From a candidate division TM6 bacterium GW2011_GWF2_37_49 (GTDB taxonomy: Bacteria > Babelota > Babeliae > Babelales > RVW-14): a DNA stretch of 64,000 nt. The stretch covers positions 85,326 through 149,325 of the forward strand of contig LBTE01000002.1 of NCBI GenBank assembly GCA_000989955.1, read 5' to 3'. A program made the position numbers and the translations under genes. This document shows, piece by piece, positions 1 through 64,000 of the stretch. The first letter of the stretch is position 1. Every line of letters starts with the position of its first letter. Below the pieces are notes generated by a model, which searched no databases, was not told the origin of the DNA, and was given only the letters and a program-made list of their open reading frames with translations.

Positions 1-85
1 TATCAGCCTTTTTTGACCGATAATGGAACCCTAAAACTAGGTAAATAATAGCAGAAGTCCATATTTTAACAAGTTTTTTCGCGCG

Positions 86-118
86 ATAAAAAATGGGCGA
101 CTTGTTTACAAGTCGCCC
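86..118 (-). terminator. Intrinsic terminator downstream of CDS 149..994
   Basis: Perfect 10-bp stem GGGCGACTTG/CAAGTCGCCC (95-104/109-118) with a 4-nt loop. On the minus strand the hairpin is followed by ATTTTTT. Confidence 0.6.
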
Positions 119-148
119 ACGAATGTTGTTTGATTATTGAAACAATCT

Positions 149-994
149 TTAATTTGCTTCAATAAATGCCTGATTAATTCGGTATAATGGATCGCTGTAT
201 GCGGCTAAATTTCTATAATTTACGATTAAGTCAGCCGTTAAAGAGGCTGCAAATGCTAAAGCGAAGCCAGCGTCTTTAACGGTTTTGATTTTAAGTAATA
301 CGTCGACGAATAGAATCTTTGCTGCAATGGCGTCTAAGCCTAAGTCGAAAAGGCCCTCAGAGACATAAAAATCATCAAGTGACATCTTGTTTTGTAGATG
401 CGCATATTTTTCTTTGAAAATTTGAGCGATTTGCTTCTTCTGATCCGGGCTCAACGATTTAACGTATTTTTCGATGTTTTTTAGTGCTGCAAGTGCGCGA
501 TCTTTACAGTGAATAAAGTGGTCGGCAATGACCGGAGTAAAAAACATTGAACAGGTGAGAATGTATGATATTGTTTTAGCATTTTCTGCCGTTAAATATT
601 TAGATTCAAGGTATCTGCCAGCTTTTGGATTAATCTTAATAATGTTGCAGGCCATAGATAAAATAAGCAAAATTATAGGTGCAAACTTTACCAATTCTCT
701 GACGGCAAAAACGCTTCTTCGTCTGGCTTTTGACGGGGTTTGGGCATCCAGTGCTTCTTGAACTAATTCTTCAAACTTTTGCACTGTAAAATCTGAGTCT
801 TGATCTAGAGTTTGAAGCTTTGTTGTGTCGGTTAGGCGCTTTTCTTGCGGTTGTTGATCGATAGTCACGGCATTTTGCTGGCAGGATGCTGCTTTTGGAT
901 CAGTGCTATCTGCGGCATTTGACGAAATGCATGGATAGACTTGAGTTGTTGCCATAAAAAGTATTGCAAAAATTGCTATTTTTTTAACATTCAT
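149..994 (-). CDS. Exported/membrane orphan protein, paralog family A (member 1 of 4)
   Basis: Signal-like N-terminus MNVKKIAIFAILFMATTQVYP. Shares the blocks FEELVQEAL..VRELVKF and ALAALKNIEKYVKSLSPDQKKQIAQIFKEKYA with ORFs 21472..22488, 22496..23323 and 23310..24182. No known domain recognised. Confidence 0.6.
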   Translation of the reverse strand: MNVKKIAIFAILFMATTQVYPCISSNAADSTDPKAASCQQNAVTIDQQPQEKRLTDTTKLQTLDQDSDFTVQKFEELVQEALDAQTPSKARRRSVFAVRELVKFAPIILLILSMACNIIKINPKAGRYLESKYLTAENAKTISYILTCSMFFTPVIADHFIHCKDRALAALKNIEKYVKSLSPDQKKQIAQIFKEKYAHLQNKMSLDDFYVSEGLFDLGLDAIAAKILFVDVLLKIKTVKDAGFALAFAASLTADLIVNYRNLAAYSDPLYRINQAFIEAN

Positions 995-1204
995 ATTTTA
1001 TCACCATTTAATTTTGTAAATACGATAATTATTCAATGCTAGTAGTATAATTCATTAGCGGAATAAAGCAAAGGCTTTATGGTCCGAGTTTTGTCGTAAA
1101 ATATGTTAAATTATTTCAGCCTGTAATGTGAAATCTTTAGCTTGGGTTGCTCGGTGCGCTGGCAGTAAAAATTATGCTAAGTTGTGCCAAATTCCGTATA
1201 AATA

Positions 1205-1360
1205 CGGTTATACATTAGTGCAAGCTTGCTGAAAATGCGACTTCATCGGCTTTGCCAAGAAGTTAACATTTTTTTAGATGCGGCCTGCCAGCATTGAACA
1301 GGTCTGGGCTGCCGAATGATTTTAGGGAAAAGTGCAAAAAGTCGGGGTGGGTTTGAAAAC
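1205..1360 (+). repeat. Dispersed intergenic repeat family, copy 1 (forward)
   Basis: CGGTTATACATTAG ... CATCGGCTTTGCCAAG ... TTTTTTTAGATGCGGCCTGCCAGCATTGA ... GGGCTGCCGAATGA ... AAGTGCAAAAAGT. Same block order as the other 10 copies. Confidence 0.85.
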
Positions 1361-1363
1361 AAG

Positions 1364-1394
1364 AAAGCCACGATTTCTTAGGATCGTGGCTTTT
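1364..1394. terminator. Hairpin terminator fused to repeat copy 1
   Basis: AAAGCCACGAT-ttcttagg-ATCGTGGCTTT, an 11-bp perfect stem with U-rich flanks on both strands. Lies 14 nt downstream of the minus-strand ankyrin gene stop. Confidence 0.7.
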
Positions 1395-1407
1395 CTATTT
1401 TAATATT

Positions 1408-2490
1408 TTAATCAATGTATAGGTGTAATGCGGCTAAATAAGAGGATATAGTTTTTCCGGGTACTATTTCTGCTTCAAGGTTTGCACCCTTTTCTTTAAG
1501 AAGTTTTGCAACTTCCATGCAAACTGATTCGTATTTTGTTCCTTCATTTACGCCTTCTAGTGCGTTTAAAAGAGGCGTACGTTTTTCGCTCCGAAAATAA
1601 AAGGCCATATATTTAGTAGTTGATATAGCATCGATATCGGCGCCATTTTCCAGAAGCGTCCTTACTGCATCGATGTTTCCCAATCCAGCTGCAAGGTGAA
1701 GTGGCGTTATCCCTTCTGTGATGGCTTCTGGGTAAATTTTGTTGTATTTTGCATTAACTACAGCACCAGCCTTAATCAATAATTTGATGGTTTCAGAGTT
1801 GTCCATTATTGCTGCGAAATGTAGGGGTGTTAATCCATTAAAGCATCCTGTAGCAATATTAGCATTGATGTTTGTTTTATTTTTAATGAGTTTTTCTACG
1901 TCTTTCTTACAATTTTTAACAACTGCAAGGTGAAGGGGAGCTCCCTTAAATTCACCTTCTATACCTGTTTTCAATCCATGCCTTAGAAGCATAATTGCAA
2001 TTTCCGAATTGTCATTCTCGACAGCGTAACTAAACGCTGTTCTGCCGTTCAAATCAGTTTTGTTAAGATCTGCTCCGCCACCGATAACAATTCTTGCTGT
2101 TATTGTGCTATTTTGTTTAGCTGCTATTAAAAGTGGTGTATCGCCTTTGTATAGTCCGTCATGAGTAACAGCCTCTAAGTTTAGTCCGTATTGAATAAGC
2201 TTTTTTGTGAGCTTTTCATCACAAAGGATTACTGAATCGATGAGTAGAGTGCAACCATGCTCATCTACATCGCTAAGGTGAGGGTCTTTTCCAGCTATAG
2301 CTTTATCGAGTGAGTTTAAGTGGCTTGGATTATAATGATAATAATAAGCAAATTCTCTGGCAGTCTTACTCATTCCATACGTTTGTGGAGAATATTGCGA
2401 GCTTGCTTGTTGTTCAACAATTGCGTCTGCGTCTGCGTGTAAATTACACAAGCTGACTGACATTAACAGTAACATCAATATTTTTTTCAC
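1408..2490 (-). CDS. Ankyrin-repeat protein with N-terminal signal peptide
   Basis: MKKILMLLLMSVSLCNLHA signal. Multiple ANK units, e.g. GDTPLLIAAKQNSTITARIVIGGGADLNKTDLNGRTAFSYAVENDN, GLTPLHFAAIMDNSETIKLLIKAGAVVNA, GITPLHLAAGLGNIDAVRTLLENGADIDA. Confidence 0.88.
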   Translation of the reverse strand: MKKILMLLLMSVSLCNLHADADAIVEQQASSQYSPQTYGMSKTAREFAYYYHYNPSHLNSLDKAIAGKDPHLSDVDEHGCTLLIDSVILCDEKLTKKLIQYGLNLEAVTHDGLYKGDTPLLIAAKQNSTITARIVIGGGADLNKTDLNGRTAFSYAVENDNSEIAIMLLRHGLKTGIEGEFKGAPLHLAVVKNCKKDVEKLIKNKTNINANIATGCFNGLTPLHFAAIMDNSETIKLLIKAGAVVNAKYNKIYPEAITEGITPLHLAAGLGNIDAVRTLLENGADIDAISTTKYMAFYFRSEKRTPLLNALEGVNEGTKYESVCMEVAKLLKEKGANLEAEIVPGKTISSYLAALHLYID

Positions 2491-2643
2491 GACTACCCCT
2501 TCAGGTTTATAAATAAAAATTAGTACATAACCTACTAGCTTCTATTCTAAAGAAATTACAAACATTGTCAAATAGTAAATTATTTGGCATAGGTTGAATG
2601 TTTTGTTATGATTTAACAATTCAGCTCAAATCCCTAATAAATT

Positions 2644-2800
2644 CGGGCATACATGGGATGTTGTGCGCTAAAGGCTTGATTTTGCCGGCTTTTTCAAGGA
2701 ATTGACAAGTTTTTAAATGCGGCCTGCCAGGCATTATCTGGTCGGGTCTGCCGAATGGGTTTTGAAAAAAGTGCGAAAAGTCGTGGTGGGTTTTGAAAAA
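2644..2800 (+). repeat. Dispersed intergenic repeat family, copy 2 (forward)
   Basis: CGGGCATACATGGG ... TTTTTAAATGCGGCCTGCCAGGCATTA ... GGGTCTGCCGAATGG ... AAGTGCGAAAAGTCGTGGTGGG. Tail almost identical to copy 1. Confidence 0.85.
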
Positions 2801-2805
2801 ACAAG

Positions 2806-2838
2806 AAAGCCACGATTGTCTTAGGATCGTGGCTTTTT
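2806..2838. terminator. Hairpin terminator fused to repeat copy 2
   Basis: AAAGCCACGAT-tgtcttagg-ATCGTGGCTTTTT, the same stem as at 1364-1394. Lies 46 nt downstream of the minus-strand CDS 2884..3567. Confidence 0.7.
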
Positions 2839-2883
2839 AAGCAAGGTATTTAAAATACGGAGAATATTTTAAATGCCAGTTTT

Positions 2884-3567
2884 TTAATTCATTTTTTGAT
2901 ATCGTAAAACTACCTTACCCAAGATTCTTAGGGTATCCTTGCCTTTAACAAGGGCTACGGGGGCCTTTTTATGATTTACAGATTCAAGCATTGTTATATT
3001 ATCTGAAAAATTGATTTGCATGATTGTTCGAGCTGGGTTTTCATTGCCGTATTCAACTGCAACGATATCGCCGGATTTGGTCCAGCTGGCTGGGGAGATG
3101 ATTAACATGTCACCCTTGACGAAATTTGGGGCCATTGCGCTGTCTTCGATTGCTAGACAGAACATGCTGTCGTCGTCAATACCGATAACTGTTGCAAATT
3201 GCTCTGCATATCCGGTTTTGGCTTGTAAAATTTGATTATTATAAGCTGATGGCTGGGCTGGAATTTCGCCTACCACTGGGACAACTTTTACTTTGAGATT
3301 AAAATTGGATATCTGAGCTTGGGCTTCTTCCGGCATTTGAATGCTGACTGGAAGGCCGTTTTCGATTGTAAAATTTTCAAAAAGATCTGTTGGGCGGATT
3401 TCAAAGGCTTCTGAGAGCTTCTTTAATGCGTCTTCATTCCAACGTCTTGTTCCATTTTTTATATGAGTTAAATAACTCTCTGACATGCCGGTTTTCTCAG
3501 CTAAAACTTTGGTTGTCCATCGTCTTTCTCTGAGCATTTCTCTAACTCTTAATCTTGTTGACACCAT
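2884..3567 (-). CDS. XRE-family HTH repressor fused to S24 (LexA/CI-like) peptidase domain
   Basis: N-terminal HTH: WTTKVLAEKTGMSESYLTHIKNGTRRW. C-terminal S24-like: VPVVGEIPA..., EDSAMAPNFVKGDMLII and ILGKVV. GGAGG Shine-Dalgarno sits upstream of the ATG. Confidence 0.75.
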   Translation of the reverse strand: MVSTRLRVREMLRERRWTTKVLAEKTGMSESYLTHIKNGTRRWNEDALKKLSEAFEIRPTDLFENFTIENGLPVSIQMPEEAQAQISNFNLKVKVVPVVGEIPAQPSAYNNQILQAKTGYAEQFATVIGIDDDSMFCLAIEDSAMAPNFVKGDMLIISPASWTKSGDIVAVEYGNENPARTIMQINFSDNITMLESVNHKKAPVALVKGKDTLRILGKVVLRYQKMN

Positions 3568-3742
3568 GACATAACCTCCAAATTTAATTTACGAAATATT
3601 TATAACCTCTCATTGTTTTTATTTTACTCATAGTCAAGAAAAGATGGCTTTTCGTTTGTTATAAGTACTTTTCCATGATAAATAGATCTCGCTATTTGTC
3701 AAGTGTGTTGCTTAAATATTAATAAAATGTTACAAAAATGTT

Positions 3743-3786
3743 AAAAAAGGCATACTTTCAAATGTTTGAAAATATGCCTTTTTTTA
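3743..3786 (-). terminator. Bidirectional hairpin terminator downstream of CDS 3803..5479
   Basis: GGCATAcTTTCAAA-tg-TTTGAAAaTATGCC flanked by an A-run and a T-run. Confidence 0.6.
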
Positions 3787-3802
3787 ATAGGAATTTAATG
3801 TT

Positions 3803-5479
3803 TTAGCTAAAAATCTTGCATACGATACTTGCAAATACCCAGATAGATTCGCTAGAAAAGGCCCCAGCACAGAAAAATTGGAAATTAACTTTATTTTTTA
3901 AAAACATAGGGATTAATGCACCGATTAAAAGCGAAAATATTATATTATTCGGCATTATCAAGCCTCCAAATGTCATTGCTGGACTAATTTTAAATTTTTT
4001 TAAAATCCAAGCAAATAAAAAGCCTGCAGCGATAATATATGGATCGAATTTAATTGTTTGTAATAACGCAGCTTTAGCGCGTGCTTTTTGGGCAAATAAT
4101 TCAGAAGAACCAACTTGCATTGATGTAAACAAGAGCCAAAAGAATAGTCCCAAGCAGGCTGCTGAAACAAAAAGCCCAAGTATCTGATATTTATGCATTT
4201 TTGTTTTGGATATTCCACATAATAGGCCGGTTTTATAATCGAATAAAAAATCAGAAGCTACAGCTGCACATACGTTAAAAAATACGCAACAAATTGTTAT
4301 TTGAACATAGCTAAGATTAAACAATAAGTACATTGGCAGCATAATTAACATGGCAAATCTACCAAGCTGTAGAAGTCCTATCTCTGCGCTGATAAAGCAG
4401 ATGTGATAGGTGGCAATTATTGTAAAAATAATAAGCGAAATTTGTGCCAAAAGTGAAAATTTAAAATAAATAAGCAGGCAAAATGAAAGAGCAAGAGTTA
4501 TGATTGGCTCGGTATACATAATTATCGAAGCCATAAAATTAATAGGTTTATCTTGAATAGTCGACCGTAATAAGTTTTTATTGAAAAATGTTAAAAGCTT
4601 ATCGAATACAACTAGTGTCCAATTTTTCAAAATACTGATCTTTTTGATCAGGCTTTGAATGCTAGGCATAGCGTGTACGACTTCATAAATTAATATGCCG
4701 CTACAAAATGCAAAAATAAAAACAACCGGAGAATATGGCTGAAAAAGCGAAAACGGAAGGTACGCAGAATGATTGTTAATTGGATAAAGAATTATGTATC
4801 GAGATAGCAGACCGACCAATATTGGAAAAATTACAGAAATTCCCATCGTACTACCGATTGCCCAAAACATTGGCATAAACGAAAAACTAAACTCATGCAT
4901 AAATAACGAAGGGAAAAGGTAAATAGTTTTTGGAAAAATTCCGCTCCATGAGCCTATTCCATCTCTCAGTACAAGTATTGAGAGAGTGCTTAGTACGCCT
5001 GATAGCAAGCTTTTTGTTTGTTTTTGCTGATTAGTTGTAGCTATGTTGTAAGTTAAAGTACTTACTGGAAATGGAAGGCTATTGTTGTCCACAAATCTTC
5101 TTGATAATATGCGTCCTACGCATAAACCTAAGGCCCCAGCAGATATGCAAATTGCTCCGATTAAACAGAAAAAGTAAAAAGGATGCCCAAGCCAATGATT
5201 AAAGGTCAAAGGGTCTAAAAAATAAAGCATAGGCAGGGCAAATCCTATGCCTGTTGCCATTATTCCTCCACCGGCGCTGATTCCCTGGATAATGACAAGA
5301 TCTTTTACGGAAAGGCTTTTTTGCCATAATATTTTCATGATATTTGACATTAAAATGGATGTCAAAATAATAGTTGGAGCAATCCAAGGCCCAACTGGCG
5401 TAGCCATCGATGTATAGGCTAAGATTGCGCATGAAATAAATGAAAATAAGATTCCACTAATTATTACAAAGGGGTTCAT
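3803..5479 (-). CDS. Polytopic inner-membrane protein, possibly an OPT-family oligopeptide transporter
   Basis: 558 aa, almost entirely hydrophobic helices (12 or more TM by eye). Size and the GISAGGGIMATGIGFALPMLYF-type segments are compatible with the OPT superfamily. The family assignment is weak. Confidence 0.45.
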   Translation of the reverse strand: MNPFVIISGILFSFISCAILAYTSMATPVGPWIAPTIILTSILMSNIMKILWQKSLSVKDLVIIQGISAGGGIMATGIGFALPMLYFLDPLTFNHWLGHPFYFFCLIGAICISAGALGLCVGRILSRRFVDNNSLPFPVSTLTYNIATTNQQKQTKSLLSGVLSTLSILVLRDGIGSWSGIFPKTIYLFPSLFMHEFSFSFMPMFWAIGSTMGISVIFPILVGLLSRYIILYPINNHSAYLPFSLFQPYSPVVFIFAFCSGILIYEVVHAMPSIQSLIKKISILKNWTLVVFDKLLTFFNKNLLRSTIQDKPINFMASIIMYTEPIITLALSFCLLIYFKFSLLAQISLIIFTIIATYHICFISAEIGLLQLGRFAMLIMLPMYLLFNLSYVQITICCVFFNVCAAVASDFLFDYKTGLLCGISKTKMHKYQILGLFVSAACLGLFFWLLFTSMQVGSSELFAQKARAKAALLQTIKFDPYIIAAGFLFAWILKKFKISPAMTFGGLIMPNNIIFSLLIGALIPMFLKNKVNFQFFCAGAFSSESIWVFASIVCKIFS

Positions 5480-5710
5480 TTTTTAAAATTTAAGCAAAAT
5501 AAGCATGTTTAGGTATATTTGTAGCAAAATTACAACTTCTTAGATCATTAGAAGTTATAACAAGAATTATTTTTAAACGCAAAGCGGTTTGAATGCACTT
5601 TAACCATTTTAATATCAAATTACCCCAAAAATGTTACATTTTTTGTGAAAATGTGTATCTTGATATTTCTATTTCAAGATTAATTTTTTTATATTGTATT
5701 ATTAAAATAT

Positions 5711-5732
5711 CCTATTTACAATTATAAATAGG
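5711..5732. promoter_or_regulatory. 22-bp near-perfect palindrome upstream of CDS 5822..6352
   Basis: CCTATTTAcAATTaTAAATAGG (8+8 perfect arms) followed by GGAGGAGG. Possible operator or hairpin. Confidence 0.25.
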
Positions 5733-5821
5733 AGGAGGCAAGTTGTTTGTTGGTATAAGTTAGATTGTTTGCAATAATTTTACTGATATGAAATTTGCCG
5801 TAGTTAAAAAGGGATAGAAAG

Positions 5822-6352
5822 ATGATTTCAGCTGGTAGGATTATAAAATTTATTTTTTATATCTCTGTAGCATTACTAGTGACCAGGGGATGCTTCTTAT
5901 TCTACTATAACGTTGCGCACAAAGCTTCTCAAGATCAGATGCCGAATTCATTGGGATTTAATTTTGATAAAACCATTCTGGAAGGTACTTCAGATCAAAA
6001 TCAATGCAAGGATAGTTATAATTTTAACAGAATGTTAAGCCTTATCGATGCAAGTGAAAAGGTTAAATACATCGAGCATATGCAGTTTAGTCGTCCTGGC
6101 GAGGTTGAACGTGTGGATACTCAGACTTTAAAAGCTCTTTCCATAGCACTGAAGCTGGAAAAAAAGCGTTTAAAGCACTTTATGTGGCAGCTGCGCTCTC
6201 ATTCCAGACATTCATCGCCATCTAAGCGCATGAAAGCCTTAAAGTACTATCTGCGCGTTATCGAGCTTAATATGCAAGATATCGAAGAGGTTGTTTTTAC
6301 ACGTGAAGACTCGGGCGAATTAAAAACAACTAACCCCAAAGCTTCTGAATAA
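5822..6352 (+). CDS. Hypothetical membrane-anchored protein
   Basis: Long ORF with an N-terminal TM (IIKFIFYISVALLVTRGCFLFY). No recognisable domain. Confidence 0.5.
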   Translation: MISAGRIIKFIFYISVALLVTRGCFLFYYNVAHKASQDQMPNSLGFNFDKTILEGTSDQNQCKDSYNFNRMLSLIDASEKVKYIEHMQFSRPGEVERVDTQTLKALSIALKLEKKRLKHFMWQLRSHSRHSSPSKRMKALKYYLRVIELNMQDIEEVVFTREDSGELKTTNPKASE

Positions 6353-6370
6353 ATCTATTTTTATATGAAG

Positions 6371-6510
6371 GAGTTTTTGCAGCTTTTGGAAAAATCATCT
6401 GAAACCTAGCACCCAATCAATGCTAGCAGCTCGTATCTAAAAACTTATCAATTTGTTTGCAGGGACGATGTGTAGCTGAATTTAGGTGTGTTAGGTTGAT
6501 GTATGGCCCT
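6371..6510 (-). repeat. Dispersed intergenic repeat family, copy 3 (reverse)
   Basis: Reverse complement reads GGGCCATACATCAAC ... TTTTTAGATACGAGCTGCTAGCATTGATTGGGTGCTAGG ... CCAAAAGCTGCAAAAACTCC. Confidence 0.8.
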
Positions 6511-6659
6511 GAAAATCAAATATTTGACTAATGGTTAATAGGTAACTATTGTTATCAAGTTTTTCACAAACACAAACACTTGTTTAATTTCTGTTTTTAG
6601 ATAATATTTGGATAGTTATTTTTAATGTTTTTGTGTAAAAATTTTTTTGAGGATTTTTT

Positions 6660-7502
6660 ATGAATAAAATTATTAAGTTTCAAATTTTAATTTTTGTTGT
6701 TATGACGTTAATAAAACCAGCAGTTTGTGTTACTGAAAAAAATATTGTTCAGGGCTACTGTGCTGAGTATGCAATAAGCCAGCGAAACGCTGAACAATTT
6801 TTGAAAGAAACAATGCAATCAGTGGTTGATGATACATTGGCTGGCAAATTTAGTCCACGAGCATTGGTAGAAAAAATCAAAAATTGTCAAGTAGATTTAG
6901 TACCATATCTCAAGGAAGAAAGCATTGTTTTAATTCTAAAAAATATAAAATACAATGCAGAAATCGAAAATATGGTATCTCCAGAATTGGTGCAGGATTT
7001 ATCTGCGATATTGGAAGCCGTGGCTGATATGTACAAAGATAGCGGTATTTTGAAAGTTTTGAAGTCTGGGATAAATACTCAATCGTCAAATAAGGCGTTA
7101 AAGTATAAAATAAAAGAAATTGTTAATAAGGTTAAAAATAAAATAGAAAAAACTACAGCAGATTATATCGCTTTTCATCAACAATTGCCTAATTTGGTCA
7201 CTTCAAATGAATATTTTAACCGTGTATCCGAGTTAGATAAAGAGACAATGTTTCTTATCGATTTATTGCAAACAAACGCCCAGGACGTGATTGCACTTTG
7301 CCAAAGTGATGAAATCAAGCATTGGTACCATAAATTGGCATTTGACGACAGGGATCGCTTAAAAAAGATTGCCAGAGTCTTTATTTTAAGATTTGCATCA
7401 GAGATTATGTTGGACTCTCAATTTAAGCATGCAAGGTTCAATGCGTTGGATTTTGTTTCTATCATGTCAAAGGTGATGTCTTGTATGAAATCTTCAAATT
7501 AG
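6660..7502 (+). CDS. Hypothetical exported protein
   Basis: Signal-like N-terminus MNKIIKFQILIFVVMTLIKPAVC. No recognisable domain. Confidence 0.55.
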   Translation: MNKIIKFQILIFVVMTLIKPAVCVTEKNIVQGYCAEYAISQRNAEQFLKETMQSVVDDTLAGKFSPRALVEKIKNCQVDLVPYLKEESIVLILKNIKYNAEIENMVSPELVQDLSAILEAVADMYKDSGILKVLKSGINTQSSNKALKYKIKEIVNKVKNKIEKTTADYIAFHQQLPNLVTSNEYFNRVSELDKETMFLIDLLQTNAQDVIALCQSDEIKHWYHKLAFDDRDRLKKIARVFILRFASEIMLDSQFKHARFNALDFVSIMSKVMSCMKSSN

Positions 7503-7630
7503 GTCTTTTCGAATACGGTCTAAGTAGGTTTTGAGGAAGAAAAAGTGAAGGCATACATCAAACATAATGAGCGTCTTGATTTGTGAGGATAGCATTAAAA
7601 ATAGCCATGTCGTGAAAAAAGGATTATGGG

Positions 7631-9124
7631 ATGATCGTAGCCATTTTAAAACAAAAATTTTGTGATCATTATCGATTTTATGCTTCTCTTTTTATTTTTA
7701 TAATAATCTTATGTTGCCTGTATTTGCCGTTTTATATATGGGGTTTATTTGCCGATGATTTCGGCATAATTCGTCATGTAATGGATGTTGGTTTTAAGAA
7801 AATAGGGACCTTTTTTTATGAGGGAGAAACTTTTAGTGCAGTATTAAACCCAAATTATGTGAATACGCTTGATAATTTTTTAGGCGGTCTCTATCGTCCA
7901 ATGGTTTTCATTTATAGTCTATTGCAGGTGCATTTTTTTGGTCCAAATCCTTCAGCATATCTATTTGTGAGTATTTTTTTACACTCGCTAAATTCCGTGT
8001 TTTTATTCAACATAATTTATACGTTTGAAAAGACATTTGCGGCTGTAGTGTTAGCATTGTGTTTTGCGTTTCATTCCAGCTTATTTAATTGGCTTGGTTG
8101 GTTTTCTGGGCAGCAGTACATAATCGAATTAACCTGTCTTATTTTGATTTTATTAACACTTAAAAAATATATTGTGTCTCAAAAATATTATTTTTATTTT
8201 TTATCAATGTTTTTGTATCTCTTAAATGTTTTTCAACGAGAAATGATGGTAGTATTCCCTTTTTGGGTTGTGTTTTTTTGTAGTTTTTATAATTTTAAAG
8301 ATGACCAGATATCGTTCAATGTTATTCGTGGGCTAAAGTTATCGTGTGGTTATTTTTTTGCGTTGTTTACGTATATAATTTCTAGGGGATTAGTTTTTTC
8401 CTTCAATATAAAAACCACATCCAATGCAACTTTGATGTTTGATCTAAATTTTAAGAGTTTTATATTAAGAATGAGCGAAAGATTTTACGATTTCGTTACA
8501 ATTTTATCTGATTATCTTGGCCTAAGAATTTTGCCGCAAAATCACCAATTTGTTAAAGGTGGCTTAATTGCTATATTTATTGGCGTTTTGGTTTTTTTGT
8601 TTCTAAGAAATAGCAAAAAGGGCTTAGTTATTTTAACCTTTATTTCGTGTGTTATGTTTAGCTGGATTCCAATTTTATTGACGCATCAACCTCGTTATAT
8701 TTACGTTGGGCTCTTTTTCTTTATGATTAGTCTTGCCTTGTTGTACCATTTTTCTGACTTGAATAAAAATTGTAAAAAATGTTTATTGGTACTAGTTTTA
8801 GCTTACATATCCATTAATTATGTTTGCTTGGCACACGGAATGGAGTATTGCAGAATTAAGTACTCGTGTGCTACTGAAAAATTAAAAAAATTAGGAAGCA
8901 ACATCAACCTTATCTTGAAAAAATCAAAAAGTTTTGGGCCAATATATTTCCATAATTTACCTGCCGATTTTACTTTTGCAACAAATCAGGCAATACGTCT
9001 CTATTCTGATTGTCCTAGGCTTCAAGTTTATGAAACTGATGATAAAGCTAAATATAAAATCAATGGCATTGAGGTAACCTGGGATGATGTAAAGAATGAT
9101 TTTCATGTAGAAGTTATCCATTGA
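7631..9124 (+). CDS. GT-C fold membrane glycosyltransferase (ArnT/PMT-like), paralog 1
   Basis: About 11-13 TM. First-loop acidic motif FADDFGIIRH, then GGLYRPMVFIYSLLQVHFFGPNPSAYLFVSIFLHSLNSVFLFN. Clear paralog of 16432..18093 (VGDDYGNILH ... VYYRPMAFVFTYIQSIFFGFNPYGYFLIFILFHAINAALIFN). Confidence 0.55.
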   Translation: MIVAILKQKFCDHYRFYASLFIFIIILCCLYLPFYIWGLFADDFGIIRHVMDVGFKKIGTFFYEGETFSAVLNPNYVNTLDNFLGGLYRPMVFIYSLLQVHFFGPNPSAYLFVSIFLHSLNSVFLFNIIYTFEKTFAAVVLALCFAFHSSLFNWLGWFSGQQYIIELTCLILILLTLKKYIVSQKYYFYFLSMFLYLLNVFQREMMVVFPFWVVFFCSFYNFKDDQISFNVIRGLKLSCGYFFALFTYIISRGLVFSFNIKTTSNATLMFDLNFKSFILRMSERFYDFVTILSDYLGLRILPQNHQFVKGGLIAIFIGVLVFLFLRNSKKGLVILTFISCVMFSWIPILLTHQPRYIYVGLFFFMISLALLYHFSDLNKNCKKCLLVLVLAYISINYVCLAHGMEYCRIKYSCATEKLKKLGSNINLILKKSKSFGPIYFHNLPADFTFATNQAIRLYSDCPRLQVYETDDKAKYKINGIEVTWDDVKNDFHVEVIH

Positions 9125-9208
9125 TTTTAGTAGAAATTTTTCTTATTTCTGATATACCTTGGACAAGTTGAAATTTACTGGAATCAAATATTTTGAAAGA
9201 TTTGTTCC

Positions 9209-10600
9209 ATGGAGAGTAGTGTTTCGAACGAGTTGACTGCTCAGGAACTTGAGCTACAAATTCTTGAATTGGTTAAGCTGCATCATCTTGCGGTTAAAAA
9301 AGAGTCTTTAAAGTCTGATAATTATAAAATTCATTACGCTGGCCGATGTTATGATGAAAACGAGGTTGTAGCTGCTGTAAAAAATCTGCTCAAATTTACA
9401 TTAACTTACGGCAAGCAAGGCCTGGCATTTGAGCGGGAGCTTGCAAGGTTTGTGGGAGTGCCAAATTCATTTGTAGTTAATTCAGGCTCATCAGCAAATT
9501 TAGTTGCCATTTCTTCACTATGTTCAAACCAGCTATGTGACGAGGCGTTGAGCTATGGCGATGAAGTTATTGTTCCTGCCGCGTCTTTTCCCACAACCGT
9601 TGCTCCGATAATTCAAAACGGACTAATTCCTGTTTTTGTTGATTCAATGCTTGGTTTTTATAATCCAAGCATTGAATCAATTAAGCGGGCATACAGCCCA
9701 AAAACTCGAGCTGTTGTTTTTGCGCATACGCTTGGCAATCCTGCGCAAATTGACCAGATCAAAAATTTTTGTATCGAAAAAAATCTATTTTTGATTGAGG
9801 ATTGTTGTGATGCATTGGGCTCAAAATTTGGTGAAGCAAGGCTTGGAACATTCGGAGATCTTGCCACATTCTCATTTTATCCTGCCCATCACATAACCAT
9901 GGGGGAGGGTGGTGCTGTGGCTGTTTCAAATCCGAAATTTGCAAAAATCGTTGATTCGTTGCGTTCATGGGGCAAGGACTGTTGGTGTGTTCCTGGTGAG
10001 ACTCATTGCCAAGGTGCTTGCAGGCGTAGATTTGGAATGAAGTTTGGAGAACTGCCTTTGGGTTATGATCACAAATATGTTTATACAAATATTGGCTATA
10101 ATCTAAAGCCACTTGATTTGCAGTGCGCAATCGGGCTTGAGCAACTCAAAAAATTATCAATGTTTATCGAGAAACGAAAATACAATTTTAATTTTTTATA
10201 CGATTTTTTCAAAAATTATCAGGATTTGTTTATTTTACCACAATCTTTACCTTTGGCTGATCCATGCTGGTTTGCGTTTCCTTTGACCATTAAATCAAGT
10301 GCTGGATTTACACGACTTGAGTTAACAAAATACTTCGAAGAAAATAATATAGAAACGCGCGTTTTGTTTGCTGGGAATATTATTCGGCAACCTGCATTCA
10401 TGAATATTAAATGTAGAATTTCGGAACGCCTTGATAATTCAGATAAAATTATGCACGATTCGTTTTTTATAGGTGTTTATCCAGGTTTAACGCAAAATTG
10501 CTTAGATCGGATTACAAAGACTTTTAAAGATTTTTTAAATCAAAAAATAAGCAAAAAAATATTTTTAAAAAAATTGGGAGATAGTTGTGAAGCGGAATGA
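9209..10600 (+). CDS. rfbH: CDP-4-keto-6-deoxy-D-glucose-3-dehydrase (E1, RfbH/DdhC-like), DegT-family PMP enzyme
   Basis: DegT/DnrJ fold. His replaces the PLP lysine (SFYPAHHITMGEGG). Cys cluster C-X57-C-W-C-X6-C-X3-C (DCCDAL ... WGKDCWCVPGETHCQGACRRRFG). Sits next to rfbF and rfbG homologs. Confidence 0.8.
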   Translation: MESSVSNELTAQELELQILELVKLHHLAVKKESLKSDNYKIHYAGRCYDENEVVAAVKNLLKFTLTYGKQGLAFERELARFVGVPNSFVVNSGSSANLVAISSLCSNQLCDEALSYGDEVIVPAASFPTTVAPIIQNGLIPVFVDSMLGFYNPSIESIKRAYSPKTRAVVFAHTLGNPAQIDQIKNFCIEKNLFLIEDCCDALGSKFGEARLGTFGDLATFSFYPAHHITMGEGGAVAVSNPKFAKIVDSLRSWGKDCWCVPGETHCQGACRRRFGMKFGELPLGYDHKYVYTNIGYNLKPLDLQCAIGLEQLKKLSMFIEKRKYNFNFLYDFFKNYQDLFILPQSLPLADPCWFAFPLTIKSSAGFTRLELTKYFEENNIETRVLFAGNIIRQPAFMNIKCRISERLDNSDKIMHDSFFIGVYPGLTQNCLDRITKTFKDFLNQKISKKIFLKKLGDSCEAE

Positions 10601-11413
10601 TTTACCGGGGGGTTTGGGACGCGATTGCGCGAGGAAACTGAGTTTAGGCCAAAACCGATGGTGCCAATCGGTGGCAAGCCTATTTTGTGGCATATAATGA
10701 AATATTATTCACACTTTGGTTTTTATCGATTTATCATTTGCCTTGGATACAAAGGTGAGATGATAAAAAATTATTTTTTGAACTACAGACTTCATGACAT
10801 CGATTGTACCATTGATACAAAAACCGGAGTCGTGAGCGAACATCAGGTGAATGATGAAGGGTGGGAGATTTCGCTTGTTGATACAGGCCTTGATTGTATG
10901 ACTGGCGGGCGTGTTGCGCGAGCTGCTCGATATGTTGATACGAAGCGATTTTTGTTAACTTACGGAGATGGCCTTGCTGATGTTAATATTTCGGAGTTAC
11001 TAAATTTTCATATTTCTCACGGCAAACTTGCAACTCTAACCGGAGTTAATCTACCGTCTCGTTTTGGCAACTTACTTATAAATGACGATCAAGTCCTTGC
11101 ATTTCTCGAAAAAAAACAGGTTAGCGATGAATGGATTAATGGTGGTTTTTTTGTACTAGAACGCGATTTTTTGAATTATGTATCTACTGATTCAAGCTGT
11201 GTTCTTGAGCAGCAACCGTTGGCAAATTCTGCTGCTGATGGGCAATTAATGGTGTATAAACATTCTGGTTTTTGGCAGTGCATGGATACATTGCGCGAAC
11301 GAGATTTGCTTGAAAAATTATGGGAAATAAAAGCTCCTTGGAAAGTATGGGCTGATGTTGAAAAAATTTATAAACCCGCCACGAAAGAGCAGTCACACCG
11401 CTTACAATTCTAA
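10587..11413 (+). CDS. rfbF: Glucose-1-phosphate cytidylyltransferase (RfbF/DdhA-like), 5' end frameshifted at the G6 tract
   Basis: Body reads [55 protein letters not shown], typical of RfbF. The GGxGTRL signature is encoded upstream of the only in-frame start (TTG 10625). The reconstructed N-terminus is [17 protein letters not shown] if one G is added or a -1 slip occurs. Confidence 0.75.
10607..10612 (+). promoter_or_regulatory. G6 homopolymer at the 5' end of rfbF (frameshift / phase-variation candidate)
   Basis: ACCGGGGGGTTT. It separates a GTG-initiated frame (10587, SD GGGAG at 10576-10580) from the main rfbF frame. In that frame it forms a G_GGG_GGT X_XXY_YYZ heptamer. Confidence 0.6.
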
Positions 11414-11433
11414 TTTTTTACGGGGATGAGTAG

Positions 11434-12468
11434 ATGGAGAATGAGTTCAAATATTGGAAAGATAAAAATGTTTTTATTACCGGGGTTACTGGCTTACTTG
11501 GTCCATGGCTTATAAAAGAGTTGTTGAGTCAAGACGCAAATGTTTTTGTTCTTGTTCGCGATTTTGTTGCAGATTCAACATTTTTTACTGAAGGCCTTGA
11601 TAAAAAAACTAACGTTATTTTAGGGGATTTGCTTGATTTTAGCTTGTTACAGCGTGTTTTAAATGAATTTGATATAAACACTGTTTTTCATTTAGGAGCT
11701 CAGGCAATTGTTGGCATTGCAAACCGTTCACCAATTTCCACTTTCCGTTCGAATATTGAAGGATCGTGGAATTTACTCGAGGCTTGCAGGCTTTCGCCCT
11801 GGGTAAAAAAAATAGTTGTAGCCTCCAGTGACAAGGCTTACGGCGCTCAAGAAAAACTGCCGTACAAGGAAGATGCGCCGATGCAAGGTCGTCATCCGTA
11901 TGATGTTTCCAAAAGTTGCACAGATTTACTGGCGCAGTCGTATTTTCACACATATCAGCTTCCGGTTTGCGTGACGCGATGTGGTAATTTTTTTGGTGGA
12001 GGCGATTTGCATTTAAACCGAATTATACCTGGAACTATAAAAAGCGTTCTTCAAGAACAGCGTCCAATTATACGATCTAATGGGTTATTTATTCGAGATT
12101 ATATTTACGTAAAAGATGTTGTGGACGCATATTTAACATTAGCAGAAAAAATGGATGACAGCTCAATTGTGGGGCAGTGTTTTAATTTTAGTACAGATCA
12201 ACCTTTTAATGTAATTCAAATTGTTGAACTAATTCTTGATGTTATGGGGTGTAAGCATTTAAATCCGATAATTCAAAATCAGGCGAGCAATGAGATTCCA
12301 GAGCAGCACCTTTGTTCGGAAAAGGCGCGTAATATTTTAGGATGGCGTGCAAAATACGGTGTGTGTGCGGGTCTTGGTGAGACTGTGGAGTGGTATAAAA
12401 AATTTTTATCAAATCAAAGCGTCTTGGTTTTAAATGAAAAAAATTTCAATCGTAGCAGCGTGTTATAA
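11434..12468 (+). CDS. rfbG: CDP-glucose 4,6-dehydratase (RfbG/DdhB-like), extended SDR
   Basis: YWKDKNVFITGVTGLLGPWL, VFHLGAQAIVGIANRSPISTFRSNIEGSWNLLEA, SSDKAYG, HPYDVSKSC (YxxxK), RCGNFFGGGDLHLNRIIP. Confidence 0.7.
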   Translation: MENEFKYWKDKNVFITGVTGLLGPWLIKELLSQDANVFVLVRDFVADSTFFTEGLDKKTNVILGDLLDFSLLQRVLNEFDINTVFHLGAQAIVGIANRSPISTFRSNIEGSWNLLEACRLSPWVKKIVVASSDKAYGAQEKLPYKEDAPMQGRHPYDVSKSCTDLLAQSYFHTYQLPVCVTRCGNFFGGGDLHLNRIIPGTIKSVLQEQRPIIRSNGLFIRDYIYVKDVVDAYLTLAEKMDDSSIVGQCFNFSTDQPFNVIQIVELILDVMGCKHLNPIIQNQASNEIPEQHLCSEKARNILGWRAKYGVCAGLGETVEWYKKFLSNQSVLVLNEKNFNRSSVL

Positions 12469-13372
12469 CGAATCCGGTAATATCGAAAGCATGTATCAAC
12501 GAGTTAAGAATGTTTTTGACGGTTCGGCCTACGATTTTGAGCTGATTTATGTTGATAACGCTAGTACAGACAATTCTAGAAATGTTTATGAACAAGTTGT
12601 GCAAGCCGATGATCGTGTAAAAGTTTTGTTGATGTCGCGTAATTTTGGATCATCGCAGCCAAGTTTTTTTGCTGGAATTAGGCAAGCGTCCGGTGATGCC
12701 GTTATTTTGATTGATGGCGATTTGCAAGACCCACCAGAACTTATTTCTGAATTTTTAAAAAAATATGAAGATGGATACGATGTTGTTTATGGCGTCAGAA
12801 TAAAGCGAATGGGTGGTGTTTTGCGTCGCATTGGATACAAGTGTTTTTATCGTGTTTTTCGATGGCTTTCGTATATCGAGATGCCCGTTGATGCTGGCGA
12901 TTTTGGGTTGATGAGCAGTCGGGTTGTGGATGTTATAAAAATTTTGAATGAAAAAGACTTGTATTTGCGAGGTCTTCGAGCCTGGGCCGGGTTTAAGCAG
13001 ATTGGCGTTGATTATACTCGACAAGATCGTAATGTTGGCAAAACAAGCAATAGCTTTCTTGCAAATTTTACCTGGGCAAAAAAGGCCATCACAAATTTTT
13101 CGTACAAACCGCTTGAGTTTATATCGAAACTGGCAATTAGTGCAGTGTTTGCGACATTTGTCGCAATGCTAGTTTATTTATATCTTTATTTTAAAACCGA
13201 CGCACCGCGTGGTTTTTCTACTTTATTAATGGTGATGTTTATATTTGGAACAATCCAGCTTTTGGCGTTGAGTATAATCGCAGAATATTTAATCAGAATT
13301 TTTCAAGAAGTTAAAAATAGGCCACCATACATAATTTCTGAAATTTTAGAAAAAAGGGATAAAAATGATTAA
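12434..13372 (+). CDS. GT2 polyprenyl-phosphate glycosyltransferase (ArnC/GtrB/DPM1-like)
   Basis: ISIVAACYNESGNI, YVDNASTDNS, SRNFGSSQPSFFAGIRQASGDAVILIDGDLQDPPELI, plus two C-terminal TM helices (ISAVFATFVAMLVYLYLYF, LLMVMFIFGTIQLLALSIIAEY). Confidence 0.8.
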   Translation: MKKISIVAACYNESGNIESMYQRVKNVFDGSAYDFELIYVDNASTDNSRNVYEQVVQADDRVKVLLMSRNFGSSQPSFFAGIRQASGDAVILIDGDLQDPPELISEFLKKYEDGYDVVYGVRIKRMGGVLRRIGYKCFYRVFRWLSYIEMPVDAGDFGLMSSRVVDVIKILNEKDLYLRGLRAWAGFKQIGVDYTRQDRNVGKTSNSFLANFTWAKKAITNFSYKPLEFISKLAISAVFATFVAMLVYLYLYFKTDAPRGFSTLLMVMFIFGTIQLLALSIIAEYLIRIFQEVKNRPPYIISEILEKRDKND

Positions 13373-14351
13373 TTATTTGATTACGGGCGGAACAGGGTTC
13401 ATAGGCTCAAACCTGGTTCGTCGTTTAGTTTTATACGAAGCTGGTAATGTTTTTTTAATTGCGGAAAACAATGCGGATTTGTGGCGGTTGAATGATATTA
13501 TTTCGGAGTTGACCGTATTTTACGTAGATTTGGCTGATTTTAAAAATATAAATAGTATTGTTAAATCAGTAAATCCAGACGTTGTTTTTCATCTAGCTTC
13601 TTACGGAGGTCTGCCGCTTCAGTCAGAGCAGCGTAAGATTTTTGATATAAATTTTTATGGTACAGTCAATCTTTTGAATGCATGCAAAGATGTTGGTTTT
13701 GATTGCTTTATCAACACCGGAAGCTCATCTGAATACGGCATGAAGGATTCTGCGATGCATGAGTCTGACGTTGTTTTGCCGATCAGTGATTATGGCGTTT
13801 CAAAGGCTGCAGCGACTCAATTTTGTGTTAAGGAGGCTATTTTTAATAAATTGCCAGTTTATACACTGCGGCCATTTTCAGTTTACGGTGACTATGAGAT
13901 GCAAAACCGCCTTATATCCACTGTTTTGACTAGTGCGTTGACGCATAATCAAATCAATTTATCTTCTGAATCATGCGTGCGCGATTTTATTTATGTTCAA
14001 GACATTGTTGATCTTTATTTAAAAATAGCAGCAGTTAAACCCGCTCGAGATTTTGTTTTTAACGGTGGAACTGGTATACAATCAACAATTAAGGATGTTG
14101 TTGAAGTGGTTGAATCTTTGATTGGATCAAGTTTAAATGTTAGCTGGAATACTTCATTGCCAAGGCCATGGGAGCCAAAAAATTGGAAAGCGAATATTGA
14201 TCTTGCTTTAAATGTATTGAATTGGCAGCCAAAATATTCTTTGCAGCGTGGGTTATCACAATCTTTAAATTGGTTTAAAAATAATCTAAATTTTTATGTG
14301 AAAAATTATGAAGACGTTAAATCTTGCCGAGAAAAATCGAGCTCTTTGTAA
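13365..14351 (+). CDS. NAD(P)-dependent sugar epimerase/4-ketoreductase (extended SDR)
   Basis: LITGGTGFIGSNLVRRL Rossmann motif. SSSEYG and YGVSKAAA (YxxxK). Confidence 0.75.
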   Translation: MINYLITGGTGFIGSNLVRRLVLYEAGNVFLIAENNADLWRLNDIISELTVFYVDLADFKNINSIVKSVNPDVVFHLASYGGLPLQSEQRKIFDINFYGTVNLLNACKDVGFDCFINTGSSSEYGMKDSAMHESDVVLPISDYGVSKAAATQFCVKEAIFNKLPVYTLRPFSVYGDYEMQNRLISTVLTSALTHNQINLSSESCVRDFIYVQDIVDLYLKIAAVKPARDFVFNGGTGIQSTIKDVVEVVESLIGSSLNVSWNTSLPRPWEPKNWKANIDLALNVLNWQPKYSLQRGLSQSLNWFKNNLNFYVKNYEDVKSCREKSSSL

Positions 14352-15144
14352 AAAGGCCCAAGAAGTCAGGCTTTCGATTTTAGATATGGTGACTAATGCA
14401 AAGAGTTCTCACATCGGATCTGCATTTTCAATTGTTGAAATTTTGACAATTATTTACAACGAATTTATGAGTACAAATTTAATTAAAAATAAGGCCAAAA
14501 ATCGCGATTATTTTATTTTGAGCAAAGGGCATGCTGCATCGGCATTTTATGCGACCCTTGCAAGCGTTGGAATTGTTAGTTCGGATCTGTTGAGTACATT
14601 CTATCAAGACGGCAGCGTATTGGCTGGTCATCCGACAAAGGACTGTGTTGCTGGAGTTGAGGCAAGCACCGGCTCGCTTGGACATGGGTTGTCGATGGCA
14701 GTTGGAATAGCGTTTGCATGCAAGCAAGATGGCCTGTCCAGCAAGGCTTATGTCTTGCTTGGCGATGGCGAGTGTCAGGAAGGTTCTGTGTGGGAGGCCG
14801 TTATGCTTGCAGTGCGCTTAAAGTTGAATAATTTAATTATAATAATTGATAGCAATAAATTACAGGGTTTTGATAGAACAGAAGATCTTTTGCCTTCCAG
14901 TCTTAAAAACATGTTTGAGGGTTTTGGTTGCAACTGTTTATCTGTTGACGGGCATGATTTTATTGAGCTGAGAACAGCTATAGGATTTTGCGGCCAAACA
15001 CACGGCCCAGATGTTATTATTGCTAACACGATAAAGGGCAATGGTGTAAGTTTTATGCAAGATAAATTGGAATGGCACTACAAGTCATTGAGCCCGGAGC
15101 AATACATTTTAGCAAAAAATGAAATTTTGAAACATAAGATTTGA
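14308..15144 (+). CDS. Transketolase, N-terminal (ThDP-binding) subunit
   Basis: SSHIGSAFSIVEIL, LSKGHAASAFYATLA, STGSLGHGLSMAVGIA, LLGDGECQEGSVWEA, IIIDSNKLQ. Confidence 0.85.
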   Translation: MKTLNLAEKNRALCKKAQEVRLSILDMVTNAKSSHIGSAFSIVEILTIIYNEFMSTNLIKNKAKNRDYFILSKGHAASAFYATLASVGIVSSDLLSTFYQDGSVLAGHPTKDCVAGVEASTGSLGHGLSMAVGIAFACKQDGLSSKAYVLLGDGECQEGSVWEAVMLAVRLKLNNLIIIIDSNKLQGFDRTEDLLPSSLKNMFEGFGCNCLSVDGHDFIELRTAIGFCGQTHGPDVIIANTIKGNGVSFMQDKLEWHYKSLSPEQYILAKNEILKHKI

Positions 15145-15288
15145 GGTCCGTTCGTACCAATTCTACGTTGCTCAGGGCGAACGGGACTAAAAAGCCGTTC
15201 ATGGTGAGCGTAGCCGCTTGCGGCGAAGTCGAAATATGGCGGAGCCAAATCCATACGAACGAGAATATGAGATCAAAGTGCTTATGCT
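15145..15288 (+). other. GC-rich, hairpin-rich intergenic segment between the two transketolase halves (candidate structured RNA or nested insertion)
   Basis: GTCCGTTCG (15146-15154) pairs with CGAACGGGAC (15178-15187). CGTTCGTA (15149-15156) pairs with TACGAACG (15254-15261). GCCG-CTTG-CGGC tetraloop hairpin at 15213-15224. 10-nt direct repeat TGCTCAGGGC at 15169-15178 and 15285-15294. Confidence 0.35.
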
Positions 15289-15440
15289 CAGGGCTATACA
15301 TCGATGATTATGATCAAAGCGTTAGAGTGCATCGGCTCTGCCAATAAATTTATAAATTTTATGCATCGGCCTGCAAAGCGTTTGCTGGCGCGGAGTTACA
15401 ATAACAAATTTTAAAAATTACAAAAAGTGCCACAGCCTTT
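15289..15440 (+). repeat. Dispersed intergenic repeat family, copy 4 (forward)
   Basis: CAGGGCTATACATCG ... CATCGGCTCTGCCAAT ... TTTTATGCATCGGCCTGC ... AAAAATTACAAAAAGTGCCACAGCC. A second partial core (TTTTGAATGCGGCTG) follows at 15463-15477. Confidence 0.75.
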
Positions 15441-15503
15441 GAATGGCTTGATTGAATCAATGTTTTGAATGCGGCTGTTTTATCGATTGGAGCGTATGTT
15501 TTT

Positions 15504-16466
15504 ATGAGAACGACTTTTATTAAAAAATTAATTGAATTAGCTGAGGTTGATCCAAATATTTACTTGATGATTGGAGATTACGGATTTTCTGTTGTTGAGC
15601 CGTTTAAGGAAAAGTTTAATTCAAGATTTATTAACGCTGGCATAAGCGAGCAAAATATGATTGGTGTTGCAGCAGGTCTTGCACTTGCAGGTAAAAAGGT
15701 TTTTGTTTATTCGATTGTGCCGTTTGTTACGATGCGTTGTTTTGAACAGGTCAGAATTGATTTGTGTTATCAAAACCTTCCTGTGCGAATTATTGGAATA
15801 GCTGCTGGGTTTGCCTTTGGGCCTGCAGCTTCAACACATCATTCAATTGAAGATATAGCGCTTATGAGTTGTTTGCCAAACATGACAGTTATTAGTCCTG
15901 CAAATAGTTTTGATCTGGAGGCGCTTTTGCCGCAGGCAAATAATTTACCAGGTCCAGTTTATTTCAGGCTTGGCAGAGGTGGCTCTGGAATGGCCTATCC
16001 AGCTTTTCAAAATATTGAATTATCAAGGCCTGCAGAGATATTAAAAAGTGATAAAGTTTTATTTTTGGTGACGGGCGAAATTTTTTCTGTGGCTTTCGAT
16101 ATTGTTAAAAAATTGCGTGATTTTGGTCTTGATTGTGGACTGATTAATGTTCATACGATAAAACCGTTAAAACTTGATTTTATTTTATCAAAAGCAAATT
16201 TTTTGCAAGCAATTTTTACAATTGAAGAACATGGATTAGTTGGTGGTCTTGGCCAACAAGTTGCCAATTTTTTGTGCCAAAATTTGGATAAGAAAATTAT
16301 ATTCAAGACGTTTACTGCGGCGGATCAATATTTTCACGAAATCGGTTCACGCGATTATTTGCTAAAAAAATCAGGGTTGGAGGTTGAAGCTATTTGTTCG
16401 GAAGTGTTGCATATTTTAGGAACGAGAGAAAATGTTATTGAAAAAGTTAAGCAATATTATTTGTAA
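15504..16466 (+). CDS. Transketolase, C-terminal (pyrimidine-binding) subunit
   Basis: FINAGISEQNMIGVAAGLALAGKKVFVYSIVPFVTMRCFEQVRIDL, HHSIEDIALM. The ATG at 15504 is preferred over the TTG at 15465, which lies inside a repeat fragment. Confidence 0.85.
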   Translation: MRTTFIKKLIELAEVDPNIYLMIGDYGFSVVEPFKEKFNSRFINAGISEQNMIGVAAGLALAGKKVFVYSIVPFVTMRCFEQVRIDLCYQNLPVRIIGIAAGFAFGPAASTHHSIEDIALMSCLPNMTVISPANSFDLEALLPQANNLPGPVYFRLGRGGSGMAYPAFQNIELSRPAEILKSDKVLFLVTGEIFSVAFDIVKKLRDFGLDCGLINVHTIKPLKLDFILSKANFLQAIFTIEEHGLVGGLGQQVANFLCQNLDKKIIFKTFTAADQYFHEIGSRDYLLKKSGLEVEAICSEVLHILGTRENVIEKVKQYYL

Positions 16467-18093
16467 CCATTTGTTTTTGTTTATAGCGGTTTTTGGAATT
16501 GTGTTTGCCTCTTTAACGCTGCCATTTGGATATTGGGGTTTTGTGGGCGATGATTACGGCAATATCCTGCATTCACAACTGCAAAGTTGGTCCGATTTTA
16601 TCAAATTATTTTATGAGGGCGATGCCTGTTCTTTTTATCAAGCTTCAAATTATGTTCCATCAGAACCAAATTTTTTTAGCGTTTATTACCGGCCGATGGC
16701 CTTTGTGTTTACGTACATTCAATCTATTTTTTTTGGTTTTAATCCGTATGGTTATTTTTTGATTTTTATCCTGTTTCATGCGATAAATGCTGCATTAATT
16801 TTTAACATTTTTAGTTGGTTTATCCCTTTGGGATGGGCTTTTTTGATGGCCTTATTTTTCGCATTTCACATTAGTTTGGGAAGCTGGTTTGGGTGGTTGC
16901 CAGCATTCCAGCAGATTATAAATCTAACATTGTTGTTACTGATTTTAATTTTACTCAAGCAGTATCTTAAAACACGGGAAATTTTTTATTATGTTGGTGC
17001 GGTTTTTTTGTTTTTGGTATCATTGTTTAACAGAGAAACATTTTTAGTATTCCCATTTTTGTTAACTTTGGGAGTAATTATTTTTCGAGATAAAGCCGAA
17101 ACTTTGTGCCACTCGGTATTTCGCGCTATAAAAATTAGTGCATGTTTTTGGCTTGCATTCAGTGTTTATTTTTATACACGCCTTTATTTTTTTCCAATAA
17201 AATTTGTACATTCAGGTCTATGTTTTCATGACGGAGTAATTAGTGTAAGCAATCGTTTTTTAGAAGCAGTTTCATTTTTGTCTGATTTATTTGGGCTGTC
17301 TTTTATGCCTGCTGGTCATAGATTATGCAAAGGCGTTTTGATTATTTCAATTTTTACTTTGATTTTCACGTTATTTTTAAAGAATGAACAAATTAAAAGA
17401 CTATCATTTTTAGCCTTTTCTTTACTTGCTTTTATGTGGCCGGCTTTTTTGACGCATTATCTTCCCAGATCATTGTATGAATCAGCACTTTTTTTGTTTT
17501 GTTTAATTTTAATTTTTCTTTTTAAATACAGCACAATTGATTGTTTTGGGTTTCAGATTGTTAAAAAATTTATATTTGGTCTTGGCGTTTTTATGTGTGC
17601 ATTTTTCATGATAAAAAGCATGAAAACATCAGAGCAATTAATTTTAAAAATTAATACAGCGTTCGCTGAGCTATGTCTGAATAAAAGCATTATCAATAAG
17701 CCTCTTTGCTTTGTTGAATTGCCGTGTAGTTTTATCGCAACCGGCGTGGCTCAAGCGGTTTGGATGCGTGGAGTTAATAAAGGGTTGCCAATTTTTGAAT
17801 TACAATTACCAATCAAAGTTTTTAAAGAAGAGTGGAATAAAATTATTCCGATGCATAAAAGATTTGTAAATATTGAAGTGGTTAACACGGGATTGCGAGC
17901 AGTTGCATGCTTGCCGAATGTTTTATGTTTTGATGTTACGCCTGGTGCTCAAAATATTTTAATAAATAAGACTGTTCGTGGAAATGTTGTTGATGTTTTT
18001 TTACCTTTAAGCGACAAATGGCCGATGGACAGGCTTGTGTTTATCGGTTGGGATTATGATGCTTTTAAATTTAAAATTTTGAATGGTGTTTAA
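16432..18093 (+). CDS. GT-C fold membrane glycosyltransferase (ArnT/PMT-like), paralog 2
   Basis: See 7631..9124. Same DD loop motif, YRP motif and TM architecture. Confidence 0.55.
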   Translation: MLLKKLSNIICNHLFLFIAVFGIVFASLTLPFGYWGFVGDDYGNILHSQLQSWSDFIKLFYEGDACSFYQASNYVPSEPNFFSVYYRPMAFVFTYIQSIFFGFNPYGYFLIFILFHAINAALIFNIFSWFIPLGWAFLMALFFAFHISLGSWFGWLPAFQQIINLTLLLLILILLKQYLKTREIFYYVGAVFLFLVSLFNRETFLVFPFLLTLGVIIFRDKAETLCHSVFRAIKISACFWLAFSVYFYTRLYFFPIKFVHSGLCFHDGVISVSNRFLEAVSFLSDLFGLSFMPAGHRLCKGVLIISIFTLIFTLFLKNEQIKRLSFLAFSLLAFMWPAFLTHYLPRSLYESALFLFCLILIFLFKYSTIDCFGFQIVKKFIFGLGVFMCAFFMIKSMKTSEQLILKINTAFAELCLNKSIINKPLCFVELPCSFIATGVAQAVWMRGVNKGLPIFELQLPIKVFKEEWNKIIPMHKRFVNIEVVNTGLRAVACLPNVLCFDVTPGAQNILINKTVRGNVVDVFLPLSDKWPMDRLVFIGWDYDAFKFKILNGV

Positions 18094-18237
18094 AAGTACT
18101 AAGCGAATTATTTTTGTGTATGCTGAGTCAATATAAAATCAATCGATTTTGGTAATAAAAAATTATTAATTTTAGCATTAATTATATATACTTTTGATTT
18201 GTGAAATTTAATAGACTTTTTATTCTTTCTCTGGGAG

Positions 18238-19908
18238 ATGAGGGTGAGTGTAATTGATAAATTAAATAAAGTTTTAGATGGCCGTACCAAATTTATAACA
18301 GTTACTGGTGGCGTATGTTCATCGATTGGGAAAGGCGTTTTGGTTTCCTCTCTTGGCGTATTGCTGGAAAAGGCTGGATATACCGTGTCCGTTGTAAAGT
18401 GGGATCCATACTTAAATGTTGATCCCGGAACAATGTCACCGCTTGAGCATGGTGAAGTGTTTGTAACGTCGGATGGTGCTGAGACAGATCTTGACCTTGG
18501 GCACTACGAGAGAATGTTGGGAATCCATCTTACAAAGACGTCATCTGTTTCGTCTGGACAAATATTTGAATCATTGATTAAGGGGGAACGAGAAGGCAAG
18601 TTTCTTGGGCGATGCATCCAACTTATTCCACACGTCGTAAGTTCAATAAAAGAGAGATTGTTGGATTTTGCGCTAGAAAAAGATGTCGATTTTGTTTTGA
18701 CTGAAATTGGTGGAACGGTTGGTGACATGGAAGGTGACATTTTTTTGGAAGCTGTAAGGCAAATTCGTTTGGATTTGGGCAATAATCGTTTTTTGCATTG
18801 TCATTTGAGCTATGTTCCTTATTTAAGTTGGGCAAATGAGACGAAAACAAAGCCTACACAACACAGCGTCTATAATTTAAAGGGCATGGGATTAGTTCCG
18901 GATGCATTGTTTTTACGTGCGGACAGATCTGTTGGAGTCAGTCCGTGCGAAAAGCTTTCTGTGATGTGTGGAGTGAATCGCGATTATATTTTTCAAGCAT
19001 TAACACATAAACCCATTTACAAGCTTTTTATTGATTTGAATGAGCAGGGTGTAAGTCAAAAAGTTCAGGAATATTTTGGCTTAGAGCCAAGAAGGCCTGA
19101 TTTGACTGGGTGGAAAAAGTTTATTGAGTTAATTGAGGGCAGCAAAAAAGAGGTTAAAATTGGACTTGTAGCAAAATACGTTGGCAGCAATGATCCATAC
19201 ATCAGTGTTATTGAGGCTATTGAGTCTGCTGGATATTGGAATGGTGTTAAGGTTAATCTGATTGTTCTTGAAGCCGAACAGATTGAAAAGCACAAATCAA
19301 ATCCGAATGAAACGGTTATGCAGTTGTTACGTTCTGTTGATGGAATAGTTATTCCAGGCGGATTTGATATGCGCGGAGTTGAGGGCAAAATTTTTGCTGC
19401 AAATTGGGCCAGAGAGAACAATGTTCCTTATCTGGGGCTGTGTTTGGGTATGCAGATTATGTTGATTGAGTTTGCCCGTTCAGTGCTTGGTATGACTGAT
19501 GCTAGCAGTACTGAATTTAATAAAAACACCACACACCCAGTGATATCAATGCTTGCTGAGCAGCAGGGTATTGCTCAAAAGGGTGCAACAATGAGGCTTG
19601 GAACATATCCTTGCCGTATTGTTGCTGGAACAAAGGCCCATCAGGCATATTGCCAAGATTTGGTCCAGGAAAGACATCGTCACAGATATGAGTTCAATAA
19701 CGCTTATCGTAGCGAATTTGAGGCAGCTGGGGTGGTGTTTTCTGGAATATATGAAGAAAAGAATTTAGTGGAAATGGCGGAATTGAAGAGCCACCAATTT
19801 ATGCTTGGGTCACAATTTCATCCAGAATTTACATCGAGGCCACTTTCTGTAAACCCATTATTTATGGCTTTTATGAAGGCCGTTGTGAACTGGCAAAAAT
19901 GGCGTTAG
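18238..19908 (+). CDS. pyrG: CTP synthase
   Basis: KFITVTGGVCSSIGKGVLVSSLG, DPYLNVDPGTMSPLEHGEVFVTSDGAETDLDLGHYER, GLCLGMQ, QFHPEF. Confidence 0.95.
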   Translation: MRVSVIDKLNKVLDGRTKFITVTGGVCSSIGKGVLVSSLGVLLEKAGYTVSVVKWDPYLNVDPGTMSPLEHGEVFVTSDGAETDLDLGHYERMLGIHLTKTSSVSSGQIFESLIKGEREGKFLGRCIQLIPHVVSSIKERLLDFALEKDVDFVLTEIGGTVGDMEGDIFLEAVRQIRLDLGNNRFLHCHLSYVPYLSWANETKTKPTQHSVYNLKGMGLVPDALFLRADRSVGVSPCEKLSVMCGVNRDYIFQALTHKPIYKLFIDLNEQGVSQKVQEYFGLEPRRPDLTGWKKFIELIEGSKKEVKIGLVAKYVGSNDPYISVIEAIESAGYWNGVKVNLIVLEAEQIEKHKSNPNETVMQLLRSVDGIVIPGGFDMRGVEGKIFAANWARENNVPYLGLCLGMQIMLIEFARSVLGMTDASSTEFNKNTTHPVISMLAEQQGIAQKGATMRLGTYPCRIVAGTKAHQAYCQDLVQERHRHRYEFNNAYRSEFEAAGVVFSGIYEEKNLVEMAELKSHQFMLGSQFHPEFTSRPLSVNPLFMAFMKAVVNWQKWR

Positions 19909-20073
19909 AATCTTTTGTTTACAGATAGTATTTTTATAATTGATAAATTCATTTTTTGCGTAAATTTAGTTTGACCGGAGGTTTTTTTTGGCTTAAACTC
20001 GTGGAAGTCTTTCTTATTTTTAAGTGCAGAGATAGATATTTGATTTTTTGAACTGCGAAAAAGGTTTTGTACC

Positions 20074-20511
20074 ATGGATATGAATAAAGATATGAATAAA
20101 AGTTTTGTTTTAAAAAATGAAGAGCGAAATCCTCAATGGCGTAAAATTGATGCTACAGGGCAGGTTTTAGGCCGTCTATGCACACAGATAGCTGATGCAT
20201 TGAGGGGCAAAGATAGGCCTACATACACTCCTCACACCGATTCAGGAGATTACATTGTAGTTACAAACTGTGAAAAGATTGTTCTTACAGGTAATAAGTG
20301 GGACGGTAAAATATACGTCCATCACACTGGCTGGAGAAGTGGATACAAAGAAAGAACGGCTAAGCAGGTTTTGGCTAAAGATCCTCGAAATTTAATCATT
20401 CACGGTGTTAAAGGTATGTTGCCAAAGAATAAGCTTAATCGACAAGTGATCAAAAAGTTGAAAGTTTATGTTGGAGATGCTCATCCTCACAAGGCACAAC
20501 TTCAAGATTAA
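20074..20511 (+). CDS. rplM: 50S ribosomal protein L13
   Basis: WRKIDATGQVLGRLCTQIADALRGKDRPTYTPHTDSGDYIVVTN ... HHTGWRSGYKERT ... GMLPKNKL. Confidence 0.95.
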   Translation: MDMNKDMNKSFVLKNEERNPQWRKIDATGQVLGRLCTQIADALRGKDRPTYTPHTDSGDYIVVTNCEKIVLTGNKWDGKIYVHHTGWRSGYKERTAKQVLAKDPRNLIIHGVKGMLPKNKLNRQVIKKLKVYVGDAHPHKAQLQD

Positions 20512-20540
20512 GTTTTCATAATTTTGAATAATGAAATTAG

Positions 20541-20577
20541 TGGAACAGGTCTGGTTCGTCCAGCTTGTTCCATTTTT
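20541..20577 (+). terminator. Intrinsic terminator after rplM
   Basis: TGGAACAGG(t)CTGG-ttcgt-CCAGCTTGTTCCA, a 13-bp stem with one bulge and one G.U pair, followed by TTTTT. Confidence 0.7.
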
Positions 20578-20592
20578 ACTTTAAGGGTGTAA

Positions 20593-21468
20593 ATGTTGGC
20601 TATGCAAACGACGTTAAATAAAGCGATCATTTTTGAAGGAATAGGTGTTCACTCTGGTTTATCAGTTCGAGTGGTTCTAAAGCCTGCCACGGCTAATTTC
20701 GGCATTGTTTTTATTAATCCCAAATTTCCTGGCGAAAGCTTTAAAATTGGCAGCGTTATTCCAGAAGTTGCAATGCAGGCCACCGTTTTGAAACAAAAAA
20801 GCTGGATTTTGAGTACTGTTGAACATTTATTAGCTGCCATATCTTCAGTTGGTCTTGATAATGTTTTGATCGAAATTGACGGATTTGAGGTCCCTATACT
20901 TGACGGTAGCGCATTGCCCTTCGTACAAGGCTTTTTGGCTGCCGGGTTAAAGGTTTTGCAAGCGCCCAGAAAATACATTACCCCCAAACAAGATTTGCGT
21001 TTTGAAGATGCCAAAACCGGCAGGTACATAGAAATCAAGCCAGCAAAACAATCCGCAGTCGGCGTGTTTGTATATGAGCTAGAAATCGACTATATCGCTG
21101 ATTTTAACCATAACTTGATTGGAAACAGCAATTTTAAGTGTACATTAACGCCGGATGTCTTTGCTAACGACATCTCTCCGGCTCGAACGTTCGGTTTTTT
21201 AGAGCAGCTGCCTCAGGTGCGCAAACATGGCCTTGCCAAGGGCACATCGCTTGGTAATACCGTGGTTTTGAGTAATGAAGGCTTTTTAAATGAGCTCAGA
21301 TTTGAGGATGAGTGTGTTCGGCACAAAGTCCTAGATTTGATTGGTGATCTTGCGCTTGTTGGGCTACCGCTTATCGGCCAGGTCAAAGCCTGCAAAACTG
21401 GGCACAATTTCAACCGCGAGGTCGTTGTTCATTATATTTTTAATCCTGATCAGTGGTTGATTATCTAA
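20593..21468 (+). CDS. lpxC: UDP-3-O-acyl-N-acetylglucosamine deacetylase
   Basis: FEGIGVHSGLSVRVVLKPA, STVEHLLAAISSVGLDNVLIEIDGFEVPILDGSALPFV, RHKVLDLIGDLAL, TGHNFN. Confidence 0.9.
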   Translation: MLAMQTTLNKAIIFEGIGVHSGLSVRVVLKPATANFGIVFINPKFPGESFKIGSVIPEVAMQATVLKQKSWILSTVEHLLAAISSVGLDNVLIEIDGFEVPILDGSALPFVQGFLAAGLKVLQAPRKYITPKQDLRFEDAKTGRYIEIKPAKQSAVGVFVYELEIDYIADFNHNLIGNSNFKCTLTPDVFANDISPARTFGFLEQLPQVRKHGLAKGTSLGNTVVLSNEGFLNELRFEDECVRHKVLDLIGDLALVGLPLIGQVKACKTGHNFNREVVVHYIFNPDQWLII

Positions 21469-21471
21469 CAA

Positions 21472-22488
21472 TTATTTTAGCGCTGCGTTGATTTTTGCCA
21501 AGGCGCGACTTTTTTGTTGATCGGTTGAATTGTAAAAGTTGTTATACAAAACAAGCAAGGCGTCGATGAGGGCCGGGATGACGAACATTAAAACGGCGGG
21601 CTTGACTTGATATGGATTTTCCATTTCGTGATCAGCTTCAGGATGTGTTTCAATTTGAGCTTCAAGTTGTTGAGTTGTGACGCTGCGGTACTGATCGAAT
21701 TTTCTCAATGATTCTGTCCAGAGTGCTGCTAGTGTTGGATTATCAGATGATGCAAGATCCAGTAACGCATCGCGTTCTCTATCCATGGCTGCTGAGCGCT
21801 GTTCTTTCAAAATATTCACAGTTCTTGCATACGACGGAGCCTCGGCAATTTTGGGCTTCAATTTACTGTCATTATAGAATAGAAAATCGAGGACAAGTAG
21901 TGGTATTATCGCATCAAATATGGCTACCATACCTCGTTGTACTACAATATTTTCCGAGACCAAAACATCATCTTTCCACCGCACTTCAGAGCTATCCTTT
22001 TCCTGCATAATTTTATCATTTAACTTGGATGCGTATTTATCATTGAATAACGCAATAACTTCATTCCTCTGTTCAGGCATTAGAGATGTTATGTACTTTT
22101 CAAGCTTTCGAAGCGCGATCAGCGAAGCATCTCTTTTGTAGATGGCCAAATCAGCCATGATTGTGAAAACAATGATTGAAAGACCGCCAGCATGCAACAT
22201 CTTGAGGAATTCAATATCTAACAAACCGCATGTAAGCATCACGGCCATCGGCCCGCCAAATCGTACTAACTCTCTTACCAGTCCAACAATTACACGTTCG
22301 GAATCGGTTGGCTTTTTTGCTGTCAAAGCCGCTTGCACCAAATTTTCAAACTCTTGCACTTCAGGGCTTGTAGCCTGCAAAGCCTCCGTTGACGCGACTC
22401 CACTTGCTTGAATGTCCGGTTGCATCGCATATGCTAAACTGGCAGATAAAAAGGCGCCCAATATTAATATTTTTTTAAAAATTAGCAT
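21472..22488 (-). CDS. Exported/membrane orphan protein, paralog family A (member 2)
   Basis: Signal MLIFKKILILGAFLSASLAYA|MQPDIQASGV. QEFENLVQAALTAKKP, VRELVRF, LIALRKLEKYITSLMPEQRNEVIALFNDKYA. Hydrophobic pair GGPMAVMLTCGLL / GGLSIIVFTIMADLAIY. Confidence 0.65.
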   Translation of the reverse strand: MLIFKKILILGAFLSASLAYAMQPDIQASGVASTEALQATSPEVQEFENLVQAALTAKKPTDSERVIVGLVRELVRFGGPMAVMLTCGLLDIEFLKMLHAGGLSIIVFTIMADLAIYKRDASLIALRKLEKYITSLMPEQRNEVIALFNDKYASKLNDKIMQEKDSSEVRWKDDVLVSENIVVQRGMVAIFDAIIPLLVLDFLFYNDSKLKPKIAEAPSYARTVNILKEQRSAAMDRERDALLDLASSDNPTLAALWTESLRKFDQYRSVTTQQLEAQIETHPEADHEMENPYQVKPAVLMFVIPALIDALLVLYNNFYNSTDQQKSRALAKINAALK

Positions 22489-22495
22489 TATATTT

Positions 22496-23323
22496 CTAAC
22501 CCTGATTTGTGGAATGTTCTTTCAGAGCTTCTTTTATAGAGTCCAAAGATACAAATTTTATAGCCTTGAGCATGTCTGCGCGATCGGATACTTGTTTTTC
22601 TGTAGTTGGTTGGTTATCAAATAAGAATAAGCAACTAAATACGTTCATCAGGGACAGGGAAAAAGATGGACTAAGCATTCTATCGTTATTTTTGGCTGAA
22701 CTATACTTTTTACCAATAAATAAACAAACTAAGCATCTTATGATAAATCTGTACAGCTGGACGCTCAGGTATTGATTGGGGTGTTTTTCGGATGATTCCG
22801 ATTTAAATTTTTCACTTAACTGATCGATGTATTTATTGAACTGTTCACGAATTTGATTTTTGTTTTCATCACTAAGTTTCTGGGTAGTTACATATTTTTC
22901 GAGTTTTTTTAGCACAGCAAGTGTCGGGTCTGTTTCGCTTATCGATGATGAATTAAGCGGGTTGTTTGTACGTATTGTTAAATCGGATATAAGAGGGATT
23001 AGGAAATTAATAGCTGTTAAAAGCAACAGATTATTCTCATGGCCGTTTTTCATGTTTGAGTCTGCAATTTTCAATGTAATAATAACCGTTCCAAGCCTAA
23101 TAATCTCACGTATCGTGTCAAAGCTAATTTGTTTTAAAATAGTTGGTCTTTTCGCATTCAAAGTCGCCTGCATCAAATCTTCAAACTTTTGTACCTCTTG
23201 GCTTGTGGCCAGCAAAGCCTCGGTTGGCGCGACTTCACTTGCTTGAAAGTTTGGCTGCATAGCGCATGCCGAGCTGATAAACAAAAATGCGACAGAAATT
23301 AATAATTTTTTAAAGTTTTTCAT
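22496..23323 (-). CDS. Exported orphan protein, paralog family A (member 3)
   Basis: MKNFKKLLISVAFLFISSACA|MQPNFQASEV. QKFEDLMQATLNAKRP, LAVLKKLEKYVTTQKLSDENKNQIREQFNKY, SESSEKHPNQYLSV. Confidence 0.65.
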   Translation of the reverse strand: MKNFKKLLISVAFLFISSACAMQPNFQASEVAPTEALLATSQEVQKFEDLMQATLNAKRPTILKQISFDTIREIIRLGTVIITLKIADSNMKNGHENNLLLLTAINFLIPLISDLTIRTNNPLNSSSISETDPTLAVLKKLEKYVTTQKLSDENKNQIREQFNKYIDQLSEKFKSESSEKHPNQYLSVQLYRFIIRCLVCLFIGKKYSSAKNNDRMLSPSFSLSLMNVFSCLFLFDNQPTTEKQVSDRADMLKAIKFVSLDSIKEALKEHSTNQG

Positions 23324-24146
23324 TTTTATTCTCCATAATCAAAGGCTGATCTTTCAGAGCCTCTTTGATAGAGTATAAATCTATAAATTTTAAACCCTTA
23401 GCTAAGTCGAATACTTTTTTTCCTGTTGGATCCGAATATAAGTTATCTGCACACATCCATAAATCGTACGAGGAAATTAGGGCGTTCACCAAGGACAGTA
23501 AATAAGGCAATGTCAGCATTGATTCATTGTCTTTATTTATGTTTTTATTTGCATAAATAATAAAACAAACAAATAATCTGATGATAAATCTGTATAGATT
23601 GACGCTTAGGTATTGATTCGGATGTTTTTCGGATGATTCTGATTGAAATTTTGTACACAGCTGGTCGAAGCATTTATTAAATTGTTCTCGTATTTTATTT
23701 TTATTTTCAACGCTAAGTTTCTGGGTTGTTATGTATTTTCTGAGTTTTTTTAGCGCAGTAAATGTTGGATCATTTGCGCTTATTGATAACGAATCTAGTG
23801 CATTGGTTGTACGTATTGTTAAATCGGATACAAGAGGTATTAAAAAATTAATAGCTGTGCAAAGCAATAGATCATTGTTTTGGCCTTTTTTCAATGTAAA
23901 AAAAACTGTTCCAAGTCGAATAATCTCACGTATCGTATCAAAACTAATTTGTTTTAAAATGGGCGGCTTTTTCGCATTCAAGGTCGCCTGGAGCAAATTT
24001 TCAAACTCCTGAATCTCTGGGCTTGATGCCTGCAAAGCCTCTGTTGACGAGACTTCACTTGCTTGAATATCTGGCTGCATCGCGCACACTGAGCTGGTAA
24101 ATAAAAAAGCGACCAATGTTAATATTTTTTTTAAATTTTTCATCAT
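23310..24146 (-). CDS. Exported orphan protein, paralog family A (member 4)
   Basis: MMKNLKKILTLVAFLFTSSVCA|MQPDIQASEV. Very similar to member 3 (QEFENLLQATLNAKKPPILKQISFDTIREIIRLGTV, SESSEKHPNQYLSV). The track ORF starts further upstream, at 24182. Confidence 0.65.
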   Translation of the reverse strand: MMKNLKKILTLVAFLFTSSVCAMQPDIQASEVSSTEALQASSPEIQEFENLLQATLNAKKPPILKQISFDTIREIIRLGTVFFTLKKGQNNDLLLCTAINFLIPLVSDLTIRTTNALDSLSISANDPTFTALKKLRKYITTQKLSVENKNKIREQFNKCFDQLCTKFQSESSEKHPNQYLSVNLYRFIIRLFVCFIIYANKNINKDNESMLTLPYLLSLVNALISSYDLWMCADNLYSDPTGKKVFDLAKGLKFIDLYSIKEALKDQPLIMENKNEKL

Positions 24147-24194
24147 ATTTAATTCCACAAAAAACTCGATATTATGCATCATTGACTAATTAAT

Positions 24195-24256
24195 CTATCT
24201 TAAAAAATTAAAAATTACAAACGCGCTGCAATTTCAGCTTGAATATTATTGCGCGT
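24195..24256 (-). terminator. Hairpin terminator downstream of the CYTH/rseP/tolC-like gene string
   Basis: ACGCGC(tg)CAAT ... ATTGCGCGT stem (24221-24232 / 24248-24256). On the minus strand it is followed by TTGTAATTTTTAATTTTTT. Confidence 0.5.
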
Positions 24257-24273
24257 TGAGATTATGATTTTTA

Positions 24274-24416
24274 CGGCTATACATTGACATTGATCATTAA
24301 AAGCCATGACTTCATCGGCTTTGCCAAGGAATTGATAATTTTTTAGATGCGGGCTGCCAGAATTGATCTGGACGTAGTTGTGGAGATAATTTTTTAAAAA
24401 TTGCAAAAAGTGGCTT
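24274..24416 (+). repeat. Dispersed intergenic repeat family, copy 5 (forward)
   Basis: CGGCTATACATTGAC ... CTTCATCGGCTTTGCCAAGGAATTGATAATTTTTTAGATGCGGGCTGCCAG ... AAAAATTGCAAAAAGTGGC. Confidence 0.85.
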
Positions 24417-24421
24417 TGTTT

Positions 24422-25009
24422 TTATTTTTTTCGTGCAGCTTGCAAAAGTGCGTAGTGTTCAGGGTTTGTGAGTCTGATCAGATGAATCAATTTGCCCTCT
24501 GCTGGCTCGATGGCGATGCCGTGTTTGGCTGCAAAATTTTGTAATTTAAGTGAGGCTTGCGGTATTTGTTCTGGCTGATCTACCACGGTCTCGAGTTCGC
24601 AAAGATCGTAGGTGAAATCGCCATAATCGGCGTGATCAATATCGATGGTTAGATCATCTTTTAAGTACGTAATTCTTGTGTTTGTTATTTTATAAAGCGG
24701 TATAAAGCCGGCATTTGCAACTGCTTGTTCAAGCGTTGGCTCGGAAGGCAAGTTGAGTGCCTGCCGAATTAACGATTCATCGATTAGTTCGTGCATACTA
24801 AAAACTGTTGTATTACGTGAACTAGCAGGGGTTTTGAGCATAAAGTTTCCGTTTCTGGTGCGCAGCCAAAAATCTTTTGTTGTGAGGGCATAACTTGCGG
24901 AGTCGTAGTAAACATCGTGAATAATCTCTTCTGAATCGAATTTTGCCCCATCAAGAAGTGTCCGTTTTTGTTCGTCTGACAATTTAAATTTGATCTCAAC
25001 TTCAATCAT
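24422..25009 (-). CDS. CYTH-domain protein (triphosphate tunnel metalloenzyme, ThTPase/CyaB-like)
   Basis: N-terminal EVEIKFKL (ExExK signature), then DVYYDSASYALTTKDFWLRTRNGNFMLKTP. Confidence 0.7.
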   Translation of the reverse strand: MIEVEIKFKLSDEQKRTLLDGAKFDSEEIIHDVYYDSASYALTTKDFWLRTRNGNFMLKTPASSRNTTVFSMHELIDESLIRQALNLPSEPTLEQAVANAGFIPLYKITNTRITYLKDDLTIDIDHADYGDFTYDLCELETVVDQPEQIPQASLKLQNFAAKHGIAIEPAEGKLIHLIRLTNPEHYALLQAARKK

Positions 25010-25018
25010 GTTAAATCT

Positions 25019-26185
25019 TTATTTAAAGAGTCCTAAGATTTTTCCAAACAGGCTCTCAATGTTTTTACCAAACAACACTCTGAGTTCTTTGAATGAAAGA
25101 TAAACAGCCAGAGATACAATTAAAATCCACGAAGCGAGATTGATGACAAGCTTGATTGTTTCTGGGATTTTGCGTCGAATGATCGCTTCTATCGTTACAA
25201 ACAATAGCTGGCCGCCGTCAAGCGCGCCGATTGGCAGAATGTTCATGACTGCAAGGCTTATACTCAACATCGCAAGAAATATCAAAAATGCTAAAATGCC
25301 ACTTTTGGCTACAGCTGCACCTTGCGAAAGAATCATGACTGGGCCCATCGTGCCTTCAAGGCTTCTGGAGCTGATAAGTTTTTTGATTCCAAGAATTAGG
25401 CCAACAATTAATTGATTTGTGTACTCAATTCCTGTTTTAATAGCTTTGAAAAATGGGAGCCGTGGCATTGGTGCATCAAAATATGCTCCCAGAATTCCAA
25501 ACTCTTTTCCATCATCATCAGGCTTTGATGCCAGTACTATTTTTAGAGCAAGATCTTCATTCGCTCGTTTTACAAACAATGTTACTTCTTTGTTAGGATT
25601 CAAACGTATCTCTGATAGCAAGTTTTGGCGCTGATCAAGCAGTGTTTCTTCATTTTCAAAATCTAGTTTTAGGTCGTTAATTCCTAATATTTTATCCTCT
25701 TCTTTAAGACCATATTTTGCTGCTGCTGAGTCTTTGACGATGTTGGCGACTTTAATGCCTTTATCTTTTGACGATGAGCCGATCAAAAACATTCCGCAAA
25801 ATATTGTGTAGGCAAATAAAAGATTAAAAAGTATGCCTCCGACAAGAATAAAAAACTTTTGCCAGTACCATTTGTTTGCGAATGAGTTATCTCCCGTGTC
25901 GTTAGCGTGTTCTTGCTCGCCCTGGCCGACTTCTGCCATGCCCGCTATTTCTACGTAACCGCCGAATGGAATTATGGCGAGCCTGAAGTCTGTTTGGCCT
26001 ATTTTACGTCTAAAAATTTCTGGGCCAAACCCGATTGAAAAAGTGGGCGTGTTGACGCCAAATACCTTGCAAAAAAAGAAATGCCCAAACTCATGGACTG
26101 TTATCAAAAGCCCAAGTCCTGCAAATGAGAAAATAATTGGAATAGCCTTGGATAAAACGTTTGGGATTAGATTTAAAATTTGCAT
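25019..26185 (-). CDS. rseP: RIP metalloprotease RseP (M50 site-2 protease with PDZ domain)
   Basis: HEFGHFFFCKVFGV (HExxH), a central PDZ-like segment, NILPIGALDGGQLLF. Confidence 0.85.
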   Translation of the reverse strand: MQILNLIPNVLSKAIPIIFSFAGLGLLITVHEFGHFFFCKVFGVNTPTFSIGFGPEIFRRKIGQTDFRLAIIPFGGYVEIAGMAEVGQGEQEHANDTGDNSFANKWYWQKFFILVGGILFNLLFAYTIFCGMFLIGSSSKDKGIKVANIVKDSAAAKYGLKEEDKILGINDLKLDFENEETLLDQRQNLLSEIRLNPNKEVTLFVKRANEDLALKIVLASKPDDDGKEFGILGAYFDAPMPRLPFFKAIKTGIEYTNQLIVGLILGIKKLISSRSLEGTMGPVMILSQGAAVAKSGILAFLIFLAMLSISLAVMNILPIGALDGGQLLFVTIEAIIRRKIPETIKLVINLASWILIVSLAVYLSFKELRVLFGKNIESLFGKILGLFK

Positions 26186-26203
26186 AAATTATTTCCTTTA
26201 AAA

Positions 26204-27637
26204 TTAACTTATTTCTTTTGGATATCCGCAAGCAAATAGCAGATCACGTTTTTTGATTTCAGTATCCGTTTTTGCTTCGAGCCACGAATAAAAATACTTC
26301 TCGTAATCTGATTTAGCTATTTCTAGTTCAACTTTTGATATTTCTCCAATTTTGAATTGCTGATTTTTAAGTTTGAGTTCATTTTTAGCATACTTTAATT
26401 CAAGATTTTTGGCTTTAAATGTTGTGTGCGATGAAAGTAGCGTGTGATAGGTTCTTTCAACATCAAATTTGGCTTGCTGCGCAGCCTGATCTTTATTTAA
26501 AAGCTCTTTAAGCATTGTTGCATGGGCTTCATTTTCTTTGTAATAACTTACAAGTCCATCAAAAATTGGCCAAGATACTTGGGCTGAAACGGTGTAATAA
26601 GAGTTGCGTCTTCCCAGGTAAACATCGGGGTCTGATTGCAATATTTTTGTTGTGCCAGTGTTCATGTATAAATTTACAGTTGGCATCCTGGATCCACGTG
26701 CGATTTTGACGCTGTCTTTGGCTATTTCAGAATTTTTGAGCGCAATCTTAAGCTCTTCACGATTTCTAATTGCGTAATCAAAATAAGTAACCAATGGGTT
26801 AATTGCTGCATTTTCGTCTTCCTTGGATTCATTTTTTATAAGCTTAAGTTTAAGTTTATAATTTTGATCAGCAGAAACATTGTTTTTTGGGTGACGTACA
26901 TCTTCAATTTCCAAATCCAAGGGTTGTCCCATAAAAAATTCTAATTTTTGTCTGGAAATTTCGACGAATTCATAATAATTATCGACTGTTGCAAGATTTA
27001 AAGCATGATCAGATGTGCTTTTTAACCAAGCGCTTTTATCTAAAAGTTCAACTCTGTTTGCATGTTCTGCTCGGGCAAAGCTTTCTGTGCTTGCACTGTA
27101 AAGAGCTTGAATGGCTTTTTGTTGTTGTTGAACCTGCCAGCATTCAAGAAAGGCTTTTTCTACCTCATTTCTAATGATTTTTTTATCTTTTTCATTCGTG
27201 TATTCAACAACTTGTGTTGCTTTGCGCGCTTGCTTGTAATACTCGATAGGTCCCGCAAAACTGTAAACAAGTTGATTGACATCAAGTTGGGCATTCAACG
27301 CTGGCGTTTTTTGCTTTTGTACTTGTGTATAGTCCGCACAAAGATTAATTTTGGGAAAGTAGCCAGCTAAAGCCTCTTTTGCCTTCATTTTGTATTCTTC
27401 AATTGCGTATTTATACGCCTTGAGGTCGGGTTTGTTTTGGTAAGCTATCTCAACAGCCTCATCTATTGTCAATGTTGTTTTGATTAGTGGTTGTGGTGAA
27501 ATTTCTGGTTTAGTGATCTTTATTTTCACTTCACCATGATCAATGTTCGAAGAGTTTGTTTTATTGGCTTGATAGCACTTAACATTTAGGATGGCCAAAC
27601 TTAAAAATACCATCATTCTAAAAATCGATTTTTTCAT
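26204..27637 (-). CDS. TolC-family outer-membrane efflux protein
   Basis: Signal peptide. LTIDEAVEIAYQNKPDLKAYKYAIEEYKMKAKEALAGYFPKINL, with a second repeat of the same architecture in the C-terminal half. Confidence 0.75.
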   Translation of the reverse strand: MKKSIFRMMVFLSLAILNVKCYQANKTNSSNIDHGEVKIKITKPEISPQPLIKTTLTIDEAVEIAYQNKPDLKAYKYAIEEYKMKAKEALAGYFPKINLCADYTQVQKQKTPALNAQLDVNQLVYSFAGPIEYYKQARKATQVVEYTNEKDKKIIRNEVEKAFLECWQVQQQQKAIQALYSASTESFARAEHANRVELLDKSAWLKSTSDHALNLATVDNYYEFVEISRQKLEFFMGQPLDLEIEDVRHPKNNVSADQNYKLKLKLIKNESKEDENAAINPLVTYFDYAIRNREELKIALKNSEIAKDSVKIARGSRMPTVNLYMNTGTTKILQSDPDVYLGRRNSYYTVSAQVSWPIFDGLVSYYKENEAHATMLKELLNKDQAAQQAKFDVERTYHTLLSSHTTFKAKNLELKYAKNELKLKNQQFKIGEISKVELEIAKSDYEKYFYSWLEAKTDTEIKKRDLLFACGYPKEIS

Positions 27638-28683
27638 TTTAAAAGCTCCTTGGTTTTTTCCAGCAATGTCTCAGATTTAAGTTTATACATATTGTTTTGG
27701 GCTTTTGTAGTTTTTTTTAAATTCCATTGATCAGGTTTATAAACCTGAATTGCATTTTTTATGTTATCTATGTTTAAAAATGGGCCAACAACCTTGTTAT
27801 TGGTTGGGCCAAATATCCCGATGGTTCTAATGTTTAAAAAGTCGGCCATGTGCAAAAGTCCCGTGTCAGGGGCAATGACCAAATTTGCTTTTGATATTAG
27901 GTATGCAGTGGCGTTTAAATTGAAAGGTGGCACGTATTTGATGGCTATGCCATGTTTTTCTAGCGTAAATGCAATGTTTTTGGCAGCCGCTCCAAAATCA
28001 CGACCTACAAGCAGTAGTTCACGATCTTGATATTGCTGTTTAAATAATTTTGCAAATTCTATCCAATTTTCATCCGGCCAATGCTTCGTTTCCCAAGTTG
28101 TATTTGGACAAATCAGTACAAAATTTGAAATATTGTTTTTTTGCAACCAATTATCGACTAAATCTTTGTTTTGTGGCTTAAAATTTAAATAAAACTCTTT
28201 TTTTAGTATGTCAATTGTCGGGCATTGCTTTATGTTACAAAGATCTTCAAGTACATTGCTTGCCAGGCTCAAATTTTTTTGAATTATGTTTTTATATTCG
28301 GGATTTGTTCGAATATGGGTAAACCATGTCGACATACTGGTTCTTGCGTGTGGTACTGCAAAACCAAATTTTTTGCCGTTCAAAAACATGATAAGGGCGC
28401 TTGTTTTATGTATCCCTTGAAAATCAATGATAGCATCCCAGCTTGTTTGCCTCATTTTTTTGATTGTTTTTAGAGTATGTAAAATGTTTTTAGTATTCAA
28501 AAATTTGTCGTTTATAACAAAAACATTTTCAAGAAATGGTTGATCAACAATAAGACTGGCGGCCTTTTTTTGAACGACCCAGCTGATTTGAGCGTGAGGG
28601 CAGTATTTTTTTATTAAAAATACTGCAGGTAACGTGTGGATAACATCCCCAATTGCCGACACTCTTACAATTAATATTTTCAT
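27634..28683 (-). CDS. GT9 family LPS heptosyltransferase (WaaC/WaaF-like)
   Basis: MKILIVRVSAIGDVIHTLPAVFLIKK ... PDTGLLHMADFLNIRTIGIFGPT. Confidence 0.75.
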   Translation of the reverse strand: MKILIVRVSAIGDVIHTLPAVFLIKKYCPHAQISWVVQKKAASLIVDQPFLENVFVINDKFLNTKNILHTLKTIKKMRQTSWDAIIDFQGIHKTSALIMFLNGKKFGFAVPHARTSMSTWFTHIRTNPEYKNIIQKNLSLASNVLEDLCNIKQCPTIDILKKEFYLNFKPQNKDLVDNWLQKNNISNFVLICPNTTWETKHWPDENWIEFAKLFKQQYQDRELLLVGRDFGAAAKNIAFTLEKHGIAIKYVPPFNLNATAYLISKANLVIAPDTGLLHMADFLNIRTIGIFGPTNNKVVGPFLNIDNIKNAIQVYKPDQWNLKKTTKAQNNMYKLKSETLLEKTKELLK

Positions 28684-28820
28684 AAGATGCCATTTTATTT
28701 AAAATTATTTAACATATAATGAGATGTTAATTCTACATTTTTTTTTGTTTAAGAGAAATAGATATATTTAAAATTAGTTGTTTTAAAGGCGAAAATTGGC
28801 CTTTTTAAGGAGTTATTCAG

Positions 28821-31580
28821 ATGATGGATAAGTTTAGCATGTTATTATTGGTTTTGTTTTTGATTGTTGTGGGACTGATGGCTTGGTACTTTTTGTATCG
28901 CAAACCGTCTATTTCTTCGATTAAATTCAAAAAGTTGGAATTTGAAGTTCCTGTTGATCAGGTCAAAAAGGTTGTTTTGCAGAATGGTATGACAATTCTG
29001 ATGTTTAAAGCAACGACTGTGCCAAAAGTCTTAGTGCAGGTGGCTTACGATATTGGATCTTACGTTGAAACTGCCGGAGAGCGTGGTTTAGCGCATTTAA
29101 TTGAGCATATGATATTTAAGGGCACTGATAAGCTGTCTGAGGGGGATATTGATGCTATTTCTCGTAAATATGGGGCTACATTCAATGCGTTTACATCAAA
29201 CGATATAACAAGCTACTATTTTGAGGCAAACAAGAGCAATTGGCAGCCATTCATAGGGATTCTTGCTGATTGTATGCAAAATGCCAGGTTTGATTCGGAA
29301 CATCTTGCATCTGAACTTAAAGCCGTTGTGCAAGAACTCAAAATGTACAAGGATAATTACTGGCGCAAGGTTTTTGAAAAGGCCTTTGAGTTAAGCTTTC
29401 CAGCAAACCATCCATACCATTATCCCGTAATCGGTTTTCAAGAAGACCTTTTACAGCTTAATTCAGACAATTTGAAGAAATTCTATAAAAAATACTATCG
29501 CCCAGACCATGCAACTCTGTTTATAGTTGGCGATTTTGACGAAGATGAGGCAATTAAGCTTGTTCGTGAAAATTTTGAACAAATTAAACCTGAAGGTGAT
29601 GTAACGATTCCAGAATTTCCAAAATTATTACCAAAATTTACATCAAGTAGCTTGAATTTTTACGAGGATGTAAAAAATAATTTACTATTTTTTTATTGGG
29701 TAATTCCTGGACTTAAAGACAAAAATGAAATTTTAAGTGGAGCTCTTAGCCACATTCTTGGCGGTGGCCAGGCAAGTCGTTTTTATCATAAACTTGTAGA
29801 TGATAAAAAGGCTGCAAATTCTGTTTCTGTCAGCTCAATGAAGCTTATGGAGGGAGGAATTTTTGGGATATTTATTGAGCCGGTTGAGGGCAAGAGTGAT
29901 TATTGCCAAAATTTGATAGTCAAAGAGCTTGGCAAAGTCTTGCGTAAGGGGTTTTCGCAGGATGAGTTGGATCGTATGATCAAAAACAATACCAGAGGCT
30001 TTTTTTCAAAACTTCAAAATTACGGAGAGTTCACATATTCATGGCTTAAGCATTACATGGCCACAAAAGATGAAAAGGCTGTTTTTAATAGGTTAAAAGA
30101 GCTTTCTCACATAACTAGCCAAGATTTATTAGAATTTATGAAGGAGTATATTGATCCGCTTTTGATGAATAGAATTGAGGTTTTGCCTTTACCTGAGAGC
30201 AAAAAAGAAAAATTGTTGCAGGTGCAAAAAATGTCTGATGAGATGGACAAGAAGATTTTGGATACACACAAACGCACAGCCCCTGTTGAGACCGCAAAGT
30301 TTGCAAATCAGATGGGTGATATTAAGCCCCTAGAATTTGTATTTCCAAAGCCAGATAAAGTTGTTTCTTTGGGAAATGGACTAGAAGTTATTTTAAAGAA
30401 AAGCCCAAGCTGGGGAATAGTCAGTCTTAATCTGAAATTTCGCAACTCGGAGTATTTAACCTCATCAAAAGAGGGTATTGCTGTAGGCTTGATGATGGAC
30501 ATGTTAATGGAGGGCTCAAAAGATTTTACAAAAATAGATAATGTGGAATTTTTTGAATCCAACGGTGTGGCGTACAGATTTGATGCAGACGGTGTTTCAT
30601 TAACATTGTTAAACAAAGGCTATGAATCAATTTTTGAACGCTTGTCTTATGTGCTTACAAATCCGATATTTCCTGCTGAGGCATTTAATAAATTAAAAAA
30701 TATTGCAATTGATAGCTTTAAACGTAGCAAAGATGAGCCAATGGAGGTATTAAGTCGGCTTGTTCGATGCACGGTTTATAAAAATCACCCGTTTGAATGG
30801 ACTTTTGACGATGCTATTAAAATGCTCACCACGGCGTCGCTTACAGATATCATGAAATTACATTTATCGTACATGGTTGCATCTGGAATGGTTTTGACCA
30901 TTGTTGGCGATTTTGATTTAGAAAAGATGGAGCAGAACGTTAAAAATATTTTTGGAGTATGGCCAAAAGAATCGATGAAAGATGCCAAATATCCTACTAA
31001 ATCAGAATTTATAAAACATTGCCAAATCGATGAATTTATGGTGCGTGACCAGGTTGTGCTTGGCTTTTGTCAGTCGAATAATCTAACAGTTTATGATGAA
31101 GACTTGGTTCCATTAAAAATGCTTAATTTTATTACATTTTATTCTTTGGGTTCTCGTTTATATCATTTGAGAGAGCAGACTGGATTATTTTATACGGCTG
31201 TTGGGGCGTTTGCTGCAGGCGCTGGGCGTACCCACGGTTTTGATTACCTTGGAGCTATTTTAAGCTTAGATAAGCTTGAGTTTGCCGAAAAAGAAATGCG
31301 CGGTTTGATAAAAGAGTTGGCTGAAAAAGGGGTTACACAAAAAGAAATTGAGGATGCTCGTCAGCTATATCTCAAGGCTTTGATTGATTCTGTTTCAAGC
31401 AGCGATTCAATTGCGGCCATGCTAGCGTATACTGAAACGATGGGGCTTGGCTTTGATTATTACGACAAGGTTTTGACTCGCGTGCAGTCGATGAATATAT
31501 CTGAGCTCAACGGCATTGCTGCTAAGTATTTTAAAATGGATGATATGACAAAGATTAGAATTGGTAGAGTTGGCAAGTAA
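28821..31580 (+). CDS. Two-unit M16 (pitrilysin/PqqL-like) zinc peptidase with N-terminal TM
   Basis: Inverted zinc motif GLAHLIEHMIFKGT (HxxEH). 919 aa, consistent with tandem M16 active and inactive halves. Confidence 0.85.
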   Translation: MMDKFSMLLLVLFLIVVGLMAWYFLYRKPSISSIKFKKLEFEVPVDQVKKVVLQNGMTILMFKATTVPKVLVQVAYDIGSYVETAGERGLAHLIEHMIFKGTDKLSEGDIDAISRKYGATFNAFTSNDITSYYFEANKSNWQPFIGILADCMQNARFDSEHLASELKAVVQELKMYKDNYWRKVFEKAFELSFPANHPYHYPVIGFQEDLLQLNSDNLKKFYKKYYRPDHATLFIVGDFDEDEAIKLVRENFEQIKPEGDVTIPEFPKLLPKFTSSSLNFYEDVKNNLLFFYWVIPGLKDKNEILSGALSHILGGGQASRFYHKLVDDKKAANSVSVSSMKLMEGGIFGIFIEPVEGKSDYCQNLIVKELGKVLRKGFSQDELDRMIKNNTRGFFSKLQNYGEFTYSWLKHYMATKDEKAVFNRLKELSHITSQDLLEFMKEYIDPLLMNRIEVLPLPESKKEKLLQVQKMSDEMDKKILDTHKRTAPVETAKFANQMGDIKPLEFVFPKPDKVVSLGNGLEVILKKSPSWGIVSLNLKFRNSEYLTSSKEGIAVGLMMDMLMEGSKDFTKIDNVEFFESNGVAYRFDADGVSLTLLNKGYESIFERLSYVLTNPIFPAEAFNKLKNIAIDSFKRSKDEPMEVLSRLVRCTVYKNHPFEWTFDDAIKMLTTASLTDIMKLHLSYMVASGMVLTIVGDFDLEKMEQNVKNIFGVWPKESMKDAKYPTKSEFIKHCQIDEFMVRDQVVLGFCQSNNLTVYDEDLVPLKMLNFITFYSLGSRLYHLREQTGLFYTAVGAFAAGAGRTHGFDYLGAILSLDKLEFAEKEMRGLIKELAEKGVTQKEIEDARQLYLKALIDSVSSSDSIAAMLAYTETMGLGFDYYDKVLTRVQSMNISELNGIAAKYFKMDDMTKIRIGRVGK

Positions 31581-31590
31581 TTGATGTAAT

Positions 31591-31745
31591 CAGGGATACA
31601 TCATGTGTGTTGTTGTAATTGCCCGATTCTATGCGTTGTGGGTAAAAATTGGTAATTTTTTAGATGCGGCCTGCTGGCATTGATTGGGTGTGGGCTAGCG
31701 AATAAAGTTTTTGAAAATTGCAAAAACTGCCACTGCTTTTAAAAC
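31591..31745 (+). repeat. Dispersed intergenic repeat family, copy 6 (forward)
   Basis: CAGGGATACATCATG ... TTTTTTAGATGCGGCCTGCTGGCATTGATTGGGTGTGGGCTAGCGAATAA ... GAAAATTGCAAAAACTGCC. Confidence 0.85.
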
Positions 31746-31760
31746 GCACGAACTAATCGA

Positions 31761-31793
31761 AAAAAGGGCGTACCACAAAGGACGCCCTTTTTT
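31761..31793. terminator. Bidirectional terminator between the convergent M16 peptidase and serpin genes
   Basis: AAAAAGGGCGTcc-acaaa-ggACGCCCTTTTTT. Confidence 0.7.
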
Positions 31794-31818
31794 CGGATAG
31801 TTATTACGGATGTTTATG

Positions 31819-32961
31819 TTAAAACATAATTCCAGGCATTTTAGAATATCCTTTCCACGAATCATAATTTATAACAGCTGCAAAAATCGGAGTTTGCATG
31901 CCTGGTCGCATAATCCAAAGATAAAAAGGTTTATTTATTGTGAATATTTTTTTATCGTGAGGTTCGCACATAGTCATAAGTCCTGAAATTGCCGCTGCAC
32001 TTTCAACTTTTGCACCTTTTTCATCCATCTCAAATTTAGTTTGTTGAAGAGCTTGAGCGATTGTGTATTGTGGCGCTAGGCAGGCTGCGGGATATCCTCG
32101 TATTTCCCTGCATGCCAATGTGCAAGCTTGCAATCCAACAAGCCACGATATATCAACTTCTTGATCGATACTAACTTTGGGGAAAATAGCCTGATCATAA
32201 TCGCTAATTTCATTTTCAGAAACAATACTTTTTTGCCACTTTTCAGTTATTGTTTCGAGTAATTCAAAATTAGCTGTATCAAATTGTTTATGTTTGGATA
32301 TGCGACCTCTTACCACTGGATTACACCCTGTTCCCGCTATGCCATATATTGCGTATTGATCGAGGATGGGCATCATGTATACCGTATCACCATTTTTTGC
32401 TTTAACTTCCAAAATTTCTGAATCTACAAAATCATAATCATTTCTTAATGTTTCGTTCAAGCGATGTTTTGAATGACTTGGCAAAGAGGAGAAGAAACGG
32501 CTGATATTATATTCGTTTAAACGTGAGTAATCGGTTGTAAGTTTATATACCTTAAACGTTTGTCCATTATTTTTATCAAATATTACAGCATCATAAGTGA
32601 ATGGCTGCGTACAGGTACCACCATCCATTTTTTGCGTATCGCCTTCTTTTTCCCATTCCAAAGCGATATTTAATATCGATGCGACGTAAAAGGCTAGTGG
32701 ATCGTGTAAATCTGTAAGTTGAATTTGAAAATTATGATCTTTTAAAAATTGGTTAACATCGCTAGCATTGTTTGATGCTTTTGATGTTATCTCTCCATTT
32801 TTGAATAAATCTAAATCTGTGTGGTTTTGCCAGTGCTGTTCGACCAAAATTTTTTGTTCTGAATTAACAGTGTTCCAGTGAATGTGATTATCGATTTTAT
32901 TAAAATCGTTTGCGCCAAATAGGGCAGCAAGAATAGGTAATATACAAATAGTTGATGACAT
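31819..32961 (-). CDS. Serpin-like protease inhibitor, exported
   Basis: The C-terminus aligns by eye with alpha-1-antitrypsin: DEKGAKVESAAAISGLMTMCEPHDKKIFTINKPFYLWIMRPGMQTPIFAAVINY versus [51 protein letters not shown]. Signal MSSTICILPILAALFGA. ATG at 32961 has a GGAG SD. Confidence 0.65.
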   Translation of the reverse strand: MSSTICILPILAALFGANDFNKIDNHIHWNTVNSEQKILVEQHWQNHTDLDLFKNGEITSKASNNASDVNQFLKDHNFQIQLTDLHDPLAFYVASILNIALEWEKEGDTQKMDGGTCTQPFTYDAVIFDKNNGQTFKVYKLTTDYSRLNEYNISRFFSSLPSHSKHRLNETLRNDYDFVDSEILEVKAKNGDTVYMMPILDQYAIYGIAGTGCNPVVRGRISKHKQFDTANFELLETITEKWQKSIVSENEISDYDQAIFPKVSIDQEVDISWLVGLQACTLACREIRGYPAACLAPQYTIAQALQQTKFEMDEKGAKVESAAAISGLMTMCEPHDKKIFTINKPFYLWIMRPGMQTPIFAAVINYDSWKGYSKMPGIMF

Positions 32962-33129
32962 ATTAATAATCTCCAAAAAAATATACAGCAATAAATATTT
33001 AACTGTTACTACTGATAATTCTACCGATTTTATTCAATTTGTCAAAAGTTGGACGCAACATCTAAAAATGTCTGTTTTTAAACTTGAAATTTATCAAAAA
33101 ATGCGTTTTTAATAAAAATTGCATGAAAT

Positions 33130-33348
33130 TTACCGTTTTTTTAGCCGCATAATTATTGCGGTTATTGGATTGCAGCTTAAAACGCGAATTACCACTAAAA
33201 ACACAGATTTAAACCCAGGCTTTTCTGTGATCATGTGTTTTGCGTAGTCGGAGCAAGAGACTGGATAAATGCAGGATGCGTTCATGAAACCAAAAAACGG
33301 CCTGATAACGTCAAACGTAGCGATTATAAAGCGCTGCCACAGTTTCAT
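33130..33348 (-). CDS. yidD: Membrane protein insertion efficiency factor YidD
   Basis: CIYPVSCSDYAKHMITEKPGFKSVFLVVIRVLSCNP. Sits immediately after rnpA. Confidence 0.8.
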   Translation of the reverse strand: MKLWQRFIIATFDVIRPFFGFMNASCIYPVSCSDYAKHMITEKPGFKSVFLVVIRVLSCNPITAIIMRLKKR

Positions 33349-33701
33349 GGAAGGTCTTTTTTTTTAGAAATATTTTGGATTAAAAACGACTTGAGTTCAT
33401 CAAACGTATGAAGCATTGCGCTTCTTGATGCGATTATTGTTGAAATTTCGGGATATTGATAAAGTTGCTCTTTATAAAAAATATCTTTAAGCCTACGGCG
33501 GAGTTGGTTGCGCAAGTTTGCCTTGCCACACGTTCTGGGAGTTATTATCAAAAGCTTGCCATGGATTGGCTCTACGTCATTTGCGTCTCTGATAACCTGC
33601 ATTAAACGTAGACCTCGAATGTGGGCCTTAAACTTGGATTTGCCGATAAAAGTGGAGATTTCTTTTTGAGAAAATTGAAACAGTTCTTTGAATTTTATCA
33701 T
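33345..33701 (-). CDS. rnpA: RNase P protein component
   Basis: GKANLRNQLRRRLKDIF (RNR motif). Follows rpmH. The track start at 33797 overlaps rpmH in another frame, so the ATG at 33701 is preferred. Confidence 0.75.
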   Translation of the reverse strand: MIKFKELFQFSQKEISTFIGKSKFKAHIRGLRLMQVIRDANDVEPIHGKLLIITPRTCGKANLRNQLRRRLKDIFYKEQLYQYPEISTIIASRSAMLHTFDELKSFLIQNISKKKDLP

Positions 33702-33730
33702 TGAAATAAAAATGGCCCTGAACGGGCCAT
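33702..33730 (-). terminator. Hairpin (attenuator/terminator) between rpmH and rnpA
   Basis: On the minus strand: ATGGCCC-gttca-GGGCCAT followed by TTTTTATTTCA, directly abutting the rnpA ATG. Confidence 0.5.
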
Positions 33731-33738
33731 TACTCAGC

Positions 33739-33873
33739 TTAGACTGATAATTTTTTGCGGCCTTTGGCTCGGCGGCGATTAATAATTTTGCGCCCATCGT
33801 TGGTTGCCATTCTCTTCAAAAAGCCGTGTTTTCTTTTTCTTTTTCTGTTGCTTGGCTGATACGTAAGTGACAT
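33739..33873 (-). CDS. rpmH: 50S ribosomal protein L34 (not in the supplied ORF track)
   Basis: Hand translation: [44 protein letters not shown]. Matches the L34 consensus (TYQPS.RKR...HGF..RM.T..GR.....RR.KGRK.L). Confidence 0.92.
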
Positions 33874-33916
33874 AAAAACTCCCAAATTTAAAGCTAATTT
33901 TTAACAAATTTACCTG

Positions 33917-33945
33917 ATTCTATCGCAATAATGCTTTAAAAGCAA
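33917..33945 (-). promoter_or_regulatory. Candidate sigma70-type promoter for rpmH
   Basis: Minus strand: TTGCTT - 17 nt - TAGAAT, about 45 nt upstream of the rpmH ATG. Confidence 0.4.
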
Positions 33946-33979
33946 GGACGTTTTTTAGCCCATTCAGTCGATTGTTACA

Positions 33980-34128
33980 ATGGCTATCTAAGTTTTTGCT
34001 ATTTTTGAAAAAATTGGTTTGGTCATAGCTATGGATCATGGCTGGCAGGCCGCACTATAAAATTTGTTGATTTTTATATGGGGCTCATTCAGTCTATGTT
34101 TTAGAAGACGTGTGTTGATGTATGAGCG
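33980..34128 (-). repeat. Dispersed intergenic repeat family, copy 7 (reverse)
   Basis: Reverse complement reads CGCTCATACATCAAC ... TTTTATAGTGCGGCCTGCCAGCCATGATCC ... TTTTTTCAAAAATAGCAAAAACTT. Confidence 0.8.
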
Positions 34129-34180
34129 TGAGGAGCGATGTTTTGGTGAGGTTGTGAAATGTTAAAATTGATTGTAAAGT

Positions 34181-35209
34181 TTATAAAATTTCTTGCTGAC
34201 TAGGTTCTATTTCTCCAAACAATTTTCTTCTTAAAATTGGGATTTTACGCGGATTAATTTGTCGGCCGCGGGTTGTTTTTTGTAGGAGTCCCATGCGGAT
34301 CAAAAATGGCTCGCACACGTCTTCAAGCGTTTCTTTGTCTTCGCCGGTCATTGCGGCCAAAGTTTCAAGTCCGACCGGGCCACCGTTAAAATCTTTGATG
34401 ATAAAGGTCAAGATCTCGCGGTCCAGCTTATTTAGGCCGTCTTGATCGATGCCCAAAAATTTAAGAGCAGAGTCGACTATTTCTTGGTCCATGACTGATT
34501 TATGCTTTACTTGTGCAAAGTCTCTGACTCGGCGCAGGATTCGCTTTACTATTCGTGGCGTGCCTCGTGCTCGGCATCCGATGTTTAGTGCTGCATCTGG
34601 TTTGATTGAGAGCCTCATGAATTCAGCGTTTTGGCAAACGATTTGGGCCAGCTCTTCTGGTGAATAAAAGTCTAAGCGTTCAACAATGCCAAACCGTGTT
34701 TGTAGTGGGCCTGATATTAACGAGGTTTTGGTAGTAGCACCAATAAGTGTGAATGGGTTAAGTGGGAGGCGGATAGATTTGGCCCCTGCGCCCTGACCGA
34801 TGATTACGTCGACACAAAAATTTTCCATCGCGCTGTACAAAATTTCTTCAACATTTTTTGGAAGGCGATGAATTTCATCGATAAACAGTATTTCTCGTGG
34901 CCCAATGCTTGAAAGAATTGCGACTAGATCGCCGCTTCGTTCAAGTATTGGGGCACTTGTAATTTTTATCGGTACATTAAGCTCTTTGGCCATCACTTTG
35001 GCAAGCGTTGTTTTTCCTAGCCCTGGTGGCCCAAAAAGCAGCATATGATCGAGGTGTTCGTTACGCATTTTGCATGCGGTGATGTAAATTTTTAATTTTT
35101 CTTTTATCTCTGTTTGACCGAGGTATTGGTCGAGATCTTGTGGCTCAAAGGTATATTGCTTATCATCGGCTGTTTCTTGCAAACTTAATAATTCAAAAGG
35201 GGCTTCCAC
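34181..35209 (-). CDS. ruvB: Holliday junction branch migration ATPase RuvB
   Basis: LLFGPPGLGKTTLAKVMAKEL, FIDEIHRL, GATT, RGTPRIVKRILRRVRDFA. Confidence 0.95.
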   Translation of the reverse strand: MEAPFELLSLQETADDKQYTFEPQDLDQYLGQTEIKEKLKIYITACKMRNEHLDHMLLFGPPGLGKTTLAKVMAKELNVPIKITSAPILERSGDLVAILSSIGPREILFIDEIHRLPKNVEEILYSAMENFCVDVIIGQGAGAKSIRLPLNPFTLIGATTKTSLISGPLQTRFGIVERLDFYSPEELAQIVCQNAEFMRLSIKPDAALNIGCRARGTPRIVKRILRRVRDFAQVKHKSVMDQEIVDSALKFLGIDQDGLNKLDREILTFIIKDFNGGPVGLETLAAMTGEDKETLEDVCEPFLIRMGLLQKTTRGRQINPRKIPILRRKLFGEIEPSQQEIL

Positions 35210-35389
35210 AGGTATTGTCCTCGTATTCTTAGATAGAAATCTATTTTTTGTAACATTCTTTGTACAGCTTACAAGAAATATTGTTTAGGTATAAGAATTT
35301 ATCATTTCTTTTACAAAGTTACTTCATTTTATTTTTCGTTTTGTTAAACTTCTATCCATCATTGATTGTTTCAATTCTAAAAAATGTTT

Positions 35390-35465
35390 GGGTTGCTAGC
35401 TCAATTGGTAGAGCAACAGACTCTTAATCTGCAGGTTCAGGGTTCGAGTCCCTGGCGACCCACCA
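35390..35465 (+). tRNA. tRNA-Lys (anticodon CTT), CCA encoded
   Basis: Acceptor GGGTTGC/GCGACCC. Anticodon loop CTCTTAA. T-arm CAGGGTTCGAGTCCCTG. Ends ACCA. 76 nt. Confidence 0.92.
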
Positions 35466-35472
35466 GACATCC

Positions 35473-35559
35473 GCAAGGGTGGCGAAATTGGCAGACGCAC
35501 TGGCCTTAGGAGCCAGCCCTCGAAAGAGGATAGGGGTTCAAGTCCCCTCCCTTGCACCA
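35473..35559 (+). tRNA. tRNA-Leu (anticodon TAG), long variable arm, CCA encoded
   Basis: Acceptor GCAAGGG/CCCTTGC. Anticodon stem-loop CTGGC-CTTAGGA-GCCAG. Variable arm CCCTCGAAAGAGGAT. T-arm AGGGGTTCAAGTCCCCT. 87 nt. Confidence 0.92.
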
Positions 35560-35713
35560 AATCTCATAATTCTAGTAAAATTGAATAAATAAAAATGCCA
35601 AACCAGAACACGAAAATAATTTTATGTTCTTGACTAATTCTTGTGTTTATTTTTTATACTTGACCATAATTATTAGTTTTGAATTATTTGAAAAAATAGA
35701 AAGGAGCTGGGTC

Positions 35714-37063
35714 ATGCTTATCAGTAAAAACAGCATAAAAATGGAGAATGATGTTTCAAAATTAAGACAAGAAGAACAAGCTGAATTGGCTGTATTTTCT
35801 TTTAATCCTATATCGTCACATCTTTTCAAAGTAAATGTTACTATAAGCAAGCCGGTAATTGATGTTTTGTATCAAGAAACAGTTTTACTTTTTAGGAAGA
35901 AAAATCTTGATGGTTTTGGGCAAAACGCTGCACCAGTCGAATACATTGAAGAAAATTATGACGTTGAAGTAAATAGAAGGATTAAAACATATGTTTTTCG
36001 GCATGTCATCGTTGATTTTTTGTTCAAAGAATTAATTTCTCGTAAAATACCTTTTGCCAATTATCCAAGACTTATTCATGTAACCAGTGCGGATGATAAC
36101 GTTTTAATTTTTTCATTTGATTTATCGCTTACCGAATCAATGGAGTTGAAAGAATGGAAAAATTTTGCATTTAAAACTCCAAAAAGAAAAAGATATAAAG
36201 ATCTTGATAAGCAAGTTCTTCAATTTGTCGATCAGAACACATGCTTGAATAAGCGCGTGAATTCAAGCATTGTGGAAGAAGATGACTGGGTTTGTTTTAG
36301 CTCCACATTGCTTGATCAAAACATGGCAGCGGTTATTCCTATGATTACGAGTTGCTTTTGGACAAAAATTAAAAAAAATGAAATTTCCAATAAATTTAAA
36401 AGCTCATTAATCGGTAAGAGTCTTGGGGAATCATTTATTTCAAACGATTTTTATTTTGAAGATGACACTGATTATTACGAAAACTTGAACCATCATTTTT
36501 CTATTACAATAAAAGCAATTGTTAAGGGAAAGCTTTTATCGATAGACCTTTTTAAGCAGAACTTTAAACTAAAAAACAAGGCCGAGATACACAATAAAAT
36601 TATGGAAGTTTTTTCGTTTAGAAACGATATATCGCAGCGACGAACTATTATCGAAGAAATATTTAATTTGCTACTTGCAAAGCATAGATTCGAGGTTCCA
36701 AAGCACCTAATTTTACGTAGGCAAGAAGATATTTTGGCAACATTGATGCATCAACCTGACTATCACGTTTATAAGTCACAAAAAGATTTTTTAAAGTATG
36801 TAGAGTTGTTAGCGGAAAAAGATTTAAAAGAAGAAACTATCATTGATCAGATTGCATATAAAGAAAATATTGCTGTTTCAATCGAAGATATTCAATTTTA
36901 TTTAAATCTTTTGAGTAATAAACGCATCAGAGAATTTACTTATTTTAAGCCATCAACTGAAAAAATAGAAGATATGGACGCGCCAATCAATCATGGTATG
37001 CTTGCGCATACAATTTTGCGCGAAAAAACATTAAATTATATTATTCACATGCTAACGCATTAA
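35714..37063 (+). CDS. Divergent trigger-factor-like chaperone
   Basis: The N-terminal domain aligns by eye with E. coli TF (VNVTISKPVIDVLYQETVLLFRKKNLDGFGQNAAPVEYIEENYDVEV versus [45 protein letters not shown]). About 450 aa. AGGAG SD sits before the ATG at 35714. Confidence 0.5.
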   Translation: MLISKNSIKMENDVSKLRQEEQAELAVFSFNPISSHLFKVNVTISKPVIDVLYQETVLLFRKKNLDGFGQNAAPVEYIEENYDVEVNRRIKTYVFRHVIVDFLFKELISRKIPFANYPRLIHVTSADDNVLIFSFDLSLTESMELKEWKNFAFKTPKRKRYKDLDKQVLQFVDQNTCLNKRVNSSIVEEDDWVCFSSTLLDQNMAAVIPMITSCFWTKIKKNEISNKFKSSLIGKSLGESFISNDFYFEDDTDYYENLNHHFSITIKAIVKGKLLSIDLFKQNFKLKNKAEIHNKIMEVFSFRNDISQRRTIIEEIFNLLLAKHRFEVPKHLILRRQEDILATLMHQPDYHVYKSQKDFLKYVELLAEKDLKEETIIDQIAYKENIAVSIEDIQFYLNLLSNKRIREFTYFKPSTEKIEDMDAPINHGMLAHTILREKTLNYIIHMLTH

Positions 37064-37210
37064 ATCTGGTATTTGCAAAATTTAATAAGACAAAAAGCCG
37101 CTGTGTTAATAATCAACATAGTCATAATTTTCTTGACTTTGATTTTAAAGTGTTGCACTTTATCCTGCATAGTATTGTGGTATGTGTTTTATCTATGAAG
37201 GAATATTTGT

Positions 37211-37885
37211 ATGATGAATAAGAATGTTGTATTTAGTGCGATAATTATGGCAGTGGGTGTTCAATTTTCAGTGGCATGCATGGATGTTAATTTTACGCCA
37301 GATGTTAGAACTAGTGCAAATAATTTGCGAAATGTTATTAAATCGGCATCGTTTAGCACAGTTAACCAATTTATGGAAACATATCTTAAAAAAGCACCAG
37401 CATCATTACCTGATATTTTTTGGTGTACGAAGGGATCATTATCTTTTGAGCGTACTATCGATAAAGATTTTAGCCTATTTGATATCATGGATAGGGCAAG
37501 AGAATTTAATGATCATGAGCAAGTATTGAATTTAATGACTAATGCTTTAGTCAACGCATACTGGCATAAAGGGCATACACAGCAAGAAATAAATCAATTG
37601 CTGCTTCAGTGGCTTTGGGCAAAAAATAGAGAGGATCAATATTTTTTAGAGTATTGCGTTTTGGATGGTAAATGTAACAATGATATCAAGCGTAAAATTG
37701 TAAGAAAATTTATAACTTTATTGCAACGTTTTGCTCCTAAATCGGATGAACCTGTATGGATGCTTGCATCTACGGCTAAATCAGGACACATAATTTACGC
37801 TCACTGTGAGGATTTATTCAAAAACGAATTGGCTTGGTTAAAACAATTTAGGCCATCGAATTATTCAAGTGGCTTTGAATTTTAA
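37211..37885 (+). CDS. Hypothetical exported protein
   Basis: Signal-like MMNKNVVFSAIIMAVGVQFSVAC. No recognisable domain. Confidence 0.55.
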   Translation: MMNKNVVFSAIIMAVGVQFSVACMDVNFTPDVRTSANNLRNVIKSASFSTVNQFMETYLKKAPASLPDIFWCTKGSLSFERTIDKDFSLFDIMDRAREFNDHEQVLNLMTNALVNAYWHKGHTQQEINQLLLQWLWAKNREDQYFLEYCVLDGKCNNDIKRKIVRKFITLLQRFAPKSDEPVWMLASTAKSGHIIYAHCEDLFKNELAWLKQFRPSNYSSGFEF

Positions 37886-37907
37886 ATTCTTAAGTATTGC
37901 TTATGTG

Positions 37908-37940
37908 TATATGGCCAAATGTTTGATTATTGGCCATATA
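37908..37940 (+). terminator. Hairpin after CDS 37211..37885 (overlaps the 5' end of repeat copy 8)
   Basis: TATATGGCCAA-atgtttgatta-TTGGCCATATA, an 11-bp perfect stem. No clear T-run follows. Confidence 0.35.
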
Positions 37941-38086
37941 CATTCATGGTGTAGCTTCTAATAATTGTGCTGGTGGTGTTTATAAAGAAATTAGTAAATT
38001 TTATGGTGCCGCCGGCAGGTCTCGATTGAGTTGTGGGTTTCAAGGGGGATTTTCAAAAATTACAAAAAGTGCCGGTGCTTTTTAAA
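37932..38086 (+). repeat. Dispersed intergenic repeat family, copy 8 (forward, diverged)
   Basis: GGCCATATACATTCATGG ... TTTTATGGTGCCGCCGGCAGG ... TTTTCAAAAATTACAAAAAGTGCCGGTGC. Confidence 0.7.
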
Positions 38087-38337
38087 ACTATGATTAGTGG
38101 CTGCAGTTGAAGTAGTAATTTTGTGACAAATTTCGAATATTTTATCAATGATTTTTTTATAATTGAAAAGACTTAAGCTTGTTTTGTGGGCAAATATAAG
38201 CAAACCAACCAATCTTCTTGCCTTGAAATTTAAAGCGGGTTATCCTAAGAAACATCGCATAAAAATACTCGTAAATACTATAATTTTATGTTTGAGTTTT
38301 ATATAAATTTTGACCAAGCATTGGGAAGGGCTAGTTA

Positions 38338-40863
38338 ATGGCTATTAACGACAATCAAAGAGATGAAAAAATATCAGAAAGTATGAATAAGCTATCCATT
38401 GAACGAGAGTTAAAAACTTCGTTCCTTGATTATGCAATGTCGGTTATTGTAAGCCGAGCGCTTCCCGATGTTCGAGATGGTTTAAAGCCTGTGCATCGCC
38501 GAATTTTATACGCAATGCATAAACTTGGTTATTACCACGAAAAACCATATCGCAAATCTGCAACAGTGGTTGGTGAAGTTATTGGTCACTACCATCCACA
38601 CGGCGACTCTGCAATTTATCAGTCAATGGTAGGTTTGGTTCAAACCTTTTCCAAGAGATATCCTTTATTGGACGGCCAGGGTAACTGGGGTTCGGTTGAC
38701 GGTGACGCTGCAGCTGCAATGCGTTATACAGAGGTTAGAATGGCCAAGATAGCTCGCGAACTTTTGTTTGATATTGAAAAAGATACAGTTGGGTTTGTTC
38801 CAAATTTTGACGAATCGCTTTTAGAGCCAACAATTTTGCCAAGTAGAATTCCAAATTTGCTTGTAAACGGTTCAACAGGAATAGCTGTGGGTATGGCAAC
38901 ATCTATTCCACCGCACAACTTGACTGAAGTCGTTGATGCTTGCATTGAAATTCTAAAAAATCCGGATCTCTCTGAAGAGCGTTTATTCCAAATTATTCCA
39001 GGGCCAGACTTGCCAACTGGTGGCTTAATCTGCGGTCGAGCTGGCATTGTAAAAGGTTACAGAACAGGCTATGGCCAATTTATAATGCGTGGCGTTGTTG
39101 ATATCGAAGAAAATAAAAAACATACAGCGATTATTATTACCGAATTGCCATATCAAGTTAATAAGTCTGATTTGATAACTAAAATTGCTGATCTGGTCAA
39201 GGATAAAGTCATTGAAGGGATTACAAATATTCGCGATGAATCTGATCGTCAGGGTATTCGTGTTGTCATTGAATTGAAGCGCAGTGAGGTTCCGCAAGTT
39301 ATTTTAAATCAGCTGTACACACACACATCGCTGCAGACGTCAATGTCTATTATTATGTTGTCTTTGCACAATAATAAACCGATGTTCTTGACGTTACGCG
39401 AAATGATAGATTTTTTCATTGCGCATAGAAAAGAGATCATCACAAAACGTTGTGAATTCGATCTTGATAAAAATCAGGCCAGAGCGCATATTCTTGATGG
39501 TTTAATAATTGCTCTTTCTAACATAGATCAGGCGATTTCGATTATTAAAGCTTCTCAGACCGCCGATGAGGCTTGTCTTGCTTTGCATGATAAATTTAAT
39601 CTATCTGACAAACAAGCAAAGGCTATTCTCGAGATGCGTTTGCAGCGCTTGACTGGTCTTGAGCGTGAAAAAATAAATCTAGAATTGGCGGATATCAAAA
39701 AAGTTATAACAAGACTTGAAGAAATCTTGGCAAGCCAGACAGAGCTTGTTAAAGAGATCGTTAAAGAGCTTGAGCAGGTTAAAGCAAGTTATGGGGATGC
39801 TCGTAAAACAAAGATTGAAGGTGCAATCGATCAAATGAGCGATGCCGACTTGATTCCTGACGAAGACGTTGTTGTTACGCTTACTCGCCGTGGATATATT
39901 AAACGTGTTCAGTTGGCAACATATTCGTTGCAGCATCGTGGTGGTAAGGGTAAGCAAGGCAGCGCGGATCTTGAAGAATTAGAAGACGTTATTCAAGACG
40001 CATTTGTTACAAAAAACCATGACGAATTGCTATTTTTCACAAACCTTGGTCGTGTTTATAGCTTAAGCGTATTTCAAGTTCCTGAGGCTGGAAGAACAGC
40101 CAAGGGCCGTGCAATTGTTAATCTGTTGCAGATGCCAGAAGGTGAGCATATCGTTAAATTGATGTGTGCTCGCGAGCTCGAAAATAAATTTCTTGTTATG
40201 ATTACAAAGCACGGAACAATTAAAAAGACTAAGGCTGATGAGTTTGCAAGTATTCGTAAAACAGGGATACGCGCTCTGACGCTTGATGAAGGCGATGAGC
40301 TTGCGTTTTGTTCTTTGAGTTCAGGTTCCGATTCAATTATTATTGCTACAAGCCATGGAAGCGGAATTCGATTTGATGAAAACGAGGTTCGATCAATGGG
40401 TAGACAAGCCGCTGGGGTCCGCGGAATCAAACTCAAAAAAGGTGACTTTGTTGTTGGGCTTGAAGTGATATCTGATGCTGGCGATATATTGTTTGCAACA
40501 TCAAATGGTTACGGAAAACGGGTTAAAATTGTTGATTTTAGGGTTGCACACAGAGGTGGACAAGGCGTGCGTACCATTCCTACCGATAGAAGAAATGGTG
40601 ACGTGATTGGATTGGTACAAGTTTCCGATGATTCTGAGTTGCTTTTGATTGATACGAATGGTAAGATTATTCGTTTATCTCCGCAAGAGATTCGTACAAT
40701 GGGTCGTCAGGCAGCTGGAGTGCGTTTGGTCAGGCTTGATGTAAATCAGACTTTATCCGCAGTAAAAGCTTTTGTTGTTAAAGATGACGCAAATCAGGTG
40801 GCTGATTCAGAAGCGTCTAACATAGAGCAAGTTGACTCAGCAGATGATAAACAAGAAAATTAA
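38338..40863 (+). CDS. gyrA: DNA gyrase subunit A
   Basis: [54 protein letters not shown], and C-terminal beta-pinwheel repeats with the GRQAAGVRG motif. Confidence 0.97.
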
Positions 40864-40876
40864 GGCTAAATTTTAA

Positions 40877-42061
40877 ATGTCGTATAACAATAATTCTCAA
40901 ATTTTACTTCATTTATCGCTTATCGGTGATGTTGGGCCGAATACTCTTTTTCGACTTCTAAAAAAAATGATGATTGTTAAAGGTTTGGCGAGTGAACATT
41001 TGGATTACTCAGATTTGATTGGTAAAAAATATAATATTGATCTTGGCGCGTTGTATAAATATTCTGTAATCGATTTTATTAATGAATTTGAAATATTGCC
41101 AAAGTATGCCGAACTGATTGAAGCCGGATTGCGGGATGATAAAGCATTGGAAACAGAGCTTTGTTTGCTTGAGCAAAGCGACATAAAAATAGTTAGCATT
41201 TTTGATGAATATTATCCAGAAAATTTAAGGCATATACATTGTCCGCCAACAATTCTTTATTATTCAGGCGAAAAAATAGATACTGATTTAAAATCCCTTG
41301 CGATTGTTGGATCACGCAAGGCAGATGATTATGCTTGGCGGGTTATTCAAAGCATTGTTCCAACGATGGTTGCAAATGGCTGGAGTATAACAAGCGGAGG
41401 CGCTTTGGGTGCTGATACGATTGCTCACGAAGTTGCATTGGATTGTGGTGGCAAAACTATAGCTGTTTTAGGTTCCGGGCTTATGTGCCAGTATCCAGAG
41501 AGCAATAAGTCATTATTTGAACAAATTGTAAAAAAAAGTGGAACTGTTGTTTCTCCGTTTCCGCTCAAAATGGCACCAAGAAAAGAACATTTTCCTGCAA
41601 GAAACAGAATTATTTCTGGATTAAGTCAGGGATGTTTGGTTGTCCAAGCTGCAGCCAAAAGTGGTGCATTAATTACTGCAAATTATGCGATGGAGCAGGG
41701 GAGATCTGTTTTTGCTATCCCTGGTCGAGTTGATGATTTGCTGAGTGCTGGTTGCAACAGCCTTTTAAAGCAAGGTGCTAAACTAGTTTGCGATGCTGGA
41801 GATATTTTGGAAGAATTTGGGGAGTCTTTGTCGGCAGAATTTTTTAAACCAGCTCTAAAACTTAGTGAAAAGCAACACTCTTTGCCGATATCATCGTCGC
41901 ATGATGTTGTTTTGTCGAAGTTAACATCTGGTTGTACAATTGATGAATTGATACTAAAAACTGGACTTTGTTTGCAAGAACTTCAAGACTTACTGTTTCA
42001 GTTGCAACTTAACGGAATAATTCACCAAACGTTTACTGGTGCTTGGGAAAAATGTAAATAG
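40877..42061 (+). CDS. dprA: DNA-processing protein DprA (Smf)
   Basis: AIVGSRKADDYAWRV, SGGALGADTIAHEVALDCGGKTIAVLGSGL, HFPARNRIISGLSQG, SGALITANYAMEQGRSVFAIPG. Confidence 0.9.
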   Translation: MSYNNNSQILLHLSLIGDVGPNTLFRLLKKMMIVKGLASEHLDYSDLIGKKYNIDLGALYKYSVIDFINEFEILPKYAELIEAGLRDDKALETELCLLEQSDIKIVSIFDEYYPENLRHIHCPPTILYYSGEKIDTDLKSLAIVGSRKADDYAWRVIQSIVPTMVANGWSITSGGALGADTIAHEVALDCGGKTIAVLGSGLMCQYPESNKSLFEQIVKKSGTVVSPFPLKMAPRKEHFPARNRIISGLSQGCLVVQAAAKSGALITANYAMEQGRSVFAIPGRVDDLLSAGCNSLLKQGAKLVCDAGDILEEFGESLSAEFFKPALKLSEKQHSLPISSSHDVVLSKLTSGCTIDELILKTGLCLQELQDLLFQLQLNGIIHQTFTGAWEKCK

Positions 42062-42080
42062 GTCAAAAGGCTCTCTGCAT

Positions 42081-42230
42081 CGCTTATACATCAGTTATGG
42101 TTTATGAAAGTGTCGATTTTATCTAGGCTGTGGATAAAATATGATTTTTTTGAATGCGGCCTGCCAGCATAGATCTGGAGCTGACTTTCAAATGAATTTT
42201 TCAAAAATTGCAAAAAACGAACATCCTTTG
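42081..42230 (+). repeat. Dispersed intergenic repeat family, copy 9 (forward)
   Basis: CGCTTATACATCAG ... TTTTTTTGAATGCGGCCTGCCAGCATAGATCTGG ... TTTTTCAAAAATTGCAAAAAACG, followed by the small hairpin AACGAA-catcc-TTTGTT and a T9 run. Confidence 0.85.
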
Positions 42231-42349
42231 TTTTTTTTTCACTATAATTTATACTACAAGTAAATGAGTGGCGTTATGCTAACTACGCTTTAATGCTTTG
42301 TTGTAGAATGAAATCCATGAATTTAGTTGAAGATTCTGAGGTGTAAAAA

Positions 42350-43642
42350 ATGGTTATGTTTAAGTTATGCGTTGCAACAATAATATTTTTTGTAGAACTT
42401 TTTGCTTATACTTCGGCAGCATATCAAGGTAAATTTGAAAATTTTCAGGAAGCTGTTAAAAAAGAGTCTGTAGAAGATAAAATTTCAAAATATCTAAAAA
42501 AAGGATCAGAAGTCAGCGATCATTTTTTGGTGACTGAAAATCAACTTTTTATGTTTGCTACAAAAATTGACAAATTAAATAAAAATCCAGAGTTTGTTTT
42601 GCGATTTGGATCAAGGCAAGCGCCAAAATTTTTTGTAAAAAAATCATTGCATGGTTTAAGAGTTGCAATTGATCCAGGCCATCTTGGCGGGCGAATGGCT
42701 TTTATTGAGGAGCGTTTTGTAGATATGTCTTTGCCAGATAATACGCGAATTCAATTTGACGAAGGCACTTTAGCGACGGTTACTGCAAAAATATTGAAAC
42801 AGTATTTAATTGCTGTCGGTGCAGAAGTTTTATTAACAAGAGATGAGCCTGGCAAGAGTGTTTATACTCTTTCATTTGATGCTTGGTGTGCAAAAAGTTT
42901 TGCTATAACAAGTGACAGAGATTGGCTTGATCCTAAAAAACAGCAAGTTGCTATTGATTATCTGAAAAACCATAGTCCTTCGTTTATGTTGTTTAAAAGC
43001 GAAGCCCCAGAAAAACGTCTAACATCAATAATTAGAGCCCAAGATGCTTCTGCAAAAGTTGTGCCACTCAAAAAGGCCTTATTTAGGCTTTGTTATAACT
43101 CATTGGATTTAAATGCTCGGGCTGAAAAAATTAATTCATTTAAGCCAGATTTAACTATAATTATACATTTTAATGCAAGCGGAGGGGCTCACGATATTTC
43201 TGCTGCTGATTATAACCTTGCTTTTGTTCCCGGTAGTTTTTTGGATGGTGAATTAAAAGACTTGCTGTCCAGAGAAGAATTTGTGAGGTTAAGTTTGTCA
43301 GACGATATCAAAGAATCAGTAAAATTGTCTAGAGCTGTAGTAAAAAATATGGAAAAAATGCTTAATGTTTCAACAATGAAAAACTCACAGTATCAGCCTA
43401 ACGGTACCATTTTTGTTGAGAATGGGATTTATTGTAGAAACTTGGCATTAACTCGACTAGTTCATGGGCCTATTTGTTATGGCGAGACATTGATACAAAA
43501 TAATCCTGAAGAGGCCGTATTGCTTTCACAAAAAGATTGTGAAATCGACGGAGTTAGCGTTTCATCGCGGCTTAAAAATGTTGCAGGAGCTTATTTTCAA
43601 GGTATTCTCGATTATTTTGAGTTTAACGGCCAACATAAATAA
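42350..43642 (+). CDS. Divergent N-acetylmuramoyl-L-alanine amidase (Amidase_3-like), exported
   Basis: GLRVAIDPGHLGG, GAEVLLTRDE, KPDLTIIIHFNASGG. N-terminal hydrophobic signal. Confidence 0.6.
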   Translation: MVMFKLCVATIIFFVELFAYTSAAYQGKFENFQEAVKKESVEDKISKYLKKGSEVSDHFLVTENQLFMFATKIDKLNKNPEFVLRFGSRQAPKFFVKKSLHGLRVAIDPGHLGGRMAFIEERFVDMSLPDNTRIQFDEGTLATVTAKILKQYLIAVGAEVLLTRDEPGKSVYTLSFDAWCAKSFAITSDRDWLDPKKQQVAIDYLKNHSPSFMLFKSEAPEKRLTSIIRAQDASAKVVPLKKALFRLCYNSLDLNARAEKINSFKPDLTIIIHFNASGGAHDISAADYNLAFVPGSFLDGELKDLLSREEFVRLSLSDDIKESVKLSRAVVKNMEKMLNVSTMKNSQYQPNGTIFVENGIYCRNLALTRLVHGPICYGETLIQNNPEEAVLLSQKDCEIDGVSVSSRLKNVAGAYFQGILDYFEFNGQHK

Positions 43643-43756
43643 TCGGTATTTTCGAATTTAATTTATATAACATATATGAAAAGCTCTACTTTTTTAATTA
43701 AAAATGTTACAATTTTAACCCGTTTTATCGATATAAGTTGATTGTTTGGGTTTGTT

Positions 43757-44407
43757 ATGAATGATTTGTCTAGATTAAGCGATCAGTGCGATGTTTTATA
43801 CCTTGGGTCACAATCTATGTCAAGGCGTAAGCTTTTAGATGCTGCAGGCATTCGGTATAAAATTTTGACTCATAGTAGTCAAGAATGTGTGGCAGTGCCA
43901 ACTGTTAATTTTGATGATTATGTACAATCAATAGCTTGCGATAAGATGCAGCATTTGGAGTTGCCTACCATTGATTCAGTTAATGAAAATCATATTTTTA
44001 TTCTTACAGCGGATACGCTCGTTAAGGCAATGCAAAGTAATCAAATTATTGGTAAACCAGATGATTTAGAACATGCAAGATCGATTGTGCGTTTAATCAG
44101 TACCCAACCTCTACAAATTTTGACTGGTTGTTGCTTAAAAAAATTTGAAAAAGAAAACGGTGCATGGATAGAAAAAAATTCTCACAATTGGGTTACAGGG
44201 GCGTTTGTTGAATTTGTTGTCCCAGAAGAAGATATAAATTTATATTTTGAAAAATTGCCAGGGGTTGTTTATGCCTCTGGTGCAAGTATAATTGACGATT
44301 TTGGGCAGTGCTTTTTGAAGTCGATAAACGGCTCTCATAGCGCTGTTATAGGGTTGCCGTTATTTGAATTGCGTCAAAACTTGCGATCAATGGGCTTTTT
44401 ATTTTAA
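43757..44407 (+). CDS. maf: Maf-like nucleoside triphosphate pyrophosphatase
   Basis: LYLGSQSMSRRKLLDAAGI, ILTADTLV, IIGKPDDLEHA, LTGCC, GASIIDDFG. Confidence 0.8.
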   Translation: MNDLSRLSDQCDVLYLGSQSMSRRKLLDAAGIRYKILTHSSQECVAVPTVNFDDYVQSIACDKMQHLELPTIDSVNENHIFILTADTLVKAMQSNQIIGKPDDLEHARSIVRLISTQPLQILTGCCLKKFEKENGAWIEKNSHNWVTGAFVEFVVPEEDINLYFEKLPGVVYASGASIIDDFGQCFLKSINGSHSAVIGLPLFELRQNLRSMGFLF

Positions 44408-44456
44408 AGTTGCCTTACCGTTTTGTATAGATATTATTTTTTGAAATTGGGTATTT

Positions 44457-45305
44457 ATGAGTTATATTTCGTTGCTTGTATCGTTTGTAATTTTAATTTA
44501 TAGTTTCAGTCCAGTACTTTGCATGTACGACATAGGTAGAGTGAGAAGCCCAGTTGGTATTGTGCTTAACGGTCCGTCTGGGTCTGGTAAATCAACAATT
44601 TCTAAACTTTTTGCTAAACATTTTAATTCGAGTGCCTTGATTGAACTTAGTATTGATAGTATAACTGATCATAATGCTGGAATTATTGATGAAGATTCTG
44701 ATGAGGTTGTAGAGTTTAAATTAAATAAACGTCTTGCAGAAGAAATGCAAGCCGCTTTGGCTGATGGAAAAAATGTAATTTGCGATACAATTGCCATATC
44801 TAGAGCTGAAGTGGGGGTGTACAGGAATATACATAGTTGTAAAATTATTATGTGTTTTATTCATAATACGCTTCCACGATTAATTAATAACTTAGAAGCT
44901 AGAAATAGGATTGCCGAGACACTTGGTGAAGACCATGCTTATTTAGAAAAACGTAGTTTTTCACAGGTGTTAAAGAATTTTGGAAGTTTTTATATTCCGA
45001 GTGAGATTGATTATGGCTTAGATACAATATCCAGGCAGCAATTAGATTTTGTTTTTAGGAGCAAGGAGGCTCGTATATTTGCAGAAGATGTATCGGATAA
45101 AAATGGTCAACGCCCAGGAAGTCCTAGGCCGCTTGGAGAACTTATGGAACGATATTTAATAGACTATCCGATATTTGAATGCTTGAGAGCTCATGAATTT
45201 ATGCACCTCCAATTAGTTAATTATGATGTGTATGATTTGATAATTCATAATGAGTCGCCTAAAATATCAGAGGCGATAATTTTTAAATTTTTTTGTGATA
45301 TCTAA
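44457..45305 (+). CDS. P-loop kinase, chloramphenicol-phosphotransferase-like (tandem paralog 1, with N-terminal hydrophobic segment)
   Basis: Walker A IVLNGPSGSGKSTISKLF. Shares VICDTI, MCFIHN..PRLI..LEARN, YLEKRSF.QVL.(N/D)FG.FY.PS and KNGQ.PGSPR with 45336..46133. Confidence 0.55.
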   Translation: MSYISLLVSFVILIYSFSPVLCMYDIGRVRSPVGIVLNGPSGSGKSTISKLFAKHFNSSALIELSIDSITDHNAGIIDEDSDEVVEFKLNKRLAEEMQAALADGKNVICDTIAISRAEVGVYRNIHSCKIIMCFIHNTLPRLINNLEARNRIAETLGEDHAYLEKRSFSQVLKNFGSFYIPSEIDYGLDTISRQQLDFVFRSKEARIFAEDVSDKNGQRPGSPRPLGELMERYLIDYPIFECLRAHEFMHLQLVNYDVYDLIIHNESPKISEAIIFKFFCDI

Positions 45306-45335
45306 ATAATTGATAATGTTAGTCTAGCATTTTGC

Positions 45336-46133
45336 GTGGATTGTGGTGGTCAAGTGAAAAAACCTATAGTTATTGTTCTTAATGGTCCGTCGTGTGCTGG
45401 TAAATCAACGATTGCTAAATGTTTTCTTTCAAAAGTTGATCAACGCGATTGGGCTATGGTTGATTTTGATAATGTAACTGAAAAAGAGGCTGGTGTTAAA
45501 GATAGAGATTCCGATGAAGATATAGAGCGTAAATTACATGAATGTCTTATAGAAAAAATAAAAAAGGCTTTGGGTAAAGGTAAAAATGTTGTTTGTGATA
45601 CGATATTGAGGGATGAGGCATTGGTAAATTTATACAAAAGCATACAAAAATGTAAGCTTTTTATGTGCTTTATTCACAATCCTATTCCTAGATTGATTAA
45701 ACATTTAGAAGCTCGAAATATTGTTGCAAGGAAGGTTGTCGATGAGTATAGATATTTAGAAAAGCGTAGTTTTAAACAGGTTTTAATAGATTTTGGACGT
45801 TTTTATTTACCGAGCGGATCAGTCTCCTGTTTAGGTGAATTATCTAGGCAACAGATGGATGTTGTTTTTAAGAGTAACGAAGCTAAAGTATTTGCCGCAG
45901 ATGTATATAATAAAAATGGTCAATGTCCTGGTAGTCCACGTTCTGGTAGTCCACAGCCATTGAACGAATTGATAGATAAACTTTTATCGGTTTATCCAGT
46001 ATTTAAATATCTAAACTACTGTGAAAAATTTCCGATACAGTTAGTGGCATATGATTTATATGATTTGATAATTGATAATGAATTGCCGGAGTTATCATCC
46101 TCAATAATTTTGAATGTTATTCAACAAAACTAG
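45336..46133 (+). CDS. P-loop kinase, chloramphenicol-phosphotransferase-like (tandem paralog 2)
   Basis: Walker A IVLNGPSCAGKSTIAKCF. Collinear with 44457..45305. GTG start in the track. Confidence 0.55.
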   Translation: MDCGGQVKKPIVIVLNGPSCAGKSTIAKCFLSKVDQRDWAMVDFDNVTEKEAGVKDRDSDEDIERKLHECLIEKIKKALGKGKNVVCDTILRDEALVNLYKSIQKCKLFMCFIHNPIPRLIKHLEARNIVARKVVDEYRYLEKRSFKQVLIDFGRFYLPSGSVSCLGELSRQQMDVVFKSNEAKVFAADVYNKNGQCPGSPRSGSPQPLNELIDKLLSVYPVFKYLNYCEKFPIQLVAYDLYDLIIDNELPELSSSIILNVIQQN

Positions 46134-46160
46134 ATTTTTTAACACTTGCACATAAAAAAT

Positions 46161-46218
46161 CAAGATTCAAAAAAAATAGGGCTTTGCTTTAACAAAGCCC
46201 TATTTTTTTTGAATCTTG
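46161..46218 (+). terminator. 26-bp perfect inverted repeat / strong bidirectional terminator
   Basis: CAAGATTCAAAAAAAATAGGGCTTTG-ctttaa-CAAAGCCCTATTTTTTTTGAATCTTG. Confidence 0.7.
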
Positions 46219-46290
46219 ATTTTTTTGCTATGTTTTGTTTATAAAAAAGTAGTTGTTTTGGGAAATTATTAATTAAAAAAGGGGTGGACA

Positions 46291-47490
46291 ATGCAGCTAT
46301 ATCAATTTTGTATAAATAAATTTAGCATTTTATGTTTTTGTATATTTTCTTTAAGCGTTAATCAGGTTATGGCCAACAGGTCGTCGATGGTTTTTATTAA
46401 TGAAACGGAGTCCATTTATAGCCATAATTCCATGTTGTTTAGATATGATTTAAAATCAGGCAATAGCGTATTAATAGATTATTTAAATTCAAGCGAACGC
46501 TATAAAAAAAAATTTGCCGATATCGCAATATCTCGCCAAGACGGTTATACCTGGTCAGTAGTTAAAAATCAAGGAGATGACTATTTTGTTTATTTTTCAA
46601 ATTCGTCGTTTGGTTGTACAAATGTAATTAAAAATTACAATTTAAAAGATGCTAAGGTCAATGATCCTAAATTTTGTAATGAAATTTTTTTATCGCAAGA
46701 TGCTAAATCGATCGTGGCCTTACGTGAACAATGTCAGAATCGTTCTGTGATTTTGTTAAATTTATCGAATGGTAGGATTTATGAGTTGGATCCGGCAATA
46801 CAAGCTGATATTTTATCGAATGAGTTTCGTACTCTTGATATGACAAATGATGGAAAAGTTGTTGTTTTTAATGTTTACAGGGGTGGTGGATTATATATTT
46901 GGCAGCCAGAAGAAAATACTGTTTATCCTGTTCATTCTGATTTAGGTGGGGAGTATTTTTATGATTTTGCGCTTTCACCTGACGGATCTAAGGTGTTATC
47001 AATTTCAGATCATGGTGCTGAGCTTTGGGATGTTATGTCTAGACGTTTTGAGTATATTTTTAGATGGGATAATAATTCAAAAAATTTAGAAACATTCAGT
47101 TGTCCACCAAAAGTTGATGGATGGGCCATTGATAGCAAAATTTATTATCGCTCTCGACCGAATTTCTCTTTTAATCCTGACGTTAAAATAGACGATAAAG
47201 ATAAATCAAAGCCTCCTTTTATGTGGGGTGATGTTAAAAAATCTATGTTTTCACAGGATTCAAGATTCGTATTTATGTTAACGGAATTGAATGGATATTT
47301 TAAAGGATTCGCGCCATGGCGTTTAAATATATTTGATATACAAAAAACGACTATGATTCAATCTATTGATATTTCAAGCTTAACAGATATCCCAGACTTT
47401 ATGACACTTTCTCCAGATATGTGTCAGCTTTTAATCATGTGTAGGGATGGTCAAATCGCTCACATACCTGTGAATTTGCAAACTACTTAA
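46291..47490 (+). CDS. Exported protein with beta-propeller-like (WD40/TolB-like) repeats
   Basis: Signal-like N-terminus. Repeat-like strands, e.g. LSPDGSKVLSISDHGAELWDV, MTNDGKVVVFNVYRGGGLYIW, FSQDSRFVFMLTE. Confidence 0.45.
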   Translation: MQLYQFCINKFSILCFCIFSLSVNQVMANRSSMVFINETESIYSHNSMLFRYDLKSGNSVLIDYLNSSERYKKKFADIAISRQDGYTWSVVKNQGDDYFVYFSNSSFGCTNVIKNYNLKDAKVNDPKFCNEIFLSQDAKSIVALREQCQNRSVILLNLSNGRIYELDPAIQADILSNEFRTLDMTNDGKVVVFNVYRGGGLYIWQPEENTVYPVHSDLGGEYFYDFALSPDGSKVLSISDHGAELWDVMSRRFEYIFRWDNNSKNLETFSCPPKVDGWAIDSKIYYRSRPNFSFNPDVKIDDKDKSKPPFMWGDVKKSMFSQDSRFVFMLTELNGYFKGFAPWRLNIFDIQKTTMIQSIDISSLTDIPDFMTLSPDMCQLLIMCRDGQIAHIPVNLQTT

Positions 47491-47933
47491 TTAGCTTGAT
47501 CTTTTTTGCCAGGTTTCCAGTTTTTAAGCAGCTGTTGAAACAAAATCTGTTGAGAGTTTAAATTATCGTATTTGTGGCTTTTTATTTTTTTGTTTGCTTG
47601 ACTGGTGCTTTGATAAATAGTTTTTATGTTTATGTCGGCAAGATTAATCTTTTTCAATAAAGGCAATATTTCTTGGTTTGTCAAAACATTGTCTTGTTCC
47701 TTGACTAAGCTTTCTATCAGGCTATTTTCCATGGCAAGCAAAAAATTAATAACAGTAGGATAAAACTTTTCGATCATATCCATATCCGGTTTATCAGGTA
47801 ACTGATTCAATTGTTGAATGAGTCCGTTTTTTAGTGCATTTTTTACAATGTTATCAATTACATTTTTTTCATTTTTGACAATCCACTCAAGCAATATCAA
47901 AAGTTCAAGAGAGATTGAGATATCCACGTCCAT
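47487..47933 (-). CDS. Hypothetical protein
   Basis: 148-aa ORF with no recognisable domain. Its stop shares TTAA with the stop of the convergent 46291..47490. Confidence 0.4.
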   Translation of the reverse strand: MDVDISISLELLILLEWIVKNEKNVIDNIVKNALKNGLIQQLNQLPDKPDMDMIEKFYPTVINFLLAMENSLIESLVKEQDNVLTNQEILPLLKKINLADINIKTIYQSTSQANKKIKSHKYDNLNSQQILFQQLLKNWKPGKKDQAN

Positions 47934-48087
47934 TTTTGTTCCTTTGCAGCAATGCCTTTGAGAAGTCTAAATGTTGTTAGAAGTATAAAAGTTTTTGACC
48001 ATTTTTGTAACATAAATTTAAATAAGCAGATTTTTTTGTAGTTATTTATTGAGAGATTGGTATTTTTTAATAAAATTGTGATAAATT

Positions 48088-49452
48088 ATGAAAGCGCGGA
48101 TTAAATATTTTCAGACTGAAAGGGAGAGTATGATTCAATATTTCAAAAAAAGCGTTAAATTTATTGCAGTATTATTTTTCGTTTTAGATACAGGGTATTC
48201 TGTTTCTTGGCGGGCGGATGATTTTTTTGGTGATTGGATGCAATGGCAGCACAGTTACTCTCCTCAATTGCTTTCGAGTATGAAAGATCACTTAAATAGC
48301 AATTTTTTAAATGGGTTTAAAGTAAAATACGGGAAGCATCAAGATGAATTGAAGCAGATGGTTCCTTTTTTGTCTTGGTTTGGACATGGTTTATTTGTTT
48401 GTAATGGTCAACTTGGTTCTGATCTTAATCTGTTAGAATGTCATGATAAATTTGGGCAAGTTTATGAATGGTTGGGCACAAATCCTGGAAGCTTATTGTC
48501 ATTTCTTAAAAATGACTCAAATTTTACGAATGAAGAAATAAACTTGTTAGAGCAAAATTCAGATATTAATGCCGTTATTAATAAATATAAATCATTTGCC
48601 AAGCTGCTTTTTGCTTGTCCAGATAAGCATTTGCGTGGAGCATATCTTTTTTCATTAGCGGATCAACTCTTCAAGTGGTGCTTTTCTCCAGAACATTGGT
48701 CAGAGTTTAAGTCATATCTTGAAGATCCAAAAAGCCATCCGGTTGCCCGATTTGCGTATTCAATTATGTGGAATTATTTAGTGGGCCGTGGCTGGAAAGA
48801 TTGGAATGCAAAAGCAATTGAAGATATAAAACAAAAAACGCAACACGGAGCTACGTTGGTCTATGTTGCGGGTGGAACAGATATTTTACAGCTTTTAAAG
48901 AACAAAATTTACAATATTTATATCATTGATCCATTTCTTCCAACACAGGGCCGATATTATTCAGATTCTTCTTGGGAGCGTTGGATAAAGGGTTCTGGCA
49001 AAGATTTTGGAAAAGGCGATTCTGTTGTTTTTGATTTTAACGATCACAAAATCTCGATGGTTAGAAGCGATTTTAAGAAAAACGGTGAGTTTCAAGCCAA
49101 AGTTTCGACTGGAGAACCTGTGAAATTAGACTCATCCGTTACTGAGTGGACTGTTATTGGTGCCCGTGGCAAAATTTTGGGCAAGGTAGTTTTTGATAGA
49201 CGTTTTGCAACGCAGAGCGATTTTTGTACATCAAAAAATAGGGTTGTATTCATGTCTTTCAATGAAATGTATCATGCCTTCCAACCAACCAAAAATGGCG
49301 GCTGGGGCATGGATTTATCAAAGATTTCTGATAATTCCAATATTTATATTAAACAGCTTACATTTCCTGTAAATAAGGCGTATTTAAATGCAATAAATGA
49401 ATCGGAAGCAATAAAATTTAATTTTATAAGACTTGGTAGCTGTGCAACATAA
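48088..49452 (+). CDS. Hypothetical exported protein
   Basis: 454-aa ORF. Hydrophobic N-terminal segment VKFIAVLFFVLDTGYS. No recognisable domain. Confidence 0.5.
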   Translation: MKARIKYFQTERESMIQYFKKSVKFIAVLFFVLDTGYSVSWRADDFFGDWMQWQHSYSPQLLSSMKDHLNSNFLNGFKVKYGKHQDELKQMVPFLSWFGHGLFVCNGQLGSDLNLLECHDKFGQVYEWLGTNPGSLLSFLKNDSNFTNEEINLLEQNSDINAVINKYKSFAKLLFACPDKHLRGAYLFSLADQLFKWCFSPEHWSEFKSYLEDPKSHPVARFAYSIMWNYLVGRGWKDWNAKAIEDIKQKTQHGATLVYVAGGTDILQLLKNKIYNIYIIDPFLPTQGRYYSDSSWERWIKGSGKDFGKGDSVVFDFNDHKISMVRSDFKKNGEFQAKVSTGEPVKLDSSVTEWTVIGARGKILGKVVFDRRFATQSDFCTSKNRVVFMSFNEMYHAFQPTKNGGWGMDLSKISDNSNIYIKQLTFPVNKAYLNAINESEAIKFNFIRLGSCAT

Positions 49453-49453
49453 T

Positions 49454-50731
49454 TTAGTGTTGTAGATCAACAAAGGCGTTGATACCTCTGACAATTCCTA
49501 GAGCTATGTTTTTTTGGTACATGTCATTTGTTAGCTGGAGGGCCTCTTTGTGGTTTGTTAAAAACCCAACTTCTACGAGCGCCGCAGGTATTGGGCTTCT
49601 AAGCAAAACTCTGAATCTATCGGCCTTTATTCCCCGATCTTTGATGTTGATGCTTTGTTCATGAAGGTGATTGACTAGAGTGTTTTGAATGAGTGTCGCT
49701 AGTTGTTGAGATGTTTGTGTATTATTTTTTAAATATTTATCAACCGCTTCCAGAATCGACAGATTTTTTTTTAGGTTCATAAATAAAAAGCCGCCGCGTC
49801 GAGTTGGAGATACAAATTCTTTGGTATCCAGATAAAATGTTTCAACACCGCTTGCGGCACCGCCTTTGCCGCCATCTGAGTTTACGTGTATTGATACAAA
49901 AAGATTGGCATTGAGTTGTTCTGCCAATTTTGATCGCTCGATAAGTGTTAAATTTGTATCTTCATTTCGTGTGAGCAATACCTTGAATCCATCGTCTTGA
50001 AGCATAGTTTTTGTTTTTTTTGCAATCAAAAGTGCGAGATCTTTTTCTTTTAAATTAAAGCTTTTTGCTCCATCATCCTCTCCGCCGTGTCCTGGGTCAA
50101 TAACTATGCGCAAGTCTTTTTTTTTTGACAGTGGCTGGTCTGTATTTGTTGAGTCACTGGCATAAAAATCGTTTTTTACGTATAAAATTGTCTGATTTTT
50201 ATTTTGTAGGTTATCGAGCGCTTCTTGCGAAAAAATATCGATGACCAGGCGGTTTGGGTCTTCCATTTTACACCACTTTATTAGGAGCCTGTTTGCAATC
50301 TTGACAGCTTTGTTTATGTCGTTTTTATCTTTTTCTTCTCGCGTTTTGGCAAACTCAAGTATTAACGCCACTTTTGAAATGTTTTTATTTTTCTCTAAAA
50401 CAAAAACATTTTTGAGTAACCCGTCTTGTTTTAGTTGACTTAGTTTCTCCATAACCTGTTTTGCGCAAAATTGTTGTTGATGCATGCCTGGAAAAGTTAG
50501 TTTTAATTGAAAATTATCTTTTAAAATCTTTTTTTTGAAATAAATCGGTTGCGAAAAGTCTAACATAATCTGTGTTGACAGTTTACCCTTGTAAACCTCT
50601 ATCCAGTTCAGTCTGTTGACCTCCTGAAATTTGTTATTTATTGCGTTGCCTGCCGGTGTTGCAGCCTCAATATCTTGAGTAGTGCCGCTAAATAATGCGC
50701 ACAAAAAAAGTGCAAAATATAAATTTTTCAT
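49454..50731 (-). CDS. N-acetylmuramoyl-L-alanine amidase (AmiC-like: AMIN-type N-domain plus Amidase_3)
   Basis: RIVIDPGHGGEDDGAKS, EKDLALLIAKKTKTMLQDDGFKVLLTRNEDTNLTLIERSKLAEQLNANLFVSIHVNS, GVETFYL. Confidence 0.85.
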   Translation of the reverse strand: MKNLYFALFLCALFSGTTQDIEAATPAGNAINNKFQEVNRLNWIEVYKGKLSTQIMLDFSQPIYFKKKILKDNFQLKLTFPGMHQQQFCAKQVMEKLSQLKQDGLLKNVFVLEKNKNISKVALILEFAKTREEKDKNDINKAVKIANRLLIKWCKMEDPNRLVIDIFSQEALDNLQNKNQTILYVKNDFYASDSTNTDQPLSKKKDLRIVIDPGHGGEDDGAKSFNLKEKDLALLIAKKTKTMLQDDGFKVLLTRNEDTNLTLIERSKLAEQLNANLFVSIHVNSDGGKGGAASGVETFYLDTKEFVSPTRRGGFLFMNLKKNLSILEAVDKYLKNNTQTSQQLATLIQNTLVNHLHEQSINIKDRGIKADRFRVLLRSPIPAALVEVGFLTNHKEALQLTNDMYQKNIALGIVRGINAFVDLQH

Positions 50732-50934
50732 CCCCCGTCCTCCCCCTTTTATTCATAGCAAATGTACGAGCATTATTGCAATGTTATTGCTTATAAATTG
50801 TTATGAGTCATCTTCATACCAAGGTTATCAGGTTAGGATTTGAAAAAGCAATTAATTTAAAATAGGCATAGTTTTGGCCCACACTGAATTAATATATTTC
50901 TATTTTAAATTAATTTGTGTTTTGTTATAAAAAA

Positions 50935-51079
50935 CAAGATTTGTTTTTGCAGTTTTTGGAAAACTTATTCGCCAGCCACGTCCCAGTCATGGCCAGAAGC
51001 TCGAATCTAAAAACTTGTTTATTTCTTGAAAGAGCTGATGCACACCTGTGTTACGCAAGTGTGCATCAATGTATGACCG
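50935..51079 (-). repeat. Dispersed intergenic repeat family, copy 10 (reverse)
   Basis: Reverse complement reads CGGTCATACATTGATG ... TTTTTAGATTCGAGCTTCTGGCCATGACTGGGACGTGGCTGGCGAATAAG ... CCAAAAACTGCAAAAACAA. Confidence 0.8.
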
Positions 51080-51082
51080 TGT

Positions 51083-52426
51083 TTATAATGGTTTTGCTTG
51101 ACCTGTGTGATGCGTTAACTGCCAAGCAGCTCTTGATTGACCTGTTTGCAATCTTGTGTAGCAGAAAGGATTGTTGTAATGTAAAACATCTCTACCGCCA
51201 TACAAAATACAAATAAATGGATTTTCTGTATCAATTTTGTCTAAAATGCGAGCCTGGCTTTCGATTGTAATTGTCGTATAACCTGCTTTGATGTGCTGAT
51301 TGCCGCAAAAAGATGCCTGCAGATGGTGATCGATAAATGGTTGAAGTACTGTTTCATTGAAATACTGCCCGCTGATGCAATTCCACCGTTGTACGCTATG
51401 GTCGAACAATATTGAAACATATCTTTTTAGCGGAAACTGTACAAAGCCGTCTCTTAAGCAATTGAATGCTTCATCCCAATAAGGTGGATTTGCATGCGAG
51501 GCAGTTATAATCGATCCATCGCTTGCGACTAGCAATAACTCGGGAAGTAGGGCTTGGGAAACGGCTTTAGACATATCAAAACAGTGCTCGTCGTCAGACG
51601 CTTGCTCATTAAAACAAGCACGAAATCCATGAGTATTATCTCCCAAAAAACAATTAGTGTCATCATGGTTGCCGCGCATTAAAAATACATTGTTTGGATT
51701 CAGGCATTTTAAAGTAAACAGTACAGCCAGAACGGCTTTAGGATGTGGGCCACGGTCGACATAATCACCCAAAAATATGAAATAATTGTTTTGCGTTGCT
51801 TTCAAATCGTTATCAAGATAACCTTTTGCTATCCAGTCATTGATTATCAGCGTCAATGCATCATCTTCGGCATGAATGTCTCCAACGAAATTTAGATTTG
51901 CTTCCGCGGGAATGTGCTTAATTTGAGCGTATGGATCAGCATAGTCTTTAGTGTTATCGAAACCCTGGCCTCGCAGTTGAGCTGTGACGCTTAAAAATAC
52001 TGCAGTTATTTTGAGAAGATGCTGTTCCATGACTTGCACTGCTTGGTCATAAGGTTCATCATCGTTTTTTGTTTTTCCTTGTAAGAGGGTGCACAGGATT
52101 TCTTTAGCATCATGAATGCTATCTTTATGATTTTGATCAATTATTGCAGGCGCAATTTCAGTTGAATTGTGCAAAAATTTTGCAACAAGAGCAACAACAC
52201 CAACAGATGCTACCGCTGCCACTCCTAGGCCGGCAATGATAGCAGGGGTGCTTTTTTTAGCTTTGCCCCTTGTTTTCGCTGGAGTTTTTACTTCGCCTGC
52301 TTCGACGTCTTTGACAACTTCAGTTGATTTCGCCTCAACATTATCTAATTCAACTTCAGCTTTAGATTCAATAATAAACGGATATGCGCATAAAAAAAGT
52401 AAGAAAAAAGCTCTACGATTAAACAT
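51083..52426 (-). CDS. PPP-family (eukaryote-like) Ser/Thr protein phosphatase with signal peptide and TM anchor
   Basis: GDIHAEDD (GDxHG-like), FLGDYVDRGPH (GDxVDRG), FLMRGNHD (GNHD/E). N-terminal signal plus TM AIIAGLGVAAVASVGVVALVAKFL. Confidence 0.8.
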   Translation of the reverse strand: MFNRRAFFLLFLCAYPFIIESKAEVELDNVEAKSTEVVKDVEAGEVKTPAKTRGKAKKSTPAIIAGLGVAAVASVGVVALVAKFLHNSTEIAPAIIDQNHKDSIHDAKEILCTLLQGKTKNDDEPYDQAVQVMEQHLLKITAVFLSVTAQLRGQGFDNTKDYADPYAQIKHIPAEANLNFVGDIHAEDDALTLIINDWIAKGYLDNDLKATQNNYFIFLGDYVDRGPHPKAVLAVLFTLKCLNPNNVFLMRGNHDDTNCFLGDNTHGFRACFNEQASDDEHCFDMSKAVSQALLPELLLVASDGSIITASHANPPYWDEAFNCLRDGFVQFPLKRYVSILFDHSVQRWNCISGQYFNETVLQPFIDHHLQASFCGNQHIKAGYTTITIESQARILDKIDTENPFICILYGGRDVLHYNNPFCYTRLQTGQSRAAWQLTHHTGQAKPL

Positions 52427-52690
52427 TATTTGGCAATCCTTAAATTTATTAAATTAATTTTGTCAGTAAAATAATTTTACATGAATTATAGTTTATGTAA
52501 AATGGCTTTTATGTTTTTAAATCCGACATATAAGGTTAAAATGCTTGTAAGCTTTATGTTTGAAAATAAAAAGCATGTTTGGCAAGGCTTTTTTGGCTCA
52601 TTGCGTCGGTTTTATTGGCCAATCTTTGATTTAACCCAAAAAATATGCAATATTTTTGGAGCTGAGTTTACTTAAAATTGAAAGATTTGT

Positions 52691-53617
52691 ATGAAAATTG
52701 AAGTAAATATTCCGTTAAGTGATAAAAATTGGTTTTGCACTGGTGGCTGCGCAAGGTGTTTTTGTGAGCCTGCAACCGAGCAAGAGTTTGCAACTGCTCT
52801 ATGTTTTGCCAAAGACAAAGGCCTAGAAGTGTTTGTGCTTGGCCTGGGAGCAAATATTTTAATAAGTGATGATGGTTTTGATGGACTGGTGATCAGGCCG
52901 GCGTTACATCAGATCAAAATGCTGACTGATGGCCTTGTTTGTGCTGGTGCTGGCGTTAAAATACAAGATTTAATTGATTTTTGCTTGGACAATAATCTGC
53001 TGGGGCTGGAAGAATTCAGCGGCATCCCTGGCACGGTTGGCGGGTCGGTTTTTATAAACATTCATTACATGACTTACTTTCTGGCCGATTTTTTGGTTAG
53101 TGCCAGGGTTATTGATAAAAACAGTGGACAGGTGCTTAATGTTGACAAGGCCTGGTTCAATTTTGGTTATGATCAGTCAAAATTATTCGACGAACATAAT
53201 TTTTTGGTTAGTGCAACGTTTAAGCTTAAGCAAGGCTCTTCTATCGAGGCCGCCTACTGCAAAGGCCGTCGTGATGAAACGATTCGCCATCGTAATCGAC
53301 GATATCCGATGTCAAACACGTGTGGCAGCTTTTTTCGCAATTTTCATGAAAACGAAGTTCCGTTTTTGATCAACGGCAAGAAGATGTTATTTGTGGCTTA
53401 TTATCTGGATAAGCTTGGAATAAAGGGCGAGTTGGCCGTTGGCAACGCCGTTGTTTCGCACCAACACGTTAATATGCTGGTTACTCGGACAGGAGCCACA
53501 AGTGCCGACGTGATAAATCTAGCAAAAACAATGCAGGCTATGGTCAAAGAAAAATTTGGGATTGTGCCGCACGCAGAGTGTCGGCTTGTTGGGTTTAAAA
53601 ATTTAGTTTTGGATTGA
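52691..53617 (+). CDS. murB: UDP-N-acetylenolpyruvoylglucosamine reductase
   Basis: NWFCTGGCARCFCEP, VFVLGLGANILISDDGFDGLVI, GIPGTVGGSVFINIH, GSFFRN. Confidence 0.9.
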   Translation: MKIEVNIPLSDKNWFCTGGCARCFCEPATEQEFATALCFAKDKGLEVFVLGLGANILISDDGFDGLVIRPALHQIKMLTDGLVCAGAGVKIQDLIDFCLDNNLLGLEEFSGIPGTVGGSVFINIHYMTYFLADFLVSARVIDKNSGQVLNVDKAWFNFGYDQSKLFDEHNFLVSATFKLKQGSSIEAAYCKGRRDETIRHRNRRYPMSNTCGSFFRNFHENEVPFLINGKKMLFVAYYLDKLGIKGELAVGNAVVSHQHVNMLVTRTGATSADVINLAKTMQAMVKEKFGIVPHAECRLVGFKNLVLD

Positions 53618-53619
53618 TG

Positions 53620-53652
53620 TTATCGGGGCCTACAGAACGCAGGCCCCGATAA
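53620..53652. terminator. 12-bp hairpin between the convergent murB and hsp20-like genes
   Basis: TTATCGGGGCCT-acagaacgc-AGGCCCCGATAA. U-runs are weak. Confidence 0.5.
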
Positions 53653-53657
53653 CTTTA

Positions 53658-54212
53658 TTATTTAGAATCAAATGTTGAATCTTCTTCAGATTTGATCGAA
53701 AGTTTTCTTTCCGATTCTGTTTTTTTCTTAAGCGGAATACTAATTTTTAAGATTCCGTTTTTGTAGGTGCTTTCAATTGTTTTGCCCAGATCAACATCAA
53801 ATTCTTTGGTATCGATTTCTCGTAAATCGAGTCTGAAAGCCTTTATTTTGGACTCTCTGGACTTAAATATGTATTTAGTTACGCCTGAATCGCTTTCCTC
53901 TGTTTTTTCTTCGGAGACCTTTTTTTCTGCACTGATTTTAAGAACCTTGTCTTCGGTGATTGAAGCATTGATCTCTGTTATGTCAAATCCGGCAAAGCTA
54001 AATTCAAACTCTAAGCGCTTGCTGTCTTCGTCCAGTCGTATGCTTTTTAGCGTGCCCATCGATGCAAGCTCAAGATTTTTCAAAAAAGAGCCGACCTGAC
54101 TTTCAAATTTTCTGATCTCGTCAAACCACGGAGCCATCCCCATAGCTTTGGGGCAAGCTGCAGCCAAAAATAAAAATGTCGCTGTTGTGAGTGATCTTGT
54201 TGTCGTTTTCAT
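53658..54212 (-). CDS. Hsp20/alpha-crystallin family small heat-shock protein with a predicted signal peptide
   Basis: ACD: FDITEINASITEDKVLKISAEKK ... STYKNGILKISIPLKK. Start at 54212 is preferred (AAGGAGG SD). N-terminus MKTTTRSLTTATFLFLAAACPKAMG. Confidence 0.8.
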   Translation of the reverse strand: MKTTTRSLTTATFLFLAAACPKAMGMAPWFDEIRKFESQVGSFLKNLELASMGTLKSIRLDEDSKRLEFEFSFAGFDITEINASITEDKVLKISAEKKVSEEKTEESDSGVTKYIFKSRESKIKAFRLDLREIDTKEFDVDLGKTIESTYKNGILKISIPLKKKTESERKLSIKSEEDSTFDSK

Positions 54213-54352
54213 GAAACGCCTCCTTAAATATAAAAAGTTAATAAAAGTGAATACCACATATAAAAATAAACCGAAAATTGGGTATTTTGTCAAGATTTGG
54301 GAAACTGAAAAATATATTTTTTTACATAAAACGCTATATTATTCGATGTACC

Positions 54353-55489
54353 TCAAATCTGATCATTCAATATTTTTTCTCGATAATCGTTCATCAATCG
54401 AACTAAAAAATGAAGATTGTGAATTGTGGCAAGCGAGTATGCCGTCAATTCATGAGCTCTGAATAGGTGATGCAAATATGCGAGTGTGTAGTGCTTGCAT
54501 GTAAAGCATTTACAGCAATCTTCGATTGGCCCAAGTTTTTGACTGTTGCCGCTTTTAAATACGCGCATACCGCCGGTTTTGGTAAACAATAAACCGTGTC
54601 TGGCAGCTTTGGTTGGATGAGAGCAGTCAAACGTATCAATGCCTTGCGGAATAATTTCGTTGATCGAGTTTAGATCTCCGATTCCAAGCAGGTGGTTTGG
54701 TTTATTCTCTGGCAGTTGCGGCATCAAATATTTTAATAGTTCAAACATTTGTTCTTTTGTTTTTCCCAGGCTTCCACCGATACCGTACCCGTCAAAGTCT
54801 AGACCTGAAAGATATTGACAACTCTCTTTGCGCATGTCTTGATCTAGTCCTCCGTGTATAACGGCGTAAATAGCCTGCTGTCCATGGTTTGATTTATGTT
54901 CATCAAGTGAGCGCTTTTCCCAGCGATGAGTGCGAGCCAATGATTTTTTTAGATCTTGCATCGAGGTATGATAAGGTGGTAGTTCGTCAAAGCTGACGAT
55001 GATGTCTGCTCCGATGCTTTTTTGTGCTTGAATAGAAGATTCTGGGGTCAGCAAAATTTTGGCTCCATCGCGGTAAGAGCGGAATGTAACGCCATCTTCA
55101 GTTATTTTAAGAATGCTGTTGTTGTGTTTCTTTGTTCCCCGGCTTTTAAGCTCATCGTGTACGCCTCCGTACATTAAACTGAATACCTGGAAGCCTCCAG
55201 AGTCAGTGATGATCGGGGTTTGGCGGTTCATAAATTTGTGTATTCCACCTGCACTCTTTATCAGTTCTGAGCCTGGCTGCAAAATTAGGTGGTAGGTGTT
55301 GCAAAAAATTAGCTGAACGCCTATCTCTTCGATGGTTTTGCTGTCCAGTGCTTTAATTACCCCGTTTGTGCCGACTGCTACAAAGTTTGGTGTGTCTATT
55401 GTGCCGTGTGGTGTGTGGATTTTGCCTACGCGAGCTCTGGATTTGTTTGATTTATGAATGACTTCAAATTTAAAAAATTTATTATTCAT
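54353..55489 (-). CDS. tgt: Queuine tRNA-ribosyltransferase
   Basis: ARVGKIHTPHGTIDTPNFVAVGTNG, TDSGGFQVFS, zinc site CCKCFTCKHYTLAYLHHL. Confidence 0.95.
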   Translation of the reverse strand: MNNKFFKFEVIHKSNKSRARVGKIHTPHGTIDTPNFVAVGTNGVIKALDSKTIEEIGVQLIFCNTYHLILQPGSELIKSAGGIHKFMNRQTPIITDSGGFQVFSLMYGGVHDELKSRGTKKHNNSILKITEDGVTFRSYRDGAKILLTPESSIQAQKSIGADIIVSFDELPPYHTSMQDLKKSLARTHRWEKRSLDEHKSNHGQQAIYAVIHGGLDQDMRKESCQYLSGLDFDGYGIGGSLGKTKEQMFELLKYLMPQLPENKPNHLLGIGDLNSINEIIPQGIDTFDCSHPTKAARHGLLFTKTGGMRVFKSGNSQKLGPIEDCCKCFTCKHYTLAYLHHLFRAHELTAYSLATIHNLHFLVRLMNDYREKILNDQI

Positions 55490-55503
55490 GTTTATTCGAT
55501 GTA

Positions 55504-56232
55504 TTAATTTTGGCCTGGTTTTATGAATGCTTTTGCAAGTTTAGTAAACGGTGCAAAAAGCGCAATGACAATAATTTTTATTGCGAAGCTCATGATTATA
55601 ACGTTCCAAACAGAGCCCACAACGCCGTACAAGGCCAAAAAAGTAAACAGTACAGTATCTAGAAACTGGCTGCAGATCATGGAAGCGGCTGAGCGAGCTG
55701 CTGGGAATTTATCGTTAAAAAAGCGTTTTAAAAAGCCAAACAGCATGGCATCAAATGTTTGAGTCACCAAATAAACAAAAACTGATGCGATTGTAATTCT
55801 TGGCATCAGGTGTAGGATTTGAATGAAGTGTGGCTGCATTGTGTCGAATTGATTTGGGATATAAATCAGGTGAATCTGGCTTAAAATCAGGTATGAGAGT
55901 ACGGTGAAAAAACTTATAACGATCGCTTTTTTGGTTATGGTCTTACCGTAATACTCTTGCAATAAATTTAGACACAAAATTGCCCCTACGACAAACGCAT
56001 CGCTGCATGTGACGCTTAACCCTAGCAGCGTTATTTGCTTGGTTACAAAGAGATTTGAGAGTACTCCTTGCGTGGCTATTGCCGCCACCAATGCGCTGGG
56101 TCCAATCGCAAGTGCCGCTAGGCAGAACGCTGCAATTAAAATTATGTGGATCAGAAAAATTAGTTCATTAAACACGGCTTTTTTTCTGTTTTGGCTATTT
56201 TTATTTTCGGTGTTAATGACTTGCGTCAACAA
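55504..56232 (-). CDS. Queuosine-precursor transporter (YhhQ/DUF165 family)
   Basis: 6 TM. QFLDTVLFTFLALYGV motif. Sits immediately upstream of tgt on the same strand. Confidence 0.7.
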   Translation of the reverse strand: MLTQVINTENKNSQNRKKAVFNELIFLIHIILIAAFCLAALAIGPSALVAAIATQGVLSNLFVTKQITLLGLSVTCSDAFVVGAILCLNLLQEYYGKTITKKAIVISFFTVLSYLILSQIHLIYIPNQFDTMQPHFIQILHLMPRITIASVFVYLVTQTFDAMLFGFLKRFFNDKFPAARSAASMICSQFLDTVLFTFLALYGVVGSVWNVIIMSFAIKIIVIALFAPFTKLAKAFIKPGQN

Positions 56233-58315
56233 GTTGCGATGAGAATCCTACCAGATCCTCTGTGCTATGCCCTTGCTCAATCAGTGCCTTATACGCATCG
56301 TTTATAATTTTGGGATCAAATTCGCCTTGCATCAGTTTTATTGCAATGCTTTGGTTTGACATGCCTGGCATAATTTTGAATGGGCTCTTGATGTTTCCAT
56401 CCGCATCTACATCGACCCAAACTTTGTAGTTTTTAAAGTATCCATTGGTTAAAGACTCAAGTTGTTTCATCTTACCAAAATGTGTTGCAAATAAACACAT
56501 GCATTGTTGCATATCTACAAGATTTTTAGATATAGCAAAGGCTGCCGCCTCACCCTCTGCTGGATTTGTGCTAGAAAACATTTCGTCCATGATCACAAAG
56601 TTAAAGAGTTTAAATTCACCAGATTGCTGACCCAGGGTTAGGTTCTTTGTTCCATTCAAAAAATCTCTAACACGATTTTTTTCAGCTTTGAATAAAGATT
56701 CACCCCTGAGAGCATCGTCCGCAACGTTTAAGTGACTTCCAATTTTTGTAAATGGTGTGACAACAAACTTTGATGCGAAGGCAATTCCAAATACATGAGA
56801 GAAAATAATGCTGCACATTATTCCTTTGAGGGATACCGATTTACCTGCAGCATTTGGTCCGGTTAATATCATGTTATGACCAACAGCATCAGTTCCAAGC
56901 TCTAGATCATTGGTTACAATTTCTTCAGGTTTTAGCACAAGGTCTAACATCGGATACCAAAAATCTTTGGCGTATAAATATGGAACATCGGATTGTTTGA
57001 ATTCTGTGAAGCATATCTTGGCGTTTGGACGTGCTGCATATTTTTTGTAAAGCCTTGCTATACCCATGTATGCATCAAGTTGACCTAGTACAACTAACGC
57101 ATCTCCCAGCTCCTCGTGAACTTCTTGTAATTTTTTAAAACACCAGAGAACGCGCCCCTTATCAGAAAAGAAAGATGGTTTTTCTTTAAATGAACCTGAT
57201 TTAAGTTTTTGTAATAAGGTAGTTAGTGTTTCTGAAGCAGAACCGCCGGCTACGGTTTTTTGCAGGATTGCTCCGCGAGGAAAGAGAGCTTTGATTTTTT
57301 TATCTTCGCAAGTTAACTGTCCAAGTTTATCAAGTGCGAATGCGAAATTTGCAGAACCATACGCATATTTAGAGCAATGTCTCTCAGATGTTACAATTTG
57401 GTTATAAGTTGGAAAGCCAGTAAATACATCCATAGCGAGTTGTAGTAGTAGAAATGCGGCTATCATAACACCAGAACTTTTTAAAAATATTTTAACGTTT
57501 CCGGTTTTATTGAGTATATGAAGCGCTGTGACTGGTGCAATGACTGCATATAATAAGTACGGAAAAAGGTACCACCTTGCGCCAAGGCCAAGCATGGTTT
57601 CGCTTCTGTTAAAGTTTTCAAACTTTTGCCAATAAGCGCCCATTGCCGAGTTTTTCTCAAAAGCACTCAACCCCTTATTGAACCATAGAAGATATTGGCT
57701 GTTTGCTTTTATGACATCGAGTTGTTTTTCGATCTGGTTGAATAACTTTTCGTTTTCAACCAGATACTTTACAATCTCTTGTCTGCGCTTTATGGTTGTT
57801 ATGTGTGATGTTAGATCTTTATATTTTCTGGTAAACATTGATTGCCAGTAAACCTTGCCAAAGCATGTTTGAGTCTGGTCAGTAACCTTAGCAATATGCA
57901 TATCAATTGAATTTTTACTATTACCACAGAATACTTCCAGATCCCCAAAGACCTCTTTGTTAAAAAGAGATTCCCCAAGGTTTTGTGCACTATTTTTATC
58001 GACTTTTGAAAACAAATTATAACAAAGTCTAAGCATTTCAATTTGACCCAATGTTGGTATATTGCAAAATTTTATGGGAATTCCTAAAGTTTCAGCAAAT
58101 CCATTTTTTAATGCCGCCTGTTCCGCATTTGCCCTGAGTTTCCTAGCTTCTTCAATTTCTTTGTTTTCCGCATCTGTAAGTGATGGTAAATGTAACAATG
58201 CAGCTACATTGTATGGATCTGTAACATTTTCAGTTACAGCTGTTTGTGTAATAGCTGTTATGCTGGACGATGCAATCAGGAAATAAAAAATAAAAATAAT
58301 ATTACTTTTTTTCAT
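56213..58315 (-). CDS. Membrane-associated MutS-domain-V ATPase (MutS-related, no mismatch-binding domain seen)
   Basis: Signal peptide MKKSNIIFIFYFLIASSSITA. Central TM helices (WYLFPYLLYAVIAPVTALHIL, GVMIAAFLLLQLAMDVF). C-terminus ILTGPNAAGKSVSLKGI ... ADDALRGESLFKAEKNRV ... FVIMDEMFSSTNPAEGEAAAFAISKNL ... LFATHF. Confidence 0.7.
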   Translation of the reverse strand: MKKSNIIFIFYFLIASSSITAITQTAVTENVTDPYNVAALLHLPSLTDAENKEIEEARKLRANAEQAALKNGFAETLGIPIKFCNIPTLGQIEMLRLCYNLFSKVDKNSAQNLGESLFNKEVFGDLEVFCGNSKNSIDMHIAKVTDQTQTCFGKVYWQSMFTRKYKDLTSHITTIKRRQEIVKYLVENEKLFNQIEKQLDVIKANSQYLLWFNKGLSAFEKNSAMGAYWQKFENFNRSETMLGLGARWYLFPYLLYAVIAPVTALHILNKTGNVKIFLKSSGVMIAAFLLLQLAMDVFTGFPTYNQIVTSERHCSKYAYGSANFAFALDKLGQLTCEDKKIKALFPRGAILQKTVAGGSASETLTTLLQKLKSGSFKEKPSFFSDKGRVLWCFKKLQEVHEELGDALVVLGQLDAYMGIARLYKKYAARPNAKICFTEFKQSDVPYLYAKDFWYPMLDLVLKPEEIVTNDLELGTDAVGHNMILTGPNAAGKSVSLKGIMCSIIFSHVFGIAFASKFVVTPFTKIGSHLNVADDALRGESLFKAEKNRVRDFLNGTKNLTLGQQSGEFKLFNFVIMDEMFSSTNPAEGEAAAFAISKNLVDMQQCMCLFATHFGKMKQLESLTNGYFKNYKVWVDVDADGNIKSPFKIMPGMSNQSIAIKLMQGEFDPKIINDAYKALIEQGHSTEDLVGFSSQLVDASH

Positions 58316-58332
58316 AAAAGAACCTTGACTTA

Positions 58333-59364
58333 TTAGTTTTGTGGAACAACTTCAATCTCGTCTAAAACATCATTTGATTTATCCATAACGGATACGTTGA
58401 AATATTTTTCATAGGTTTTTGTTGATTTATAGGCAAGCGCGATAAGTACACTCATCATTATTACAGTTTCAAATATTATTTGGCCTGTGCATTCTGAAGA
58501 AATGTCTGGAATGCAAATTTCTTGATCTTTTCCCTTAAAAATTTGCCCCCATGCTCTAGATCCATCTGCGTGACTAAATGTTGGAAAATATGCGTATAGC
58601 AATGATTCTATTATCGTTTTTATTACAATCGATATAAATACGAGCTGTACGACCATGTCTATTTTTGACTGCTTCTTGTCTAAAAATAAATTTTTATATG
58701 GTGTCAATGCATTTGTAAATCCAAATTTGATAGATTGGGAAAGGTTTTTTGTTTCTTTATGCTTCTGTCTAATTGCATTAGCAAAAAGGACTAAATATCC
58801 AAGAACGAGTGTAGTTGTTCCTCCTGCTAATAAAATTCCAACATTTTTCCATTTATTGTCATTTCCGGCATTGGTAGTGGCACCTGCAAAAAAGGAAAAA
58901 TCATTACTTAAAATGTTTTTTTTGAAGCGCAATCCACACACATTAAAAAAGTTGTCTTCCGATAAAGATGTGCCTTTAAACATATTGTGCCACATATAAA
59001 CTTGCGGATTACTGTTAGAATCAAATATTTTTGCCACAGCTGCGTGACCTAATTCGTGAAGAAGTATGACTATTTCTTGAAAGAATAGGAAAAAACATGG
59101 CAAGAAGAGAATCTTAGCTAGGTCTTTTTTGCTGCATAATTCGGTAATCATTTTTTTTGATTCAGCCTCACTGCCTTCTGGTGTTGGCATCGAGAGAGGA
59201 TAATCAAATTCCGAGTTTTGTACGCATTCTAAATTGCTTTTTTGCTGCGTGCCATAACCTGCATTACTGATGTCAGGCCTACAATAAAACATCGTTGAAA
59301 CTGTGAGTAAAATAAAAAATAGATAATTAACCATTAAACATTCCAATTGTTTAAGCAAAAACAT
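58333..59364 (-). CDS. Polytopic membrane HExxH zinc-metalloprotease-like protein
   Basis: IVILLHELGHAAVAKIF embedded in a TM helix. At least 5 further TM segments. The family (M50-like or other) is not resolved. Confidence 0.5.
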   Translation of the reverse strand: MFLLKQLECLMVNYLFFILLTVSTMFYCRPDISNAGYGTQQKSNLECVQNSEFDYPLSMPTPEGSEAESKKMITELCSKKDLAKILFLPCFFLFFQEIVILLHELGHAAVAKIFDSNSNPQVYMWHNMFKGTSLSEDNFFNVCGLRFKKNILSNDFSFFAGATTNAGNDNKWKNVGILLAGGTTTLVLGYLVLFANAIRQKHKETKNLSQSIKFGFTNALTPYKNLFLDKKQSKIDMVVQLVFISIVIKTIIESLLYAYFPTFSHADGSRAWGQIFKGKDQEICIPDISSECTGQIIFETVIMMSVLIALAYKSTKTYEKYFNVSVMDKSNDVLDEIEVVPQN

Positions 59365-59549
59365 ACCGCCAATGAATAATGAAGAGTTAGAAATATACTG
59401 TAATATACTGGAAGAATCAAACGCCCTGCTGGCCCCAAAAATAGCCTTTTTGCTTAAAAATGAGATTAATTGACAAATCGGACATATTTGGTAGATTGAT
59501 TCTATATTCGATAATTGAATGTTTAAGTATAAATATTTAGGGGGTTATT

Positions 59550-60218
59550 GTGAAAAAGTTGTTTATTCCAGCAATTTTGGCAGCAGGCATGATGTCTTCG
59601 GTTGCGGCAATGGATACAAAAAGCTCTAATGCTGAAATGACTAAAGAACCATTATTTGTGGGACAGTCTTTTTATGGCGATCAGTATAGTTTTCAAACAA
59701 CTTTTGAAAATTTGACAGGTTATAAAACAGAGGAAGACGCGCTATCCGATACAAATGGTAAGCTTATTGGCATAGAATGTAGCGTTGATCTATGTTTTAC
59801 AATGGTTGATGACAATACAGTTAAAAGATTTGCCATTTTAAGAAAAGAATGTCAGGGGCAAGAGTGGTTTGTTCGGGAAGATAGGGGAGAAGGTGTCAAA
59901 GCTGTGCAATTTTCAAATATTTTGCCTTATTCTATCGAAGATGTAGACAATAGCACAATCGGTTGCGACACCGCTTGGATGAAAGGGGCAAATTTAGGAA
60001 TAGAGGGGCAGTTGCGTTTTATTGCTGAAAACCCTACTCATTGGTGGATATATAAATTGCGTATCGCAAGCTTATCTCAAAGTGCGCGTTGGAATGTATA
60101 TATGGCTGAAACCATCACAGAATATTTAAGAGATAAAAAAGATTATTCAAATGCTGATAAAATTGTGCTTTACATTGCTTTTGAATTAGTGCGTCGTGCA
60201 TTCGATTCAAAAAAATAA
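59550..60218 (+). CDS. Exported orphan protein, paralog family B (member 1)
   Basis: Signal MKKLFIPAILAAGMMSSVAAMD. Shares KRFAILRKECQGQEWFV, IYKLRIASL and IAFELV blocks with 61913..62608. Confidence 0.55.
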   Translation: MKKLFIPAILAAGMMSSVAAMDTKSSNAEMTKEPLFVGQSFYGDQYSFQTTFENLTGYKTEEDALSDTNGKLIGIECSVDLCFTMVDDNTVKRFAILRKECQGQEWFVREDRGEGVKAVQFSNILPYSIEDVDNSTIGCDTAWMKGANLGIEGQLRFIAENPTHWWIYKLRIASLSQSARWNVYMAETITEYLRDKKDYSNADKIVLYIAFELVRRAFDSKK

Positions 60219-60246
60219 CACGATCATTATAGATTAAAATTTTATG

Positions 60247-60270
60247 GGGAGGCGAAAGCCTCCCTTTTTT
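60247..60270 (+). terminator. Intrinsic terminator after CDS 59550..60218
   Basis: GGGAGGC-gaaa-GCCTCCC followed by TTTTTT. Confidence 0.8.
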
Positions 60271-60330
60271 ATTGCTTAAAGAATGTTGTTGGTTAATGTA
60301 TGTGGCTGAAAATCATATTCTTGACCCAGT

Positions 60331-61506
60331 TTAATGAGCCATTATTTTATGAATATTTTTCCAGCTAATAACGTTGCCTTTGTTGCGCTCTTGAGCTTCG
60401 TCGCCTGCATAAATAACATAACTCTTCGTGGGGCTTTGTTGGGCAAGGTTGTTCCAGTACGAAAGTCCATCAAAAAAGTCGCTGCCAATCGTCATACTTG
60501 ATTTGATTTCAATCGGCGTTAAATTTGTGCCTTGTTCGATTAAGCAATCAATTTCGGCCCCTGATCGATCACGCCAAAAATACAGTGGCGGGCGTTGTCC
60601 CTGGTTATAAAAGGCTTTGCATAATTCTGATATCACAAAAGATTCAAAAAGTCCCCCGCGCAAATAATGCATTGGAAGCTGTTCGGATGTTATTTTTAAA
60701 AGTGAGCAGGCAAGGCCGGTATCATAAAAATAAAGCTTTGGATGTTTGACCAGTCTTTTGCTGAAGTTTTTGTAGTGCGGATAAAGCGTGAATACGATGT
60801 AGCTGGCTTCTAGTAGGCTAATCCAGGCCTTCGCAGTGTTTACAGCTATTCCGCAATCGTTTGCAAGTGAGGATAAGTTTAGTAATTGGCCTATTCTTCC
60901 AGCACAGAGTTGAACAAAGTTTTGAAACAGCGTCAAATCAGTGACTTGCTTGATATCTCGGATATCGCGTTCTACATAGGTTTGTAAGTAGTTTAGGTAC
61001 CAGCGTTCTGAATCCGTGTTTGGGTTGTATGCCGCTGGATATGAGCCTTTTAACATCACCGAATAAATATTGTCTGGCAGCATGGCTGCGTCTGAAAGTT
61101 CACCGCACGAAAGCGGAAGCAGCGTGTGTAGGCTGATTCGTCCAGCCAGTGTCTGTGTTATCGACTGGTTGACCAAGAAGTTTTGCGATCCGGTTAATAC
61201 AAAATATCCAGGACGCCTGTTTTCATCGACAATGGTCTGAATGTAAGAAAGTATCGATGGAACGTGCTGAAATTCATCTAAAATCATTCCATGCGAGTTT
61301 TCGGATTGATGAAGCTTAAAAAATCCGTTGGGGTCTTCGGTTGCAAACCTCCGAATGTCAGGATTTTCCAGCGTGAGGTATTTATGATTTGGAAATGTTA
61401 GCTTTGCTAGCGTTGTTTTGCCTGACTGCCGTGGGCCTAAAATTGCAAGAACCGGATATTGCTGAGCCATGTTTTTTATGTCATGGGCTAGATAACGTGG
61501 AATCAT
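60331..61506 (-). CDS. AAA ATPase fused to a DUF4143-type PD-(D/E)xK nuclease-like domain
   Basis: Walker A ILGPRQSGKTTLAKL. Walker B-like MILDEFQHVP. C-terminal GAEIDCLIEQGTNLTPIEIKSS (D...ExK). Confidence 0.8.
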   Translation of the reverse strand: MIPRYLAHDIKNMAQQYPVLAILGPRQSGKTTLAKLTFPNHKYLTLENPDIRRFATEDPNGFFKLHQSENSHGMILDEFQHVPSILSYIQTIVDENRRPGYFVLTGSQNFLVNQSITQTLAGRISLHTLLPLSCGELSDAAMLPDNIYSVMLKGSYPAAYNPNTDSERWYLNYLQTYVERDIRDIKQVTDLTLFQNFVQLCAGRIGQLLNLSSLANDCGIAVNTAKAWISLLEASYIVFTLYPHYKNFSKRLVKHPKLYFYDTGLACSLLKITSEQLPMHYLRGGLFESFVISELCKAFYNQGQRPPLYFWRDRSGAEIDCLIEQGTNLTPIEIKSSMTIGSDFFDGLSYWNNLAQQSPTKSYVIYAGDEAQERNKGNVISWKNIHKIMAH

Positions 61507-61580
61507 AACCCTCCTTTCATTTAATTTTTTAAAGATATGATCTTGAAATATACGATCTAATCGGTATTATAACACGCGTC

Positions 61581-61613
61581 CGCCAAATTTGCAATCGCGT
61601 TGCAAATTTGGCG
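61581..61613. repeat. 14-bp perfect inverted repeat at the tail of repeat copy 11
   Basis: CGCCAAATTTGCAA-tcgcg-TTGCAAATTTGGCG. Confidence 0.7.
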
Positions 61614-61636
61614 AAATTGTTTGCGCCTTATGTTTA

Positions 61637-61783
61637 GCCAATGCCAGTTTTTGCAGTTTTTTCCAAACTAATCCGGCAAGCCGCACCCAATCAACACTGG
61701 TAGGCCGCATTCAAAAAAATGTTAATATCTTGGTAAGCTTCATGTATTGCTGGCTAAGTGAATCAATGTCTAATGTATAACCC
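61637..61783 (-). repeat. Dispersed intergenic repeat family, copy 11 (reverse)
   Basis: Reverse complement reads GGGTTATACATTAGAC ... TTTTTTTGAATGCGGCCTACCAGTGTTGATTGGGTGCGGCTTGCCGGATTAG ... GAAAAAACTGCAAAAACTGGC. Confidence 0.85.
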
Positions 61784-61912
61784 TATTAATAATGCTTTTG
61801 ACTCGCTTTAATTTTTAAAAAAAATCATCAAAATTGTTTTATGGGTTATATTTTTGATAGATTAACCCAAGTTGATGTCTAATATTTTAGCCTGATTGTG
61901 AGAGGGGATTTT

Positions 61913-62608
61913 ATGAAAAATTTATTGAATTGGGCCATGATGGTACTTGTTTTGAATGCATCTGTTGTTGCGATGGAGTCGGTACAAACCGAAAGATTGG
62001 ATGCTGGATGTCAGTCTATCGTTGTTTTGCCTGGTTTAATGAGCTTAAATCCTTTATTTGGATATGATGCTAGTAATGAGGGTCCTTTGTGTAAAAAACA
62101 ACTTGTACAAATCGGAATGGTTGCAACTTGCAAATATCAAGGAATGGATCGACGATTTGTATTTTGTCGAAAAGCATGTAAAAAAAAGTCATGGTTTGTC
62201 GTTGTAAATTCGTCTAGTTCATGTGATTTAAAAGGTGAATTGTTCGATCCATCGCAATCATCTGAACAGCTAGCGCTTGAGGATGTTATATCTGGACATC
62301 AAGTAATTGATACTCTCGATGATGTAAACGTTGAGTCTCGCATGACGTTTGTTCTAGATTTATTGGACATTTACGTCTATAAATTAATAATATCTATTTT
62401 GGCTCCAAAAGATGTTTGGCTTTATGAGTGGGCTGAAATGGTTGCTGTTAATCTTTTACAAAAGCTTAAGTCTTCGAGTTATTACCAAAATGCGGCTGCT
62501 TACAATATCGCAGCTCGTATTGCATTCGATTTAGTTTACAAATTGAATGCAAGCATGGATGCGTTTTTTAGCAATTTAGATTTTCAAGTACAAGCATTGC
62601 ATAGCTAA
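61913..62608 (+). CDS. Exported orphan protein, paralog family B (member 2)
   Basis: Signal MKNLLNWAMMVLVLNASVVAME. RRFVFCRKACKKKSWFV, VYKLIISIL, IAFDLV. Confidence 0.55.
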   Translation: MKNLLNWAMMVLVLNASVVAMESVQTERLDAGCQSIVVLPGLMSLNPLFGYDASNEGPLCKKQLVQIGMVATCKYQGMDRRFVFCRKACKKKSWFVVVNSSSSCDLKGELFDPSQSSEQLALEDVISGHQVIDTLDDVNVESRMTFVLDLLDIYVYKLIISILAPKDVWLYEWAEMVAVNLLQKLKSSSYYQNAAAYNIAARIAFDLVYKLNASMDAFFSNLDFQVQALHS

Positions 62609-62612
62609 ACAG

Positions 62613-64000
62613 CTACCGTAAAACTTTTCTGGTTTTACTCCCGGTTTGTGCAGGTGAAATAAGGCCGTCAATTTCGAGCTTTTCAATCAAGCGAGCAGAG
62701 CGGTTAAAACCGATTCTGAAGTATCGCTGCAGCAATGAGATTGATACCTCATCGTTGTTTTGAATAAACTCGATAACTTGGTCGTAAATCTCATCATCTG
62801 GGTCGGTTGCTCGTTCTGCTGTTGCTACTTTTAGCTCTTCATGCAGGTTTAGATAAGTTGGGTTTTGTTGATTCTTCCACCAATCTGCGACCTTTTTAAT
62901 TTCTTGATCAGAAACATAAACTCCGTGTGTGCGTAGTAGGTCTGGCGACGATGAGTTCATATAAAGCATATCGCCGCGTCCAAGCAGCTTTTCTGCTCCG
63001 GATGAATCAAGAATAGTTCTGGAATCAATTTTTGATGAAACTCGAAACGATATTCGGCTTGGGAAGTTGACTTTGATCAGTCCAGTGACAACCTCGACAG
63101 ATGGCCGTTGTGTGGCAACTATCATGTGAATGCCTGCCGCTCTTGCCATTTGCGCGATTCTGACGATTTGTAGCTCAAGGTCTTTGCCGCCAACCATCAT
63201 CAGGTCGGCGAGTTCATCAATAACAACAACAATAAACGTCATCGTTGTAAGTGTTTTGTCTGTTTTAAGTTTATCATGATATTCGTTTATGTTTCTGACA
63301 CCGGCTGCAGCCATTTTTATGTAACGTTGTTCCATTTCTTGAACAACCCACTTTAGTGAAGTGATCGCTGTTTCTGCGCTTGTGATTATTGGGAATAAAA
63401 GATGCGGAATTTCAGCGTATGCGCCAAATTCAAGACGTTTTGGGTCAATCAGCACGAGCTTTAACTTATCTGGCGCCAGATGGCAAAGAAGGCTTATAAT
63501 CATGGAATGCAGACCAACAGATTTTCCTGATCCGGTCGCGCCGCCGACAAGAAGGTGTGGCATTTTGCTTAAATCATCGATAACTGGCTTGCCGATAACA
63601 TCAACTCCCATGAGTAATGGAAGTTTTTGTGTGCAATGACTAAATCCTGTCGATGGTATTGCATCTGAGAAATAAACGTCTTGACGTGTTTTATTTGAAA
63701 TCTCAAACCCAACAACGTTTTTTCCCGGTATCGGAGCTAAAATTCGAATACTTTTCGCAGTAAGCGCCATTGCCAAGTCGTCCTCGACTGCGGTTATTTT
63801 GCTGATTTTGCTGTCGATTTCAGGCTTGTATTCGTACATCGTAATTACTGGACCAGGTTTTACAGAAACGACTTTACCCTTAACACCAAAGCAGGTCAAT
63901 TTTTCTTCCAGCTTTTTTCCACACTCAGAGGCCTCTTTTTTTAGCTCTGCTAGGTTTTCGTTTGACTGCTTTATCGCAAATATGTCTGGGTCCGGAAGAA
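62613..64000 (-). CDS. ftsK: DNA translocase FtsK/SpoIIIE (C-terminal motor plus gamma domain; N-terminus lies beyond the window)
   Basis: LLVGGATGSGKSVGLHSMIISLL, VVVIDELADLMM, ATQRPSVEVVTGLIKVNFPSRISFRVSSKIDSRTILDSSGAEKLLGRGDMLY. The frame stays open from 63899 to 64000 (…LPDPDIFAIKQSNENLAELKKEASECGKKLEEK-LTCFGV…). Confidence 0.92.
   Translation of the reverse strand, partial: LPDPDIFAIKQSNENLAELKKEASECGKKLEEKLTCFGVKGKVVSVKPGPVITMYEYKPEIDSKISKITAVEDDLAMALTAKSIRILAPIPGKNVVGFEISNKTRQDVYFSDAIPSTGFSHCTQKLPLLMGVDVIGKPVIDDLSKMPHLLVGGATGSGKSVGLHSMIISLLCHLAPDKLKLVLIDPKRLEFGAYAEIPHLLFPIITSAETAITSLKWVVQEMEQRYIKMAAAGVRNINEYHDKLKTDKTLTTMTFIVVVIDELADLMMVGGKDLELQIVRIAQMARAAGIHMIVATQRPSVEVVTGLIKVNFPSRISFRVSSKIDSRTILDSSGAEKLLGRGDMLYMNSSSPDLLRTHGVYVSDQEIKKVADWWKNQQNPTYLNLHEELKVATAERATDPDDEIYDQVIEFIQNNDEVSISLLQRYFRIGFNRSARLIEKLEIDGLISPAQTGSKTRKVLR

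Follow-up and report, generated by a model that had tools for sequence, protein, structure and literature searches.

A nine-gene operon that appears to make a rare, probably branched, CDP-activated deoxysugar and attach it outside the cytoplasm by way of a lipid carrier

What does a bacterium build with a row of genes in which a CDP-hexose pathway stands beside a polyprenyl-phosphate glycosyltransferase and two polytopic membrane proteins? The locus in question lies in a 64-kb stretch of DNA (64,000 nucleotides, hereafter the window) from an uncultured Gram-negative bacterium, and the support for its proposed function is so far computational. The original prediction saw in it a lipid-carrier glycosylation system with a CDP-dideoxyhexose donor and a GT-C transferase at either end. 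Its gene order was recovered in an ORF check of the window, which placed nine ORFs, all on the + strand, at the coordinates below, and Pfam and NCBIfam profile searches upheld the family assignments. Two start sites had to be revised: tktC, predicted from 15465, begins at the ATG at 15504, and the rfbF ORF, predicted from 10625, is truncated at its 5' end. The nine genes appear to make a rare CDP-activated deoxysugar, which is probably carbon-branched, to place it on a lipid carrier in the membrane and to attach it outside the cytoplasm by means of the two flanking enzymes.

7631-9124, + strand: GT-C paralogue A, 497 aa, a polytopic membrane protein whose C-terminal periplasmic domain is short
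9209-10600, + strand: rfbH, E1 CDP-6-deoxy-4-keto-hexose 3-dehydrase (NF011936)
10587-11413, + strand (remaining ORF 10625-11413): rfbF, glucose-1-phosphate cytidylyltransferase (TIGR02623), 5' end disrupted in the window assembly
11434-12468, + strand: rfbG-like NDP-hexose 4,6-dehydratase, an SDR (TIGR02622 as best NCBIfam match)
12434-13372, + strand: GtrB/ArnC-type polyprenyl-phosphate glycosyltransferase (GT2; Pfam Glycos_transf_2) with two C-terminal membrane helices
13365-14351, + strand: second SDR, reductase or epimerase (Pfam Epimerase, GDP_Man_Dehyd)
14308-15144, + strand: tktN, transketolase-like N subunit of a thiamine-diphosphate enzyme (Pfam Transketolase_N)
15145-15503, no strand: non-coding tktN/tktC spacer of 359 bp, not in relatives
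15504-16466, + strand: tktC, transketolase-like C subunit of a thiamine-diphosphate enzyme, 320 aa (Pfam Transket_pyr, Transketolase_C)
16432-18093, + strand: GT-C paralogue B, 553 aa, whose C-terminal periplasmic domain is beta-rich

The genes are closely packed at five of their eight junctions, with four overlaps (rfbG/GT2 35 nt, GT2/SDR 8 nt, SDR/tktN 44 nt and tktC/GT-C B 35 nt) and a single gap of 20 nt, which is compatible with one operon. The GT2 gene is placed within the sugar-pathway genes, and their reading frames overlap.

The two flanking membrane proteins are paralogues, as had been proposed, identical at 30% of about 500 residues (E 3e-53), and searches of Pfam, NCBIfam and PDB sequences with either of them gave no match. 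Their proposed GT-C identity is supported by structure: in a Foldseek comparison with the PDB, the AlphaFold model of paralogue A (pLDDT 89.5, pTM 0.91) has only GT-C enzymes among its top 32 matches (best E 1.1e-5, TM at most 0.52), including PglB, STT3, AglB, DPY19, ArnT, ALG12, Pmt4 and AftA, and the model of paralogue B (pLDDT 78.8, pTM 0.83) has only GT-C enzymes among its top 30 (best E 5.4e-6). GT-C enzymes are the only significant PDB matches of both models, at modest TM-scores of 0.35-0.52, and no sequence-level link of the pair to any solved GT-C was found. The models thus predict the GT-C fold for both proteins and argue against membrane proteins of a non-glycosyltransferase kind. 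Paralogue A scores 440 bits against the family HMM, and 5 of 60 family members match Pfam PMT_2 (best E 1.3e-6). The family has a conserved DD in the first loop after TM1 and a positively charged N-terminus, which fits the periplasmic active site expected of a GT-C; in paralogue B the residues conserved across the family are D41, Y86-R87-P88, H116 and E202.

By its sequence the GT2 protein is, in agreement with the prediction, a polyprenyl-phosphate glycosyltransferase of the GtrB/ArnC type that is anchored in the membrane, and no soluble processive synthase. Its full-length matches to PgfS (217 bits, the best in NCBIfam) and ArnC (135 bits) lie below the equivalog cut-offs of 500 and 529, and it aligns end-to-end with E. 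coli ArnC (27% identity, E 7e-43) and with E. coli GtrB (YfdH; E 7e-51), the two C-terminal membrane helices included. It carries the motif DGDLQDPPE and has hydrophobic segments at residues 227 and 260. Gene order and synteny are what point to a CDP-sugar as its donor. To our knowledge all characterised GtrB/ArnC/DPM1-type enzymes use UDP- or GDP-sugars; we know of no member of this class that uses a CDP-sugar, and none appeared in the literature searched.

Of the CDP-dideoxyhexose pathway that had been predicted, RfbF, the RfbG-like dehydratase and a genuine E1 3-dehydrase are present. RfbH scores 582 bits against NF011936 (cut-off 423), and it carries the AHH motif, in which His replaces the PLP lysine, as well as an iron-sulfur-type cysteine motif, C200-x57-C258-x-C260-x6-C267. 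However, among the relatives examined rfbH is found only in locus L013, where an E3-like gene adjoins it, and the window holds no E3 reductase; the 3-deoxy step is thus optional, and the "dideoxy" part does not belong to the conserved core of the system. RfbF scores 321 bits against TIGR02623 (cut-off 300) in a match that begins at profile position 15, its start codon being lost in the window. The RfbG-like SDR has TIGR02622 (CDP-glucose 4,6-dehydratase) as its best NCBIfam match at 201 bits, below the cut-off of 278, and is 71-84% identical to its orthologues in L013, L019, L030 and L031 and 68% identical to a gene fragment that ends L029. The second SDR, which in every case adjoins the transketolase-like pair, is 51-59% identical in L008, L013, L019, L030 and L031.

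The pair itself had been predicted to be the N and C subunits of transketolase, and this stands as far as the Pfam families and the thiamine-diphosphate residues are concerned, with H26, H66, H100 and the GDG...N Mg/ThDP motif conserved in TktN and E411 and H473 kept in TktC. In contrast, R358, S385, H461 and D469 (numbered as in E. coli TktA), the residues by which transketolase binds sugar phosphate and acceptor, are unconserved in all four of the cassette pairs examined, so that the enzyme is unlikely to be a canonical transketolase. The two genes abut or overlap in relatives and are separated by the 359-bp spacer only in the window; positions 15409-15443 of the spacer are a partial copy of a dispersed intergenic repeat, an Rfam search of it gave no match, and its fold is no stabler than that of shuffled sequence (z +0.96).

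A comparison of genome neighbourhoods, which the original prediction had called for, found the cassette RfbF-RfbG-GT2-SDR-TktN-TktC again in six or more other genomes, in most cases with a member of the GT-C family after it. It is whole in L013, L019, L030 and L031 (49-84% protein identity) and partial in L008 and L029, and a family GT-C lies directly after it or within 2 kb in L008, L013, L019, L029 (a fragment only) and L030. When the match lists for TktN and GT2 were paired by equal contig size, about 30 metagenomic contigs had homologues of both, and the three that were looked up were all confirmed. In Dependentiae the GT-C family forms tandem arrays of two to five copies adjoining a GT2. 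Synteny thus ties the GT2 and the GT-C family to the genes of the CDP-sugar pathway.

We lean towards the explanation that a single operon serves extracytoplasmic glycosylation here by way of a lipid-linked monosaccharide, much as in the Gtr, Arn and mycobacterial arabinan systems, and that the donor sugar comes from the CDP-hexose pathway. In this scheme RfbF would form CDP-glucose and the RfbG-like dehydratase CDP-4-keto-6-deoxyglucose, from which, in the window genome, RfbH and a reductase encoded elsewhere would remove the 3-OH; the keto sugar would receive a two-carbon unit from the two-subunit thiamine-diphosphate enzyme, and a keto group would be reduced by the second SDR, giving a yersiniose-type (3,)6-deoxyhexose with a carbon branch. 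From CDP, the GT2 would pass this sugar, or an intermediate on the way to it, to undecaprenyl phosphate at the cytoplasmic face. After flipping by a presumed flippase, the two GT-C paralogues would transfer the sugar to two different periplasmic acceptor sites, perhaps in LPS (its core or O-chain), in protein or in a different glycan. The order of these steps is conjectural. The prediction had named Wzx, Wzy, WaaL, a priming transferase and a flippase as missing from the locus, and this extends to the whole 64 kb: none of the first four is encoded there, no complete Wzx/Wzy O-antigen cluster accounts for the genes, and there is no flippase of the GtrA, ArnE/F, MATE or Wzx type. The original lipid-carrier reading draws support from this, from the GT-C folds, from the membrane-anchored GT2 and from the synteny, but the dideoxy part is not the conserved core, the transketolase is not a canonical one, and the donor follows from gene order.

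The operon might instead hold two functions, with the GT2 and GT-Cs moving a common sugar (e.g. glucose from UDP-Glc) through undecaprenyl phosphate and the CDP-sugar going to a cytoplasmic glycosyltransferase encoded elsewhere. We regard this as unlikely, although it would agree with the donors of known GtrB/ArnC/DPM1-type enzymes, with L031, where the cassette has no GT-C within 9 kb, and with L030, where GT4 genes and a Wzx-like Polysacc_synt gene lie just downstream. The Dependentiae GT2 and GT-C arrays also occur without CDP genes, so that the module does not require the CDP pathway; but the cassette GT2s are 59-74% identical to each other and only about 33% to those of the arrays, which is compatible with a different donor. 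Moreover, the GT2 stands between the 4,6-dehydratase and the second SDR in every cassette locus, and the 64 kb hold no other candidate transferase for the CDP-sugar, the only other glycosyltransferase being a GT9 heptosyltransferase 10 kb away. Very improbable is a housekeeping split transketolase caught in the operon by chance, with an unbranched 3,6-dideoxyhexose as the sugar. Proteins of Clostridium and Sporomusaceae with a transketolase annotation share about 50% identity with TktN, and transketolase models are the best NCBIfam matches of the pair, yet the scores of 251 and 147 bits fall far under the cut-offs of 488 bits, the substrate residues are missing, and the order SDR-TktN-TktC is constant in seven loci from distant lineages.

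Whatever relatives do, the locus could be decaying or inactive in the window genome, so that the sugar is not made there, which we judge quite unlikely. After position 10606 the window is missing 16 bp (GGTGATGATTTTGGCG) that are present in contig L001 and hold the rfbF ATG and the first residues of MILAGGFGTRL; the loss shifts the frame, and the first in-frame start codon left is TTG 10625, downstream of the GGFGTR signature. The missing E3 gene, the spacer insertion and the split of the L019 GT-C into three ORFs point the same way. L001, however, is otherwise identical over 21.6 kb (21,646 other bases, zero mismatches) and keeps the 16 bp intact, so that the deletion may stem from an assembly error or from a variant carried by a minority. 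Every other ORF is full length, the spacer is no bar to expression, and E1-type dehydrases such as SpnQ can run on general cellular reductases. The single-operon explanation keeps our preference, with the following points counting against it: a GT2 class without a known CDP-sugar user, Dependentiae arrays without CDP genes, no flippase or E3 gene in the window, the missing rfbF start codon, L031 without a nearby GT-C, and GT-Cs with modest TM-scores and no sequence link to solved enzymes.

The locus is a real form, and probably a new one, of the three-component scheme of periplasmic glycosylation. The original statement that no characterised system combines these parts needs narrowing, since the architecture of a sugar-modifying enzyme, a polyprenyl-phosphate GT-A and one or two GT-Cs is known from Arn, Streptococcus mutans Pgf (PMC5856776) and the Citrobacter pentofuranose system (PMC11127046); the logic is thus known, and the novelty lies in a CDP-sugar pathway that includes a thiamine-dependent enzyme and in an unnamed GT-C family, a previously undescribed pairing of known parts. 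In O-antigen glucosylation by Gtr (the GtrA flippase, the Und-P-glucose synthase GtrB and a serotype-specific GT-C, Gtr*), with its Citrobacter youngae pentofuranose relative (GT136; PMC11127046), a GtrB is likewise paired with a GT-C, and a single sugar on lipid phosphate is used outside the cytoplasm. The window locus differs in having no GtrA, SMR or MATE flippase gene, in embedding a dedicated CDP-sugar pathway, and in having two GT-C paralogues (up to five in relatives) that lack sequence similarity to GtrC (YfdI) or ArnT. The Arn system of lipid A modification (ArnB, C, A, D, T, E, F) also joins nucleotide-sugar tailoring enzymes, an ArnC-type GT2 and a GT-C in one operon, and ArnT is among the structural matches of paralogue A (5f15: E 6.3e-4, TM 0.48); its sugar, however, is UDP-activated, ArnA, B, D, E and F are missing here, and the GT2 stays far below the ArnC cut-off. 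The Pgf operon for protein O-glycosylation in S. mutans (pgfS GT-A, pgfM1 GT-C, pgfE epimerase, pgfM2 GT-C; PMC5856776; bioRxiv 10.1101/2024.05.05.592596) likewise combines a single GT-A with an enzyme that modifies the sugar and a pair of GT-C membrane proteins, and PgfS is the best NCBIfam match of the window GT2; but it uses UDP-HexNAc and has YfhO-family GT-Cs, whereas the window GT-Cs match neither YfhO nor any other Pfam family, the window GT2 falls below the PgfS cut-off, and the host here is Gram-negative.

As for the sugar, the CDP-3,6-dideoxyhexose/yersiniose route runs through RfbF/DdhA, RfbG/DdhB, RfbH/E1 and RfbI/E3, with YerE and YerF then forming the C-4 branch (PMC12247030). 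The window resembles it in RfbF, the RfbG-like dehydratase and an E1 with His and iron-sulfur signatures, followed by a thiamine-diphosphate enzyme and a reductase as for yersiniose A from CDP-3,6-dideoxy-4-keto-glucose (PMC12247030); it differs in lacking E3, in having a split transketolase-like pair instead of a YerE-type decarboxylase, and in that a polyprenyl-phosphate GT2, and not a Leloir transferase working on a Wzx/Wzy repeat unit, appears to receive the product. For miharamycin and amipurimycin biosynthesis, split-gene transketolases are the proposed source of a hydroxyacetyl branch on a keto sugar, and all 13 predicted cases in one review come from Streptomyces secondary metabolism, none of them tested in vitro (PMC12247030). 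There too a two-subunit transketolase-like enzyme stands among sugar-tailoring genes with a keto-sugar intermediate as likely acceptor, whereas the window pair belongs to a cell-envelope locus, and its bacteria are uncultured Gram-negatives and Dependentiae. Mycobacterial arabinan and mannan assembly, in which Emb, Aft and Mpt GT-C enzymes draw on DPA or PPM, has a different donor pathway and much larger Emb enzymes, and the window locus shows no sign of polymerisation; yet in both several paralogous GT-Cs would share one lipid-phosphate-linked monosaccharide donor, and AftA and Emb are among the structural matches of the window GT-Cs.

The nine ORFs at 7631-18093 all run in the same direction and their order is as first described, namely a GT-C candidate (A), rfbH, rfbF, an rfbG-like SDR gene, the GT2 gene, a second SDR gene, tktN, tktC and a second GT-C candidate (B). 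Pfam and NCBIfam confirmed the soluble enzymes among them, and the two flanking membrane proteins are indeed paralogues of each other (30% identity, E = 3e-53). Junctions within the region include four overlaps of 8-44 nt and one gap of 20 nt, as would be expected if the genes form an operon. The genes for the two GT-C candidates and the GT2 are located as follows:

7631-9124, plus strand, GT-C candidate A (497 aa)
12434-13372, plus strand, GT2
16432-18093, plus strand, GT-C candidate B (553 aa)

AlphaFold models were obtained for both membrane proteins, with a pLDDT of 89.5 and a pTM of 0.91 for A and of 78.8 and 0.83 for B, and Foldseek searches of these models recovered the GT-C fold that had been proposed for the pair. 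The best 32 PDB matches of model A and the best 30 of model B are all GT-C enzymes, among them STT3, PglB, AglB, ALG12, ALG9, DPY19, ArnT, PMT, AftA and Emb, and nothing but GT-C proteins appears until the matches fall into noise. The best E-values are 5e-6 (B) and 1e-5 (A), with TM-scores of only 0.35-0.52. On the strength of these models we regard both flanking proteins as GT-C-fold glycosyltransferases of an unnamed family, and not as some other kind of membrane protein; an identity as Wzy, WaaL or a polymerase was considered and rejected, since every significant structural match is GT-C. The original prediction also proposed HMM searches for PMT_2, GT39 or GT83, and an assignment to these families was not borne out. 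Neither protein matched Pfam or NCBIfam, with no significant match to PF02366, PF13231 or ArnT, and searches against the PDB chain sequences returned no match, whether the single sequences or a profile of 106 family sequences was used. Alignment of the family profile to Escherichia coli ArnT by hhalign gave a probability of 1%, a value that is uninformative, probably because the template was a single sequence, and the Pfam PMT_2 model is touched by five of 60 family members (best E = 1.3e-6). As neither the profile search of the PDB nor hhalign provided a match, the assignment stays at the level of fold class and does not extend to GT39 or GT83.

The GT-C family carries the motif WGF-x2-DD-x-G directly behind TM1. 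Among 106 members D41 is conserved in at least 90%, R87, P88 and E202 are invariant, and a YRP motif and H116 are also kept. The conserved DD pair would lie in the first extracytoplasmic loop, a periplasmic position suggested by the lysine-rich N-terminus. When 5.8 billion proteins were searched through a word index, only 11 relatives came up; an exhaustive profile search returned 263 cluster representatives at E < 1e-30, 16,340 at E < 1e-10 and 52,063 at E < 1e-3, indicating a real family within a remote superfamily of very large size. Genome contigs were scanned for relatives with a 5-sequence alignment. Some remote relatives in Verrucomicrobia and Myxococcales bear C-terminal TPR repeats (L020 3557-5227, L021 9794-11464 and L022 9731-12097, three loci of the comparison set), an architecture which we take to resemble that of TMTC, the eukaryotic protein O-mannosyltransferases. 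A 10-kb contig binned as Candidatus Helarchaeota (L028) contains four complete tandem GT-C copies, a GT2 gene and, at the contig end, part of a fifth copy; it may be mis-binned, as the other strong family members (HMM score above 200 bits) are all bacterial.

The GT2 protein can be aligned from end to end with E. coli ArnC (27% identity, E = 7e-43), and its match to E. coli GtrB/YfdH is stronger still (E = 7e-51). It possesses a GT-A catalytic domain, a DGDLQDPPE motif and two hydrophobic C-terminal helices that are predicted to span the membrane. These features place it in the polyprenyl-phosphate glycosyltransferase class of GT2 (GtrB/ArnC/DPM1), as originally predicted, and speak against a soluble processive synthase. 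Among NCBIfam models it scores highest against PgfS from the Streptococcus mutans Pgf system (217 bits). The PgfS and ArnC scores both fall below the equivalog cut-offs, so that the protein is assigned to the class and not as an orthologue of any characterized enzyme.

Comparison with other genomes provides the context for this set of genes. Four further loci carry the cassette RfbF-RfbG-GT2-SDR-TktN-TktC, at protein identities of 49-84%. These are L013 and L019, both from MAGs labelled uncultured Pseudomonadota, L030, a contig of 1.35 Mb, and L031. The cassette is partly kept in L008 and in the Babeliales contig L029. About 30 metagenomic contigs were judged, from their identical lengths, to be common to the match lists of TktN and GT2, and the cassette was confirmed in all three that were looked up. 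A GT-C family member follows the cassette in L008, L013, L019, L029 (as a fragment) and L030. The association of GT2, GT-C and cassette is a recurrent one, but it is not uniform: L031 has no GT-C gene behind the cassette, and among the loci compared RfbH occurs only in the window and L013, which makes 3-deoxygenation an optional addition. Methyltransferases take the place of RfbH in L019, L029 and L031. Independently of the cassette, Dependentiae/Babeliales contigs harbor two to five tandem GT-C copies adjoining a GT2 gene, which points to GT2 with several GT-C paralogues as the robust unit; in one lineage this unit is joined to a CDP-sugar cassette. The differing neighbors of the cassette show that it has moved within this lineage. 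It lies beside HSP20 after a methyltransferase gene in L019 (1419-4219) and L031 (3075-6977, here also with amidase and MurB genes), whereas in the window it adjoins pyrG and the amidase-MurB-HSP20 group is found 35 kb away, at 49454-54293. In L030 a Wzx-like gene and GT4 genes stand just downstream of the cassette, so that one relative at least shows a connection with a glycan pathway of conventional type.

The enzymes of the CDP-sugar pathway are recognized with different degrees of certainty. RfbH exceeds the cut-off of NF011936 (582 against 423 bits) and has the hallmarks of an E1 enzyme, an AHH motif in which His substitutes for the PLP lysine, and a cysteine motif of [2Fe-2S] type, C-x57-C-x-C-x6-C. 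RfbF, the predicted glucose-1-phosphate cytidylyltransferase, scores 321 bits against a TIGR02623 cut-off of 300, although its gene is damaged at the 5' end in this assembly. The rfbG-like SDR has CDP-glucose 4,6-dehydratase as its best match (TIGR02622), at 201 bits and under the cut-off of 278. For the E3 reductase (RfbI/AscD), Pfam found no ferredoxin-NADP-reductase-like ORF in the window, and tblastn with the E3-like protein of L013, whose gene adjoins rfbH there, gave no match in the window (best E = 0.62).

The two-subunit Tkt-like enzyme keeps the residues for ThDP and Mg and the activating Glu (H26, H66, H100, GDG...N, E411 and H473). The residues which in E. coli TktA hold the sugar phosphate and the acceptor are replaced in all four cassette pairs compared (R358 by G, S385 by a gap, H461 by A or G, D469 by A, Y, M or L), and R520 is kept only in the window protein; this result depends on the alignment. 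Since these residues are missing in the window and in three relatives, the pair is unlikely to be an enzyme of the pentose phosphate pathway. A review of tertiary-alcohol-forming thiamine enzymes describes how YerE branches CDP-3,6-dideoxy-4-keto-glucose on the way to yersiniose. It also covers the proposal that keto sugars of Streptomyces nucleoside antibiotics receive a hydroxyacetyl branch from split-gene transketolases, a reaction never tested in vitro (PMC12247030). By analogy with these two precedents, a C-branched deoxyhexose is a reasonable candidate for the product of the window pathway. The two-carbon donor would be pyruvate or a ketose. In the literature on polysaccharide loci, no relevant pairing of a transketolase with a cytidylyltransferase or rfbH was found.

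The pathway could be impaired in this genome, a possibility made real by the missing E3 and by two irregularities of the genes themselves, both of which depart from the first description. Over 21,646 aligned bases the contig L001 shows no difference from the window apart from 16 extra bases (GGTGATGATTTTGGCG) that it carries behind window position 10606. The 16 bp missing at 10606/10607 encode the ATG start of rfbF together with the opening residues of its conserved N-terminus MILAGGFGTRL, which are intact in L001. Their deletion puts the remainder of rfbF in frame with rfbH, directly behind the single TGA stop of the latter, and the first possible start left to rfbF is a TTG at 10625, past the nucleotide-binding GGFGTR signature. 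The lesion is either an assembly error or a null allele in the sampled population. The second irregularity is a non-coding spacer of 359 bp (15145-15503) that divides tktN from tktC, which starts at ATG 15504; it is missing in the relatives, where the two subunit genes abut or overlap. The spacer folds no better than shuffled sequence and has no Rfam match, Rfam searches of 5000-21000 gave matches at chance level only, and promoter and terminator scans stayed at background.

A Pfam scan covering all ORFs of 120 aa or more in the 64 kb showed that the locus is surrounded by housekeeping genes including pyrG, rplM, lpxC, gyrA, ruvB, murB and ftsK. One GT9 heptosyltransferase was found. No Wzx, Wzy, WaaL or priming phosphoglycosyltransferase was detected by Pfam within these 64 kb, so that a complete Wzx/Wzy O-antigen cluster does not flank the region. 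Flippases of the GtrA, SMR, ArnE/F and MATE types likewise had no Pfam match in this range, and phmmer with E. coli GtrA, ArnE and ArnF gave no match, either in the window or in any of 20 related loci. The surroundings also contain a dispersed intergenic repeat of about 75-120 nt with the conserved core AATGCGGCCTGCCAGCATTGA...TTGCAAAAA, present in both orientations and as a partial copy (15409-15443) in the tktN-tktC spacer. A REP- or MITE-like element is one possible identity, a shared module for regulation or termination another. This repeat and two groups of tandem genes are located as follows:

1247-1365, repeat copy
2686-2804, repeat copy
24316-24434, repeat copy
31633-31751, repeat copy
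42144-42216, repeat copy
6372-6470, inverted repeat copy
34027-34073, inverted repeat copy
50943-51040, inverted repeat copy
61647-61744, inverted repeat copy
21472-22488, 22496-23323 and 23310-24182 (-), three tandem paralogous ORFs of 275-338 aa, no Pfam match, 3-4 hydrophobic segments each
44457-45305 and 45336-46133, tandem pair of paralogues resembling P-loop kinases, chloramphenicol-phosphotransferase/zeta-toxin-like

The three paralogous ORFs are directly downstream of lpxC on the opposite strand, and a perfect 33-nt inverted repeat (46154-46225) is situated behind the kinase-like pair. Two eukaryote-like proteins are encoded in the window, an ankyrin-repeat protein at 1408-2490 (-) and a protein with a serpin C-terminal match at 31819-32991 (-), and the cassette-bearing contig L030 encodes two TLC ATP/ADP translocases (3932-6784). 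Together these genes suggest a host-associated or intracellular lifestyle for the lineage.

The original reading of the locus as a CDP-sugar lipid-carrier glycosylation system has held with respect to the fold of the membrane pair, the class of the GT2 and the lack of a flanking Wzx/Wzy cluster, but its key step, the transfer of the sugar from the CDP-sugar to undecaprenyl phosphate by the GT2, is suggested by synteny. In this reading a monosaccharide linked to a lipid phosphate would serve as donor, and a glycan or protein of the periplasm as acceptor. A bolder version, to which we give little credence, is that the arrays of two to five GT-C paralogues found with a GtrB-like GT2 build up an entire surface glycan on the periplasmic side, sugar by sugar, from a single undecaprenyl-phosphate-linked, CDP-derived C-branched deoxysugar. 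If true, this would be a Gram-negative/Dependentiae counterpart of mycobacterial arabinan synthesis, with no need for a Wzx/Wzy or ABC-transporter pathway, and for the first time a polyprenyl-phosphate carrier would be supplied by a CDP-sugar. Apart from this bolder version, if the original reading holds, three-component lipid-carrier glycosylation would extend to CDP-activated rare sugars, and split transketolase-like thiamine enzymes, until now proposed only for Streptomyces antibiotic sugars, would gain a role in the cell envelope. The system would also define a previously unnamed GT-C family, with about 260 clusters at E < 1e-30 and remote relatives in the tens of thousands, and offer enzymes for making tertiary-alcohol branched sugars. 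The prominence of this family in Dependentiae and in Proteobacteria-like genomes from uncultured, apparently host-associated organisms, where ankyrin proteins, a serpin-like protein and, in a relative, ATP/ADP translocases are encoded, points to a surface decoration of intracellular or symbiotic bacteria that is so far unexplored.

Among known systems, the three-component logic of periplasmic glycosylation proposed for the window locus is that of Gtr and of the Citrobacter pentofuranose system that founded GT136 (PMC11127046). The Arn pathway follows it too, as does the S. mutans Pgf operon, in which a single GT-A and a single sugar-modifying enzyme likewise accompany two GT-C proteins. Four features set the window locus apart from these systems: the CDP-sugar source, the predicted thiamine-dependent tailoring step, a GT-C family with no sequence link to GtrC, ArnT, YfhO or PMT, and the lack of a recognizable flippase.

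Follow-up and report, generated by a model that had tools for sequence, protein, structure and literature searches.

A 16-nt gap private to the deposited assembly interrupts the cytidylyltransferase gene rfbF beside a G tract in a TM6 (Babelota) genome

Introduction

In the deposited genome of the candidate division TM6 bacterium GW2011_GWF2_37_49 (GenBank GCA_000989955.1), the 5' end of the glucose-1-phosphate cytidylyltransferase gene rfbF is broken next to a run of six G residues. Is this break a switch that the organism uses, a site of recoding or an error in the record? We analysed a stretch of 64,000 nt of contig LBTE01000002.1 (forward-strand positions 85,326 to 149,325), hereafter the window, to which all coordinates refer unless otherwise stated. 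The original prediction, made from this sequence alone, had described the break as a one-base lesion in the G tract and had offered three readings of it: an assembly error, slipped-strand phase variation and programmed -1 frameshifting. The 5' end is indeed broken. However, the difference from the intact gene amounts to 16 nt, and of the three readings an assembly error is the most likely, the other two not being supported.

The rfbH–rfbF junction as deposited

The features of the junction are collected in Table 1. The upstream gene encodes a product scoring 582 bits against the NCBIfam RfbH profile (cut-off 423). Translation confirmed that rfbH closes at its TGA and that the body of rfbF continues in the same frame. 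The nucleotide-binding signature GGxGTRL, which reads GGFGTRL in this genome, does lie upstream of TTG 10625, the sole in-frame start of the body and the one given in the list of open reading frames (ORFs); the 251-aa product of the public record begins at ATG 10658. The GTG behind a Shine-Dalgarno-like GGGAG was likewise found as described. Its frame does run into the G6 tract and terminate, but not 29 codons after the GTG, as had been stated: the TAA lies 36 codons after the GTG and 29 after the G tract. This tract is the sole run of at least six G or C residues in the window, against 140 runs of A and 184 of T. The heptamer G_GGG_GGT (10607-10613) formally has the shape X_XXY_YYZ, and the addition of one G, or a slip by -1, does join the two frames.

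Table 1. Features of the rfbH–rfbF locus in window coordinates
Feature	Position	Strand	Basis
rfbH/ddhC-type CDP-6-deoxy-4-keto-hexose 3-dehydrase gene, 463 aa	9209..10600	+	ORF list; NCBIfam NF011936 RfbH
GGGAG, Shine-Dalgarno-like, 6-nt spacer to the rfbF start	10576..10580	+	Sequence
GTG, true rfbF start codon	10587..10589	+	280-aa product called here in ENA, Logan and JGI assemblies
rfbF body, glucose-1-phosphate cytidylyltransferase; its frame differs from that of its start codon in the window	10601..11413	+	ORF list; TIGR02623; 1TZF
Deletion point, GGTGATGATTTTGGCG (16 nt) absent	10606..10607	+	Logan contig comparison, alignments, blastn, X7 contig
G6 tract, remnant of GCG-GGG-GGG (G7, Ala-Gly-Gly) of the intact gene	10607..10612	+	Alignment with intact loci
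TAA closing the frame of GTG 10587; artefactual 36-codon ORF	10695..10697	+	Translation
CDP-glucose 4,6-dehydratase-like SDR gene, next pathway step	11434..12468	+	TIGR02622, 201 bits, below the cut-off of 278

The intact gene in independent assemblies

In public groundwater-metagenome runs, 96% of the sampled words of the locus were present. A Logan contig of 4,613 nt from two runs of an aquifer study (X1 and X2; depth 34.2) matches window positions 10300-10900 exactly, except that GGTGATGATTTTGGCG is inserted behind position 10606. The intact context reads TTGGCGGGGGGGTTT, in which G7 follows a GGC motif, whereas the deposited junction has TTTACC joined directly to GGGGGGTTT. With the insert, rfbF begins GTG AAG CGG AAT GAT TTA CCG GTG ATG ATT TTG GCG GGG GGG TTT GGG ACG and forms a single frame of 280 aa that opens at GTG 10587 and has its stop at 11413. 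The missing 16 nt comprise the codons for V-M-I-L-A plus one base, and the placement of the deletion has a 2-nt ambiguity because of a GG microhomology.

The 16 nt were present in all five loci fetched from independent re-assemblies (ENA ERZ27254744, on a 101-kb contig; Logan SRR3309375; ENA ERZ909587, from SRR1658471; ENA ERZ27254734; and ENA ERZ909592, from SRR1658473), as judged by alignment and by blastn, which returned a single 16-nt gap. These loci cover at least three runs of the same study, and the ENA re-assemblies were made with MEGAHIT. The 16 nt recur in X7, on a contig of 151 nt from a freshwater study unrelated to these, and the words spanning the intact junction had a share of 1.00 in both X1 and X2.

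Protein records give the same picture. Four members of the 90%-identity protein cluster around the best match bear on this locus. P0121 is the window's own truncated product of 251 aa, starting at ATG 10658 on a 208,562-nt contig, and this truncated form occurs in the NCBI record only. P0122, found on Logan and ENA contigs, has 280 aa, a body identical to that of the window and an intact N-terminus. P0123 is the intact 280-aa form from a 114-kb ENA contig, with two residues that differ near the C-terminus. P0124, on a 129-kb JGI contig, is the same intact protein as P0122 with its GTG start written as V.

Beyond the junction, the window was compared with independent assemblies at 587-21413, 18821-39959 and 41083-62426, which together span about 62 kb. 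The 16-nt gap was the only indel. The only mismatches were two SNPs (11360 and 11374), found in one strain (locus L005), both non-synonymous and both in rfbF. Since some 62 kb are otherwise indel-free and near-identical, the window and the independent contigs represent the same population and not a diverged pseudogene lineage. The 16-nt difference in rfbF is private to the deposited record, and the gene is intact elsewhere. The sequence facts on which the original prediction was built are thus right, but its diagnosis is wrong: what it took for a G-tract switch is a gap of 16 nt that no other assembly shares.

The true start of rfbF lies within rfbH, with a 14-nt overlap in the intact gene pair that is also seen in L001, L002, L005, L006 and L090. 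Read-through of the TGA or an RfbH-RfbF fusion was considered and rejected, as the two genes occupy different frames in the intact allele (1623-3014 and 3001-3843 in L001).

The N-terminal strand of the enzyme

When proteins were searched with the frame of the body, thousands of glucose-1-phosphate cytidylyltransferases were retrieved, the named close matches being from 'Candidatus Babeliales' (Dependentiae/TM6), and the best match of the intact protein among genome contigs was a Babeliales MAG, at 74%. The intact P0122 aligns with the solved Salmonella enterica enzyme (RfbF/DdhA; 1TZF_A) with an E value of 3.9e-81, residues 9-260 against 6-258, and scores 343 bits against TIGR02623 (cut-off 300.25). 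The 262-aa ORF of the window scores 321 bits (profile positions 15-255) and the 251-aa ORF 302 bits (25-255). This score is no test of function, because it does not tell the defective forms apart.

What distinguishes these forms is the beta-1 strand. In 123 of the 123 homologues retrieved, the hydrophobic pentapeptide V[VMI][IL][LF]A (or MILA) stands directly before GGxGTRL, and the corresponding segment of 1TZF reads VILAGGLGTRL. The intact allele resembles the Salmonella enzyme (PDB 1TZF/1WVC; TIGR02623) in this VILAGGxGTRL-type start as well as in its profile score. The window copy differs from it in being cut off from its start codon and in having lost the five beta-1 codons. The VMILA codons are absent from the window, where no start codon stands in frame with both strand and signature; in all other assemblies of the same organism the strand and GGxGTRL are in frame with the start. 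The product obtained by joining the two frames had been called a canonical RfbF N-terminus. This does not hold, as the pentapeptide is missing from it. Read from the codons, the joined product would lack the beta-1 strand leading into the nucleotide-binding loop. Adding one G, or slipping by -1, would still give a defective protein, because five VMILA codons and one base are absent.

Conservation of the G tract and of the translation start

All four relatives aligned at the locus (74-90% protein identity) encode VMILA. Their Ala-Gly-Gly codons are GCG GGT GGG, GCG GGA GGT, GCC GGG GGA and GCC GGT GGC, so that in each the tract is either broken up or missing (GGGTGGG, GGGAGG, CGGGGGA and CGGTGG, in the contexts GCGGGTGGG, GCGGGAGGT, GCCGGGGGA and GCCGGTGGC, respectively). 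A single uninterrupted rfbF frame was found in these relatives and in all other assemblies. The original prediction had named related genomes beforehand as the place where a switch could be refuted, namely by orthologues that are uninterrupted and lack the homopolymer, and such orthologues are what we found. As for the translation start, relatives have a GTG at the equivalent position of the alignment, GGGAG is kept in L006, and GGAG or GAGAG is found in L090 and L091. The more distant L007 does not share this Shine-Dalgarno sequence.

An assembly artefact as the probable cause

An artefact of assembly or curation is the most likely explanation because the gap is private to one assembly and every other assembly is intact, including independent assemblies of the same samples. 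That the gap is technical in origin, rather than a rare real allele, we consider probable, its cause being inferred from the position of the gap and from the re-assemblies. The gap coincides with the single GGC+G7 motif of the 64 kb. Sequence-specific errors in Illumina data are set off by GGC motifs and 'significantly hinder de novo assembly' (Nakamura et al. 2011, PMC3141275). The case resembles mis-assembly of this kind in that a private indel at GGC+G7 is contradicted by all re-assemblies. It differs in its size: errors at homopolymers or at such motifs are typically substitutions or indels of 1-2 nt, and a clean loss of 16 nt is unusual. This clean loss suggests a mis-join or a gap-closure step.

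The proposed sequence of events is as follows. The organism, probably a member of the Dependentiae/Babeliales living in an aquifer, would carry an ordinary intact gene for a 280-aa glucose-1-phosphate cytidylyltransferase, translated from GTG 10587. Illumina reads would degrade at the GGC+G7 site, where local assembly or automated error correction may mis-join them, and the deposited contig would in this way have lost GGTGATGATTTTGGCG immediately 5' of the G run. The G6 tract, the TGA in the frame of the body and the 'slippery heptamer' would then be by-products of the deletion, and there would be neither a switch nor a frameshift. We also considered two separate events, an in-frame deletion of 15 nt between CGG repeats and a slip from G7 to G6. 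This combination is possible, but it is less parsimonious than one event of 16 nt.

A possible real loss-of-function allele

Alternatively, the deletion may be genuine. A sub-population, or the dominant strain of one sample, would then carry a 16-bp deletion in rfbF that arose by slippage between GG microhomologies and disabled the first step in the synthesis of CDP-deoxyhexose, and the depositor's assembler would have followed that allele. We consider this unlikely, although several observations speak for it. The deletion stands in the deposited record itself, from which the NCBI protein P0121 was called at ATG 10658. De Bruijn-graph assemblers normally need read support and rarely invent a 16-nt deletion, and the 2-nt GG microhomology at the breakpoints is compatible with replication slippage. 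The sole other variants in about 62 kb, the two non-synonymous SNPs of L005, also fall in rfbF, a hint of population variation in this gene. Loss-of-function variation often targets surface-glycan genes.

Against a real allele, the intact form was recovered in the five re-assemblies (at least three runs, all of the same study), in the JGI contig and in one run of another study. The flanks are 100% identical, which argues against a separate lineage, and the site is the single hardest-to-sequence motif of the window. Furthermore, no contig of the four runs X1, X2, X5 and X7 fitted the deletion junction when Logan contigs, which drop rare variants, were aligned with the locus. The contigs of X3 and X4, with a depth of about 4x, are interrupted at 10508 and 10649 and leave the junction uncovered. 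X5, a sediment run, contains only a relative of about 90% identity that does not cover the junction. In the metatranscriptome X6, nothing was found of the rfbF locus. A gapped DNA pattern for both alleles had no match in the JGI metagenome_contigs, and exact look-ups of P0121 and P0124 returned no contig.

The word index requires more care. Queries centred on the deletion junction gave shares of 0.25 and 0.50, and queries restricted to junction-spanning words gave 0.50 for each of X1, X2 and X5. GG both opens the deleted block and follows it, so that two 31-mers, those that begin at 10577 and 10578, do not differ between the alleles. We therefore rejected the share of 0.50 as evidence of the deletion: in X1 and X2 it fits these non-discriminating 31-mers, and no contig aligned with the locus fits the junction. 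For X5, where this explanation is incomplete, the share of 0.50 counts as a minor point against an artefact.

A further step would be that the deletion segregates in the aquifer population as a recent knock-out and, together with the rfbF SNPs, reflects ongoing selection on the surface glycan, which would be lost by irreversible deletion and not through a reversible switch. We regard this as rather improbable, slightly more so than the existence of the allele. If it were true, the presence or absence of the glycan would be under selection by, for example, the host or a phage. Should the deletion be real, it would amount to simple loss of function in a glycan gene, and its interest would be confined to local population genetics.

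Proposed phase variation and programmed frameshifting

Slipped-strand phase variation, in which changes in the length of the poly-G tract would switch rfbF and the glycan on and off, is very improbable. Phase-variable poly-G/C contingency loci are found in the LOS and capsule genes of Campylobacter, Haemophilus and Neisseria. The likeness to them is a G homopolymer near the 5' end of a gene for glycan biosynthesis: G7, or G6 in the window, lies within the first 30 codons of a gene of such a pathway, and the 64 kb have no other long G run. However, G7 is shorter than typical contingency tracts, and here the tract is not conserved, does not vary in length among assemblies and owes its frame break to a 16-nt deletion. 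The window and the intact gene are separated by these 16 nt and not by one G, as a change in tract length would demand. G7 was found in 5/5 of the fetched loci, with no length heterogeneity among independent assemblies; a frame restored by one G would still leave the VMILA strand absent; and the tract has not been maintained in the four relatives, in which it is interrupted or absent.

Programmed -1 ribosomal frameshifting on G_GGG_GGT, which would join the frame of GTG 10587 to the rfbF body, is effectively refuted because the intact gene has a single frame in all other assemblies, and we give it practically no credence. A slippery heptamer is present in the GTG frame and a -1 slip does connect the frames, but this holds for the deleted form only: the heptamer exists only through the deletion, the intact allele being one frame, and neither the heptamer nor a two-frame architecture is conserved in relatives. 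We found no stimulatory RNA structure downstream of the heptamer when 10607-10700 (94 nt) was folded against 200 shuffles (-24.0 kcal/mol against a shuffle mean of -24.8, z = +0.28, with 119 of the 200 shuffles folding at least as well), and the product of the slip would be without the beta-1 strand of the 123/123 homologues. The likeness to the -1 frameshift sites of dnaX and IS elements (X_XXY_YYZ plus a stimulator) is confined to the shape of the heptamer; the differences are the lack of a downstream structure, of conservation and of a two-frame gene in the real organism.

Gene neighbourhood and implications

The locus is an ordinary CDP-deoxyhexose-type glycan cluster. Its genes follow the order RfbH-like dehydrase, RfbF, CDP-glucose-4,6-dehydratase-like SDR, GT2 polyprenyl-phosphate glycosyltransferase-like protein, second SDR and split transketolase, and relatives have the same gene order at this locus. 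As in known rfb/ddh clusters, rfbF lies between RfbH-like and CDP-glucose-4,6-dehydratase-like genes. The GT2 polyprenyl-phosphate glycosyltransferase-like gene and the split transketolase set the present cluster apart from them.

A homopolymer beside a frame break in a MAG can mimic a contingency switch or a frameshift site, and caution is warranted. Comparison of the same locus across independent re-assemblies exposes a private gap of 16 nt and an ordinary gene. As annotated in the public record, the 251-aa 'cytidylyltransferase' is truncated and without its nucleotide-binding motif; it should be kept out of pathway inference, counts of pseudogenes and catalogues of frameshifts. Most likely, rfbF has no G-tract 'switch', and the organism has an ordinary gene for a known enzyme.

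Variation in rfbF

Over 20.8 kb, the window and L005, an independently assembled contig from a sister sample, differ by just two substitutions. Both lie in the 3' tail of rfbF, 14 nt apart, and both alter the protein, EKIYK becoming KKIYN in P0123, the L005 product. Together with the deletion, these substitutions place all differences found across the ~62 kb compared within rfbF.

In a word-index query with window 10577-10636, X5, a sediment metagenome run of another study, was credited with half of the sampled words spanning the junction, the deletion point in rfbF. However, none of the X5 contigs matched window 10560-10618 at ≥80%. The share of junction words is probably index noise, or an effect of how 'same sample' additions are scored.

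Features located in the window
Feature	Window position	Remarks
Ankyrin-repeat gene	1408-2490	
LexA-like HTH+S24 gene	2884-3567	
Large protein flanking the sugar cluster	7631-9124	497 aa, visibly hydrophobic
rfbF substitutions	11360 and 11374	L005 10790 and 10804
Transketolase-like gene, N-terminal half	14308-15144	Within the CDP-sugar cluster
Transketolase-like gene, C-terminal half	about 15504-16466	Within the CDP-sugar cluster
Large protein flanking the sugar cluster	16432-18093	553 aa
tRNA-Lys(CTT) and tRNA-Leu(TAG), tandem	35390-35559	Rfam/ARAGORN

Base composition, structured RNAs and putative affiliation

The GC content of the window is 31-41%, and homopolymer runs of at least 6 nt are distributed with extreme asymmetry among the four bases (140 of A, 184 of T, a single one of G and none of C). 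Rfam and ARAGORN retrieved no structured RNA in the window besides the two tRNAs. The ankyrin-repeat and LexA-like genes are consistent with a putative Dependentiae-like symbiont.

The sugar cluster and its flanks

Neither of the large proteins flanking the sugar cluster had a match in NCBIfam or Pfam; these proteins could be a polymerase, ligase or transferase of the glycan. Inside the cluster, ~360 nt lie between the two transketolase-like halves, and the split arrangement is also kept in L006, the locus of a relative with the same gene order. The pair suggests a step that adds a two-carbon branch to the sugar or extends its chain, rather than a function in pentose-phosphate metabolism.
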